DNA of 54,500 bases, filler included, from Jimgerdemannia flammicorona (taxonomy: Eukaryota), in assembly GCA_003990765.1 (NCBI GenBank). It is 3 parts of 3 records of this genome, joined end to end, with 100 filler letters (N's around TTAATTAATTAA, not from the genome) between each part and the next. Parts side by side here need not be neighbours in the genome. Positions count along the whole stretch, not along the records: positions 18,203 to 36,303 come from RBNJ01002306.1; 2 more parts are not named here. One strand, written 5' to 3'. A model generated the notes under the pieces. The model was not told the DNA's origin, did no database searches, and saw only the letters and a program-made list of their open reading frames with translations. Below, piece by piece: positions 1-54,500 of this stretch. The position numbers were made by a program, and so were the translations under genes. How positions within the stretch are numbered: position 1 is the first letter of the stretch; every line of letters begins with the position of its first letter.

Positions 1-99
1 TTTTTTTTTTTTTTTTTTTTTTATAGTCACTTGGACTGCCCTTTATTACCATCATCTATAATAATAATGATACAATGTCCCCCCATCCCCTCAATCAAT

Positions 100-3000
100 A
101 CTCCATAGACCCATTCCTCCCTCCTCAATGCTCCCCTGCCTGAGGACAACCCAGTCACCCACTACCTGAATCCTCTCACTACTCTTCCAGGAGATACACT
201 ATACCAAACCTCTGTGACTCCTCCCACCTGGCCCCCACCCTCACCACCAGCCATTCAAAATGTCTAGTAATAACTATTTCCAATGTACTACCTTATCTCC
301 AACCCCAACTCACTGGCCCTCCTCAAATACATGTACCCAATGTCCAGCTATCCCAACCCATATGACCAGAGCCCAGCCAAGGATCAGCTATTCATTTCCA
401 ACCCTGCTGACCAGCCTACAGTATAGCTCTCCCCATCTCCCCCCTACCCCTCCCTCCAGGGTATGCAGCCCTAACCAGTCCATAATACATCCCCAAAACA
501 CCCCTAACATGTTGCACTTACCAAGCCAATGTTCAGGCATTTGTACCACTCCTCTCTCCTGTCCAACATTGAAATATTCCTCACACTCAAATGTGCTGCC
601 ATCTACCAAGTACTCAGACCAAAAGTTCAATATCACATTCTACCATAGAACTCACCACCATACCACCCAGAACTTAGGGGGCAGTTACCACATCACCCAC
701 TTGCTCCAAAGCTAGAGCCCATTCCAGTTCCACTCCTCACCAATCCTAACCCTCTGCCAGGTTTCAGGCCAAAGATCTCCACCTAAGCTCTGCAGATACT
801 CCATACCCTCCCTAAGCTGAAAGTCCTCCATCAAAACACCACCTAGCAGTAGCCTGTCCCACTGCCACATCTGTGGTCCCCACTCCCCCTCTCCTTCATC
901 ACCCTGCCACCAAAGTCCAATTCTCTTAGCTCCATCCATCACTCCCCACCAGAAGCCCTTATACCACATCCTCCTGCTCCCATCCATGGCCACCATCATA
1001 AGCAGGTCACCAGAGTCTCCTCGAGGGGAATACCAGATCTCCCACACCTTCTGCATGAGTGGCACTCACTCCCAGCCCCTCAGCTCACTTGCCCTCCTCA
1101 GCCACCAGGCCCTCAAATAATGAAGCTATTTGGTAAAGTCCACCAAACCCAGCCCACCTCTTTTCACTGGTAGTGTAAGCACCTCCCAACCTATTTGACT
1201 TTACTGCCCTCTCCAGATCCACAATCTTACCATCTTCAATAGTCCCCTGACCACCCAAGCCAGGAAATCTAGATAATACTCTACATACTACAGCTTTAGC
1301 AGCTAATATACATTCAATACCATTACCTTTCCAGCCAAGGATAAATGCTGGCCACCCCATCGCAGAAGCACATTTCCCCACTCCAGAAGTTGTCAGTCCC
1401 ACCAAGCATGGGGGAGGAGTGACCCATATACTGAGAAGTAGATCCCCAAGTAATGCACTGGCTCATCTGCCAGCACCACCATCCCAATTATGTTGCCACC
1501 AATGATTCCACCACCTAGCACCAGAGTCTCACATTTGTGCTAATTGAGTTTAGCACCAGAACCCCTCTCATACCATTCAACAGCCCACTGTAATTCCCCC
1601 ACATCCACCAATGAGCCTAGGCCAACCACCATATCATCTGCAAAGGCCCCCACCTTCCAATTTACCCCTAGAATGTCCAAACCCCTAATTTGCTACTGGA
1701 TCTTATCCAGTAGGGGCTCCAGGGAGAGGGCATATAAGATAGGTGACAAAGGGTCACCTTGAGGCACTCTCTGGCCAAGAGGAAAGGCCATACTCCTGTA
1801 GCTATTGACTACTAATACTGCCTGACTGTCCTCCAGAAGGCCGATCAATGACCTACAGAACTCCAGGAGAATACCAATCCACTTCAACACTCCCTCTAAC
1901 CAGATCCTCTGCACTCTATCATATGCCTTCTCCTGATCCAAAAAGACCAACCTGCCATCCACTCCTGCAGCCTGAGCTCCATCAATCACACCATATACCC
2001 AGGCTGTCCCATCATAAATTAACTGGCCACCTACAAATTCACATTGCTCCACACCAAGTACCTGCTGAGCAATATCTTGCAGCCTTATCACCAATATCCT
2101 TGTCACCAGTTTACAGTCTATGTCAAGTAGCATGATTGGCCACCAGTTCTTCCAATCTTCCCACCTCCTCTTATTCTTATAGAGCAAGGAGACCAGTCCT
2201 AGATGCTGATCTGCAATCCAAGCACCAGACTGAAGAACCTCACTACACATATCTGTCATTTCCTCCAATACCTTGCTCACCCCAGCTATCTTCTTTCAAA
2301 AATTCCAGGGTAATCTATCCTCCCCTAGAGCTATCCCCTTACTGGTTGTGGCCAAAACCTTGCAAATTTTCTCTCCACTCACTGGGTCCCCCAATGTCCC
2401 CAGGCCCATCATAGGGTCTGGATGCCAATCTCCCAGCTGCCTTTCAATGTCCAAGGTATCCTCCCCTCCTTTCTCCTCACTCCATAGATTCTCCCAATAG
2501 GTTCTCAGCAAACCCAAAATAGCCTGAGTCCCCACCACCAGCTCTCCATCCACATTCAGGACTCCCTCCCACCACTGCTTCATTTGTCATGCTTGTAACA
2601 TCTGCAATAAAAACCTAGTAGGTCTCTCCCTCTCCTCAAGTCCCTGCCACTGCAGCTGTACTACTATCCTCTTTAGCCTCTCCTCCTCCTCTCTTTGTAA
2701 CACTTCTTTAAGCTTCTCAACCTCCTTTTGGATTCTCACAATATGCCAGTCAGTCACCTCCCAATCTTCTAGTACTCCTGCCCATCTCCCCATAAGTACT
2801 GCCAATTACTGCAAGGCCCATAGCACTCTCTGCCATCATTGGGTACTCCTTCCTTTCCCTGCATCCCTTCAGTACCCCTGAGCATTTGCCTTCAGCCTCC
2901 TCCAGTGGTCCCCAATCTCTAGGCCCCAGGCCCACCACCTCTCAATATTCCCAATAACCTCCTTTTCCCAGTCCACCCACAAAACCCCATCCTCCAACAA

Positions 3001-3752
3001 AGAAGAATTTAGCCACTAATATCCAGACCCATCCTCACTTCCCCCAAACCTCTCCCCTCCTAGCAGCCCCTAGTGATCAAACTATGGACACCAAACCACC
3101 TCTAGTGTCAACCAGACATCTGCTCCCCAGCAATCTGCTGTCAAAATCCAGTCAATCCTGGAGCCCAGCCCTGCTGCCCAGTGAGTATATACCTAACAGT
3201 TGGTCCAAAACTACCTTCCAGAATCCACCAAAGAACTCAACCTCTCTAGTTCCAACCAGTCATCCAACCCACCACTCTTGCTCCACATTCCTCTCCCTCC
3301 ATCTGTCCTGTCTATTCCCTTATTCCATACTATGTTGAAGTCACCCCCCAAACAGTCCAACCCTACCTCACCCAAGACACCAGCTTCTTTCAACCCTCAA
3401 ATCCAATCCACCCACTCCCCTCTCTCAGCTGGGTAGTACAAGATTCAACTGTCAATGGGCTCCATTCAGGCCTCTTCCACACTCTCTATACCATCCAAGA
3501 CCCCCAATGTCCAATGTCTCCAATGTCCCCCATCCCTTTTCGAATGAGAATACCCACCCTCCCCATCTATACCGTAGCCCCCCCCCATTCCTTAGTCCAA
3601 TCCTGTAGGTCTACATCTATCTCATAATGGACATTCTGCAGCAAGAAGAGATCTGCATCCAGTCCTCTTAGCTATCCAAATATGTACTTTCTCCTAGCTG
3701 CCCCCCATAACCTATTTATGTTCAAAGAGAAAATTCTAGTTATATTGTTCAT
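100..3752 (-). pseudogene. LINE ORF2: APE endonuclease + reverse transcriptase, many stops
   Basis: N-terminus MNNITRIFSLNINRLWGAARRKYIF..ADLFLLQ and GGDFN (APE). RT motifs WWPIMLLDIDCK, LDQEKAYDRV, PQGDPLSPILYAL and AFADDMV (~1640). C-terminal end approximate. Confidence 0.9.
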
Positions 3753-3784
3753 AATGAAAAAATATTTGCATTTGAGATTCTATC

Positions 3785-5717
3785 CTAATATTCCATACTC
3801 ATCTCATCCCCAGCCAGATCCAAGTACTGTTCTGCTTCCAAGTCACCCTCCACAACAGCCTGAGCATCTAGTACCTCCAAGATTTTCTGACATTCCACCC
3901 CATCCACCACCTCCATCTCTGACCAGTAGTCTATACAGACCATGCACCACTTCTCCAATCCCTTCCTCAAGTTCCACAAGAATACTGTCTGATCATTCAC
4001 AATCCCTCTAAGCTCCTCCTCTCTCTGATCATTGACTTGGTATTCAACCAATTCTAAGAGGACTGCCAGAATCTCATTCCTCACCTTTCTTGATACCTCC
4101 TCTCCTCATAGGATTTCCTCCCAATACCTCTCTTCCATAACCCAGAAATCCTCACCCCCCAGCTCCTCTGCTGCTACCCCTTCCAGAGTTCTCCACAGCC
4201 ACTTCTCCTCATCCACCACCTCCACCAAACCCTGGGCAATCCGACTACCCCCCACCTCTGGGTCCACCAAAGCACTTCTCCTCACCAACTCATCCCACTC
4301 CTCATCTGATATATCCAGCAACTCCTCCTCCCCCCCTGCTCCACCCGAGACACTATACTGAGAGTGTACTCCTTTACTCATTTCCACATCTACCTCTACA
4401 CTGCCTACCCTCACTGCTTTCAATTCAACCAGAGCCCCACCTTGGGCCAACCCACTTCCCCCAGCCCAGGCACTCTCCTGCAATCCTGCCTTCCCATCCC
4501 CTGTACTGCTATCCACTCCACCACTACCCAACTTCGCCAGCAGCTCCTTTTGGATTTTCCTCCCCTGCATCTTCTCTCAGGTCACTCAATCCATCCTGAC
4601 CTTCTTTCTCTCAACTTCTTCCACCATCATCTTGGCCTCATACTCCTTCTAGGCCAATTGCCTCCTCTCAACTGCTCTTTCCAGATCCTCCAGAGCCTCA
4701 AGCAAGTCTTCCTCCTCTTCCTGAGTCCCCTTCACTCTTGCAACCTTGCACTCCACAGGTCCCCACCTCAGAGTTGCCAGCCAGTCCCTCATCTTCTCTG
4801 TGTTCTCCTTGCCAGCCAGCCTCACTCTGATGCCAACATCACCAGTCCAGAGTACTGTATCCTCCCAGACCTTAAATCCAATATCCACAATCTCCCTACA
4901 CTCCTTGACTACCTCTACAATCAACTCTCTAGCCCTCTCCTTCAATACCATAGGAAGATCCAATACTATCAACTGTACCACTTGGGGGTCTCAGTACATG
5001 CACCTGGTTATAGGGACCACAACTCCACCAACTGTCACTCTCTTCTCCATGGCTACCAGCAATGCTTCTTCTTCTTCGAACCCCACCTTGACCCCTTCTT
5101 TCCCCTTCAAAAACTTCACTAAAGCTGCTCCTTTTGCCTCCTGCACCACCAGCCCCAAGATCATCCTTGCAGTCACTATCAAGCCCCTGAAATATATTGT
5201 AACAGCGAATTCGAACCTTGATTTCTTGAGTAATAGTACCAACACTATATCTGTCACCCTATCCACCAGATCTCCAGGCCTCGTGCCCACCCCCTGTCCT
5301 GAATTAGCTACTGCCATCATATGTATCTGGATTTTTTGCCAGATTCCCAGTTATAGCCCCATCAACAGTCACATCTCCAGCCCCTACTCCCCCTTCTCTC
5401 CTACCACTGGACACTCCCCTGGACACTCCTTCCTGTTCCCTAGCAGCAGCCATTGATGCCTTCCCTAGGCCCAGTCAACCATTCAGACCAGAGGCCATCT
5501 TCCTCATTTTGACCTTATCAGCAAAGATCAACTGCTCCCCTCCTTGCTGTTGCAAGTCTCCCCTCCCTCTACCACCAGGGCCTTGGCTAGCCATCAAGGC
5601 CCCCAGTATTCCCAAACCATCTCCTCTCCTCTCCACCTACTGCCAGCCAAAGGCCCCACCTCCCCCCTGGTCAGTACACTCACTAGTTTGATTATTGCCA
5701 TCTATATCAATAGTCAT
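3785..5717 (-). pseudogene. LINE ORF1 (gag-like), fragmented
   Basis: ATG at 5717 (MTIDIDGNNQ...LIFADKVK); ORF pieces 4991-5320, 4649-4981, 4106-4570 and 3785-4084 lie on the same strand directly upstream of ORF2. Confidence 0.65.
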
Positions 5718-5810
5718 TAATTACCAAAAATATTGTAGAAAGTGTTGTCAGAGTCTTGTGTCACCTGAATGTTACTAGTGGAAGGATGGAGAATTTGATG
5801 TTTGGCTTTG

Positions 5811-8800
5811 AGGAGAGTGGATATGAGTCTCTATCAATATCCACAAAGGAGTACTACCAGACATAGAGAAAGGAGATGAAGTAGACACAGAAGTCTTCAT
5901 ATACTCAGTATACAAGAATAAGAGCAAGATATCTAAGCTCACAGATGAGCAGTGATATAACAAAATTATTAATAACTATGCCCCTCAAGAAAGATGCCTC
6001 TATAGTACTAGGATGTACTGCTCTGAACACCTGAATGACTGCTGGTCCTATATTAGTAAAGTCAGGAAAATCCACTAATAAAAGTATAAGCAAGAAGTTG
6101 CTGAAGTAAAAAGGAAAGCTAAAGAAGATAATCAGCCCCCAGAGCTTTAAGCTAATAGTAATGATGAGGAGGAATAAGAACCAGACATCACTCTCAAGGT
6201 CAACAAGTTTTATCCTGAAGCTAAGATCCCAGAATACAAGACTGAAGGAGCCATAGGAATGAACCTTACTAGCATTCAAGATGCTACCCTCAAACTATAG
6301 ACCACCACTCTACTTGGTACTGAAATTGAAGTCAAGTTGCCAGAGAACTATGTTGGAATCATCAAGACCAGGAGCAGTCTGGCCAAAAGTGAAATCTCAG
6401 TTAAAGGAGGAGTAATTAACTCTGATTACACTGGCAAGATCTTTCTCATAGTTAGGAATCACAATCCCACCACTCCATTTGAAGTCAAGAAGTATGACAG
6501 AATTGGCCAGATGCTGATCCATGAAGTCAAGAAGCCCAAGATCACTGAAGCCATCAAACTCATCAAGATCAAAAGAGAAGAACAAGGCTTTGAATCTACT
6601 GGAAGAGGAGCTTATACTACCACTAAGATTACTGAACTTGAGCATAAGAAAGACAAGAATCAGAACAAGCATACATATATATACCATTGGAGAAAACTTT
6701 CCCCTGGAAGAATAACTTCTCAAGATCCTATATTAGAATAAAGAAGTACTTGCCACAGACTTCAGAGATATCCACAATTAAGAACCCAAATACTACTATG
6801 AAGTTGACACTAGCAATACCAAGCCCATCTACCAGAAAGTCAGATCTATACCACCTGCCTACAGAGAATAGCTATGAGCAGAACTCAAGAAAATAGAAGA
6901 AGCTGAAATTATCAAGCAAGCTATCAGCCCCTGGGCTTTACCTATTGTCCTTGCTCTAAAGAAAGGAAACAAGCCTGGAGAGTTTGCCCTAAGACTCTAT
7001 ATTGATTACAGAAAGCTCAATACATCACTAAGAAGAATAGGCAGCTCTTGCTAAATATTCAAGAAATTCTTACCACCCTTGGAAGTGAAGCCAAATACTA
7101 CACCATCTTAAATCTGTTCTCAGACTTCCATCAGATTGGTCTCACTCAAGATACCAGTGAGAAATCAGCCTTTATTACACCTAATGCCACCTATGTCTAC
7201 CTGTGAATGCCATTTGAAATATGCAATACTCCAGTAAGTTTTCGGTGAATGATGAACAGAGTCTTCAGTAATGAGATTGGAAAATAGCTCTTTGTCTATA
7301 TTGATAATGTGATCATCTTCAGCAATACTGTATGGAAACATGTCAACTATATACAGCTAGCTCTCAAGAAGCTCAAGGAGCATGGCCTCTATATCAAGCC
7401 CAAGAAGTATAAGTTTATAGCTCAGAAAATTGCCTACCTAGGACATCTCATCAACCAAACTGGAATTCACACAGACTCTATGAAGATTGAGACTATTGCA
7501 GCCTACCCAAGACTCAGAATAACTACAGAAGTCCATGTCTTCCTTAGACTGGCCTCCTATTATAGAATATTTATCAAAGGATACTCTAATATTGTAGCAC
7601 CTATCTACAAGCTACTGAAGAAGGAGACTAAATTCAAATAGACCAAGAAATACTAAGAATCTTCAATGAACTCAAGACTAGGTTGACCCAAGTATCCCAT
7701 CCTTAGAAGATCAGATTGGAATCTAAAGTTCATCCTGCAGAGAGATGTAAGTACTATAGGATTTAGAGCAGTCCTAGCTCAGAAGAAAAATGGATATGAA
7801 TATGGCATCTCTTATATAAGCTAAGGTATCCATAGAGTAGAACAGAACTATGAGTCATGCAAGCTTGAATACTTAGCAGTAGTTTAGGCAGTAGATAAGT
7901 TCCACTACTACCTAGCTAGAAAACACTTCACTATTCAAACAGATCATTCTGCTCTCACCTGGCTATTCTACACTCTGAACTCCAAAAGAATATATACTAG
8001 ATAGATCTACAGACTGCAAGAGTATGACTATACTATCAAGTATTACTCAGGAAGAACCAATACCAATGCTGATGTACTCTTAAGGATACTCTGAAACACC
8101 CCCATCAAGACTATTTAACATGAATAAGGAGCTATACTATAAATTAATCAGCTATCTTAGGCAGTGGAAGATACTCAACCACCTTGAACCCTGGACAATC
8201 AATATTATCAACCAGACTTGGAAACAATTTGAACTAGACAACACCACACTCAGAAAAGGAGAAAAGCTCATAATACCTAAATACAAGAAGTATCAAGTAA
8301 TGAAGAAAGTATATAAATAAGGATATCTAGGAGGAACCAACATATATGACAAAGTAAGAAAAACTATGTAGTGGCTCAAGATGGAAGAAGACCTGTGCCA
8401 ATTTATCAAAGAGTGTGATAAGTACCAAAAACAGAAACAAGATCAGTAAGATCAGATATCTAGGTTATCAAGAATTGAGTCTATCTCCTTCCACCACATT
8501 GCAATAGATATTATTAGACTGTTACCAGTAGTACTATCAGGAAACTACTATATTATAGTTATTGTAGACCTCTTTACTAAATGGATAGAAGCAGGAGCAT
8601 TATAAGAAATCAATGCTCTCTCTATAGCTGACTTTCTGTACTGAGAAATCATCTGCCACTACAAGACATCAAAGTAAATTACCACAGACTGCAACACAGA
8701 ATTTATAAATGGATTCTATGAGATAATATATTAGAAATACAAGATTCAGCATATCAAGACCACTGCATACTACTCTCAAGAAAATGAACAGACAGAGAGA

Positions 8801-9455
8801 ACTAATAAGATTCTCAAGAACATTCTGGTAAAGATCTCAGATATACATATATGACAATTGGGATAACTATCTCTCAACTGCCCTCTCTATCCTATAAGAT
8901 ATATAGTCACAGAGTACATACTTTACCTCAAGAGAACTGCTCTTTGGAGAAGAAGATTCTGATAGAACCTCAGCTATAAATCTAGACTTAACTTGAAGAT
9001 GAGTTGACTCAGAAATCCAGAGACTATATCAAATCAGAAAGAAGGCTGAAGATTACATCATCAAGTCACAAGCACTGACAAGAAAGAATGCAGAAAAGAA
9101 TCACAAGACTCTAGAACCCATCCAAATTAGAGAAAAGGTCCTACTGTATCGAAATATGATAGAAGCCTCATGGTCACAAAAACTGGGAAGAACTCTTCTA
9201 CATGTAAGATATCAAGAGAACTATCTTCTGGCTTAGAAAACTCTCAGAGACCATACTATCTACTATGGTATACAGGAACAGACTCAAGAAGTACCATGAA
9301 CCTATATAAGAGAAGCAAAACATAATGACCACCCATGAGGTTCTAGTCCACAAATTATAACAGCATGTCCCATGATCAGCAGGCAATCTGTCTGGACCAT
9401 TCTCTAAGAGATATAGCATCAGCAACTACTCATCTGTGAGACTTTCAAAGCCAGA
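5811..9455 (+). mobile_element. Truncated, degenerate Ty3/Gypsy pol (end of PR, dUTPase, RT, RH, IN), dUTPase family copy A
   Basis: Colinear with the minus-strand element at 9792-17627: VSINIHKGVLPD, TRSSLAK..GGVINSDYTG (dUTPase), VYIDNVII, RNase H NADVL, integrase MNKELYYKLISYL. No LTR seen. Confidence 0.9.
6195..6606 (+). pseudogene. dUTPase domain within Gypsy pol (copy A)
   Basis: dUTPase motifs TRSSLA, GGVINSDYTG, DRIGQ and REEQGFESTG. Confidence 0.88.
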
Positions 9456-9791
9456 GGAGTTTGAACCATCAACTGATTGATCAAGATCAGAATCCATCTT
9501 TTTCTCCAGTAATATTCAGGTTATACAACATTTTGGCAACATTTTCAACACAGTTTCTAGAGAAAAGCTACTAGTATCATTTGGTAGAATCAGCCATCCT
9601 GTCACAACCAGGTGACCCGATATTACAATTAATCGCATCTTTGTCATCAATAGGTAAATCGTCATTCTACATCATTAATAGGGAATGTCCTATTCACCCA
9701 TTCAGAATGCTACTTGATATTAATCAATACTAATTATCCAAGAAGTTGATTTATTAATCACCAAATTAATCAACAGATAACAGGTTGATAG

Positions 9792-10258
9792 TGTAATATA
9801 GCAGATGCTTACTCTTGAAAGTATGTCAGATTTCTGTATCTTGAAAACTTGACTGTTATGACTCTTGCAGAGTCTCTTGAAGTTGTAGGGGAGAGTGGGT
9901 GAGTTCGAAATATATCTGCCTGCAGGCTTACTAGCTCCTTTGCTATCTCTTTGCTTTGAACTATTTCGATCTAAGGTTTATTCACTCTAAGATACTGGGT
10001 TATTTATACAAGTTTACTAGCTATGAGATGGCTACTGAGTTACATGGCTAAGTTATGAGTCATTTAGACAATATCTAGGAATTTAGACAATGTCGAAATG
10101 CTATACTAAATCAGGACATTTGATTTAGACAATGTCTAGAAATTTAGACAATGTCGAAATCGGGGGCTGCTAACTATAAGGCTATACTACTTTGGGAATG
10201 GGTGCGATCAAGTGTCTATTCCCTATTTCCTTCTCCCTAATTCAGCTATACTATCACA
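9792..10258 (-). repeat. 3' LTR of element B
   Basis: Direct repeat of 17162-17627; preceded on the minus strand by the purine tract CAGGAGGAAGT (PPT, ~10259-10270); internal TTTAGACAAT repeats. Confidence 0.95.
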
Positions 10259-10350
10259 ACTTCCTCCTGAATAGATGATCTTGTCTCTGAGGCATCTCAT
10301 TCAAACTCCCAGGCTTCAACTGTCTGTATGATCTTGTACTGTTCAATCTG

Positions 10351-10734
10351 TTATGTGACTGTCTCCCAATGATGTCTCTTTACTTTATTGAAGTCCGTAG
10401 GGGTTACTCCTTGCAGGTGGGCTAGTGCTGATTCATCTTCTTGAAATAACTTGTGGATCCTCTTGGCGATGGTGATCTGTGAGTAAGAGAGTTGACACTC
10501 TGTGATCCAGTCTTCTTTGGTCTTCGCTGGATCCTGGTTGAGTACCTGTCCAAGTTTGAAGTACTCTTGGAATTCGTTTCGATGCTGATAGGCCTTGAAG
10601 TGTGAGATTCGAGAGAGATGAATCTGCATGATACTTTGGATACTATCATAAGACTCCTCTATGATCGGAGGCTCAGTGGTGCACCATTGTCTCTCGATGG
10701 CTCTTTGGGTAGTGCTAGTGATCTTGAGTGCCAT
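10351..10734 (-). CDS. ORF3, accessory protein of unknown function between integrase and 3' LTR
   Basis: ATG 13 nt after the integrase stop; 127 aa open. The frame continues past a TAA (probably a former CAA) almost to the PPT. Confidence 0.7.
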   Translation of the reverse strand: MALKITSTTQRAIERQWCTTEPPIIEESYDSIQSIMQIHLSRISHFKAYQHRNEFQEYFKLGQVLNQDPAKTKEDWITECQLSYSQITIAKRIHKLFQEDESALAHLQGVTPTDFNKVKRHHWETVT

Positions 10735-12042
10735 CGTGGTACTTTTGTTACTGGCTATGATATTTCTTGAGTCAGTTTCGGTGAATAGTAGTGGGGATTA
10801 TTGTGCCTGAGGGTTTTCGTAACCAAAAGGTGGTCCCTTTTATATCTTGCACCAGGTAAGGTCCTTCCCACTTGGGCTCCAGTTTTCATGACCATGAAGC
10901 TTCTACCATGTTCCAATACACTAGGACTTTATCTCCTATCTTGATAATCTCCAAGGGTTTGTGGGTCTTTTCCATATTTCTCTGTTGTAGTGTCTGTACC
11001 TTGGTTATGTAATCCTCAGCCTTCTTCCTGATTTGGTGTAGTCTCCATATTTCCATGTCCACATGTTTCCATACAGCATCTCCATTGGATGATAGGATTC
11101 CCTGAGAACATTCTTCTCTAAATAGTATTTCTTGAGGGGTAAAGTGAGTACTTTGTGATCGGATATCCTGGAGAGCAGATAATGCTATTGGCAGATAGTG
11201 ATCCCAGTTCTTGTAGTTATTGCAGATCTTGGCAATAATGTTCTTGAGGGTTTTGTTGGTCCTTTCTACTTGTCCATTTCCTTGAGGGTAATATGCTGTG
11301 GTCTGAATATGCTGGATCTTGTACTTCTTGTAGAGAACTTCGAAGAACTGGTTTATGAATTCTGTTCCTCTATCTGTAGTTACTTGTGTTGGGGTCTTGA
11401 ACTGGTAGATGATTTCTTTGTAAAAGAAATCGGCGATTGATGGTGCATTGGCTTCCATAAGGGGTCCTGCTTCTATCCATTTTGTAAAAAGGTCTACAAT
11501 GATGATGATGTATTGGTTGTCAGTCAAAGTCAAGAGTAGGGGTCTGATTACATCCATTGTAATGTGGGTGAATGGTACTGGTTCTATGTGTGCTGATCCT
11601 GGGGCTTGATTTCATTGGTCTTGTTTCTGTTTCTGGCATTTGTCGCAGGTCTTGATGAATTGTCTGATATCTTCCTCTATCTCTGGCCACCATATTGTTC
11701 TTCTTGCCTTGTCATATGTATTCATTCCTCCTAGATGGCCAAGTTCATGTACTGATTTCATTGCTTGCTCCTTCTTGTGTTCTGGTATGACTAGTAGTTT
11801 TCCTTTCTTCAGTATTTCTCCATCAGTTTCGAATTGTTTCCATGTTCTGTTGATAATCATTTGTATCCATTCTTCCAGATGTTGGGGCATCTTTTGCTGT
11901 CCCAGGTATGTGATGATTCTATAGTAGAGCTCTTTATTCATAATTGCTTTGTTGGTTGGAGGTAGTTCGAGGTGTCTATGAGAGAGCATCTGCATTGGAA
12001 TTTGTTATTCCAGGGTGGTGTATGATGGTTACATCATAGGCT

Positions 12043-13146
12043 CTACCTCGGGTTGGTTTGCTGTGCCTGCAGGGGCATGGTGGGAGGAGGGCAATGGTGA
12101 TGAGTTGCCCCTTTATTGGTGTCAGATCGGTGCTTCCTCCACTTTTTCGTGGATTCTGGTGCCTTCAGCTGCATCTGGGGTGTACCCGTTTTGGTGCAGC
12201 ACCTTCTTCCTTTTGCCGTCGCCAACAAGGAGTTGTCTCGGTATGTCTCAGGCTACGTAGGGAGTCGGCCGACCTTGGGCATCAAGTGCTCAGTATAGGT
12301 TACCTGCAGGTCCTCGGTGCCTGTGATGGGGCTCTCTGGCTTTGGCGAGCTTCCCGGTGAGTGCGGTTCTGGTATAGGTGACTGCTTTTTGGGTGTTGTC
12401 GGGATGGGAGGAGAGATGGCCATCACAGATAGGCGGAAGGGCGATTACGGTGAACCAGTAGGGTGCCAGGCTGGGGGCGGTCGTCGGGGCTGGGGCAGGT
12501 GCTGCTTCGGTGGGGCCTTTTGATTGGTGCGGTACGGTTAGGTAGTAGGTGTCACTCTCGGCTTCTTTTGGCGGGTAGCGGGGTGGGGCCCCAGTCGTCA
12601 GGGGGGGTCGGGGGGCCTGAGGCTACCCATTTCAGGCATCTTGGCTGCACTTAACTGGAACCGGGAGCTGACATGGCAATGTGATCGAGGCCCGCAGGCT
12701 TGAGTAGTGGGGTATTGGGGGTTTCCTCCCACCTCACATATAAGTCCTTTACTCACCTCGACTGGGAGAACCAGGCCCTACCCACCATGTTGTGCTTTGA
12801 TGAGGGTTTTTTCTTTACCTATCATTCTCTTTGGGGTGGCAGGGGCTATTCTATTTGGCTCAGACGTGGCCTTGTACATACGTTGGGTTCTCAGGCATGC
12901 GCTTTCGGTCGTTGGCATATGGTTGGGTTTCCTCTGGTAGTAGGGAGAGCATGGTGCACAGAATGAGGTGCAGGCTTATCAGCCCTGCTGTGCCTGGCAT
13001 GGTCGAGCTACTGGACAATAGCTAGCCTAGGTTAATGGGGGGGCAGTGCTTGGTGGGTGGTGGGGGAGGGTTTTGGCCTATATAGTCTAGGTTCCCTTCC
13101 AATAAAAATCTGTGAGACATGAGTCCGTTAAACAAAAAAAAAAAAA
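12043..13146 (+). mobile_element. 5'-truncated non-LTR retrotransposon (family LINE-B, copy 1) inserted in RNase H of element B
   Basis: 17-bp TSD TGGTTACATCATAGGCT (12026-12042 and 13147-13163), AATAAA and a poly(A) tail. Removing it restores MKLQAYDVTIIHHPG..NADALS. Confidence 0.92.
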
Positions 13147-14575
13147 TGGTTACATCATAGGCTTGTAACTTCATTATCTATCTAGCATAGATTCCTTTGG
13201 GTTGTCCGGTTGTCAGTAGCCAGGTGAGAGCTGAGTAGTCCATCTGGATGGTGAAGTGTCTTCTAGCCAAGTAGTAGTAGAACTTTTCTATGGCCCAGAT
13301 GACTGCAAGGCATTCCAACTTGTAGGATTCATATTCTTTTTCAGCTCCTCAGGTTCCATGGCTAAGATATGCAATGATATACTCTTTTTTGTCTTCTTTT
13401 TAAGCTAGGACTGCTCCTAGTCCTTGTGCACTTGCATCCATCTAAAGGATAAATTCTTGGGTCCAATTGGGTCATCTGAGGATAGGTGCCTGGGTCAGTC
13501 TGACCTTGAGTTCATCAAATGCTTTCTGTTGTCTGCCAGTCCACTGGAACTTGGTATCCTTCTTATTGAGTTTATAGATCAGACCTGTGATGTTGGAGAA
13601 TCCTCTAATAAATCTGCAATAGTAGGAGGTAAGTTCCATGAAGGCTTGAGCTTCTGTGACGGTGGTGGGCCTTGGGTATGCTACTACTGCTTGTATCTTG
13701 AGGGGGTCTATGTGTATCCCATCTTGATTGATAATATGGCCAAGATAGGAGATCTCGATTTCTGCAAACTTGCACTTCTTGGGTTTGATATAAAGGCTGT
13801 GTTGTCTTAGTCTCTCCATTATCTGCTGTATGTGCTGCAGATGTTCCTCAGGTGTCTTGCTGTAGATGATTACATCATCGATATAGACCATTATCTATCT
13901 TCCCATGTCATAGTGGAAGATTTTGTTTATCATTCGCTGAAAGCTTGCTGGTGTATTGCACATTCCAAATGGCATTCGTAGGTAGATGTAGGTTCCATCT
14001 GGAGTAATGAAGGCTGACTTTTCACTTGCCGTATCTGTGAGTCCGATTTGGTGGAATCCTGAGTAAAAGTCCAAAGTGCTGTAGTACTGTACTTCGTCTC
14101 TCAGTATTATAAGGATATCACTGATGAGCGGCAGTGGTTGGCAATCCTTCTTGGTAACTGTATTGAGCTTTCTGTAGTTGACACAGAGCCTTGGGGCAAA
14201 TTCTCCAGGTTTGCTTCCTTTTTTCAGGGCTAGTACAACTGGTGAAGACCAGGGGCTGCTGGCTTCTTTGATGATGCCAGCTTCTTCCATCTGCTTGATT
14301 TCTTCTCTGAGCCATTCTCGGTAGGCTGGCAGGACAGGTCTTGCCTTCTGATAAATTGGTTTGGTGTCTCCAGTATCTACCTCGTAATAGTAGTGTGGGG
14401 TCTTTCCCTTGATATCCTTGAAATCTGTGGTAAGGACATCCTCGAATTTGTGGAGTATTTTCTTGAGTTCCTCCTTGAGTGGGAATTCATCTCCAATGAT
14501 GTAGCTGTGCTTGCTCATGTTTTCCTCCTTCTTATGCTCGAGTTTGGTGATCTTGGTACTGGTGAATACTCCTCT

Positions 14576-14992
14576 TCCTGTGGATCTGAATCCTTTCTTT
14601 CCTCTTTTCATTTCCTCCAGATTCTTGACTTCTATGATTCTTGGCTGTATGATTGGGAAGATCAAAATCTGTGCCAATCGGTCCTTCTTCTTGACTGGGA
14701 ATGAAATTGTAGGATTGTGATTTCTAGCAATGAGTAGAATTTCTCCAGTATAGTCTGAATCAATGACTCCTTCTTCGATTGTGATTTCGCTTCTAGCCAG
14801 GCTGCTTCTTGTCTTGAGAATCCTGACATAATCCTTTGGGATAGTCATCTCTAGTCCAGTTGCGAGTAGGGTGGTTGTCTGGGGTTCGAGTACAGTTTCT
14901 TCTACTGTAGTGATGTCCATTCCGGCTGTGTTTTCTGACTTGTATTCTGGCAAGACTGCATCAGGGTGGATCTTTTGAATCTTGACCTTGAT
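14576..14992 (-). CDS. dUTPase domain between protease and RT (element B)
   Basis: Motifs AGMDI, TRSSLA, GVIDSDYTG, DRLAQ and RGKKGFRSTG, in frame with RT in ORF 13895-15271. Confidence 0.93.
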
Positions 14993-15799
14993 TTCTTCTT
15001 CATCATCACTGTCTTCCAGGAGGGCTGGTGGTTCATCGTCTTCCTCCTTCTCTTCTTCTCCGATCTGTTTTTTGAGAGCTTTCTGCCTTCTTTCCAGGTA
15101 GATCTTCTTGGTTCCAATGGTGCACTGGTAGCAATCATTGACATGCTCTATATAGTATATCTTGATTTTATGAGGACAGACTCCTTGTGGGACATAGCCT
15201 TCTGCGATCTTCTTGCACCATTCTTCTTCACTCATCCATCCAACTTTCTTCTTCTTTGGAATAGTCACCATATAAGCTTCTTATTGCTCACTCTCTTCTT
15301 TCTCCATATCGGGCAGGACTCCTTTGTTGACATTGATGGGAATTCGTATCTTCTGTCCTTGGTAGGTGATCTGCATCTTCTGAGCATTGAGATCGATTAC
15401 CGCCTTGGCTTTGTGAAGCCATTGATTGCCGATGAGGATGTCATAGTTGGTGGCATTAGTTATGATTACATCTACTGGGATGGTTGCTCCTCCAATCTTG
15501 ATGAGAACATCCCAGATCTTTCCCAGAGGTGTGGCTCTTGTGCCATCGGCTGTGACAAACACCAGCTTAGTTGCTTCTTCCACATCCCAACCTAGGTGGT
15601 CCACTGCCTTCTTACTAAGGAGACATCCTCCTGCTCCTGTATCAATGATGGCTTCAAAGATTCTATTCTCGATTTGGCATGTTGCATAAGCAGAGATTTT
15701 GCAATTATCCTCACTTTCTTCTCCTGAGTCCTCTTGAATGTTATTGGCCTCAGTTATCTTCCATCCTTGTTTCTTAGTTATTTCAGCAAGTCCAAACCT

Positions 15800-17047
15800 C
15801 ATTTGCTGTCTGAATGTTGGAATTTCTGTGAGCTGACCAAAGGTTGCATTGACCTTTTGTTGACTGAGGTCCTTGAAGATGTCATACTTGAAGGTCTTGG
15901 TCTTGCAAAGCTTCTTTTCTTTTTCTCCTTCACTGGCTGGAGTGGTTCCTCAGATGATATCTTGAACTGCTTGCTCCAGCTCAATATCTTGGTCCATCTC
16001 TTCGGCTTGGCTTTCTGTGGCAGTTTCCATCCACTTTTCCACTGGGTTCTTCTTGGGTCTTCCTGGCAGTCTCTTGTAGGGTTCTTTGCGAGCATCCTTC
16101 TTGGTGGTCTGAGCAGGATAGGCCTCCCATTCCTCTTCATTAGAATCTCCAATTTCTTCAAAGGTGATTGTATTAGCCTGCTCCTTGTTTCGTGTGGCAT
16201 TGCTTGGTTGAGCCTTGTATTTGGTTTCACTCATACATTCATAAGAGTAGTGGCCTTCTTCTCCGCAGCTATAGCAGGTATCTTTCTTCTTGTCTGAGGT
16301 GGTGGCAAACTTCTGAACAGGGTGGCAGTCTCTTCCTCGGATTTTCTTTACCACATCTCCCAGGTGGGCAGTCATTTCAGCAAACCTTTTGGCAAGTTCT
16401 TCCATAGGGTCACTGTTCTTTTGCTGCTCTGTAGCTTTTGGTTGGGGTGTGTTTCAATTAATTATTGTGGTGGGGATCATACTGGTTGCCTTGAGTATCT
16501 CAATTCTGACTCCTGTAACTCTCTCCATTATATAGTCTTGTGGGTGTCTGGCTATCCAGTATCGCTGGGCATAGGTGACCTTCTGTGGCAGATCCAGAAT
16601 CACTGGTGATGAGTGGATAGCCATGGCTATTTCTGGGTGGACTCCTTTCATGAAGGTTGCTTCAGCTACTTGATCTTGGATAGCGACAGCATAATCTGCA
16701 AGGATTATCTAATATCAAATTCTGGTATAGAATGTGTTTGGATCCTCGCTTATTCCTTGGCATGTTGTATTGAGCTGGTCCTTCAGGGCTTGCTTGATCT
16801 TGTCTGTATAATATGTATTTCGGAGCCAGGTCTTCTGTGCTATCAGTATAGCATCGGCATCATTTCCTACATGGGTTGCAGCTGTGAATACTGCTCTGAC
16901 AGGACCTCATAGGCTGAATGGCATGAGGGCTACTTGCTGTACTGCTGTCAGAGTCCTTACAGCAGTATACTACTCGAAATTATCAATGAAGGTGATGATT
17001 GATTCATCTGAGGTATATTCATGGAATACTGGTGGTCTCATATCCAT
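15800..17047 (-). pseudogene. Gypsy gag with CCHC zinc knuckle
   Basis: MDMRPPVFHEY start after the PBS; CYSCGEEGHYSYEC knuckle at ~16230-16275. Confidence 0.85.
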
Positions 17048-17140
17048 CTTGTCTGGGTATTGGAGCTCGGTTTGTATGGTTGTTCAGGTAGTGGTAGTTG
17101 TTCGTTGTTCAGCTTGAAAGTGAGGGATTTGTCTTGAATT

Positions 17141-17158
17141 ACCAGCCAATGGGCACCA
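17141..17158 (-). promoter_or_regulatory. Primer-binding-site-like sequence (TGGTGCCCATTGGCTGGT)
   Basis: Starts with TGG 3 nt inside the 5' LTR boundary; cognate tRNA not identified. Confidence 0.7.
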
Positions 17159-17161
17159 AGT

Positions 17162-17627
17162 TGTAATGTAGCAGATGCTTACTTTTGAAAGTATGTCAGA
17201 TTTCTGTATCTTGAAAACTTGACCATTCTGACTCTCGCAGAGTCTCTTGAAGTTGTAGGGGAGAGTGGGTGAGTTTGAAGTGTATCTGCCACAGGCTTAC
17301 TAGTTCCTTTGCTATCTCTTTACTTTGAACTATTTCAATCTGAGGTTTATTCACTCTAAGATACTAGATTATTTATACAAGTTTACTAGCTATGAGATGA
17401 CTACTAAGTTACACGACTAAATTATGAGTCATTTAGACAATGTCTAGGAATTTAGACAATGTCAAAATGCTATACTAAATCAGGACATTCGATTTAGACA
17501 ATGTCTAGAAATTTAGACAATGTCAAAATCATAGGCTGCTAACTATAAGACTATACTACTTTGGGAATGGGTGTGATCAAGTGTCTATTCCCTATTTCCT
17601 TCTCCCTAATTCAGCTATACCGTCACA
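17162..17627 (-). repeat. 5' LTR of element B
   Basis: Direct repeat of 9792-10258 with TG...CA ends. Confidence 0.95.
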
Positions 17628-17720
17628 ATAGTAAAGTTGGGAAATCATTTATCCTCATATCCCAACATTAATAAATAATTAAATGTTTTTCATCCTACTT
17701 AAGGCAAATAAAATCCTTTC

Positions 17721-18102
17721 CTAGGCCGCCCCGATCTCAGTAACAAGCAACTTTACCACCTTGACGTGCCCGTTCTGATCAGCAAGGTTAAGCGCCGTCA
17801 ATCCTTGGTTGTTTGTGGCGTTGAGGTCCGCCCCGAACTCGGCCACGAGCAACCTCACGACCTCCACGTGCCCTTTCTGCGCACTCATATGAAGCGGTGT
17901 CCAATTATTCTCTTCTCTGGCGTTGGCATCCGCCCCGAACTCGGCGACGAGCAATCTTACGACCTCGACTTGCCCATTCAGCGCAGCTTGGTGAAGCGGC
18001 ATCCGCCCATCGTTTTTCTTGGCGTTGACGTCAGCCCCGAACACGGACACAAGTAACCTCACGGCTTCGATGTGTCCGTTCTGCGCAGCGACGTGAAGCG
18101 GT
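17721..18102 (-). CDS. C-terminal part of an ankyrin-repeat protein (5' part lost in gap)
   Basis: Four 34-aa repeats PLH.AA.NGH.EVVRLLV.EFGAD.NA; the frame is open up to the gap and CpG-rich. Confidence 0.92.
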
Positions 18103-18202
18103 NNNNNNNNNNNNNNNNNNNNNNNNNNNNNNNNNNNNNNNNNNNNTTAATTAATTAANNNNNNNNNNNNNNNNNNNNNNNNNNNNNNNNNNNNNNNNNN
18201 NN
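18103..18202. other. Assembly gap spacer
   Basis: 100-nt N run with central TTAATTAATTAA (stops in all six frames); identical spacer at 36304-36403. Confidence 0.97.
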
Positions 18203-18667
18203 TGATGGCAAAAATGGCAATTGTAGCAAGATTTGCGCTCCGGCCCAGGCTTAGAAGCTGGAGGATATGTATATTTCGAATGTTATTAGGAAAAAAATTC
18301 GAACATTGATTTAAAAAGAAAAAAAAAAAAAAAACTAACTTTTTCGAGCTACGTTATTGGGATCTGGTGGGGGACCTTGTGCTTGTGGACTGGCAGTGAG
18401 CTGGCGGTCAAGCTGGAGATCAGGGAGCTGAGGGTCAGCGAGCTGGGAGTCGGCGAGCTCGGCAACCTGGGTGTTGGCAAGCTCGGCAGGCTGGGTGTTG
18501 GCAAGCTCGGCAGGCTGGGTGTCAGCAAGCTCGGCAGGCTGAGTGTCGGCAAGCTGGGCATCTTTAGGGTGCCAAGCTTTAGGATGGTGAGCTGAAGCAC
18601 ATCGAGCTTGGGGGGGGCCAAGTAAATACTTATTGGCTGGGTGGTCATATCCATGTTTTCTCAACAT
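18203..18667 (-). CDS. 5' part of a spliced gene: ADTQPAEL repeats then a possible Zn2Cys6-like motif start
   Basis: Exon 18667-18340, GTTAGT...CTAAT...CAG intron 18339-18258, then in-frame TSKPGPERKSCYNCHFCH running into the gap. Confidence 0.55.
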
Positions 18668-18684
18668 AGCGGTGAATTAAGTGA

Positions 18685-19002
18685 GACGAAGCGAAGAACG
18701 AGGCGAAGTGAAGGATGAGGCGAAGCGAAGGACAAGGTGAAGGGAAGGACGAGGCGAAGGGAAGGACGAGGCGAAGCGAAGGACAAGGCGAAGCGAAGGA
18801 CGAGGCGAAGCGAAGGACAAGGTGAAGTGAAGAATGAGGTGAAAAGAACGAGAGGTGAAAGTAAGCTTTCGATATCTTAAATGTTCAAAAGCTATAACAT
18901 CTTTCAGAAGCTCTTTCGGAATCTCTCCGAAATCTCTTTCAGAAGCTCTTTCCGAATCTCTTTGAAATCTCTTTCAGAATCTCTTCGAAATCTCTTTCGA
19001 AA
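18685..19002. repeat. Short tandem repeats (~17-bp GCGAAGCGAAGGACGAG; ~12-bp GAATCTCTTTCA)
   Basis: Directly visible imperfect arrays at ~18685-18840 and ~18900-19002. Confidence 0.85.
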
Positions 19003-19113
19003 CCCATTTCTAAATTGCATGTTGTTTGCAATCTGAGGAATGAGGGTGAGAGAGGTGGAGGAATATGTGAGGGTTATGCAAGAGGAGTGGAACGCAAGAG
19101 GAGTGGAATACAA

Positions 19114-19735
19114 GAGGAGTGGAATGCAGTGAGGAAAGCTCTGGATTGCAAGCGTAAGCATAAGCGTAAGCGCAAGTGCAAGCTTTGCTCCACTCAGCTG
19201 ATAGCTGATATCACATGATATCAGCTTATTATCAGCTTGTCAGACTGAGCAGAGCAAAGCTTACGCTTATGCTTATGCTTACGCTTATGCTTACGCTTAC
19301 GCTTGCAATCTGGAGCTTTCCTCACTGTGTTCTACTCCTCTCTGCATAATTCAGCGGGTTCTGCATAAGCCCCAATTGAGCAAGGTTTGCAACGATGTTT
19401 GAGCGAGGTTTGTGGTGCGTTTGAGCAAGATTTGTAGTGAGGTTCGAGCGAGATTTGCAAGCCTTGCACTTGTAAGCTCAGCCGATAGCTGATATCACGT
19501 AATATCAGCTTATATATACGTCATATCAGCTTGTGACTGAGCTTGTCCAGGCTTGCAAGCGCAAGGCTTGCAAAGCCTGGCTTATGCAAATCTCACTTTA
19601 ATCTTACGTGCAAATCTTGCTTGCAAATCTCGCTTGCAAATCTTGCTCGAACCTCGCTGCAAATCTCGCTCAAATGCACCACAAACCTCACTCAAACGTC
19701 GTTGCAAACCTTGCTCAATGCAGAATACGCTGAAT
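19114..19735. repeat. Two adjacent long imperfect palindromes with a shared core
   Basis: Inverted arms span 19114-19341 and 19349-19735; both centres contain GATAGCTGATATCAC.T.ATATCAGCTT. Confidence 0.88.
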
Positions 19736-20059
19736 CTCCAAAGTATGTTTGCTGTTTGCTGTTTGCAGTTGCGTGATGGGTATCAGTTCACCACCTGTGC
19801 ATATTTATTCATCCATCCTCTGTCCACAATCGATCATTGGTTATCGCACGCCACCTCGCTGCTCTCTCTCTTGCTGCCCCCCACAGTTCCTGGCTTTTCC
19901 CGCCGCTCGCCGCCTCCCCACAACTCCCTACCCCCTAGTTCACTGTCCCCCCAGCTCATTTCCCAGTTCGCCACTCCCTAGCTTGCCACTTTCTAGCCAC
20001 TTTCCAGCTCTCGGTCTCTCACTCAAGCTCCCAGTCCCTGCCATCATCAAATATTCGAA

Positions 20060-22408
20060 ATGTCTAAAGATCAAGAAGTACATTTAGGAGAAATCTCAGA
20101 ACTGTTGGATGATATATCGGAGGATATATCGGAGGATATATCAGATATCTCCACCAGTTCATTATCACCAACGAGTACGAGAATAAAAATAAAAACAAAA
20201 CCTGGTGATAGCTGGGTGTGGAATCATATCACAAAGGTAGTTTTATACATTGTGCTAATGGTTGAATTCATAGGGGTGATTGATCTCAGTTATAAGGGTA
20301 GGTTGTAAGTGGTTGAGGTTCTAATATAGTTTCATATCTCTCTATTCAAATAGAATTTACAAAGTAAGCTCATCAGTTGCAACCATTGCATGACTTGGAG
20401 CTATATATCAAAGGATGGCAATATCAACAATCTTAAATGACATCTCTGGAAGCATCACAATGCCATGCTCTTACCTCTCCAGCATGCTGAGAATCCTCGC
20501 TGGTCTAAGAAAGATGATATTGTGAGTATGGATAGAATGGAATTCGGGAAGTACTTAGGAGGTTATTAGAAAAATAATTGATCAAATTTTATTATTACAA
20601 ATAGGAACACACTAGCAAGACTTTAAGTGATGAAAATTTTCATCGGTTAATTGTCAACTTCATTGTCACTGGATATCAGCCATTCTCCACTATTGAAAAT
20701 GCTGGCTTCAAGTATCTCCTTCACATATTATGCCCTGATCTGGCCCTTCCATCAGCTGATACGATTTCACGAGTTATTCGAAAGGAATTCGAACTATTGC
20801 AGACTCAAGTGAAAGTAAGGCTAGCAGGGCTCAAGTCAAAGGTGTCACTTACACTTGATTGTTGGATATCGGATGTTAACATCAAGGCTTTTCTTAGAAT
20901 AACAGCCCATTGAATTGACAGTGATTGGAAGATACATGACATTATTTTAGACTTTGTGAATATCAGCGAAATAACACACACGAGTGCCAATCTTGCGAAA
21001 AGTCTAGAGCTGGTAATAGATGATTTATTGCCTAGTGACAATCAAATCATTGCTGTTGTGTGTGACAATGCTAGTAACAATGATACTCTGTTTGAGAATC
21101 TCCATTATCCACTTGCTCATGTACGCTGTTTCGGGCATGTGTTGAATCTCATCATTCATGATGCTCTTGGTTCTCTTAGCGAGCCCATTGGAAAGCTACA
21201 GAAGTTGATAAAGAAGATCAAAAATTCAGCGCAACGACAAGCACAACTGGCGAAGGTCTGTGAATCCTCCGGAATTCCCATTTTGAAGCCTCTCTTAGAT
21301 GTTACGACGAGATGGAGTTCTACACATGAAATGTTAGCACGTGCTCTGGAGATTCGTAAGGTAAGATTTTGAATCTATTTGTATAGATTTTGGAATACAA
21401 TTCAGAAGTATTTTGGTACTAAATAAATTGATATTACATTCAAATAGGGCTTGGATATATTGTGTGCTATGGATAAGCAAATGAGCGATATATCTGAAGA
21501 TGCATGTCAACAATTTGAATTGATTTGCCGATTTCTCGAGCCTTTTGCCAAAGTGACAACTGTGATGTCAGCTTCAAAGTATCCTACAATAGTGGCTGTT
21601 ATCCCACTATTTAATTGGCCATGTGATCACCTTGAAGATGTCATCGATACATATCAAACTGGTGAACATTTTAATCAGGTATATATATGATTTTGAAAGT
21701 AATTTTATTTGTGAATTTAGGAACTAATTTAGTAAGTAATTGGGAAGTAATATGTGTATATTTTTATTTTTTATAGATAATGCTTACCGCTGCTGAGAAT
21801 GCACATATGAAACTTCTAAAGTATTACTGCAAGATGACACCATTATACAGCATAGCTTCGGCCTTAGATCCACATATCAATATACGTTATTTCCATTGTA
21901 AGCAATGGAAAAAATCCTTAATTGATGAATGGAAGAATCAGATGGAACGTATCTGGGAAAAGGAGTGTAAGCCTGTTAATGCTGTCATTATACCTTCAAT
22001 ATCTCATGATGCCGATGATTTTATCAACTCAATATATAAGAAGAAACAGCATATCGATGTAGATGATGAGCTTGAATGGTGGGTGTTGTTTTTATGTTTT
22101 TTGATTGGCTTAGTTAATTTTCACTCATATTTCTCTGTTTCAGTTATTTGTCAGAGAATCCAGCTGATTCTCATATAGATATACTGGATTGGTGGCGGTG
22201 AAATCAGTTGGTATATCCTAATCTTTCACGAATGGCTCGCGATTATCTGGCTATTTCGGCGACATCTGTTCCATCTGAATGTATTTTTTCTATTGCTGGT
22301 GAGCTAGTGACTAAACGTTGAAACAGCTTGTGTGTAAATACAATTTGTGTATGCATGTATTTGGATTCTTGGTGGTCTTCAGATATTTTTCACTTTCAAT
22401 TACTCTGA
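20060..22408 (+). pseudogene. hAT-superfamily transposase (BED finger, DDE, hATC dimerisation domain), 5 introns, several stops
   Basis: SWVWNH..CNHC..NLK*HLWKHH (BED); TLDCW, CDNASN, RCFGHVLNL, TRWSSTHEML; WW..YPNLSRMARDYLAISATSVPSECIFS. GT-AG introns at ~20237-20353, 20522-20603, 21361-21447, 21679-21776 and 22079-22143. Confidence 0.93.
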
Positions 22409-22454
22409 ATATTATTCAAATATTTTCCGAATCATTTTTTCAGAGCAGAGTTCA

Positions 22455-22820
22455 GAGGGTCGGGTTCAGGGTCGGGTTCAGGGGTCGGGTTCAGGGTCGG
22501 GTTCAGGGGTCGGGTTCAGGTTTGGGTTAAGGGTAAATAACGGGTCAGGTGACATACATTTCCAGGTCGGGTTAAAGATGGGTAATATATCTTTCCAGGT
22601 CGAGTTAAAGATGGGTGATGTACAATTCTGGGTTGGGTTAAAGACAGGTGACATATTATTCTGGGTCGGGTTAAAGACGGGTGACATATAATTCCGGGTC
22701 AGGTTAAAGATGGGTGACGTATAATTCCGAGTTAGGTTAAAGATGGGTGACATCTAATTCTGGGTTGGCTGTTTTACGGGTCGGGTTTTGGGTTAATCGG
22801 GTTGGGTTTGCGGAGCACTA
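22455..22820 (+). repeat. hAT right subterminal repeats and TIR
   Basis: (GGGTCGGGTTCA)n, ~30-bp GGGTCGGGTTAAAGATGGGTGAC units, and the end CGGAGCACTA (reverse complement TAGTGCTCCG), followed immediately by chromovirus integrase sequence. Confidence 0.85.
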
Positions 22821-23618
22821 CTCTCTTGGAATGACCCCATTCTTTGCCAACACTAGACAAAATTCAAACACCCCTTTGACACTTATCTGAACTACTGAAG
22901 AACCCTCCACAGTCAAAGCCATTGAAGAATTCTTACTCTGAATGCGCAATTTAAGCCAGATTGCCATTGAGAATTTATCGCGAGCTCAAGAACAATAATC
23001 ACAGTATGTTAACCAACACTGCTGAGAAGAAACTTTTGATATTGGAGAAAAAGTCCTACTGGACATCAGAGGATACCGAGTTGACAACCTCAAGCACAGA
23101 CTATCTACAAAGCTGAACAGCAAGTTCATTGGACTATTCGAAGTCATTGCACAAGTCTCTCCAACCTCCTATAAATTGGCACTACCAGACACTATTAAGA
23201 TTCACCCAGTCTTTAATGTTCAATGTCTCAAGTAATACAATGAGAATAATAATGAACTATTCCCAAACTGGACCACCAAACCACCTGTACCTATCATTAT
23301 TAATGACCAAGAGAAGTACGAAGTTGAGCAGATCCTCAATAAATATGGCAACAAGAACTACCCTGAGTACCTTGTCAAATAGAAAGGTTACCCGATCCAT
23401 GATGCAATCTGGGAACCCAAGACCAATCTCCAGAATGCTACTGACCTAGTTCAGGAATATAATTCCTTAAACAACTAGAACCAAATACTCTACATCTATC
23501 TATACATACTATATACTATCCTCCTGAATATTATAATTATTGCAAACCAAACCAAGAACTCAGCAGAACAAAATTAAAAGGCCCCGACGAGGATGTCGAA
23601 AGCTAAGAAGGGGAGAGT

Positions 23619-25650
23619 TGTAAGCATACAACCTCCAAGCCACCGAAATTATATATGACCTCTGAACAAATCTGGAAATCACCTGCTTGATCATGAAGCT
23701 GAGTCAAACCGAAGTCACAGCGCACAAAGCTGAGTCAATATGAAGTCACAGAACACAAGATTTACACAAACAGAATCTTATCAATCAGGATCAAATATAT
23801 ATATACTGAGCACTGAGATGCGTCAAATCAGAGAACCAAAATAAAACAATAACCACAACTTCAAAATATACAAACATGACCACTGAGATCTATAACTATA
23901 TCCATGCTGACATTTGGAATGCCATTGTCAACCAAGCTACACCCCCTCTGCCCCTCATGAATATCCATAGCCTGGCACTCCTCTACTTTGTGGAAGCCTG
24001 ATGGAATGCCCTGAACATGCTTAGCGAGACCCACCAAATTGGACAAATCTCAAGCTACTACCAGATCAGCCACCTCCTGGAAGACATGGTTGAACACCAC
24101 CATGATACAGACATTACTCAGATGTCTCAACACCAGAAGCTCATCACCTACAAACATCGAGAACTCTTCTATGAGTACAGTACCATTATTTCCTGCCTCT
24201 GAGTTACTACCAGCAAAATGATTGCTACTCTGTCCTATAGCTGAATCGATGATATGATATAAGAACTCAACCACAAGTACCTTGAGTACGTCGAAACCAC
24301 AGACAGAACCTTCCCACACCCCAATGATCAAATCCTGCAAATGCCCCAAGTTGGATATGCCATGAAGGACATCTACAATATAATCCACTTTGATAAAGAT
24401 GAAGCAGAAGACAATGATCCCTCTGACACTGACATGATCTCTAGCTAAGGATCTCTGCCAACCCTGATCACTCCGCCAATCTTGCCGATGAACTTACAAC
24501 AGTTCATAACAGCATATGAGACTTATTGAGACAATGACCACTGGCATGAATACCAACCTGCATTCACTCCCGATTACTTCAACTACAATAAAGAGACTGA
24601 AGAATACAACCTGTACCTCCAGACAACCCTTGAGATCGAACCAACCACTCCACCACCAGAGTACGAGTGACATGAACCACAGCTACCAGCATACTACAAC
24701 CTTACAACTCACAGTGCCGTAACCTATAGAAGGTATGCAGACAGCGAATCCAATGAAAGTGAAGATGATGCACCACTCCTTCATCCACCAACACCTTATC
24801 CAGCATATGAGACAGATGATGCTATCTTGTGGGATAGAGATGAAGTTCCAATGTATTATTACCTCAGCGAACAAGGAGAAGTAATCTGCAAACTATTATT
24901 TCTAGATGACTACTTCATCAGAGATGATGCAATCGATGGTGATATCATTGAGGACTACCCAGACAGCACCTAAACCCATAAATAGCCTAGCAGTCATAGT
25001 ATAGTTAGATTAGTCTTGTACAATGTGACTGTGAACTGACTCAGCAGTCAGACGATCTCTTGACATGTTAGATCACACTTGTACTATATGACTGCATTCT
25101 GACTCAGCAAGGCACTTAGTGCTACATCCATATCTAGTATAGTCCAGATAGCCCCTCACTAGTATAAATACCCCCTCCCCCAGACCTCAGAATCTCAGAC
25201 TCGAACACCCAAGAACATTCCTGAATACTTCTCCACAATACCCCTTCATATAACTACTCCTAGTATAGCAATATCATGAATAGCAAATAAACCTATTCCA
25301 TAACCCACAAACCACTCTTAAGTAAATCCACTCCTTGTTAGGTCCTACTCCTAACCTTGTCACGAAATTTCCTAATTGGGTATTGTCTGTAGCGATACAC
25401 CAATTCAACTAAGCTGGCCTTAGTTTCTTGAACTTCCTGAAATACGGAAAATCCTGAATATCCAGAACTAGTCCGAAAAAAGGACTTTGGTTGAGACGTC
25501 AACCCAATCTTGAAATCAATAAGCATAGAGGACACACTCCATATGAAATTAATCTTGACCATAAGAAAACGGTCTTCCAGAACATCCAGAATATCTAAAA
25601 AATCTTTCCAGAACTACATAATGGTTACCCTAAAAAGTAACCCTCTTATA
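23619..25650 (+). repeat. ~2.03-kb LTR of chromovirus family
   Basis: Starts right after the PPT; homologous to 37377-39442 (ends CTCTTACA and is followed by a PBS-like site) and to 36404-36942. Confidence 0.85.
23876..24973 (+). pseudogene. 365-codon ORF inside the LTR (unknown protein, acidic Pro/Tyr-rich C-half)
   Basis: Single frame from ATG 23876 to TAA 24973, broken only by point stops; the homologue is open in the young copy (36654 to gap). Confidence 0.75.
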
Positions 25651-28600
25651 ATTTTGGTGGCTTGGAGATTGTATGCTTACAACTCTTCCCTTCTTAGCTT
25701 TTGACATCTTCATCAGAGGTCTTTTAATTTTGGTCTAGTATTATTATACTATTTAGATGGTCAAAAGTCTGATAAGGTCCATTTTTTTCAGAAAGTGGTA
25801 TGCTCATAGTATAGTTATCTAATGCATTAGATTTATATATTAAAGGGTCATATATTCAATGCTATGTATTGGAAGTAATTCTGATATCATTTACTGCTAG
25901 AGAATTTCCTCTAAGGAATCTTCTTAAATATCTATACCTCATTTTCATCAGTGATATAGGAAGAATAAGCTGGCTTTCAGTTTTGCTATTTTTCTAGAGA
26001 ATCAGTATTTTGTCTTGACTTGCTGAGTTCTTGATTTTGTTTATGATAATTATAAGGATACTTGATGTTCAGAAGGGGTAATATATAGTATGATAGATAC
26101 TGGGGTACTTAGGTTTTCAGTTGTTCAAAGAATCATATTTCTGAACTAAGTTAGTAGTATTCTAAAGATTGGTTTTAGGTTCTCATGTCATGTTATAGAT
26201 TGAGTAACCTTTCTATTTGACAAGGTATTCTGGATAGTTCTTGTGGCCATATTTGTTGAGAATTTGTTCAACTTTATATTCTTCTTAGTTATTAATAATA
26301 ACAGGTATAAGTGGTTTTGCAGTTTGGTTCAGAAATAGCTCATCATCATTTTTATTATATTACTTGAGATGAAGACTGGGTGAATCTTAATAATATCTGG
26401 TAGTACTAATTTGTAAGAAGTTAGAGAAACTTGTATAATAACTTCAAATGGTCCAATAAATTTACTATTCAGTATTGTAGATAGTATATACTTAAAGTTG
26501 TTAACTCAGTATTCTCAAATATCTAATAGAACTTTTTCTCTAATGTCAAAAGTTTCCTCTTAGTAGTACTGGTTAATATACTGTAACTATTGTTCTTGAG
26601 CTCATAATAAATTCTTGATAGTAATCTGACTTAAGTTGTATATTTAGAGTAGGAATTCTTCAATAGCTTTGACTATAGAGAGTTCATCAGTAGTTCAGAT
26701 AAGTGTTAGAGGGGTGTTTTGGTTTTGTCCTATATTGATGAAGAATGGAGTCATTCTAAGAGAGGTTTGCTTGCTATTATTATAGATAAACTTGACTGCA
26801 GTAAGATATTCATGCCAATTATCTTATCTATAGAAAATATAGTTCCTTAGTATTTGCTCCAGTGTTCAGTTTATTCTTTCAGTTTAGCCATCAGTTTTAG
26901 GATGAAAGGCTGTGGATAGTGCAAATTTCATTTCAAGGTATATATGGAGGACTTTCCAAAAATAGCTGGTAAATTTTAGGTCTCAATTATTACCAATGAT
27001 CTTAGGAAAACCATGATAGCAGAAGATGTTATCAAATAAGAGTGTGGCTATGTCTAGTACTATTACAGTAGTAATAATTGATATAAAGGAGGCTTATTTG
27101 CTGAGATGGTCTATAAAGACAACAATTACATCTTTTCTGTTCTTAGTTCAGAGTAGTTGTATAATAAAGTCTATAGAAATTTATTCCCAATTAGCAGATA
27201 GTACTGAGATGGGGTAGAGTAGGCTAGGTTTTACTAATATTGAGAACTTGTTATATTGGCAGATATCATAGGAAGTGATATAGGTCTTTAGCTGATCTGC
27301 TATATAGGGTCAATAGAAGTTTCAGAAAATAACTTCATAGTATTTATCAAATTCTAAATGTTCAGCTATAGGGGTGTTATGACATTCAAATAGAATAGTC
27401 CTTCAGAGGTCTTAGTTGTTTGGAATATACAGTCTATCCTTGTAGTAGATAGCATTATCCTTCAGTTAGTATTGATGATACTGAATGTACTTATCAGTAT
27501 CATTACTACTTAGGATTTCTTAGAGTACTTGAGCTTCTTTATCATCAGTATATACTATAATAATTTATTCCATAATAGAGTTGATAACCAAGGTGAGAGT
27601 TTGGATAACTTCTTTGATTGGTGATCTGGAGATTGTATCAGCAACAATATTTTTCTTGTCAGGACAATACTGAATTTTATAGTCAAAGTTGATAAAAACT
27701 TTTATCTATTTGGCTTACTTTTGGAAAAAGATAGCCTAGGTCTTGATATTGACTAATGATTTGTGACCAGTTAATAGGATAAAGTATACTCCTTCTAAGT
27801 ATGGTCACTATTTGATCAGAGTGTCTACAATAGCTAACATTTCCTTCTCATATATTATATAGTTGATTTTAGTATTATTGAATTTATAGGAGTAGTAGGC
27901 CATAGGGTATCCTTCTTATATGAGCACTATTCCAAGAGCTAGATCAGAGTTATCAATAGTAACTTTATATAGTATAGTTAGGTTTGCTGCTTAAAGTACT
28001 GGAGTGATTATCAAGATATTCTTCAATATTTGAAAGGCTATATCTTATTTGGGTCCTCAATTTACAAGATTGTTGAAGTCTTTCTCTTATTTCATAGTCT
28101 AAGGCTGTTCTTCTTTCTTGCTATACTTGGTCATTTGAGTAAAGGCAGTAGCAATCTTAGCAAAGTTTGTAATAAATTATTGATAATAGTTTTCTAATCT
28201 CAGGAATGACTGAAGGTCTTTTAGCTTCTTGGGTCTGAGCTAATCCTTGATTGTGGAGATTTTGCTGGAGTCTACTTTGATTCTATTCAACATGATAATA
28301 TATCTAAGAAATTGAATTTCTTTTAAGAAAAATTCACATTTGTTGAGTTTTGCAAAGAGTTGGTTTTCTTGGAGTTTCAGTAGTATTAGTTCAAGATGTT
28401 CAAGATATTCCTCCAGGGTTTTGCTGAAGACTAGGATGTTGTCAATATAGATAATAACAAATTTGTCTAGATATAGGTATAAGATAGTATTCATCAGTGT
28501 CTGGAAGGTTGCAGGAGTATTAGTTAAATCAAAAGGCATAACCAGAAACTCAAAATGTCCATAGAGAGTTTAGAAGACTATCTTATAGATGTCTTTTTTT

Positions 28601-28660
28601 TTTTATAGCAATTTGTCAGTAACTATTTTACAGATCAAAAGAGCTCATAAATTGTCTATT
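25651..28660 (-). mobile_element. Heavily mutated chromovirus copy D (RT, RH, IN, chromodomain, PPT, 31-bp LTR stub)
   Basis: MPFDLTNTPATFQ..IYIDNILVFS; chromodomain ~26130-26290; PPT ~25682-25697; LTR start TGTAAGCATACAATCTCC at 25681. Confidence 0.88.
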
Positions 28661-29730
28661 GTGGGGCAGTAGGAGAGAGACAATAGTGATGAATTGCCTC
28701 TTTATCAGTGTCTAATCAGTGTCTTCTCTACTTTTTTATAGTTTCTGATACCTTTGACTATATCTGAGGTACATCTGTTTTAGTGTGACACTTTCTTCCT
28801 TTTGTCATTACCAATAAGATGCTGTCTCAGTGCATCATGGGTTACATAGGAAGTCAGCTGACCTTGGGCATCAAGTGTCCAATATAGGTTACTTACAGGT
28901 CCTCAGTACCTATGATGGGGCCCTCTGGCTTTGGTGAGCTTCCTGGTGAGTATAATTTTAGTATAGGTGACTGTTTTTCAGAGTGATGTTGGGATGGAAG
29001 AGGAGATGGCTATTACAGATAAGAGGAAGGATAATTATAGTAAACCAATAGGATGTCAGGCTGGAGGCAGTCATCAGGGCTAGGGCAGGTGCTGCTTTGG
29101 TGGGGCCTTTTGATTGATGCAGAGCAGTTAGGTAGTAGGTATCACTCCTGACTTCTTTTGGTGATTCAGTAGGTTAGGCCCCAGTCATTGAGGGAGGTCC
29201 GGGAGCCTGAGGCCACCCATTTCAGATGTCTTGACTGTACTCAACTAGAACTGAGAGCTGACATAGCAATGTGATTGAGGCCTGTAGGCTTAAGTAGTAG
29301 GATATTGGGAATCTTCTCCTACCTCACATATAAGTCCTTTACTCACCTCAACTAGGAAAACTAGGCCCTATCCACTGTGATGTACTTTGATGAGGGTTTT
29401 TCTTTACCTGTCATTCTCTTTGGAGTGGTAGGGGCTATTCTATTTGGCTCAGGCATGGCCTTATATATACATTGGGGTCTCAGATATATACTTTCAGTTA
29501 TTAGTATATGGCTGGATTCCCTCTGATGGTAAGAAGAGCATAGTATATAGAATAAGGTGCAGGCTACCATAGACCCTACTATATCTAGCATAGTTGAGCT
29601 ATTGGACAATAGCTAGCCTAGGTTAATAGGAGAGCAGTGCTTAATGGATAGTGGGAGAGAGTTTTGGCCTATATAGTCTAAGTTTCCTTCCAATAAAAAT
29701 TCGTAGGACTCTGAGTCTATAAAATAAAAT
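28661..29730 (+). mobile_element. LINE-B copy 2 (5'-truncated)
   Basis: Colinear with 12070-13140; ends in AATAAA and an A-rich tail. Confidence 0.88.
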
Positions 29731-30499
29731 TTTATTTTATTTTTTTTATTTTTTTTTATTTTTTTATTATAAAATGAGTAGAGAATAGAGGAATAGTTTA
29801 GAGCAAGATGTGATACTGTTATGGTGGATATAAAGATTGGTGATAAAAGATCAAGCAGCAGAAAACAATAATCTTATATGAATTTTTATAACAAAACAAA
29901 GAAAATGGAATAAAGTGTTTTCTGAAGTAAGGTATAATAGATGTGCAATCTGCCCTTGACACTACAGTATGTGGAGGTCTTTATTCAAAATTGAGAACAA
30001 AGTTCAGATAAACAAAGATATAGATCTAACCCTGGAATTCTGAAATCAGAATAGTATATAAGTGCCTGAGCCTTGCCCCGATCCAAACAATAGTCTAAAT
30101 CAGGCTTCATCGATCTACATATGTGACAGGCCATTAAAAACCCAATATAGAAACAATCGGAAAAAGGTACTGGTCATATGATCTAATATTATACATACAT
30201 AAACAAATGCTAAAAATGGAACTAGACTAATGATATATTATGTATCATTATATAATTGTCACTTATAGGTTTAAAAACCTAAAAATCATTAGCACCTGAA
30301 GGTGCAGATATCAGGCCTAAAGCCTTGTGACCATAGCAGAGTAGAGCCTTAGTACTGGAGTAAGTGAAGCAAGCAGAGGTAGACAGACATTACAGAGCAT
30401 AGATACATAGGCATCAGGCCTAGAGTCTCATACCAGAGATTGTCTGATAATTTTTCATGTTTTTAAATATTGTATAGTATATATAGGCAGTGCGGCCTT

Positions 30500-32780
30500 C
30501 AAGGAGGACTTAGAGTAAAGCTGATATTTGAGATAGCATTAAGAACAGTAAACCCATTCTTCCAGATGATGATAGGTTATTGGGCAGTTACAGGGAAACC
30601 AAAATGAAGTAAAGTGATATGTAGAGTCTTGTCAGGCTATTAATATAGCCATCGGGCCATGTTGTATTAGATGACAAGCAATGAGAGAGGAAAAGCAGAG
30701 TGGGGGATAGAGGGGTGGGAAATAAGGAGAGGGGTGAGAAGTAAAGTTCAGACCTCAAGCCAATCAACCAAACTCAACTGAGTAGTTACAACATCAATAG
30801 AGTATCCTTTTCTGTGAATCAGGAATTCAGCCAGAGACTGATACTCATCAAGCCAATCATGGCGAGATGAGCAAAGTAGTAATAGGCAGCAAGCTTCATT
30901 TATAATATATAGACAGAGCATCTTTCTAGGATGATTGCTCAACCAGTTGACAAACTGAGTACTATGCAGGAACTTGGCAAAATGGCCTGTGCAGAACAGT
31001 GCAACTCAGATTTCTAGGTCCAGGTAATGGCACAGTTCGGTAGATAAGACTTCCCATTCAATATGATGGTATAGGGGGATAAACAGTACCAAAAATCATA
31101 GCTAAGTCCATGATCATGGATATAAAGACAATAAGATCATCAATATACCAGTGGAACTTTAGCCTGGCTTCGATGGCTCAGCTTAGCAGATGATCAGATA
31201 CTTATAAGGTATACAATTTATGAGCAAAGCTAACGAGGTTGGCAAGATCTGGGGTACAATTCATTCTCATAGTAATACCAGACATAGAGTGGAAGGAACT
31301 GATGGCAAATGTGAACATTATATGAGTCATGACTATATGGATAAGACCAAGAATGGCTTTGAGTGGCAAAGAGCCAGAGGGGAAGGCTATAGTCAACAGA
31401 AAGGTGAGGCAGTCAATATACTCATCTAATATGATCCTGGTGTAGAATATGGCAAAATCTCCAGTAGTAATATAGGAATAAGCAGACATGTCTAAGTAAT
31501 CCAATCAAACTAATTGTAATAGTTCTAACATATCATGTAGAGACAAATAACATGAATAACCCACATTAAGATACAGATAGACTGACTACAGATGGAGAAA
31601 GTGAGATAGGAAATACAAAATCTTGGTTGTGGGAGAGTTAAATACACCAATGATAGAGCACCATACCATATATGCCCCTTTGTGTATCTTGGGCAGTGCA
31701 TGAAACATGAGTAACTTGCAATCATTAGACTCCATGAGGTGTTCTCAAATTAGCATACAATTAGAATCACCAATACAGAACTCAAGTAGACCAAGTAGGT
31801 CTAGCCTCACTGATTCCTTAATATTATCAATCATAGAAAAATCATTCACATATGCAGGATTGTAAAGGAGAGACTAAAGACCATTGAGATATAGAGTATG
31901 CAGAATAATGGCAAACCCTAGATTTTTGTTAGTAAGACAGACTGTAAAGTCAGCATGAGTATAGATGCCTTTAAGAAGGTGACAGAACTTCTTCAGTACA
32001 AGTACACCAGACATATTTGTCATGGGTTGGACAGCTTAATTTAAAGCAGCACTCATATGGAGTATAATTTGCATATTTTCTATATAATGCAGCAGTCACC
32101 ATTTAGATGACACCCAGGCAGAGATCTCTAGAATGTTATCAGAATTACTCATAGAGGTCTAGAAGGTAGCAAGGTCAAGACTAGTGCTCCCAAATGAGTT
32201 GAATCAATTCGAATTGAATTGAATTGAGGGTTAAATGAGTCGAATTGAATTGGGGATTTTTCAATTCGAATCAATTTGAATCGAATCAAAAGTCGAATTG
32301 AATTGAGGGTCTAATTTAAACCCTAATTTTCAAAATGCAATAACTCAGCGTAAACTCATCCAAATCTAACATACTTTAGCTTATTAGAATCACATTAATA
32401 CAATGAATCTAACAAGCTAAAATACATTAAATTTGGATGAGTTTTCATTGAGTTATTACATTTTGAAAATTAAGGTTCGAATCAAACTTTGAATCAAATT
32501 GGACCTTTGATTTGATTCAAATCGAATTGAATTGGACCCTTGATTCGATCGAATTGAATCAAGTTTGGGCCAAATTCGATTCGATTTGATTCATTGGGAG
32601 CACTAGTCAAGATACTGTTAGAATAATGACAATGAAATTGGGTCAATGGTACTGTTCATTGATGTTGACCTAGGGAGAACAAACTTAGAGCCAAAGTTCA
32701 GCATATATATGAGCTCAGGGGTAAGCCAAGGCAGAGATATATTGATAACAAAGCTCTCCTTAGTAAACATTCAAAACTGA
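30500..32780 (-). pseudogene. PLE reverse transcriptase, degenerate, interrupted by MITE
   Basis: Motifs as above; YIDD at ~31136-31147. The frame ends ~PIIIWKNG..NISFTLSPP* with no GIY-YIG visible. Confidence 0.85.
32182..32605. mobile_element. hAT-type MITE (424 bp)
   Basis: TIR TAGTGCTCCCAA, 8-bp TSD GTCAAGAC/GTCAAGAT, GAATT/GAATC subterminal repeats; the whole element is a near fold-back. Confidence 0.93.
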
Positions 32781-32999
32781 GAGACAAAAAACTAACTTAA
32801 GTGAGAACCGAGAAGAGAAGACATGAAGGCAAAATCCTCAATTGGTGTCGAGGCTGCTACTCTATGTGGAATGGGAATATCAGGGCCAAACCACACTGTC
32901 AGAAAGTCATATGAGACTTTTGGACTGGGGATCTCTAGTTTTTTTATGCTAGAGGATAGACATCACCAGTATTATGCCAGATAATATGATGTTTAGTAG

Positions 33000-34085
33000 T
33001 AGTACACTTATTGCATTGCAGTACAAATGCTCTGGCAGCACTCTTTGATAAGTAGCTCAAAGTTGACAAGTGACTGGTCTCAGTGAAAGTAGAAGAAATA
33101 GATGAAGAAGGCAAAGCCTTATATACTTGCTTGACCCCTTTTACAGAACCCACTGTCTCAGCAGGGGGCTAGGGGATAAGGACTACAGTGGGCCTTCATA
33201 GGCACACTAAGACATCCAGAACTTTGGCACAGCAGAGGCCAAAGTTGCACTCACTATCTTTACCTTTTCTGCAGCCCCTGCAGGTGCAGCAGTAGAGGGT
33301 AGAAGGGTGGGAATACTCTTTTTTGATCAGACAGAACCAGCAGCAGTAGAAGCAAATGTACATTTGACATCTAGAGTAATAATCTTGGGGCAATTCCCAA
33401 GCTCCTCAACCATAGCTTTGCAGGTAGCAGCAGAAATCCCATCTTGCAGGAAGGAGGATACAGGGGCAGTTGGGCAGATAGCAGCAACAGTAGCTTTAGC
33501 AGTAGCAGTGGTAGCAAGATGGCAAGATTAATGCATGATAATGTCAAAACCTCAGAGGAGGAACAAGGTAGTCCTTGCTCATTTGGAGGTGGAAATGGTG
33601 TAAACATTCTTATATAGTCCCTGAGTGGCATCTTTGGGAATCTCAAAGAATACAAGGGATTCAGATAACACACTCATAGCTTTGTCAATTTTAGCATACT
33701 GGTCCTTAGCGTGCTGGGTGGCAGCGATATTAACAGTCATAGTAGCCTCAACTATGGCCATAGTGCAGCACTTGGCTTCTACCAAAGCAGTATCAAGAGT
33801 GGCACCACACTGCTCCTCAAGAAGGAGAGCAATTGAAGCAGCTACCTTCTTGGAAGAAGTAAACTTCCAGTCGGCAACTTGGGCCCACAGAAAACCAGCA
33901 TGGCATTCCTTTGCAGCAATGACTTCAAGAGTAGAAAGTACTCTGGTACAAGCAGTACAGAAGAGAACAGAGATCTTGGCAGACATGATGGTGACATAGG
34001 TGACCAGGTTGTCAAACTCTGCCAAATTGGTGAAGGCAGCAGGGGGGACAGCAGCATCGCCATCTACATTCATATTGTCTGTCAT
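33000..34085 (-). pseudogene. PLE upstream ORF / N-terminal region (Ala-rich, predicted helical)
   Basis: ATG at 34085 directly after the pseudo-LTR; 168 aa open, then continues with stops; no recognisable domain. Confidence 0.55.
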
Positions 34086-35125
34086 ATTGTATATTATAAA
34101 ATGAGTAAAGAATAGAGAAATAGTTTAGAGTGAGATGTAATACTGTTACAGTGAATATGAAGATCAGTGGTAAAAGGTCAAGCAGCAGAAAATGATAAGC
34201 TTATGTAAATTTTTACAATGGAACAAAGAAAACAGAATAAAGTATTTTTCGAAGTAAGATGCAATAGATCTGTAACCCACCCTCAGTACCATAGTATATG
34301 GAGGTCTTTATTCAAAATTGAGAACAAAGTTTGGGTAAACAAAGACATGGATCTAACCCTGGAATTCTGGAATCAGAATGGTGCATAAGTACCCAAGCCT
34401 TGCTCCAATCCAAACAATAGTCTGAATCAGGCTTCATTGATCTACATATACATGATGAGCCATTAAAAACCCAATATAGAAACAATCGGGAAAAGGTACT
34501 GGTCACATGATCTAATGTTACACATACATAAACAAATACTAAAAATGGAACTAGATCAATGACATGTCATGTATTATCATATAATTATTACTTATAGGTT
34601 TAAAAATACAAAAAATCACTGGACAACCTCCGGCATGAGGCTCTAGGCCTGATGCCTATATACCTATGCTCTGTGATGCCTGTCTACCTCCACTTGCTTT
34701 GCTCACTCCAGTGCTGAGGCTCTACTTTACTCCAGTCACGAGGCTCTAGACCTGACACCTACACCTTTAGGTGCTGACAATTTTTAGGTTTTTAAATCTA
34801 TAAGTGACAATTACATGACAACACATGACATATTATTAGTCTAGTTCTATTTTTAGTATTTGTTTATGTATGTGTAACATTAGATCACATGACTGGTACC
34901 TTTTTCTGATTGTTTCTATATTGGGTTTTTAATGGCCCATCACATGTATAGATCAATAAAGCCTAATTCAGACTATTGTTTGGATTAGAGCAAGGCTTGG
35001 GCACTTATGCACCATTCTGATTCCAGAATTCTGGGGTTAGATCTGTGTCTTTATTTACTCGAACTTTGTTCTCAATTTTGAATAAAGATCTCTATGTACT
35101 GTAGTGCTGAGAGCAGGTTGCAGAT

Positions 35126-36303
35126 ACACCCCTTTCTCTGCTACCTTACTGGTCATAATAGTTTGGTAGGCAATCTTCTGAGTCTACTTTCCACAATTAT
35201 TACCCCCTCTACCTTGGGTTGGTTTACTATACCTATTGCAGGGTAGTGGGAGGGAGGCAATAGTGATAAGTTGCCCCTTTATCAGTGTTGGATTAGTGTC
35301 TTCTCTACTTTTTCGCAGTTTCTGGTACCTTCGGCTACATCTGGAGTATATCTGTTTTGGTGCAGCACCTTCTTCCTTTTGCCATTGCCAATAAGGTGCT
35401 GTCTCAGTGTGTCTCAGGCTATGTAGGGAGTCAGCTGACCTTGGGTGTCAAGTACTCAGTATAGATTACCTGCAGGTCCTCAGTGCCTATGGTGGGGCCC
35501 TCTGGCTTTGGTGAGTTTCCCAGTAAGTGCAGTTCTGGTATATGTGACTGCTTTTTGGGTGTTGTTGGAATAGGAGAGAAGATGGCCATCACAGATAGGA
35601 GGAAGGGTGATAATGGTGAACCAGTAGGGTGCCAGGCTAGGGGTGGTTATCAGAGCTGGGGCAGGTGCTGCTTTGGTGGGGCCTTTTGATTGGTGTAGCA
35701 TAGTTAGGTAGTAGGTGACACTCTCAGCTTCTTTTGGTAGATTGGCAGGTTAGGCCCTGATCATCAGGAGGGATCAGAGGGCCCAAGGCTATCTATTTCA
35801 GATATCTTGGCTATACTCAACTAGAACTGGGAGCTGATACAGCAATGTGATCGAGGTCTACAGACTTGAGTAGTGGGGTATTGGGGGTCTCCTCTCACCT
35901 CACATATAAGTTCTTTACTCACCTCAACTGGGAGAACCAGGCCCTACCCACCATGTTGTACTTTGATGAGGGTTTTTCTTTGTCTGTCATTCTCTTTGGG
36001 ATGGTAGGGGCTATTCTATTTGGCTTGGGTGTGGCCTTATACATATGTTGGGTTCTTGGGCATATGCTTTCAGTCATTGGCATATGGTTGGGTTTCCTCT
36101 GATAGTAGGGAGAGCATAGTATGCAGAATGAGGTGCAGGCTGCCATTGGCTCTGCTGTGCCTAGTATAGTTGAGCTGCTGGACAATAGCTAGCCTAGGTT
36201 AATGAGGGGGCAGTGCTTGATGGGTGGTGGGAGAGAGTTTTGGTCTATATAGTCTAGGTTCCCTTCCAATAAAAATCCATGGGATATTGAGTATTAATAA
36301 ATA
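35126..36303 (+). mobile_element. LINE-B copy 3 (longest; includes probable ORF2 C-terminal remnant)
   Basis: Colinear with 12043-13140 and extends ~70 nt further 5'. The frame ..VW*AIF*VYFPQL..LFRSFWYL..LRLCRES resembles an L1-type ORF2 tail. Confidence 0.85.
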
Positions 36304-36403
36304 NNNNNNNNNNNNNNNNNNNNNNNNNNNNNNNNNNNNNNNNNNNNTTAATTAATTAANNNNNNNNNNNNNNNNNNNNNNNNNNNNNNNNNNNNNNNNN
36401 NNN
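36304..36403. other. Assembly gap spacer
   Basis: N run with TTAATTAATTAA. Confidence 0.97.
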
Positions 36404-36942
36404 GACATCTGGGTAATGTCTGTATCATGGTGGTGTTCGACCATGTCTTCCAGGAGGCGGCCGATCTGGTAGTAGCTTGAGATTTGTCCGATTCGGTGGG
36501 CCTCGCTAAGCATGTTCAGGGCATTCCATCGGGCTTCCACAAAGTAGAGGGGTGCCAGGCTATGGATATTCATGAGGGGCAGAGGGGGTGTGGCTTGGTT
36601 GACAATGGTATTCCAAATGTCAGCGCGGATGCGGTTGTAGATCTCAGTGGTCATGTTTGTATGTTTGGAAGTTGTGGTTGTTGTTTGTTTTGGTTCTCTG
36701 ACTTGACGCGTCTCGGTGCTCAGTATATATGCATTTGGTCCTGATTGGTAAGGTTCCGTTTATGTAGATCTTGTGTTCCGTGACTTCGTATTGACTCAGC
36801 TTTGTGCGTTGTGACTTCGGTTTGACTCAGCTTCATGATCAAGCAGGTGATTTCCAGATTTGTTCGGAGCTCGCGTGTGATTTCAGTGGCTTGTTCAGAG
36901 GGTGACGTATAATTTCGGTGGCTTAGAGGTTGTGCGCTTACA
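36404..36942 (-). mobile_element. Young chromovirus LTR (copy E) with intact start of the LTR-ORF
   Basis: Begins TGTAAGCGCACAACC at 36942 with no PPT before it (5' or solo LTR); CpGs intact; ORF MTTEIYNRIRADIWN... open from 36654 into the gap. Confidence 0.88.
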
Positions 36943-39900
36943 ATTACTATACTATATATTACTCTTCTGAATATTGTTTAAAGCACTCTTATAATTATTA
37001 TAACCAAAATTAAGAACTCAGCTACATCTTAGTAAATTAAGACAAAAGAAATACTAACTCTCTAGAAAAATAGCAAAACTGAAAGTCAGCCTATTCTTCT
37101 CATACTATTGATAGAAAATAAGATATAAATATTTAAGAAGATTTCTTAGTGGAAATTCTCTAGTAGTAAATGATATCAGAATCACTTCCAGTATATAGTA
37201 TTGAATATATGACCCTTTAATATATAAATTCAATATATTAGACAACTATACTATAAGTATACTAATTTCTGAGAAAAAAAGACATTACTAGACTTCTGAC
37301 TATCTAAATAGTATAATAATACTAGACTAAATTTGAAAAACTCAATAAGAATGTTGAAAACTAAAAAGAGAAGAGTTATAAGTATACAACTTCTAAGCTA
37401 CTGAAATCACACATCACTCTCAGAACAAATTTAGAAATTACATTCAAGATCATAAAGCTAAGTCAAACCAAAGTCACAGATCATAAAGCTAAGTGAACTC
37501 AAAGTTACAAAATATAAGATATATAGAAATAGAATCTTACTAATCAAGATCAGAAGTATATATACTGAATATATAGTACTTAAAACAAAGAATCATAATA
37601 AATTAAAACTATAATCATAACTCTCAAACATATATTCAGCTATGATTACTGAAGTTTATAACTATATCTATACTGATATTTGGAATATCATTATCAACTA
37701 GACTACAGTACCTCTGCCTCTTATAAATATCTATAACTTAGCATCCATCTACTTTATAAAAGCCTGATGGAATATCCTGAATATATTTAGTAAGATCTAT
37801 CAAATTAGACAAATCTCAAGTAACTATCAGATCAGCTGTCTTCTGGAAGATATGATTAATCACTACTATAATACAGATATTACTGAAATATCTCAACACC
37901 AGAAGCTCATCATATATAAATATTAAGAACTCTTTTATAAGTATAGTACCTTTATTCTTTACCTCTGAGTCACTACCACTAAAATAGTTGGCACTCTGAT
38001 AAATGGTCAAATTGATGATATAGTGTAAGAACTTAATTACAAATATATCAAGTATACCCAAACTATAGATAGACCCTTCTTATACTCAGATAATCATATT
38101 TTGTAAATATTCTAAGTTGGATATACTATGAAGAATATCTATAATATAATCCAGTTTAATGATAATAAGACAAAAGACAACAATCTCTCTGATACTAATA
38201 TGGCTTCCAGCCAAGGATTTCTACTAACTCTGATTACTCTACCAATCTTATTAATAAACTTATATGTAATAGTTTATAACTGTCTACAAGATCTATTGGA
38301 ATAATAATTACTGATATGAGTACCAATCTATATTTATATCTAACTACTTTAATTATAATAAAGAAATAGGAGAACACCACCTATACCTCCAGATAACTCT
38401 CAAACCAACAGTTCTATCACCTAAGTATGAGTGACATAAAGAACAACTATTAGCTTACTACAACCCTACAACATATAGTGCTATAACCTACTGAAGATAT
38501 ATAGATAGTAAATCTGATAAAAGTAAAGATAATATACTCTTTCTCTATCCTATTCAGTATATGAAACAGATGATGCCATCCTGTGAAAAAACAACTTTAT
38601 TTCAATATACTATTATATAAATAAACAGAAAGATATAATCTAGAAACCACTCTTTCTAAATAATTACTTTATCAGAAATGATATCATCAATGGTGACCTT
38701 ATTAAAAAGTATCCAGATATATAGTATCTAAAATCTATAAATAGCTTAGCAGTTATTAGTATAGTAGATTAACCTTATATAAACTATGTAACTATATTCT
38801 GACTCATCAGTCAGTTGATCTCTTGATATATCAGTTCACACTTTATACTATATAACTATATTCTAACTCATCAAATACTAAAGTATTATATCCATATTTA
38901 GCCTAGTCCAGATAGCCTCCTATTAGTATATATAATCTCTCCCCCAGATCTCAGAGACTCAGACATGAATAGATAGAAATTTAGATAAGAATTAGACAAA
39001 TACTTCTCTATATAAATATCTCTTCATATACTACTCCAAGTATTAGCCAATAGCAAATATCATAAATAGTAAATAAATCTATTTAATAACCCATAAATTA
39101 CTCTTAAGTAAATCTATACTATATTTGATCCTACTCCTAACTAGATTCAGAAATTTTCTAATTAGATATTGTCTATAGTGATATGCTGATTTAACTAAGC
39201 TGGTCTTAGTTTCTTAAACTTCCTGTAATAAGGAAAATCCTGAATATCTAGGACAAGTCTGAGAAAGAACTTTGATTGAGATATCAACTCAATCTTGAAA
39301 TCAATAAGTATAGAAGATATACTCTATATGAAATTAATCTTGACCTTAAGAAAACAGTCTTCTAGAATATCTAGAACTACTCAAAAACTCTTCTAAAACT
39401 ATATAATATATACATAGCACCTTTACAAAGTACTCTCTTACAACTTGATAGTGGCAATTTATAATTCAATTCTATTTTAAGATACTTTTTTACTCAGTAA
39501 TAACTCTCTATAGAAAATTTCTACAAGTTGGTATAAAGTCCAACTACTGAACTGGAATTTATTCCAAACTATCTGACAATCTGAAGTAAATTAAACCTGA
39601 TATATATAATAAGTGTGATAAGCTTCATATATTTAAAGAAGTACTTCAATTAAATTAGCAGATATATAGGTAAAACTCTATTCAATGAACTTCTTGCTTT
39701 ATATCCTACAAGTCAAGATGAAGAAGATCTTATAGAAGTCTTCTCTACTCCTCTCAATAAGAGTTTTATAAGCTCTGCAAATCTGAGTAATCTAGGATAA
39801 CTAGTAGCTATCTTCCTAGCCTTAGTTTCTCACAAAGCCCAAGCCTCTATAACTAAGTAGCTCAACTTTACTGACTATTACTATACCAGCACTAAGCTTG

Positions 39901-40259
39901 CCTTATATTACTATTTTCAAAATTGTAAGACCTATCATATTCTCAAGAAAGAAGTTAGAGAAACCCTTCATAAACAATCAGACTCTGAGTCAGAAGCAGA
40001 TTCAGTCAGAACTCTATCTAAATTCAATCTTGAAGAAGCTTTTGATTTAAGTCCATTGGAACTCTGGTATATAACAGATACCATTTTCTTTAATACCAAA
40101 TAAACTCAACTACACTAAGACCAAAGTAAAGAAGAGGAGGAGTATCTTACTGAATTTAATCTTAGATATACTGCTAAAGAAGATACACCTATCTTAGGAC
40201 AAAATACATCTAAACAACTGAGAGTTATCTATCAGACCCTTATATCAGACTTACAACAG

Positions 40260-40263
<4 letters not shown>
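36943..40263 (+). mobile_element. Very degenerate chromovirus copy F: 3' UTR, PPT, LTR (37377-39442), PBS-like site, putative gag remnant
   Basis: Homology to 25700-26100 (inverse) and to 23619-25650; the LTR ends CTCTTACA followed by ACT-TGATAGTGGC (possibly a decayed TGGTAGCG initiator-Met PBS). Confidence 0.8.
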
Positions 40264-40290
<27 letters not shown>

Positions 40291-41383
40291 ATAGTCATAT
40301 AGACTTCTGCTTTATTACCAAACTGTCTATGATGTACTATTAATACAAATGTACTCCTTACTCAATCCTACTCACAAAGTTCCTCTCTCTTACCATTTTT
40401 CTGAAATACCACCAACCCCTCTATCATCTGAATTCTCTTTCTACTCTTTCTACAGATTATCTCTACCAATTACCTCCAATTCTCTCCACCAGTACCCCCA
40501 CCCCCCACCACCCATTCAACATATCCATCATCAGTCACTCCCATCTAGCCACTCTTACCCCCAATGTCAACTACTGATCCTCTTCAAATATAGAAAGCCA
40601 ATGTCCCACCAGTCTGATCCAAATCACTAGCACCTATCCTAATATCAGTCACTCATCTCTCAACTCCCCCACCAGCCTCCTCCAGAGGTCACCCCACCTC
40701 CCTCCTGCCACCAACTCTGGTGGGTATACTTTTAGCCATACCTCAATCTCTCTCCAAAAGTCACCCATCACCTCACACTTCCCCAGCTAATGTTCCAAAA
40801 TCTGAACCACCTCTCTCTTCTACCCAATATTCAGACACTCCTTATACTTATGGGTATCTCCTTCTACCAAGCAGTCTGTTCAGTAGTTCAATATTATATT
40901 ATGCTGAAGAATTCTCCACCATATTATCTAGAACTTGGGGGGGATCTATCTTGCTACCTGCTTGCCCTACAGCCAAGTGCCATTCTAGTTCCACTCCTCA
41001 CCAATCCCCACCCTCTGCCACATTTCTGACCACAGATCTCTTATATATTTCTGAAGGCACTCCATACTATCCTCCAAGCAGAAGTTATTCACTAGTACCC
41101 TGTCTATAGAAGACAGTTCCACCTCTACATCTGGGATTCCCATTTCTCCTCTCCCTCATCACTCTACTATCAGAGATCAATATGATGTACCCATCAGCCA
41201 CTCCCCACCAAAATTCCCTATATTGTATCCTCTTACTTCTCTCCAAAGCCACCAGAGAAAGAAGATCTCTAATTACACTATAGGAGAAAAACTGGGCTTC
41301 CTATACTCTCTGTATGAGGGGAACTCACTCTCTACCTCTCAACTCACTTGCTCACTTCAGCCACCATGCTCTCAAGTAGTGAC
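40264..41383 (-). mobile_element. LINE-A copy 2 (5'-truncated)
   Basis: Poly(T) 40264-40290 followed by ATAGTCA..CTTTATTACC; colinear with 1-1120. Confidence 0.88.
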
Positions 41384-41639
41384 TAAGCATCACTTTGTTC
41401 TGGACCATTTCAGAGTTGGTTTCTGCCATCCTGAAAGTATTGGCATACTTTATTTTATCTTAAACATGGGTTTATATATGCAAATTTCCTTCTGTCTAAG
41501 ATATATATATATGAGACATTTCATGTAAAATATAGTAATAAAAGAACATCTTGACTCTTATGGAGTCCCTTAGCCATTTTGAAAGCTTGGCAGTTCACCT
41601 CTTCTCATGACCCACAGAATCCTTTCTTATCACATTACT

Positions 41640-42718
41640 ATGAGCAATAAACAACTCCTTCAACAATAACAGGCCGCTCTGGCTGAGCATACCAAGTTCC
41701 TTCACCAGATCACCAAGGCTGTCACAGTCAGCCTCTGCCCTCCTCTACTAGATCTAGAGATTACAAACCAGTGTGACCAACAATGCCTCATTGATGCTCT
41801 TTTCCTTTGGTATTTCTGATATTCTGATCTTGCAGTCCTTAGACTCAATGGAAATCCCAATAGTATGGACCTCCATATTGATGCCGATAGCAGTGATGAT
41901 AAATTCCTCATAGCAGCCATATCTTGGGCCATCAGGAGATATTATGTATCCCCCACATTCACTGATGCCATTCCACCAGAATGTATCAAAGTATACCTCT
42001 CCTCTGCTAGTTTCAAGAAACTCCTCCATTGAAACTCTGAACCCAAACAGGGTATTCTCTACACCCTCTCCATTGATGAAGCATTCATAGATAATTTCAG
42101 CAAATTTACCAAAGAAGCAGACAAGATTCTTGTTGACACCCAATGAGTGATCTACAACACCCTCCAGCCCATTGCCATCATCCTCCAGGCTCTCAAACCT
42201 CACTCTGATGGAGCTGATCTCCACTATCACAGGCTGGTCCATGATACTGTCATTCTCTCTTTGGTGGAAAATCTGCAAGACTCTCTCTAGATCAGATTCC
42301 AAGAAGCAGAATATATCTGTATCTGCCACCTCATTGAACTCACCAAATCTGTAGGATAGTCACCTACCCTCATCTCTGCCTGCTACACAGTGGCTTCTGG
42401 CTTTGAGTATGATGACGACCTGTTCAGCACCAAATTCACCCACTATTTTTATGACAACACCAAACACCACAAGCACCTTCTCATGGTCAAGACAACCTCC
42501 AAACCAAAAGATAATCCAATCCTGTCCTGCAGCCCCAATGGTCACAGCCAGGGAAATAGGCCCCAGGGTGGCCACCACCCTGACTACTGAAATTCTCAAC
42601 AACAGAGCTTCCAGAACCACACTCTGAATACATACAGTCAAGGAGGTTCTCAGTACCAAGCTCTGAATCCAGGCAACAGCATGTCAACATCTGCTGCTCA
42701 ACTCTGAAGAACCAATTG
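41640..42718 (+). pseudogene. Probable DIRS-type (tyrosine-recombinase retroelement) gag remnant
   Basis: One ~360-codon frame with point stops: SIDEAF..KEADKILVDTQ*VIYNTLQPI ... DDLFSTKF and a Q/N/G-rich tail, resembling DIRS1 gag; no RT or YR nearby. Confidence 0.45.
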
Positions 42719-42719
42719 A

Positions 42720-45700
42720 TCTACCAAAACTAAATTAGTAGCATTCTGAAGATTTGCTCTGAGTTCTTATATATTATTATAGATTGAATAATCTTTCTAT
42801 TTAACAAAATATTCTGAGTAGTTCTTGTAGTCATACTTATTAAGAATTTGTTTTACCTGATATTCTCAGATACATATCTAGTAGGACTTTTTCATCAATG
42901 TCAAAAGTTTCTTCTCAGTAGTACTGATTAATATACTGAATAAGTTCTCAATTGTAATTTGGCTCAGATTGTATATTCAGAGTAGAAATTCTTCAACAGC
43001 TTCAATAGTAGAGAGTTCATTTATAAATTTAATAAAGGTCAGAGAAGTATTTAGATTTTGTTCTATATTTTTAAAAAATGTGATCATTCTAAGAGAAGCT
43101 TGTTTACTATTGTTATAGATAAACTCAACTGTAGTAAGATATTTATATCAATTATCTTATCTTTAGAAAATATAGTTCCTTAGTATTTATTTCAGGTTCA
43201 TCCTTTCAGTTTAGTCATCAGTTTCAGAGTAAAAGGCTATAGATAGTACTAGTTTTATTATGTAAAGCTTTTTAAAAATAATTGGTGATTTTCAGATCTT
43301 AGTTGCTAACAATAATCTTAAAAAGACCATAATAGTAAAAGATGTTATCAAATAAGAGTATAGCAATTTTAGATATTATTATAGTTGTAGCAGTAGGTAT
43401 GAAGTAGGCTTATTTGCTAAGATAATCTATAAAGATAATAATTACATCTTTTCCATTCTTAGTTTGGGATATTTGTATAATAAGTCTATAGAGATTTGTT
43501 CCCAATTGGCAGATAGAACTAGAATAGAGTAGAATAGTCTAGGTTTTGCTAGAGTTGAGAACTTATTGTATTAGTAGGTATTATAAGAAGTAATATAGAT
43601 ATTTAACTGATCTACTATACAGGGTCAATAGAAGTTTCAGAAGATAACTTTATAGTATTTATTAAACCCTAGTGTAACAAACCAAAATGTACCACCCAAA
43701 TTATAACTTAGCCAGATGATGTGAACAATTAGTAACTTAGCCAGATAATATGAACAATTAGTAACTTAGCCAGATGACGTGAACAATTAGCAACTTAGCC
43801 AGATGATGTGAACACATAGTAATCAGATACAGTAATCATTACTGTAGAAAATTGTATAAATAGCCAGACTACCAGATAAGATATATCTGTGCAAGACCTA
43901 CACACCTGTGCTGGACTTGTACACCTGTACCAAACCAGCACACCTGCTATAAATAGCAAATCTATAGTTAGCCACATAGCAACCAGATAGCAACCACAAT
44001 GTATAAAATACCCCAGAGACAAGAGTGAATAAACCTCAGTCTGAATTGAAGTACAAACCAAAGAAGCCTCTAAAGATTGAGCATTGGTCTCCTTATTCCC
44101 ACTCTGGTCCACTTTCTGATACAAAGCCTTGGTTTGCTTGCCAGATAAGTCTGAAGTTTGCCACCAAGTTCAAGGAAGAACTTTGCTGCCTTTGAAGAGA
44201 AATCCGCCACTTAAGGAATAAGCCGCTATGTTTTTGGTTCACTTGCCAGATAAGCCTGAAGAAACCCGCCAAGTTCGAGTGAAGAACTTCACCGCCATTT
44301 GAGAAAACTGCTGATTCAGGAAGAATCCGCGTCATCTGCCATTTCTGAGTTATTTGCTGCATTCCCAGAGAACCCTTAAGGAACCTTACCTCAAGCCAGT
44401 CTCTTGATGCAACTTCACAGTGATTCATTCGCACAAATGAAGCCAGTCTTGATGTAACTTGCCAAGAACCCGAGTTATCGTTCCCAGTAAGAAGAATCCA
44501 TGCCATCCTCTATTCCCAGTGAGCCTGATTTAGGAGAATCCACGCCACCTGAGTAATATTCCCAGAAGAACCCTGCTGATTCAGGAAGAATCCGCAATAT
44601 CTGAGTTATTAGTTTATTCCCAGTGAGCCCGATTCAGAGAATCTGCTGCCAGTACAATTCCCAGAGAACCGATTCAGGAGAATCCGCGACATTCGAGAAG
44701 CTCACCGATTTAGGAGAACCCACGCCAAATCAAGAAGTCTGCATAAAGAAACCCACCAAGATCATCATGCTACTTTTGGAGATCGTTGTGCTACACAGAA
44801 ATCGCCTATCACTTAAGAAGGAAACCGCTCATGCTACACACGAAATTCTACCAATTCCCAGTTGACCCAAGATGGAAACCCATTCACACAAATTACCGCT
44901 ACACCCAGAGAACCGTCCCAATAAGGAAACCCAATGAAATTGACCATTGTATTCAGAACTTGACTATTATATCACTAAACACCAACAAGGACCTCAGGAA
45001 TCTTAGAACATTTTGTTGCTTTTAACGAAGTAACTGGGGGCTCAAGCCAAACTACATCAACCCCCAACCTTATAATTTGCCTCCATTGAGCCAGGCACAT
45101 TACACTAGATATCTAGCTATAGAAGCATCATGACATTCAAACAGAATAATCCTTTGAAGGTCTTGATTGTTAGAAATATACAATCTATTCTTGTAATAGA
45201 TAGTATTATCCTTTAATTGATATAGATAATACTGAAAGTACTTATTGATATCATCACTGCTCAGGATTTCTTAAAGTGCTTGAGCTTCTTTATTATCAGC
45301 ACTAATATTCTATAATAGAATTAGTAACTATGGTGAGGGTTTGTATAACTTCTACAATTGGTAGTCTAGAGATTGTATTAGCAATAATGTTTTTCTTACT
45401 AGGATGATATTGGATTTCATAGTCAAAATTGGTGAGAACTTTCACCCATCTGACTTACTTGCATGAAAGGGTAGCCTGGGTCTTGATATTGATCAATAAT
45501 TTGTAGTCTATCAAGACAGTGAAGTGTGCTTCTTCAAGATATGAATACTATTTGATCAGAGTATCTACAATGGCTATCATTTCTTTCTCATAGATAGCAT
45601 AGTTAATTTAGATATCATTGAACTTATGAGAATGATAGGCCAAAAGGTGTCCTTCTTGCATGAATATTGCTCCAAGAGGTGCCAGTAGTAACTTCATATA

Positions 45701-45815
45701 ATAAGGTAGAGTTTGCTTCTTGAAGTACTGGAGTAGTTATCAGGGCATCTTTCAAGGCTTGAAAGGCTGTATCTTCTTTTTTACTATACTTGGTCAGTTG
45801 AGTGAGAGCAGTAGT
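42720..45815 (-). mobile_element. Degenerate chromovirus RH-IN fragment (copy G), split by a solo LTR
   Basis: Colinear with 26200-28150; the sequence resumes after 45104. Confidence 0.82.
43673..45104 (+). mobile_element. Solo LTR (1432 bp), third LTR family
   Basis: TGTAAC...ATTACA ends, 4-bp TSD CTAG, homology to 49190-50358, four ~29-bp tandem repeats at 43703-43816. Confidence 0.92.
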
Positions 45816-45933
45816 CCCTGTGCTTGAGGAACTCAGATGCCATTGTGAATTTGGACATCATCGCGGCAAGGATCATCTTGGAATTTTCTGCCATACGGCT
45901 GCTCTGCGTTGCCACCTATGAGGCATTTCGCGG

Positions 45934-46200
45934 ATGGTTGTCAACATCACCGGTAAGGTGACAAATGACCCGTGGGCGGTGATCACGGTCTTTTTGAAGG
46001 TCATCGCCTTCTGCCTAGCAGTGATCCAGGTTTTCATGATGATATCCGTCATGCATAGCTACAGTATCAGCTTCAGTTCCTTCTGCTACTACTTTGGCGC
46101 TCAGTATCTCGGGCCCCTAGCCTTCATTCTGCTACTTTTGAGGATGGTTCTATCATTCATGGGCACTGTCGGATTCTCGCACCCATATTCCACTGGGTGA
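45934..46200 (+). pseudogene. Possible membrane-protein gene fragment
   Basis: CpG-rich island; 88-aa ORF with two hydrophobic stretches; no family recognised. Confidence 0.3.
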
Positions 46201-47331
46201 TTGTGTCTACTGTGCTCTTATTCTCGTAGTGTACGTTTACACCGCCATTATTGATGACGGTTATGGGGGTTTAGTTGTCGCTAGCTTTTTTTTACTTTCT
46301 GCAACAGTTTCTTGCCCTCGCGTGGATGGGTTTAAACGTCATGCAATAGCCTAGTCCAATTTAGACACGTTTCCCACAATTCCTACTCTCACCACTGTCC
46401 CCATCGACCAAGCTCTGCACGTCATGGCATACTTGTTCTTATTATGTAATGATGTGAAACAGTTCCATGTCTTTTTTGTCGTAGGTTGCAATGGCGGTGG
46501 CGCGGAATGGTCTTGATCTCGTCTGGGCTTTAGGCCCATCTTCTTATCCTGCATAGCTAAGGAAATTATGAAAATATGTGTAACACACGTAAAAATAAAA
46601 AAATAAAACTCAAGCAATGAAAGTTATTGTATGCGATATCAGCATGGTGCTGCAAAATGCCAACGAATATTTATGCGCGATTGGGGAAGTCGCTGATGGC
46701 AGGTTGATCCGGTCTTGCCTTTTCGCAACCGTGTCTTCGGTTGCCGCTGGCGGTTGCCAAGAAGGGGGAAGGCTAAACTTGTTAAACAGGGGGGTTTTTT
46801 TTTTTTTTTCGTTGTTGCCGAATTTCTTGCTCTTGTTGCAGTTATTGCACTTCACGGTTTGTAGGGATGTTATTTGTATTTATTGGTTTGGCCCTTGAGG
46901 CGCCGAGTATTGTAATCACAACATGGAATGTATCGGCCAAAAGCACTGCAGCATTCACTTGCACGCAACAATGCTCATTTTCAACATTCACTCCTAAAGC
47001 CCATGGTCCCGACCATTTTACACTGCCACCGCCGCAACCTATGACAAAAGACAAGGACGATTACTTAAATATTCCACATCGTAATATAAAAACAAGCATG
47101 CCATGATGTATAAATGTACTGGTGGTGTTGCAGCTAAAATTAAAATATAGAAAATTCAGGTTTCTTTGGTAATAAACTGTTTGGCCGAGGCGTGACTTGA
47201 AACAATCATCCGAATTGTTTTTATTAGTTTGTACTGCCTTTCTTATTCTATATAGGATTTTGGGGGTTTTTTTTTGTTATCTAGCTTGGAGCGAAGTCCG
47301 GTTTACTTGTCAGCTCATCTAATGCGCTGCC

Positions 47332-48942
47332 TCACTTCCGGCACTCGATCTCGTCATGGTCACGTTTATCATCATTGCCCCTGAACTCGTCACGATAGTC
47401 CCTGAAGAATTCCTCAAGCGATTCTGGCTTCTTGTTAGTGATGTCTTTAGCGGAATTTTACGTGAACGTGATTCCATTCGATGCACAGCGACATAACCAC
47501 AGGGCCTACCAGAAGTAAATCAGCACCACCCAATTTGACATATTCAAAGAAGTCAATGGTAGTATCGTTAAGGTGCTTCCTCAGAGGAATGCCGTGGCGG
47601 AACTTGCCATCACGATGGCGGCGGCCGTCGCGTTCTCTGTCGTTATCATCTTCTTTCCTACCGCCATCGTGACGCTCATCATCCCGACGTTCATCTCCGT
47701 GCCTACCGTGGCTTCTATCCTCATCGCGCCACCTCTCCAGTTCTTTCCTCATCTCGGAACGCGACATGTCCTTGAACCGAATCTCGCGCTCGCCAATCGC
47801 GTCGCCAAGAATGTGCGCAATTTCATTGCCGCAAAAAGCCTCGCAGCCCATGAGGCAGTACACGTGGCGGTGGTGGTACTCGTTCAGAGGGACCCAGCGG
47901 AAACCCTGCGAGGTTCTCTTGACCTGAGCTGAGGTCTGAGCCTGAGGCTGGGTCTGAGTCTGGGTCTGGGTGCGGCCATGGTCACCTTGACGGTCGCTAT
48001 CGTGGTGGTGGCGAGTCAGGAAAGAGTAGATGGCGTGGCAGATGTCGAGGATATTGACGGGAGCAAAACGACCGTCGCGGCCGATGCTAATTTTAAAAAC
48101 GCGCTCGTCCTGGATCATGGGGGCCCAGAAGAGGAAGCATTTCTGAAAGAAGTCGAGCCTGCGCGAAAAATTGTAAGTAGCGAGGGAGTCGTCAGATGCG
48201 TTGGACGTGCGTATGAGCAACCTGAGGGAAAGTGAGAGAATTTTTACCTGAAAATGCACCACCTTCCCCTGTTGAAGTTGTCCTTGAGGTAATTCTCAAG
48301 CTCCCTGAATTCGCAGAGATTCCTGAGCTCCCGGTTGTGAGACTCGGCGCCAATCCTGAAAAGCAAAACCGAGGGAACCTTTAGTACCTAAATCACCGTC
48401 ATCCCAATCCGCAGAGAATAGCTAGTTTTGAGAGCTCACGTGGATAACATGAGGACATGGCGAATGTTCTCGCTCTCCATAGCCTTGATGAGACACTCTC
48501 CGTGGCGGACCCGGTTGCGAGTCATTTCCGGCACGAAGATGGCATACTCGCTGTCGCGGAAGGCGCGGCAAAGGCACTTGCAGTCCTCGTAGTCGATTTC
48601 CTATCAAAGAGCATCTACATTAGCATCCATGCAACCACCCCATTCGGCCCTGACAAATAACTGCAAAAAAAACAAGAAACAAAAAAAAAAAACCCCCCGA
48701 CAGTACGCCAAAAGAACACTTACAACAATCTCGGCGCCCATGTCCCTCAAATCGTTGCAGTTTTTCTCGCGACAGCACAGGATGCTGATATGGCATTCGT
48801 TGTGCCGTCGCGCTCCGATTCATAGAGCAGGTATGCAGTGACCGAGGTAGCTCTCGCCGTCGGTAATGGTGAGAACATGCTTGGTGCGGGTGGCGCTGGC
48901 GCTGGCATTGGCAATGGCAGTGGCGGTGGTGCGGGATTCCAT
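47332..48942 (-). CDS. NmrA-like / atypical SDR NAD(P)-binding protein, spliced, possibly recently disabled
   Basis: LTITDGESYLGHCI, LRDMGAEIV|EIDYED, HVLMLST|IGA, FAPVNILDI, YCLMGCEAFCGNEIA and KPESLEEFFRDYRDEF. In-frame GT-AG introns at ~48723-48601, 48439-48356 and 48247-48159. In-frame TGA at ~48820. Confidence 0.72.
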
Positions 48943-49189
48943 TTTTTTTTTAGAAAGCAAATGACAAGGAAACTCGACGCACTTAGCAGATTTTAGAAGC
49001 AGAGATATGCTGGGAGCGAATTACACCAGTGACTGGGGGTTTGCTCATGTCTGTTTTTCATATTGCTATGAGATTATCCAAAAGGAGCTTCATGCAAGCA
49101 TGAAGGAATACCAAAGGAATAGTGCGTTAAAGATGCGTATTACTTGATTAGACAATTAGCATTTATAGCGTTTATGCAATTTATGGTAT

Positions 49190-51940
49190 TGTGACGAGGA
49201 ACAGAATTGTATATACCGCCGAATTCATAAATTAGCCATATACCATATCTAGTGCACTAAGCAACCAAGTCTGCTTTACTGCACCAACCTGTATAATTAG
49301 CCAGAGATACCAGAAACAGTATGTTTACCTATACCGAGTGAGTACACCATACTGGGTGGGTACTCTGTACCGAGTGGGTACACTGTACTGTCCAGGAACA
49401 CTTGCCATAGATAGCAATCTATAGTTAGCAATGTAGTAATCAGGTAGCAACCACAACTGTATAAAATACCCCAGAGATAAGAGTGAATAAACCTCAGTCC
49501 GAAAAGTTGAAGTAAACCAAAGAAGCCTCTAAAGATTGAGCATTGGTCCCCTTTTCCCCACTCCGGTCCACTTTCTGATACAAAGATTGATTGGTTCGCT
49601 TGCCAGATAAGCCTGAAGATTTGCCGCCTAAGTTCGAGTGAAGAACTTCGCCGCCTTTTGAAGAGAAATCCACCGCTTAAGGAATAAGCTGCCGTTTTTA
49701 AGAAGTCCGCCGATTCAGGAAGAATCTGCGTCATCCACCGTTTTTCAAGTTACTCGCATTCCCAGAGAACTCTTAAGGAACCTTGCCACAAGCCAGTCTA
49801 TTAGACGCAACTTTACAGTGATTCGTTTGTGCAAACGAAGCCAGTCTTTGACATAACTTGCCAAGAATCCGAGTTACCCGTGTCATCCATGCCATCCAAG
49901 TTATTTTCCAGAACCCCGCCAATTCAGGAAAATCCACGACATCCGAAGTTATTCATCCATTCCCAGTGAGCCCGATTCAGCCAAATTGAGTTATCCGCCA
50001 GAAATCGCATACTTTTGGAGATCGTCATGCCAAGATCATCACGCATAAGGAACCCGCCGCACTACACAGAGATCATCGCGCTACACAAGAGATCGTCACG
50101 CCGAAATCGCATACTTTTGGAGATCATCGCGCTACACAGAGATCTACGCTGCACAAATCGCGACTAGACCCAAGAACTCGTCCCAATAAGGAAATCGACC
50201 ATTGTATCCAGATTGACTATTATACCACTAAACACCAACAAGGCTACCAGGAACACCAAGAATATTTTGTTGCTTTTGACAAAGTAACTGGGAGCTCCAG
50301 CCAAACTACACCAACCCCCAACCTTGTAATCTGCCTCCATTGAGCCAGTCACATTACGTTTGGGGGCTCAACTGGGAAGATTTCAAAATTGATGTGACTT
50401 TTCAGCTCACAAGAACCCACAGTCAAACTGGATATATTTGATACAACACCAATCCCTACCACTACAGGAGAACTAGTCATCACCAGCATTTAGACAGGAA
50501 GAGAAGTAATCACTTCAAGACTTGCCAACTACCCAGCATCAGAAGGATCTCAACCAGAAGTCAGTACAGCCCGAAATTCTCAACCAGATCAACCAGACAA
50601 CACAGGTGGCCCTGTTGGAAACTTTGAAGAACTTGCATAAGAACTAGAAGATCTCATTACACAAGCCCAGCATCCAGCAATCAGATATCCCAGAGAAGTC
50701 CCACCAGTCTCACCCATTGAACCTTTATCACCAGTTCTTACAGAATTGGAAGTAGCTCCCTCAAGAATACCTAGGCTCATTCCACTTCATCTGAGGTCCA
50801 TAAAACTATCCTCAAGATACACAAGTATCCCCATCTCCAGTAATAGTTTAGAAAGCAAATCAGAGTCAAAATCTGAATTAGAATCTGGACCTAAACTAGA
50901 ATCAGAAGAAAGTGATGATGAAATGACCACCTCATTGCCAATCTTTACAGGATATCCAGAGGAAGATCCTAAAGAATTCCTTAATGGAATTGAGGAAATT
51001 GCAGTTCTGAGAAATCTCTCAGATAAAAGAAAAATTGTCATCTATAAGACCCAGCTCAGAGAACTAGCCAGAGGAATTTTCCACTGAACAGCAAATGACT
51101 CACACTCAGAACTAGCAGTACAAATATAAGCAGCAGTATCTTATAAGCTGAAATACATAGCCATGGTCTACTGGCTTATTGAAAAATATGCAGGAAATGA
51201 AACCCACCACAAAGCTCAAGAATCTATTATAAAGATAAAGATGAACTTTAGAGAATTACTCAGAGCCTTCTTCATAAGAATTTGGAAGAGAATATATGTA
51301 GCCAGGTTTAATGCCACCAACAAAGTCATTATAGATCCAATGATCTTCATGAATGAAATTCCCTCAAACATTGCCCAGCATATCTGCACCCTAGGCATCA
51401 GAAGGTCTGAAGAGTAAGTAGATGCAGCCCAAGGATTCTTTGATGTCAGACAAGGAACTACCTAGAGTAACTATGACAAAAAGAATGATAAGAAGGACAT
51501 TCTGATTAAAGCCCTACAAGGACTCCTTCAAGGACAGAAAAGATCTGAAGAAAAAAGGTCAGGCAAAGAAAAAAAGAAGAACAGAAGTGAAATTCAAGAC
51601 CTTAGTTCCAAGTTGGACTGATTGGTTGGACAGATTGAAAAACTTACTATATGTGAAAATTGAAGTTATCAACAAGATAACAGAGAATATCCATCACAAA
51701 GGAACCAAGGTTATTGACTAAGAGATAACAGGAACTACTAGTAAGAAGAAAGAAGATACCCTGCCCAAGACAGAGCTCAAGTCCAATGCTTCCACTATAG
51801 ATAATTTGGACACTATGCCACTGAATGTGATAACAAAAGAATTGACTGAAGGGACTCAGAATCACCAAACTGAAGAAATGAAACCCAGTATTAGAAGACT
51901 GAAGTTTATCCAGTCAAAGATTTTGAAGAAGATCTTTCTC
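49190..51940 (+). mobile_element. 5' LTR (49190-50358), tRNA-Pro PBS and decayed gag of third LTR family
   Basis: The LTR matches the solo LTR. TGGGGGCTCAACTGGGA at 50361 resembles the tRNA-Pro PBS. Gag LPIFTGYPEEDPKEFL and a decayed knuckle CFHYR*FGHYATEC. Confidence 0.88.
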
Positions 51941-52829
51941 TACTCTATACTCTAACTGCTCAGTCTTATTATTAGTAATCATATTTGTATTTTTTTTCCA
52001 GATCTTTAGTTATATTGCTATCAATAGTTTCACCCCTGCTCTCAACTATAGCTTCACCAGTCTCTATATTAGCTCTGCCAGCCAATAGTCTATTAGCTCT
52101 CTCAATACTCAACTTTTTCTTCTCAGATCTACTCTCTTAAGTACTACTAAACCACTCTCTAGTCTTTACCTTATCTATAAAGCTTATAGGCCTTATTCCT
52201 TTACAACTTATACTAGATACTAAATATTTACTAGATCTCATCTGCTCACTCTTACTACTAAAGAAACTTATTTCAATACTATACTTATACTCAATATACT
52301 GCTATCTAAAGATACTAAATCTGTCTGACTCAGCATACCTATCTGAACTCTTATACATTATTATATTACTAGTTGGTTTTTTTTTCAAAAACTATGTAAA
52401 AAGTATTATAAAAAGCTTATATAATATAAATTATAATAAAGAAAGATCTATAGCACTTCCTCAATCTTAGTAAATACTACAAAGTAAAAAAACAATTGAA
52501 AGGCTTCTTGATATATATATATATTAAGTATCTAATTAATATCTTATTATTCAAGTTATCTAAGAATATAAAAAGAATTGAAATAAGTATTATTTTAAGT
52601 TCTATATTATCTAATAGATAGACTTTATCTTAATAGTATCTTCTTTATAAGCTTATTTAATTTGATCTAGGAATTTTAACTTATATTATTATAATAAGAT
52701 CTAGTCTTAATAAGGTATCTAGTATGATAAGTTTTTATTAAATTATAAATAATTATCAGATTAAAGTTTGAAGCTATTGGCTTTACTTGACTTATTAATA
52801 TAATAGAGTAAATTAAGTATTAATATACT

Positions 52830-54500
52830 TAGGCAGAAGATAGTGGGGCTCTCCATCTTTGGCATTGGGTGAAAGGTGGGGGTCTTTGTAGATAACATAG
52901 TGGTTGGACTGAGATCAATTGCTGATGTCGAGGAGCTCAAGAAGACAGTGGAGTGATATGAGGAGAACTCTGGAGTGAGACTTAATTGGTATAAGTGTGA
53001 AACAATAGTGTTAGGCAATAGTCTGGTGGGCAGGGAGGTTATTGGAATAATCATCTCTACTGGTGAGATGGTGCAGTACTTGGGTATCTATCTATCAGTA
53101 TATGGGTCAGTACTACTCAGGCTTTGGTGGAAGCAGTGGGTTGGAATCTGAGGGGAGGCCCTGCAGAGTTGGGGGGGCTGTCAATTGTCCCTGGTGGGGC
53201 ATGCTACAATTTTGAACATCTACTGGCTGCTGAAGTTGTGGTATCTGACATATCATCTGGACTTCCCATCCTGGGTAGTGAAGAGGCTGATGAAGCTTAC
53301 CAAAAGATAGATCTGAGCTGGAAGGAGGAGTTAGATAAGCTGAGAGGTCTTGTCCTTGCCTGTGGCGAGTGGTGGGCTGAAACTGGTTGACTTCTCAAAG
53401 AGACTATACTGTTTGAGAGTTGGTAGTTGAAGAGAGCTGTGGAATTGAGAGGAGGTAATTGGGTTCTCCAGTTGCAAAAGGTTTGGAAATGGCAGGTCTC
53501 ACCAAGAGGCTCAACTGGTGATCTCCTATCTTTGGTTAGACTTCAGAATACTACTCAATTGCGATATAAAGGCTTCTGGTAAGGGATAGCAGAGGGGGCA
53601 CACTGCATCAGGATCCATTGACAGGGGAATGAAGGAGAGGAGGATTGGGACCTGGTAATGTGGAGATGGGACCAGGTGCTGCTGGGCAGCTCCCCATTAC
53701 TTAAGTTTGATATTAGTGATGGAATAGACTGCCAGAGGAGACTGGGCCAGGATCTGTAGTCCAGTGGCTGACAAGGTGTAGAAATTGGCAAGGAGTGGGA
53801 CTGGCATAGCATTTGAGCATGGAGTGCTGAGGTGAGGAAATAGATGCTGCCGAAGTACTGGATAACTTAGTGATACATACTGAGGAGGAATGTCATGCTC
53901 AATTATTGCTCAGGTCACCTTATTGCAGAGGGTTGCTTTGATTACAAGGAGTACTATAATGTAGGACAGGAAGGGGGTTATGTACAGACACCTGAACATT
54001 GGCTAGAGGAGTGTGAGGTATTTAGTGCCTTTTGGCAGAATGTTGGGATTCATTTGGGAGTAAGGGGCAGGGGAACTGATATGTGGGGGTGGTGGGAGAA
54101 CTTGAGAGACAGACTGGTGGGGGGGGTGAGAAAGAAATGGCTCATGCTAGGCTGGGCTCTGGCTATTTGGGTAGGGTTGGCTGGTCACTGGCTATTTGTT
54201 TTCGAGAATGGAAGAAGACTGAGCTTGGAGGTCTGGCTGCGGTGATGGCATAGCCTTATGGAGGATACCTTGACAGGCTGGTAGCTCAGTTGGGAGATAT
54301 AGGGGGGTCAGAGACATCATTTGGTAGAGAAAATTTGTAGGCAGAGTGGGGGAAGTGTAAGAGTGGTAGGGGAGAAGGTGGTCTTTGCTTGGGTGGCAGT
54401 AGGGAGCAGCCCTCCTATGGAGATTGGGTAGTAGGAGGAAGACTATATATATAACAATAGACTGGTAATAAAGGATAGAGTCCAAGTAACTATAAAAAAA
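52830..54500 (+). mobile_element. LINE-A copy 3 (5'-truncated within RT)
   Basis: KVGVFVDNIVVGL..SGVRLNWYKCET; the end GGTAATAAAG..GTCCAAGTAACTAT(A)n is the inverse of positions 1-50. Confidence 0.9.

Follow-up and report, generated by a model that had tools for sequence, protein, structure and literature searches.

ORF3 of a dUTPase-bearing Ty3/gypsy element of Jimgerdemannia flammicorona probably (probability about 0.7) codes for a soluble, all-helical, non-envelope protein of ~153 residues that would serve the element as a regulator or adaptor. The protein belongs in this reading to a superfamily of at least three branches, one of which is encoded within the LTR of a chromovirus (LTR-ORF). 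The element lies in a window of 54,500 nucleotides, the whole stretch of DNA analysed here. The usual picture of an LTR retrotransposon consists of gag and pol, the extra genes known so far being mainly env-like or unexplained plant additional ORFs (aORFs). The present case would be that of a selected non-env accessory protein of no known family that is common to two unrelated Ty3/gypsy lineages in one genome.

ORF3 closes the gene order of copy B (9792-17628, minus strand), a complete Ty3/gypsy element with a dUTPase, which has ATAG on both flanks (9788-9791 and 17629-17632). The 5' LTR (17162-17628) and the 3' LTR (9792-10259) are 93% identical, and Pfam matches to gag (zf-CCHC), protease, dUTPase, RT and integrase are found at 10886-16453, all features being on the minus strand; gag-pol is broken by a 1.07-kb insertion (12041-13110). 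The ORF3 frame is open from 10797 to a TAA at 10351-10353 (minus strand). The ORF initially delimited, 10351-10734, comprises 127 codons that run from an ATG of the window copy (10732-10734) to this TAA, which is premature. Alignment with the relative P0003 and with positions 5795-6256 of metagenome contig L001 gives the full ancestral extent as 10297-10758 (minus strand), 153 codons plus a TGA (10297-10299). The window copy thus carries a premature stop and has lost the family start codon, which reads ATA (10756-10758); downstream of the premature TAA the frame runs on with QIEQYKIIQTVEAWEFE, matching intact relatives. The ORF3 stop is separated from the 3' LTR by the polypurine tract (CAGGAGGAAG, 10260-10269, minus strand), a motif that also follows ORF3 in L001. 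A diverged related copy, copy A, lacks ORF3. The original prediction, whose five quoted peptide strings were all located in the window translation (10534-10584 and 10402-10512, minus strand, for ORF3; 24104-24199, plus strand, and 36445-36498, minus strand, for the LTR-ORF; 9417-9455, plus strand, for copy A), had suspected a truncated third version in copy A at 9323-9455. This version is absent: nucleotide homology between copies A and B stops near 9297, tblastn with 22 family proteins gave a best E of 0.16 in 9100-9800, and no profile matches were obtained there.

ORF3 is a genuine third gene, conserved and under purifying selection. Databases contain 10 relatives with 66-82% identity, and the independent contig L001 carries an intact 153-aa copy directly behind gag-PR-dUTPase-RT-RNaseH-IN; this contig is the sole locus from the metagenome scan with an ORF3 alignment. 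Its ORF3 ATG is found 44 nt upstream of the pol stop in the context ACCATGG. Over 165 codons compared between the window and L001, the dN/dS of ORF3 is 0.08 (NG86) or 0.17 (YN00), on a par with pol (0.11 for integrase and 0.11 for dUTPase-RT in the same comparison). Seven public runs contain matches to the 6.9-kb element, none of them in RNA; the matching sequences are DNA contigs of soil metagenomes (word shares 0.06-0.18). No relatives were found in the viral contigs scanned with the three alignments. The ESM Atlas returned only unrelated 'hypothetical' clusters for P0003, with at most 173 shared features, and no usable match for P0019.

Search of 1,835,955,588 proteins with the ORF3 profile yielded four matches, a single one of which is distant (P0015, E 9e-4). 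The P0015 family, with 11 members and recorded contigs of up to 7.8 kb, is the only further branch that came from this search. Its profile matches the window ORF3 (35.1 bits, E 3.6e-12), and hhalign aligns the two families over 108 columns (97.1%, E 5.4e-11). Judged from these profiles, the ORF3 and P0015 families form one unnamed superfamily. Proteins of the P0015 branch are acidic (10 of the 11 members have a pI of 4.6-4.9), those of the ORF3 branch near neutral (5.5-9.2), and neither branch conserves a basic nucleic-acid-binding patch. Across 23 proteins, 22 of the ORF3 superfamily plus P0013, a database relative of the LTR-ORF, the pI spans 4.6-9.6. The C-terminal tails contain the stretches EAWEFE and EGEYPPFIDFG...ELDEWDL, which are acidic and W/F-containing.

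The proposal that the module is not env-like holds. An env-like ORF3 would carry a signal peptide together with one or more transmembrane segments, which the superfamily does not show: 19-residue Kyte-Doolittle means peak at 0.89 among the 22 ORF3-superfamily proteins, at 0.57 in P0013, and at 1.14 and 1.38 in the two stop-bearing window LTR-ORF copies. The module is also unnamed, as proposed, in the sense that searches of these libraries gave no Pfam family for it, no sequence relative of solved structure and no fold that clearly matches. Pfam-A gave no family for the window ORF3, nor for P0003, P0019, P0013 and P0026 at E up to 10; P0015 matched only TBK1_ULD (15.4 bits, below the cut-off of 31). 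The best E was 0.26 in a sequence search of the PDB and 2.2 in a Foldseek search of the same database. Structure models of ORF3 and of the LTR-ORF, of middling confidence (pLDDT 67 and 60), are all-helical and soluble-looking, with a common predicted order of helix, PP loop, helix, helix, long helix and C-terminal helix. They have no fold-search match in common, and their best wide VIA-align matches (Z 4.6, rmsd 4.2, 76 aligned for ORF3; Z 7.3, rmsd 5.5, 99 aligned for the LTR-ORF) are in the range common for helical models.

The third branch is found in a chromovirus LTR of ~2.0 kb (23619-25640, plus strand, right end approximate), which starts with TGTAAGCATACAACC right after a polypurine tract (23598-23617). 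The pol end upstream of it (23026-23478, plus strand) codes for an integrase SH3 domain (23026-23232; Pfam SH3_Tf2-1, E 4e-16) and for a chromodomain recognised by reading the translation (23317-23460), and terminates at a stop codon at 23476-23478. The LTR start TGTAAGC at 23619 recurs at 36942 (minus), 37377 (plus) and 25681 (minus), one of these without pol upstream. The LTR-ORF has the sense orientation and starts 257 nt into the LTR; it may lie in U3. Three copies are present in the window. Copy 1 (23876-24262, plus strand) has 128 codons plus a TAA, with internal TGA at codons 42, 109 and 123, and continues past the TAA for 62 in-frame codons (24263-24448) that can still be aligned to the C-terminal region of the P0015 family and finish in an acidic stretch. 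Copy 2 (36404-36654, minus strand) is stop-free over its first 83 codons, the remainder being masked as N. Copy 3 (37642-38028, plus strand) shares these 128 codons and the terminal TAA with copy 1; it is interrupted by 4 internal stops and belongs to a C>T/G>A hypermutated LTR. The single database relative, P0013, among 5.8 billion proteins, is intact over 128 codons. Soil metagenome data contain this family of chromoviruses in abundance; the metagenome scan with the LTR-ORF alignment gave no match.

The LTR-ORF is placed as a relative of ORF3 because a chain of comparisons, all in the register of the original prediction, leads from the ORF3 family to the P0015 family, then to P0018 and finally to P0013. 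That prediction had instead aligned the two window peptides by eye. Homology is retained through these intact relatives and not through the direct pair, which is not significant (the best local alignment, which is in another register, scores 41 with z 2.4, a value attained by 59 of 2000 shuffles). BLASTP with compositional adjustment aligns P0013 with P0018 in the predicted register (32.7 bits, E 3e-7), and P0018 is also matched by the damaged window copies 1 (E 4.2e-5) and 3 (E 1.9e-5). Smith-Waterman comparison of P0013 gave z values of 11.6 for P0018, 8.1 for P0017, 7.5 for P0019, 5.8 for P0015 and 5.3 for P0003 (0, 0, 0, 1 and 1 of 3000 shuffles reach these scores), with only 2.4 for the sixth member tested, P0026 of the ORF3 family; the strongest link is to one subgroup (P0017/P0018) and comes in part from an HHH-TD-x-x-x-MS stretch in an otherwise variable loop. 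The merged ORF3 and P0015 profile scores 19.1 bits against P0013, a value reached by none of 20,000 shuffles (maximum 16.7), and the P0015-family profile alone gives a full-length match of 14.9 bits (2 of 20,000). Reversed P0013 gives 0.7 bits. When all six frames of the window were scanned, the LTR-ORF was the sole match beside ORF3 (7.2 bits, E 0.0013); none of 40 local shuffles reached this score, their maximum being 2.4. The alignments to P0018 are colinear and full-length (6-128 versus 6-131; 1-128 versus 1-131), in both window LTR-ORF copies they continue in frame beyond the shared TAA, and MAFFT aligns all three branches end to end.

The sequence pattern proposed for the two proteins was partly retained in a 14-sequence alignment. 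Its HR is missing in the P0015 branch, while Y-[YF]-x-[LIM]-G and an invariant L-F are kept. The upstream PP was confirmed in both proteins, after the first helix, with a nearly invariant second P. The signature columns are L104 and F105, which are invariant and follow an I-A-x-[RK] helix, and the nearly invariant P31. The signature G is kept in P0013 and in copy 2; copies 1 and 3 have S, and the majority letter of the public runs restores G in copy 1. The E-F-Q of the ORF3 and P0015 branches reads I-S-S in the LTR-ORF. With significant similarity in one register and the signature columns, the LTR-ORF can be assigned to the superfamily. The original prediction had the module in the env position in one lineage and in the LTR in the other. 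These locations contrast less than it would seem, since each ORF is in sense at the 3' end of its element, one before and one after the polypurine tract.

Likeness of ORF3 and the LTR-ORF could result from chance, or from convergence of small helical ORFs of similar composition that have no common family. This is improbable, even if several comparisons are in its favor. Besides the z of 2.4 for the direct pair, the HMM-HMM comparison that had been suggested as a check came out weak: hhalign gave the LTR-ORF a probability of 0.6% against the ORF3 family (P 0.094, wrong register), 3.3% against the P0015 family (P 0.013) and 8.6% against the merged families (P 0.0039). Column permutation of these alignments reached the real score in 0 of 120 cases in each of two tests, one permutation attaining 22.9 versus the real 23.7. 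The A1 profile scores 8.2 bits against P0013, which 22 of 20,000 shuffles reach, and all such empirical P-values may be optimistic, as residue shuffles do not keep helical periodicity. The reciprocal LTR-ORF profile, built from 4 sequences of a single element family (stops in window copies 1 and 3, copy 2 partly N), recovers P0018 (18.9 bits) but neither P0015 (-1.4) nor P0016 (-1.1). What speaks against chance is that the BLASTP match and the z values of 5.3-11.6 for five of the six members share one register, that the colinear alignments cross the stop codon in two diverged copies, and that the window scan has no other non-self match while the reversed sequence is silent. An origin of ORF3 as a degenerate partial duplicate of the element's own RT (motif B through thumb and tether, the catalytic hairpin being lost) is very unlikely. 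The 22-sequence profile is placed by hhalign on RT residues 983-1116 of the L001 polyprotein, colinearly (P 0.036), the P0015 family aligns with a 3-sequence RT alignment (P 0.026), and the pairs ASYQRMLQS/ASFQRMMNS, KLGQILNQ/YLGHIINQ and TIASRVYLLFRD/HIASPIYDLFRK agree by eye. Yet the hhalign probabilities are 0.6-1.9% (P 0.026-0.097), HMMER gives 0.1-1.4 bits for the full sequence with no domain above -1.5 bits, Pfam shows no RVT_1 at E up to 10, the ORF3 family alone aligns over 14 columns, and the fold predicted for ORF3 is all-helical.

Homology of the LTR-ORF could also be accepted together with loss of its function, the ORF being a former ORF3 that decays inside the LTR or was cut at codon 129, with the JGI gene model P0013 as a gene-caller reading of a relic. 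This is unlikely, though it has a number of observations on its side: internal stops are counted in all three window copies (for copy 2, 83 codons are stop-free and the rest is N), the codon-129 TAA is common to copies 1, 3 and P0013 and removes the part that aligns with the acidic tail, there is a single relative, and the dN/dS of 0.26-0.35 indicates weaker constraint than in ORF3. Against decay, copies 1 and 3 are free of indels over 23914-24489, whereas 15 of the 16 other ~96-nt windows hold 19 gap events, and differences fall far less on the second codon position (38/16/38). P0013 is intact throughout, and the three TGA codons of copy 1 correspond to R, R and Q in P0013. In four public runs, compared at the 10 listed ORF sites that differ from the window, the majority letter gives the P0013 residue at 7 of 8 non-synonymous differences; the intact form of the LTR-ORF is therefore taken to be the common one. 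The same substitutions bear on whether the sense LTR-ORF is the shadow of a coding antisense strand (open at 24053-24493, minus strand), which is highly improbable. Copy 1 has one stop in 204 antisense codons versus 5 in sense over the same span, and the equal change at first and third sense positions leaves the strand unsettled by substitution pattern alone. However, dN/dS is lower in sense than in antisense (0.35 versus 0.42; 0.31 versus 0.73), the sense protein matches an independent selected family while the antisense ORF has no Pfam match, C>T changes in hypermutated copies account for the sense stops, and the exact codon-for-codon complement of a coding frame is often open.

For ORF3 as a soluble accessory protein with a relative in the chromovirus LTR, the following role can be proposed. 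ORF3 is found just before the polypurine tract and the LTR-ORF 257 nt after one, so that both would be on the 3' part of the element RNA, for the LTR-ORF if transcripts cross that part of the LTR. We infer that the ORF3 protein is produced, either by re-initiation or by translation of an RNA that is spliced or subgenomic, and that it acts as an intracellular regulator or adaptor of the element. An acidic tail with bulky hydrophobic residues is a motif type of activation domains and of export signals. The folded helical core would bind a component of the element, and the acidic W/F tail (EAWEFE; ELDEWDL) would recruit a host factor. By composition and by analogy with the 3' accessory genes of complex retroviruses, the role may be transactivator-like or export-adaptor-like, a tentative assignment with well below even odds. 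Slightly more doubtful is the broader scenario in which the superfamily has moved between Ty3/gypsy lineages and between positions (ORF3, LTR) and would correspond in retrotransposons to the regulatory genes that complex retroviruses carry at the 3' end. It includes stop-codon readthrough at the shared in-frame TAA, which may give two forms, with and without the acidic tail, because the 62 codons that follow it in the chromovirus branch are conserved and homologous to the P0015 family. The superfamily is a candidate for element-encoded regulation, which might concern transcription, the export of RNA, chromatin or protection from silencing. Its seed alignment provides a family profile for genes that are now labelled 'hypothetical protein'.

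Vicient and Casacuberta (2020, PMC7264820) use the name aORF-3S for additional sense ORFs that LTR retrotransposons carry after pol and before the 3' LTR, and an 'add. ORF' of unknown role is named for fungal Gypsy elements in the legend to Figure 3 of Novikova et al. (2010, PMC2864245). ORF3 is of the aORF-3S class in copy B and in the independent contig L001, and shares with both descriptions the character of a conserved extra sense ORF that occupies the interval from pol to the 3' LTR and belongs to the family, not to one copy alone. The plant aORFs treated by Vicient and Casacuberta are mostly env-like or antisense, whereas ORF3 lacks membrane segments, falls in no Pfam family and has a relative inside the LTR of another lineage. 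ORF3 types common to unrelated retroelements are known from bdelloid rotifers (Rodriguez, Kenefick and Arkhipova 2017, PMC5408684), a case of modular sharing of genes. The likeness to the present module is one accessory ORF type across lineages, some of them with dUTPase; the rotifer proteins described there are GDSL esterases, DEDDy exonucleases or env-like, whereas the present module matches nothing and one of its copies is in an LTR.

Accessory genes carried by LTRs are an arrangement so far linked to retroviruses. HIV nef and foamy-virus bel/bet overlap U3. The literature on 'LTR ORF' is dominated by the sag gene of MMTV, a retroviral gene in the 3' LTR (PMC2118998). Like sag, the LTR-ORF is an accessory sense ORF in an LTR that would be read from 3' RNA. 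Sag is a membrane glycoprotein, whereas the LTR-ORF has no hydrophobic segment, is not a type II membrane glycoprotein related to Sag, has no Pfam match at E up to 10 and shows no relation to Sag in sequence or fold; its host is not a vertebrate. Note that a literature search, the figures and supplements of PMC2864245 aside, returned no description of this protein or of an LTR-internal ORF in fungal or non-retroviral elements. Tat, Rev, Tax/Rex and Tas of complex retroviruses are listed as accessory factors in PMC7264820. These regulatory proteins are like ORF3 small, non-structural and encoded 3' of pol, a likeness that is one of analogy and not of homology.

As judged from its sequence, ORF3 is a real gene under selection. 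Its frame is open on the minus strand from 10797 to a TAA at 10351–10353, the window copy having its ATG at 10732–10734, and it is the final gene of a complete minus-strand Ty3/gypsy element (copy B). The LTRs of this element (9792–10259 and 17162–17628, minus strand) are 93% identical to each other, ATAG flanks it at each end and the region between the LTRs codes for a gag zinc knuckle, protease, dUTPase, RT, integrase zinc domain and integrase core (Pfam). Ten relatives of ORF3 with 66–82% identity were found in a search of 5.8 billion proteins, from which the full-length protein is judged to have 153 residues. The window ORF3 is lightly damaged: the family start codon is ATA at 10756–10758, and a premature TAA replaces a codon read as Q or T in the relatives, past which the frame runs on as QIEQYKIIQTVEAWEFE to a TGA at 10297–10299. 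The gene is intact in the metagenome contig L001, which contains an almost undamaged element of the copy B kind (Pfam gag, PR, dUTPase, RT, RNase H, IN). There, the ORF3 ATG, in ACCATGG context, is found 44 nt upstream of the pol stop and the ORF3 stop ~35 nt ahead of the polypurine tract and LTR. The constraint on ORF3 is comparable to that on pol since dN/dS between the window and L001 is 0.08 (NG86) or 0.17 (YN00) over 165 codons, against 0.11 for integrase and 0.11 for dUTPase-RT. Note that copy B pol is split between RT/RNase H and integrase by a 1.07-kb insertion (12041–13110), one of three copies of a repeat (also 28656–29700 and 35207–36277; 79–85% identical) that ends in AATAAA, in the 12041–13110 copy also with an A-run, and is non-LTR-retroposon-like. 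A tandem repeat of period ~100 bp (17723–18101; neighbouring copies 72.6% identical) lies just beyond the 5' LTR.

The original prediction of a module that is neither an already named family nor env-like held. The window ORF3 matches no Pfam family and no above-threshold match was found in Pfam at E up to 10; the best matches were at E 0.26 in PDB by sequence, E 2.2 with Foldseek against PDB and Z 4.6 in a wide VIA-align fold search, while ESM Atlas gave no usable match. The ORF3-family profile found just 4 proteins among 1.84 billion representative proteins, one of them distant (P0015, E 9e-4), whose own family has 11 proteins. The two families match with an hhalign probability of 97.1% (E 5.4e-11, 108 columns) and the P0015-family profile detects the window ORF3 at 35.1 bits. 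Both branches feature an N-terminal helix, an E-P-P-x-I-E-E linker, the motifs E-F-Q-x-Y-x-x-G and T-I-A-x-R-x-Y-x-L-F, and an acidic carboxyl-terminal tail with W or F (EAWEFE; EGEYPPFIDFG...ELDEWDL). The superfamily profile also displays a weak colinear likeness, in three short blocks, to RT motif B, motif E and tether (L001 polyprotein residues 983–1116; hhalign P 0.026–0.036, nothing by HMMER).

The LTR-ORF belongs to a chromovirus whose plus-strand 3' region comprises an integrase SH3 domain (23026–23232, Pfam E 4e-16), a chromodomain upstream of the LTR (23317–23460), the pol stop (23476), a polypurine tract (23598–23617) and an LTR that starts at 23619 with TGTAAGCATACAACC. This position is the LTR boundary because the same start recurs behind pol at 37377 (plus) and 25681 (minus), and without pol upstream at 36942 (minus). 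Two LTR copies are alignable over ~2.0 kb. The ORF begins 257 nt inside the LTR, in sense, and has 128 codons with an identical TAA end in copies 1 (23876–24262, plus) and 3 (37642–38028, plus). P0013, an intact database protein of 128 aa, shares 94% identity with the 83 residues of copy 2 (36404–36654, minus) that are not masked. N runs of 44 are present at 18103–18146, 18159–18202, 36304–36347 and 36360–36403, the second pair covering the carboxyl-terminal third of copy 2.

There is evidence in the sequence that the LTR-ORF was coding. Despite differences at ~27% of positions, copies 1 and 3 have zero indels over 23914–24489, while 15 of the 16 other windows of ~96 nt in the LTR alignment hold 19 gap events. 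Their differences by codon position (38/16/38) and the sense dN/dS (0.26–0.35) point the same way, with the caveats of hypermutation in the copies (of 92 differences, 41 are C>T and 26 are G>A) and of an almost open frame on the exact antisense as well. At 10 listed ORF sites where most contigs from four public runs disagree with the window, 7 of the 8 differences that are non-synonymous yield the P0013 residue. The LTR copy at 37377–39430 is strongly hypermutated relative to copy 1 (23619–25640), C>T and G>A making up 67/92 differences in the ORF and 226/351 in the remaining LTR; all its ORF stops fit such changes (RIP-like or deamination). A fold-back at 22821–26764, with arms ~78% identical, is composed of the plus-strand integrase end, polypurine tract and 2-kb LTR followed directly by an inverted LTR start (25681, minus), polypurine tract and integrase end; the start of the chromovirus LTR may be repeated in inverted orientation at its right end. 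In public runs X1, X2, X3 and X5, which derive from soil metagenomes and from one other organism, short contigs that match the 22800–25700 integrase-LTR stretch at 80–100% identity number in the thousands (3746 in X1). A 39-nt insertion after 23649, present in LTR copy 2 of the window, was also found in X2 and X5.

ORF3 and the LTR-ORF are probably homologous (probability about 0.8). The five peptides quoted in the original prediction all occur where it had placed them. The likeness proposed from them fails when the two window peptides are compared directly (z 2.4, not significant, best local alignment in a different register), but stands when intact sequences are used. BLASTP of P0013 against P0018, a P0015-family protein, which is decisive, gave 32.7 bits and E 3e-7 over 76 residues in the predicted register. 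Smith-Waterman z values of P0013 were 11.6, 8.1, 7.5, 5.8 and 5.3 with P0018, P0017, P0019, P0015 and the ORF3-family protein P0003, respectively, and just 2.4 with P0026 of the latter family. Compared with all 22 proteins of the ORF3 superfamily, P0013 gave E 5.7e-6 with P0018, 1e-3 with P0019 (residues 6–128 versus 6–131), 0.017 with P0003 and 0.076 with the window's own ORF3; the damaged copies 1 and 3 matched P0018 at E 4.2e-5 and 1.9e-5. Profile-profile comparison was weak: with hhalign, a 4-sequence LTR-ORF alignment matched the ORF3 family at P 0.094 in a wrong register, the P0015 family at P 0.013 over 125 colinear columns and both merged at P 0.0039 in the predicted register (column permutation 0/120 in each of two tests). 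The merged profile scored P0013 at 19.1 bits (0/20,000 shuffles as high, maximum 16.7), the P0015-family profile at 14.9 bits over the full length (2/20,000) and the ORF3 profile at 8.2 bits (22/20,000). When the entire window was scanned in six frames, the LTR-ORF was the sole match other than ORF3 (7.2 bits, E 0.0013; 0/40 local shuffles; reversed sequence -0.6). The three branches align end to end in MAFFT, with L-F invariant and the linker P nearly so. AlphaFold models of ORF3 (mean pLDDT 67; 10-residue block means 71–88 over residues 31–110) and the LTR-ORF (60) are all-helical with the same helix order under the alignment, at middling confidence. The observation is partly confirmed and its main interpretation, the same module in two LTR lineages, is supported.

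The in-frame TAA at codon 129, in TAA-G context, is common to P0013 and two copies ~27% different (stop and following codons at 24260–24448 and 38026–38214). When copies 1 and 3 are aligned with P0018 or with the profiles, the match runs on in frame beyond it, the copy 1 score climbing from 11.2 to 16.6 bits. The 62 codons that follow retain frame, still align with the family carboxyl-terminal part, terminate in an acidic stretch and repeat the codon-position pattern of the ORF (27/6/23; dN/dS 0.19). The TAA is either a nonsense codon gained by the chromovirus master copy shortly before its spread or a leaky stop.

Copy A (6349–9297, plus strand), a second, stop-ridden dUTPase Ty3/gypsy element directly adjoined by copy B with its ATAG duplication, is ~70% identical to copy B. 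Homology ends where ORF3 would start and the post-integrase sequence (9298–9791) is unrelated to ORF3. A truncated third version of the module, proposed at 9323–9455, was ruled out as none of the 22 proteins matches there (best E 0.16). Elsewhere, the ORF at 20914–21369, a possible relic of a hAT-like transposase, has weak Pfam matches, close to or under threshold, to DUF659 (E 0.0023), a domain linked to hAT, and to DXP_synthase_N (E 1.5e-4).

The ORF3 protein is neutral to acidic and has no membrane segment, which makes it neither an env protein nor a clear candidate for nucleic-acid binding. Its folded helical core and disordered acidic W/F-rich tail suggest a putative adaptor that would recruit a factor of the host to a component of the element. 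About one chance in three is given to a transactivator-like or export-adaptor-like protein that regulates expression of the element itself, the remaining share of probability falling jointly to a possible histone/chromatin adaptor, Gag or integrase chaperone, or anti-silencing role. The accessory gene is at the 3' end of both elements, on opposite sides of the polypurine tract; given this position, its expression would depend on an RNA that is subgenomic or spliced, on an internal promoter or one in the LTR, or on re-initiation where ORF3 overlaps pol.

No description of this protein family was found in the literature searched, as far as the available text of the sources goes; comparison with the "add. 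ORF" of unknown function that Novikova et al. draw in fungal Gypsy elements, along with dUTPase (PMC2864245), was by text only. What is new is the protein family itself, its occurrence in two Ty3/gypsy lineages and its location inside the LTR of a non-retroviral element. ORF3 resembles a known class, that of additional ORFs lying in sense after pol and ahead of the 3' LTR (PMC7264820), but differs in having a relative inside the LTR of another lineage. The sharing of an ORF3 type across retroelement lineages is found in rotifers (PMC5408684), as here between two Ty3/gypsy lineages. An ORF within an LTR is likewise found in MMTV sag (PMC2118998), whereas the LTR described here is that of a non-retroviral element.

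Follow-up and report, generated by a model that had tools for sequence, protein, structure and literature searches.

An accessory ORF inside the 2-kb long terminal repeat of a chromovirus from the fungus Jimgerdemannia flammicorona

The sag gene of MMTV is a superantigen ORF located in U3 of a betaretrovirus long terminal repeat (LTR), and both its function and its expression route are established. HIV/SIV nef and foamy-virus bel/bet are accessory genes with regulatory roles that are located at the 3′ end and partly extend into U3 of the 3′ LTR; in foamy viruses an internal promoter drives the transactivator, which acts on the LTR promoter. Cassandra, a TRIM, is a non-autonomous plant element with a 5S RNA gene in its LTR that is read by polymerase III.

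Retrotransposon LTRs are treated as non-coding promoter/terminator modules, and the known extra ORFs of these elements are internal (PMC7264820, PMC6431247). The first article, a review of additional ORFs (aORFs), covers those of plant Ty3/gypsy elements (Grande, RIRE2, Retand, Ogre, and env-like ORFs), which are family-wide, have no assigned function and lack database relatives, and, as a fungal case, brtn of Botrytis Boty, an antisense extra ORF. It places aORFs of either orientation inside the internal region, for the most part after pol and ahead of the 3′ LTR, and nowhere uses the wording 'within the LTR' (PMC7264820). The LTRs of Ogre are 1.9 to 6.5 kb long, and long terminal repeats are again treated as non-coding, according to PMC6431247. 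A non-exhaustive exact-phrase search of the literature, where supplementary tables of fungal elements such as those of PMC3248453 might hold long-LTR families, turned up no ORF-bearing LTR among retrotransposons, and the phrase 'LTR contains an ORF' matched only an MMTV paper (PMC9412291).

Here we analyzed a stretch of 54,500 nucleotides of J. flammicorona DNA, composed of three contigs (the window), in which a 365-codon sense ORF lies in a 2.03-kb block. With moderate confidence, we interpret this block as the true LTR of a chromovirus in a RIP fungus that carries a protein-coding accessory gene, the LTR being, to judge from its motifs, a self-contained transcription unit. A previous sequence-only reading had compared the arrangement with MMTV sag or HIV nef. 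The comparison holds for position: as in the case of sag, a sense ORF of several hundred codons follows the polypurine tract within the LTR and would be duplicated at both provirus ends. MMTV, however, is a vertebrate retrovirus with env, and no sequence or fold likeness was found with Pfam, a PDB profile search, Foldseek, or VIA, the models used being of low confidence. With nef and bel/bet the ORF shares the character of a 3′-end gene reaching U3, and the foamy-virus circuit provides a model by analogy for a first promoter (P1), the ORF, and a second promoter (P2). These viral genes, however, overlap the LTR only partially and belong to complex retroviruses, whereas here the ORF and its putative promoter are entirely inside the LTR of a fungal retrotransposon, and no homology between them was found. 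The plant-type aORFs lie upstream of the polypurine tract, whereas the ORF described here follows it. Ogre likewise has an LTR of about 2 kb or longer but is a plant non-chromovirus element. Cassandra resembles the proposed arrangement in having an independently transcribed gene within the LTR, yet this is an RNA gene, whereas Rfam matched no RNA family in the window (0 tRNA genes).

Termini and copies of the LTR block

The features of the element copies are compiled in Table 1. Upstream of the polypurine tract, copy C retains the 3′ end of pol with matches to SH3_Tf2-1 (58.5 bits) and Chromo PF00385 (41.5 bits, cut-off 25.1). Copy D shows the same succession, with 26.6 bits for Chromo PF00385 (cut-off 25.1), both domains exceeding their cut-offs in either copy, and in addition an RVT_1 match at 28243-28569, which is upstream of SH3 and Chromo on the minus strand; the integrase core was not scored in this incomplete copy. 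A further incomplete copy, G, gave a weak RNase H match. Because SH3_Tf2-1 and Chromo end the gene upstream of the polypurine tract in both C and D, the element appears by its domain content to be a chromovirus (Ty3/gypsy with chromodomain), in line with the family assignment of the sequence-only reading. The Pfam scan used stop-to-stop ORFs of at least 50 amino acids, comprising all 110 of contig 2 plus 126 out of 274 from the other two contigs (61 of 126 for contig 3, 65 of 148 for contig 1), mostly on the elements' strand, and covered the window except 48000-54500 and much of 1-6000. No full-length element, i.e., no 5′ LTR with PBS and gag, was found within the window by these scans. The homology between C and D stops at 22821; C is truncated at about this position and D within RT near 28600, while E is cut short by the assembly gap.

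Table 1. Positions of element parts, ORF copies, and candidate signals in the window
Feature	Position	Strand	Description
Copy C, 3′ end of pol	22825-23478	+	Integrase C-terminal SH3 (Tf2-1 type) and chromodomain; Pfam
Copy C, polypurine tract	23605-23618	+	Purine run AAGAAGGGGAGAG (23605-23617) plus one T
Copy C, LTR (2032 bp)	23619-25650	+	Termini TGTAAG...CTTATA; start TGTAAGC, end CTCTTATA
Two CTGAGTCA sites upstream of the ORF	23699-23737	+	In short tandem repeat; candidate upstream promoter element
TATA-like run about 70 nt before ATG	23796-23805	+	Candidate core promoter P1
Copy C, ORF (365 codons)	23876-24973	+	7 in-frame stops (5 TGA, 2 TAA), no frameshift
Two CTGACTCA sites past the ORF stop	25036-25106	+	Candidate element of main LTR promoter P2
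TATAAATA	25163-25170	+	Candidate TATA box of genomic-RNA promoter
AATAAA	25286-25291	+	Candidate polyadenylation signal; conserved in F
Copy D, LTR (first 31 nt only)	25681 down to 25651	-	Adjoins 3′ end of C's LTR
Copy D, polypurine tract	25695 down to 25682	-	Directly precedes D's LTR start
Copy D, internal region	Continues to about 28584	-	Homology with C and Pfam
Copy E, LTR (first 539 nt)	36942 down to 36404	-	Broken off by assembly gap
Copy E, ORF part (first 83 codons)	36654 down to 36404	-	0 stops up to the gap
Copy F, remnant from pol stop to LTR	36943-37377	+	Polypurine tract 37364-37376
Copy F, LTR (2065 bp)	37378-39442	+	GC 0.273, heavily mutated; ends CTCTTACA
Copy F, ORF remnant	37642 to about 38724	+	14 stops in 358 C-aligned codons

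The LTR start TGTAAGC was seen at four junctions (C, D, E, and F) and the LTR end at two (C and F). In C, D, and F the start directly follows a polypurine tract. In copy E, the least mutated LTR copy (GC 0.486), it abuts the unrelated post-pol DNA of F without a polypurine tract, the configuration expected if a 5′ or solo LTR were nested in F. The LTR end CTCTTA(C/T)A has different flanks, namely, the inverted LTR start of D in copy C and other DNA in copy F. The termini TGTAAG and CTTACA form an inverted pair. One contig from a sequencing run (X2) joins position 25279 to exactly 23619, although this is weak, being a single contig of depth 2 with 31 letters on the short side, and no listed sequencing-run piece spans the 23618/23619 junction with 31 letters on both sides. 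Thus, with termini that stay fixed across several independent junctions, the 2-kb block behaves like an LTR, and both its borders and the polypurine-tract boundary in copy C are those given by the sequence-only reading.

These junctions bear on the idea that the block is not an LTR, the ORF being an ordinary extra ORF between pol and a shorter 3′ LTR (roughly 25000-25650), in which case the purine run at 23605 would not be the functional polypurine tract. Extra ORFs in this position are the common arrangement in plant elements (PMC7264820), the last 650 bp of the block contain a promoter-like part with TATAAATA and AATAAA, and no 5′ LTR was seen in the window. However, a shorter LTR is at odds with copy E, which begins at exactly the same TGTAAGC beside unrelated DNA and has neither polypurine tract nor pol, with the LTR fragment of D, which likewise begins right after a polypurine tract, with the inverted-repeat termini, and, weakly, with the X2 contig, and we consider it very unlikely.

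The LTR of copy F had also been proposed to be followed by a PBS-like site. This proposal did not hold up, as the LTR of copy F comes after a polypurine tract and is therefore a 3′ LTR, and the 3.3 kb beyond it contain no significant Pfam family. In the three read-through frames of 39444-42728, there was one chance-level DUF996 row (E 0.016, 15.9 bits versus a cut-off of 31.3), and the most open frame, with 203 residues (39654-40262), had 0 matches among 79 candidates. A PBS or gag after the LTR of copy F is thus unsupported.

The 365-codon frame, its decay, and signs of selection

The ATG of the ORF is located 257 nt past the LTR start, hence beyond the polypurine tract, and the LTR contains the entire ORF. 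The sequence-only reading had described three ORF-bearing copies, with point stops only in C, an intact frame up to the gap in E, and a decayed one in F, and each of these descriptions proved correct, the frame of F being interrupted by stop codons and by indels of +4, -6, and -10 nt. Within 23876-24973, the three frames of the plus strand contain 7, 14, and 38 stops and those of the minus strand 6, 25, and 24. At five of the seven stops in copy C, an intact or other copy has R, Q, or W one transition away; at the other two (codons 123 and 265), two steps separate TGA from the Q found in the homologues. Between C and F, C>T changes were found at 106 of 184 CpA and 17 of 22 CpG sites versus 32 of 143 CpT sites, and G>A changes at 67 of 116 TpG sites, while, going from E to C, C>T or G>A accounts for 39 of 45 differences. 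By this pattern the damage of the copies appears to be RIP-like, with transitions concentrated at CpA/TpG and here also at CpG. All three copies in the window are dead.

Dead copies would also be found if the ORF were a neutral relic, captured or formed de novo and functionless, with base composition, RIP context, or alignment creating the appearance of constraint. The dN/dS comparison of copies that had been suggested was made for the C-F pair with transversions only, which are not a product of RIP. In the ORF, the transversions were distributed over the three codon positions as 18/5/27 (p 6.5e-4), and as 16/4/22 (p 0.0025) after removal of 15 nt around gaps, whereas the two LTR flanks gave 17/19/15 and 8/9/6. 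The transversion-only dN/dS (omega) of the ORF frame was 0.34 (15 synonymous and 33 non-synonymous; p 0.00096), compared to 0.66 and 4.6 for the other sense frames and 0.79, 0.48, and 4.6 for the antisense frames, and was thus the lowest of the six. Transversions amounted to 4.6% in the ORF versus 8.0% in the remaining LTR (Fisher p 0.002). An antisense gene was considered and rejected: the in-register frame with 6 stops is nearly as open, but its omega is 0.79 with a p value of 0.32. This test used one pair of heavily mutated copies with 48 to 50 transversions, and the single pair, as well as the rather open antisense frame, leaves some room for a neutral relic. Against it count the omega value of the ORF frame and the 3-base periodicity of transversions, which the ORF shows but neither of its LTR flanks does. 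The substitutions therefore carry a signature of purifying selection, indicating that the ORF was under constraint before the copies were inactivated.

Relatives and predicted structure of the ORF protein

Only two relatives of the ORF protein were obtained from 5.8 billion clusters (about 15 billion proteins) and 1.84 billion representatives, in which the near-length search gave 1 match among 647 candidates, the search at shorter lengths 1 among 33, and the exhaustive profile search 3 matches. Both relatives, P0004 and P0003, are intact metagenome fragments, which tile the ORF frame with the same start and the same stop. P0004 (128 amino acids) is 94% identical to copy E, and P0003 (247 amino acids) is 60% identical to copy C, with two 2-residue in-frame gaps and the same stop. 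Each forms a singleton cluster, the contigs measuring 998 and 1180 bp, and since both are probably members of this element family, they cannot count as independent of it. The hit P0005 (E 6.2e-5) was discarded as spurious, since it is a tandem-repeat protein matching about 58 positions. At the DNA level, no relatives were found in metagenome contigs and viral contigs.

The intact fragments tile the frame, and together with the transversion pattern and the omega of 0.34 this indicates that the frame was coding; the ORF is a real LTR-borne accessory ORF. A neutral relic would agree with the lack of relatives outside the element family and with the lack of a confident fold over two thirds of the protein, but a 60% identical relative that is open over 247 codons, with only in-frame gaps and the same stop, is difficult to reconcile with it, as are differences in transversions that RIP does not make. 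We therefore rate a functionless ORF as unlikely and retain the interpretation as a formerly coding frame.

The protein of 365 residues contains 63 D+E versus 14 K+R, together with 26 P and 32 Y, and its C-terminal part is acidic and rich in proline and tyrosine. An AlphaFold2 model of the N-terminal 128 amino acids has five helices (pLDDT 61). For the C-terminal 247 amino acids, AlphaFold2 gave a pLDDT of 30.9; the ESM Atlas model of this part had a pLDDT of 0.39. The description of the C-terminal half as acidic, Pro/Tyr-rich, and disordered-like thus agrees with composition and models alike. According to these models, the protein would begin with a helical domain of about 105 residues, followed by a long tail that is very acidic, rich in Tyr and Pro, and modelled without structure. 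Pfam revealed no family at E up to 1, including Retrotrans_gag or a zinc knuckle, and the PDB, searched with a sequence profile, gave 0 matches at E up to 10. The proposed Foldseek check of the fold was made with the low-confidence N-terminal model and returned 0 matches at E up to 0.001. With the same model, the VIA-wide structure comparison had a best Z of 7.0 to generic helical chains, a range common for helical bundles. In the ESM Atlas, there was no usable match by features, and by structure TM was at most 0.30. The idea of a PPxY late domain was dropped, since PPEY is present in C but absent from P0003.

Candidate promoters and a possible role of the ORF

The motif CTGASTCA occurs 16 times versus 5.67 +/- 2.75 expected, a number reached in 0 of 100 shuffles, and pairs of it stand before the ORF and before TATAAATA. 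Copy E retains both CTGAGTCA sites (36792 and 36823) and has CATATATAC at the place aligned with the TATA-like run of P1, and copy F has TATATATA at the place aligned with TATAAATA. Because both TATAAATA and AATAAA come after the ORF stop, these motifs suggest that the ORF lies in U3, with the U3/R border near 25200. In the proposed scheme, P1, with its two CTGAGTCA sites and TATA run (23699-23805), would drive the ORF, and P2, with its two CTGACTCA sites and TATAAATA (25036-25170), would start the genomic RNA, both transcripts finishing at the poly(A) signal that the LTR itself supplies near 25290. Each LTR could thereby act as a self-contained transcription unit, with the ORF in U3, present twice per element, and still expressible from solo LTRs.

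The assignment of the two promoters could also be reversed, P1 rather than P2 being the genomic-RNA promoter, so that the ORF, although real, would lie in a very long R/U5 as a first cistron (leader or gag-like) and not be a U3 gene. Like P2, P1 combines a pair of CTGASTCA sites with a TATA run; it stands about 70 nt ahead of the ATG, and the Pfam ORF scans found no gag of the chromovirus family in the window. Yet such a transcript would need an R of about 1.4 kb, up to AATAAA at 25286-25291, and the strongest TATA box, TATAAATA, falls after the ORF stop. Furthermore, a leader or gag-like product is not what the protein resembles, as it matches no Pfam family at the threshold given above and is strongly acidic, the opposite of nucleocapsid-type proteins. 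We regard this assignment as improbable and prefer P2 as the start of the genomic RNA, with the ORF in U3.

As a tentative suggestion, the ORF protein might be an element-encoded regulator, i.e., a transactivator or anti-silencing factor acting on LTR promoters, rather than a structural or enzymatic protein. Taken further, each LTR would be an autonomous gene composed of promoter, ORF, second promoter, and poly(A) site, whose acidic, disordered protein serves as transactivator or anti-silencing factor for the LTR promoters of its own family, a scheme that we consider doubtful at present. Every solo LTR left behind by such an element would then still hold a functional gene for a trans-acting protein, and the result would be a foamy-virus-like circuit (internal promoter, transactivator, LTR) that evolved independently in a fungal retrotransposon, within DNA targeted by RIP and heterochromatin.

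A selected ORF lying wholly in the LTR would double the gene dose per element, and as the gene is inside the LTR, each repeat would bring a copy with it even when standing alone, so that solo LTRs, the commonest remnant, would retain coding capacity. The fate of the ORF would be bound to the recombination and reverse transcription by which LTRs are homogenised. An accessory-gene layout like that of retroviruses (sag, nef, bet) in a fungal chromovirus may be a tractable case for the origin of such genes, and annotation pipelines that mask LTRs would never report the protein.

Parts of the window also occur in other sequence collections. Nine of the 11 sequencing runs listed, among which there is no RNA run, carry small shares (0.05-0.18); they come from seven studies, on soil metagenomes and one coded organism, and their depth was not taken as evidence. 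The contigs of all four runs that were aligned cover all 30 bins, with 3746, 479, 750, and 397 short contigs, respectively, that are 80-99% alike.

Host element and limits of its LTR

Just upstream of the purine run in copy C, a Pfam search detected an integrase SH3 domain of the Tf2-1 type (58.5 bits), and this pol SH3 domain is followed by a chromodomain (41.5 bits versus a cut-off of 25.1). Both domains were also present in the inverted copy D, which has an RVT_1 match further upstream. The SH3 domain and chromodomain in copies C and D, together with RVT_1 in D, identify the family as a chromovirus, as the sequence-only reading had proposed. None of its copies in the window was complete; copy C is broken on its 5′ side at about 22821, where it adjoins a tandem array of 33-bp units and a hAT-like remnant, and copy E is ended by an assembly gap.

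In copy C, TGTAAGC at 23619 comes directly after a purine run (23605-23617) and a single T, and the block ends with CTCTTATA at 25650. The polypurine tract, start and end assigned to this LTR from the sequence alone were thus correct. Comparison of the window with itself revealed the same block twice more, in copies E and F (Table), in agreement with the three copies originally stated. The GC content was 0.486 in E, 0.412 in C, and 0.273 in F. A polypurine tract precedes the LTR start in copies C, D, and F. In copy E, TGTAAGC adjoins the post-pol region of F in the opposite orientation and without a polypurine tract, a junction that would be expected if E were a 5′ LTR, or a solo LTR, belonging to an element nested in F.

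Copies C and F have the block end CTCTTA(C/T)A in common. It is followed by unrelated DNA in F, and in C by the start of the D LTR (31 nt, in inverted orientation) and then by the polypurine tract and pol of D, an arrangement that we read as a probable insertion of C into the 3′ LTR of D. The block termini, TGTAAG and CTTACA, form an inverted-repeat pair. In sequencing run X2, a single contig joined 25279 to exactly 23619, a weak junction with a depth of 2 and 31 letters on the short side. Both termini of the 2-kb block are marked by independent junctions. The PBS-like site noted earlier behind copy F was not supported, as that LTR is a 3′ LTR. In the 3.3 kb following it no significant Pfam family was found and the most open frame had no database relatives; a DUF996 row (E 0.016, 15.9 bits versus a cut-off of 31.3) was at chance level and was rejected. 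Near the LTR start, ~32-39 nt present in copy E near 36890 are missing from copy C (23649-23657). Contigs of X2 and of a second run, X4, also carry this piece (39 letters between 23649 and 23657), which nearly repeats the CAAGCCACCGAAAT segment next to it.

Table. Positions of LTR copies, sequence motifs, and neighboring elements in the window
Feature	Position	Strand	Remarks
Copy F LTR	37378-39442	+	73% identical to C
Copy E LTR	36942 down to 36404	-	91% identical to C; least mutated
Copy G, internal fragment	about 42728-45857	-	without LTR
Two CTGAGTCA sites	23699, 23730	+	5′ of ATG 23876; both kept in E
TATA run	23796-23805	+	before ATG 23876
Two CTGACTCA sites	25036, 25099		after ORF stop
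TATAAATA	25163-25170	+	after ORF stop
AATAAA	25286-25291	+	conserved in F
Ty3/gypsy element, other family	9792-17628	-	nearly complete
~1.09-kb retroposon, 3 copies	12043-13145; 28656-29740; 35207-36292		
hAT-like transposase remnant	about 20600-22530	+	directly upstream of truncated copy C
Tandem array, 33-bp unit	22546-22776		~7 copies, 75-82% identity; exactly at 5′ break of copy C
RVT_1 match	1696-2295	-	inside C-rich stretch 1-5000
Ankyrin-repeat ORF	17724-18101	-	intact; runs into end of contig 1
Purine-rich tandem repeat, 17-bp unit	18649-18868		GAGGCGAAGCGAAGGAC-like; at least 9 units
N runs joining the 3 contigs	18103-18202; 36304-36403		with TTAATTAATTAA linker; self-comparison

Damage to and selection on the LTR reading frame

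The sense frame at 23876-24973 of copy C comprises 365 codons with 7 stops (5 TGA, 2 TAA) and no frameshift, confirming the frame proposed earlier, and the other two sense frames over this stretch contain 14 and 38 stops. In copy F, 14 stops were found in 358 codons aligned to C, along with indels of +4, -6, and -10 nt, and in copy E 83 intact codons precede the assembly gap. C>T and G>A account for 39 of the 45 differences from E to C. In the step from C to F, C>T changes affected 106 of 184 CpA and 17 of 22 CpG versus 32 of 143 CpT sites, and G>A changes 67 of 116 TpG sites. The damage to the LTR copies is RIP-like. All seven stops in C are codons of the kind that RIP-type transitions produce; five of them are a single transition away from R, Q, or W in another copy or a relative, and the relatives carry Q at codons 123 and 265, two steps away.

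As RIP produces transitions alone, we took C-F transversions as a record of the divergence that preceded inactivation. In the ORF they were distributed 18/5/27 over codon positions 1/2/3 (chi-square p 6.5e-4), and 16/4/22 (p 0.0025) when 15 nt around every gap were left out, whereas outside the ORF the counts were 17/19/15 (3′ part of the LTR) and 8/9/6 (5′ part). Fifteen of 48 sense-codon transversions were synonymous versus 13% expected, giving an omega of 0.34 (one-sided p 0.00096). The corresponding values were 0.66 and 4.6 for the other two sense frames and 0.79, 0.48, and 4.6 for the three antisense frames. The antisense frame with an omega of 0.79 (p 0.32) has only 6 stops, and we attribute its openness to the codon usage of the sense frame. 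At 4.6%, the transversion rate in the ORF was also below the 8.0% of the remaining LTR (Fisher p 0.002). A form of the dN/dS test suggested in the sequence-only reading, restricted to the transversions of one pair of copies, thus gave a value below 1, and our conclusion from this pair is that the active ancestors translated the frame and kept it under selection. Very probably, then, the ORF represents a real gene, once under selection, inside a real 2-kb chromovirus LTR; the initial observation is confirmed and its interpretation supported in part.

Predicted protein, relatives, and promoter-like motifs

A Pfam search at E up to 1 gave no match for the ORF protein, nor did a search of PDB sequences at E up to 10. 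The AlphaFold2 model of the first 128 residues, of modest confidence (pLDDT 61, pTM 0.49), contained five helices. In the structural comparison proposed initially, Foldseek found no match to this N-terminal model at E up to 0.001; the best VIA-align Z was 7.0, to assorted helical chains, a level common for helical bundles according to the tool. The last 247 residues were modelled without confidence (pLDDT 31; ESM Atlas 0.39). Counts of 63 D+E, 14 K+R, 32 Y, and 26 P among 365 residues make it a very acidic, Tyr- and Pro-rich protein. Composition and low pLDDT agree with the earlier description of the C-terminal half as acidic, Pro/Tyr-rich, and disorder-like; the protein may be activator-like.

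Our evidence comprised the window, two database proteins, and short metagenome contigs. Searches covering about 15 billion proteins returned these two, P0004 and P0003, as intact relatives. P0004 (128 aa, from a JGI metagenome contig of 1180 bp) has the same Met start and shares 94% identity with E and 82% with C. P0003 (247 aa), encoded on a 998-bp ENA contig, shares 60% identity and 79% positives with C (residues 115-364), shows only two gaps of 2 residues each, and has the same stop position. Of the sites that distinguish C from F, P0003 agreed with F at 30 of 104 and P0004 at 4 of 46, which is only suggestive of two subfamilies, C/E/P0004 and F/P0003, as the proteins cover different parts of the frame. 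In all four runs compared (three soil metagenomes and one run of organism A), short contigs 80-99% alike fully covered the stretch 22821-25650, indicating that the family is widespread in soil samples. The start of the ORF was spanned by single contigs in X2 (records 11 and 12), and its stop by one in X4 (record 31).

The motifs listed in the Table suggest that the LTR has two similar promoter-like modules, P1 upstream of the ORF and P2 downstream of its stop. The 8-mer shared by both modules, whose TGA(C/G)TCA core is a bZIP (Gcn4/AP-1-type) site, occurred 16 times in the window versus 5.67 +/- 2.75 expected, the 16 counting both-strand matches at four palindromic places. In the simplest reading, P2 would start the genomic RNA, which would place the U3/R border near 25200 and the ORF in U3, and P1 would make a separate ~1.5-kb mRNA ending at the LTR's own poly(A) site. 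Alternatively, P1 might start the genomic RNA, the ORF then being a leader cistron in a long R. If P1 and P2 act as in the simplest reading, each LTR, solo LTRs included, would be a complete gene.

Family-wide additional ORFs are well described for plant Ty3/gypsy elements and Botrytis Boty, and those covered in the relevant passages are all internal, mostly between pol and the 3′ LTR (PMC7264820), whereas the ORF described here lies inside the LTR. Long LTRs such as those of Ogre (1.9-6.5 kb) are treated as non-coding in the pertinent passages of a giant-element review (PMC6431247). Narrow phrase matching of the literature for ORFs located inside LTRs retrieved an MMTV paper only. We therefore regard the finding as an LTR-retrotransposon accessory ORF in an unusual place. 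Retroviral genes in or overlapping U3 include MMTV sag, nef, and bel/bet; they are the nearest analogues by position only, and nothing indicates homology. By analogy with these accessory genes, the protein could be an element-encoded regulator of LTR promoters or of silencing, a reading that we propose with low confidence.

Neighboring elements in the window

The 54.5-kb window is a nest of dead transposable elements. The Ty3/gypsy element of the other family has 468-bp LTRs (9792-10259 and 17162-17628; 93% identical) and encodes a gag zinc knuckle, protease, dUTPase fused before RT, RNase H, and integrase; a second copy, diverged and inverted, is located at about 5890-9176. The ~1.09-kb retroposon is GC-rich and unmutated and has AATAAA and a poly(A) run at its 3′ end. 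One copy truncates copy D inside RT at ~28600, and the copy in element A, bounded on either side by a 17-bp target duplication (TGGTTACATCATAGGCT), separates the RNase H domain from the integrase domain. The retroposon resembles a SINE-like or processed non-LTR element and appears younger than the surrounding RIP damage.

The sole Pfam match of the hAT-like remnant was a weak DUF659 under its cut-off, and its read-through contains what we take to be a hAT C-terminal dimerisation-like motif. The stretches 1-5000 and 40269-41382 are strongly C-rich and G-poor (GC skew about -0.5 at roughly 49% GC), and a 1.1-kb repeat is common to 1-1123 and 40269-41382 (67% identity). The ankyrin-repeat ORF was the sole clearly host-like coding sequence noticed in the window.
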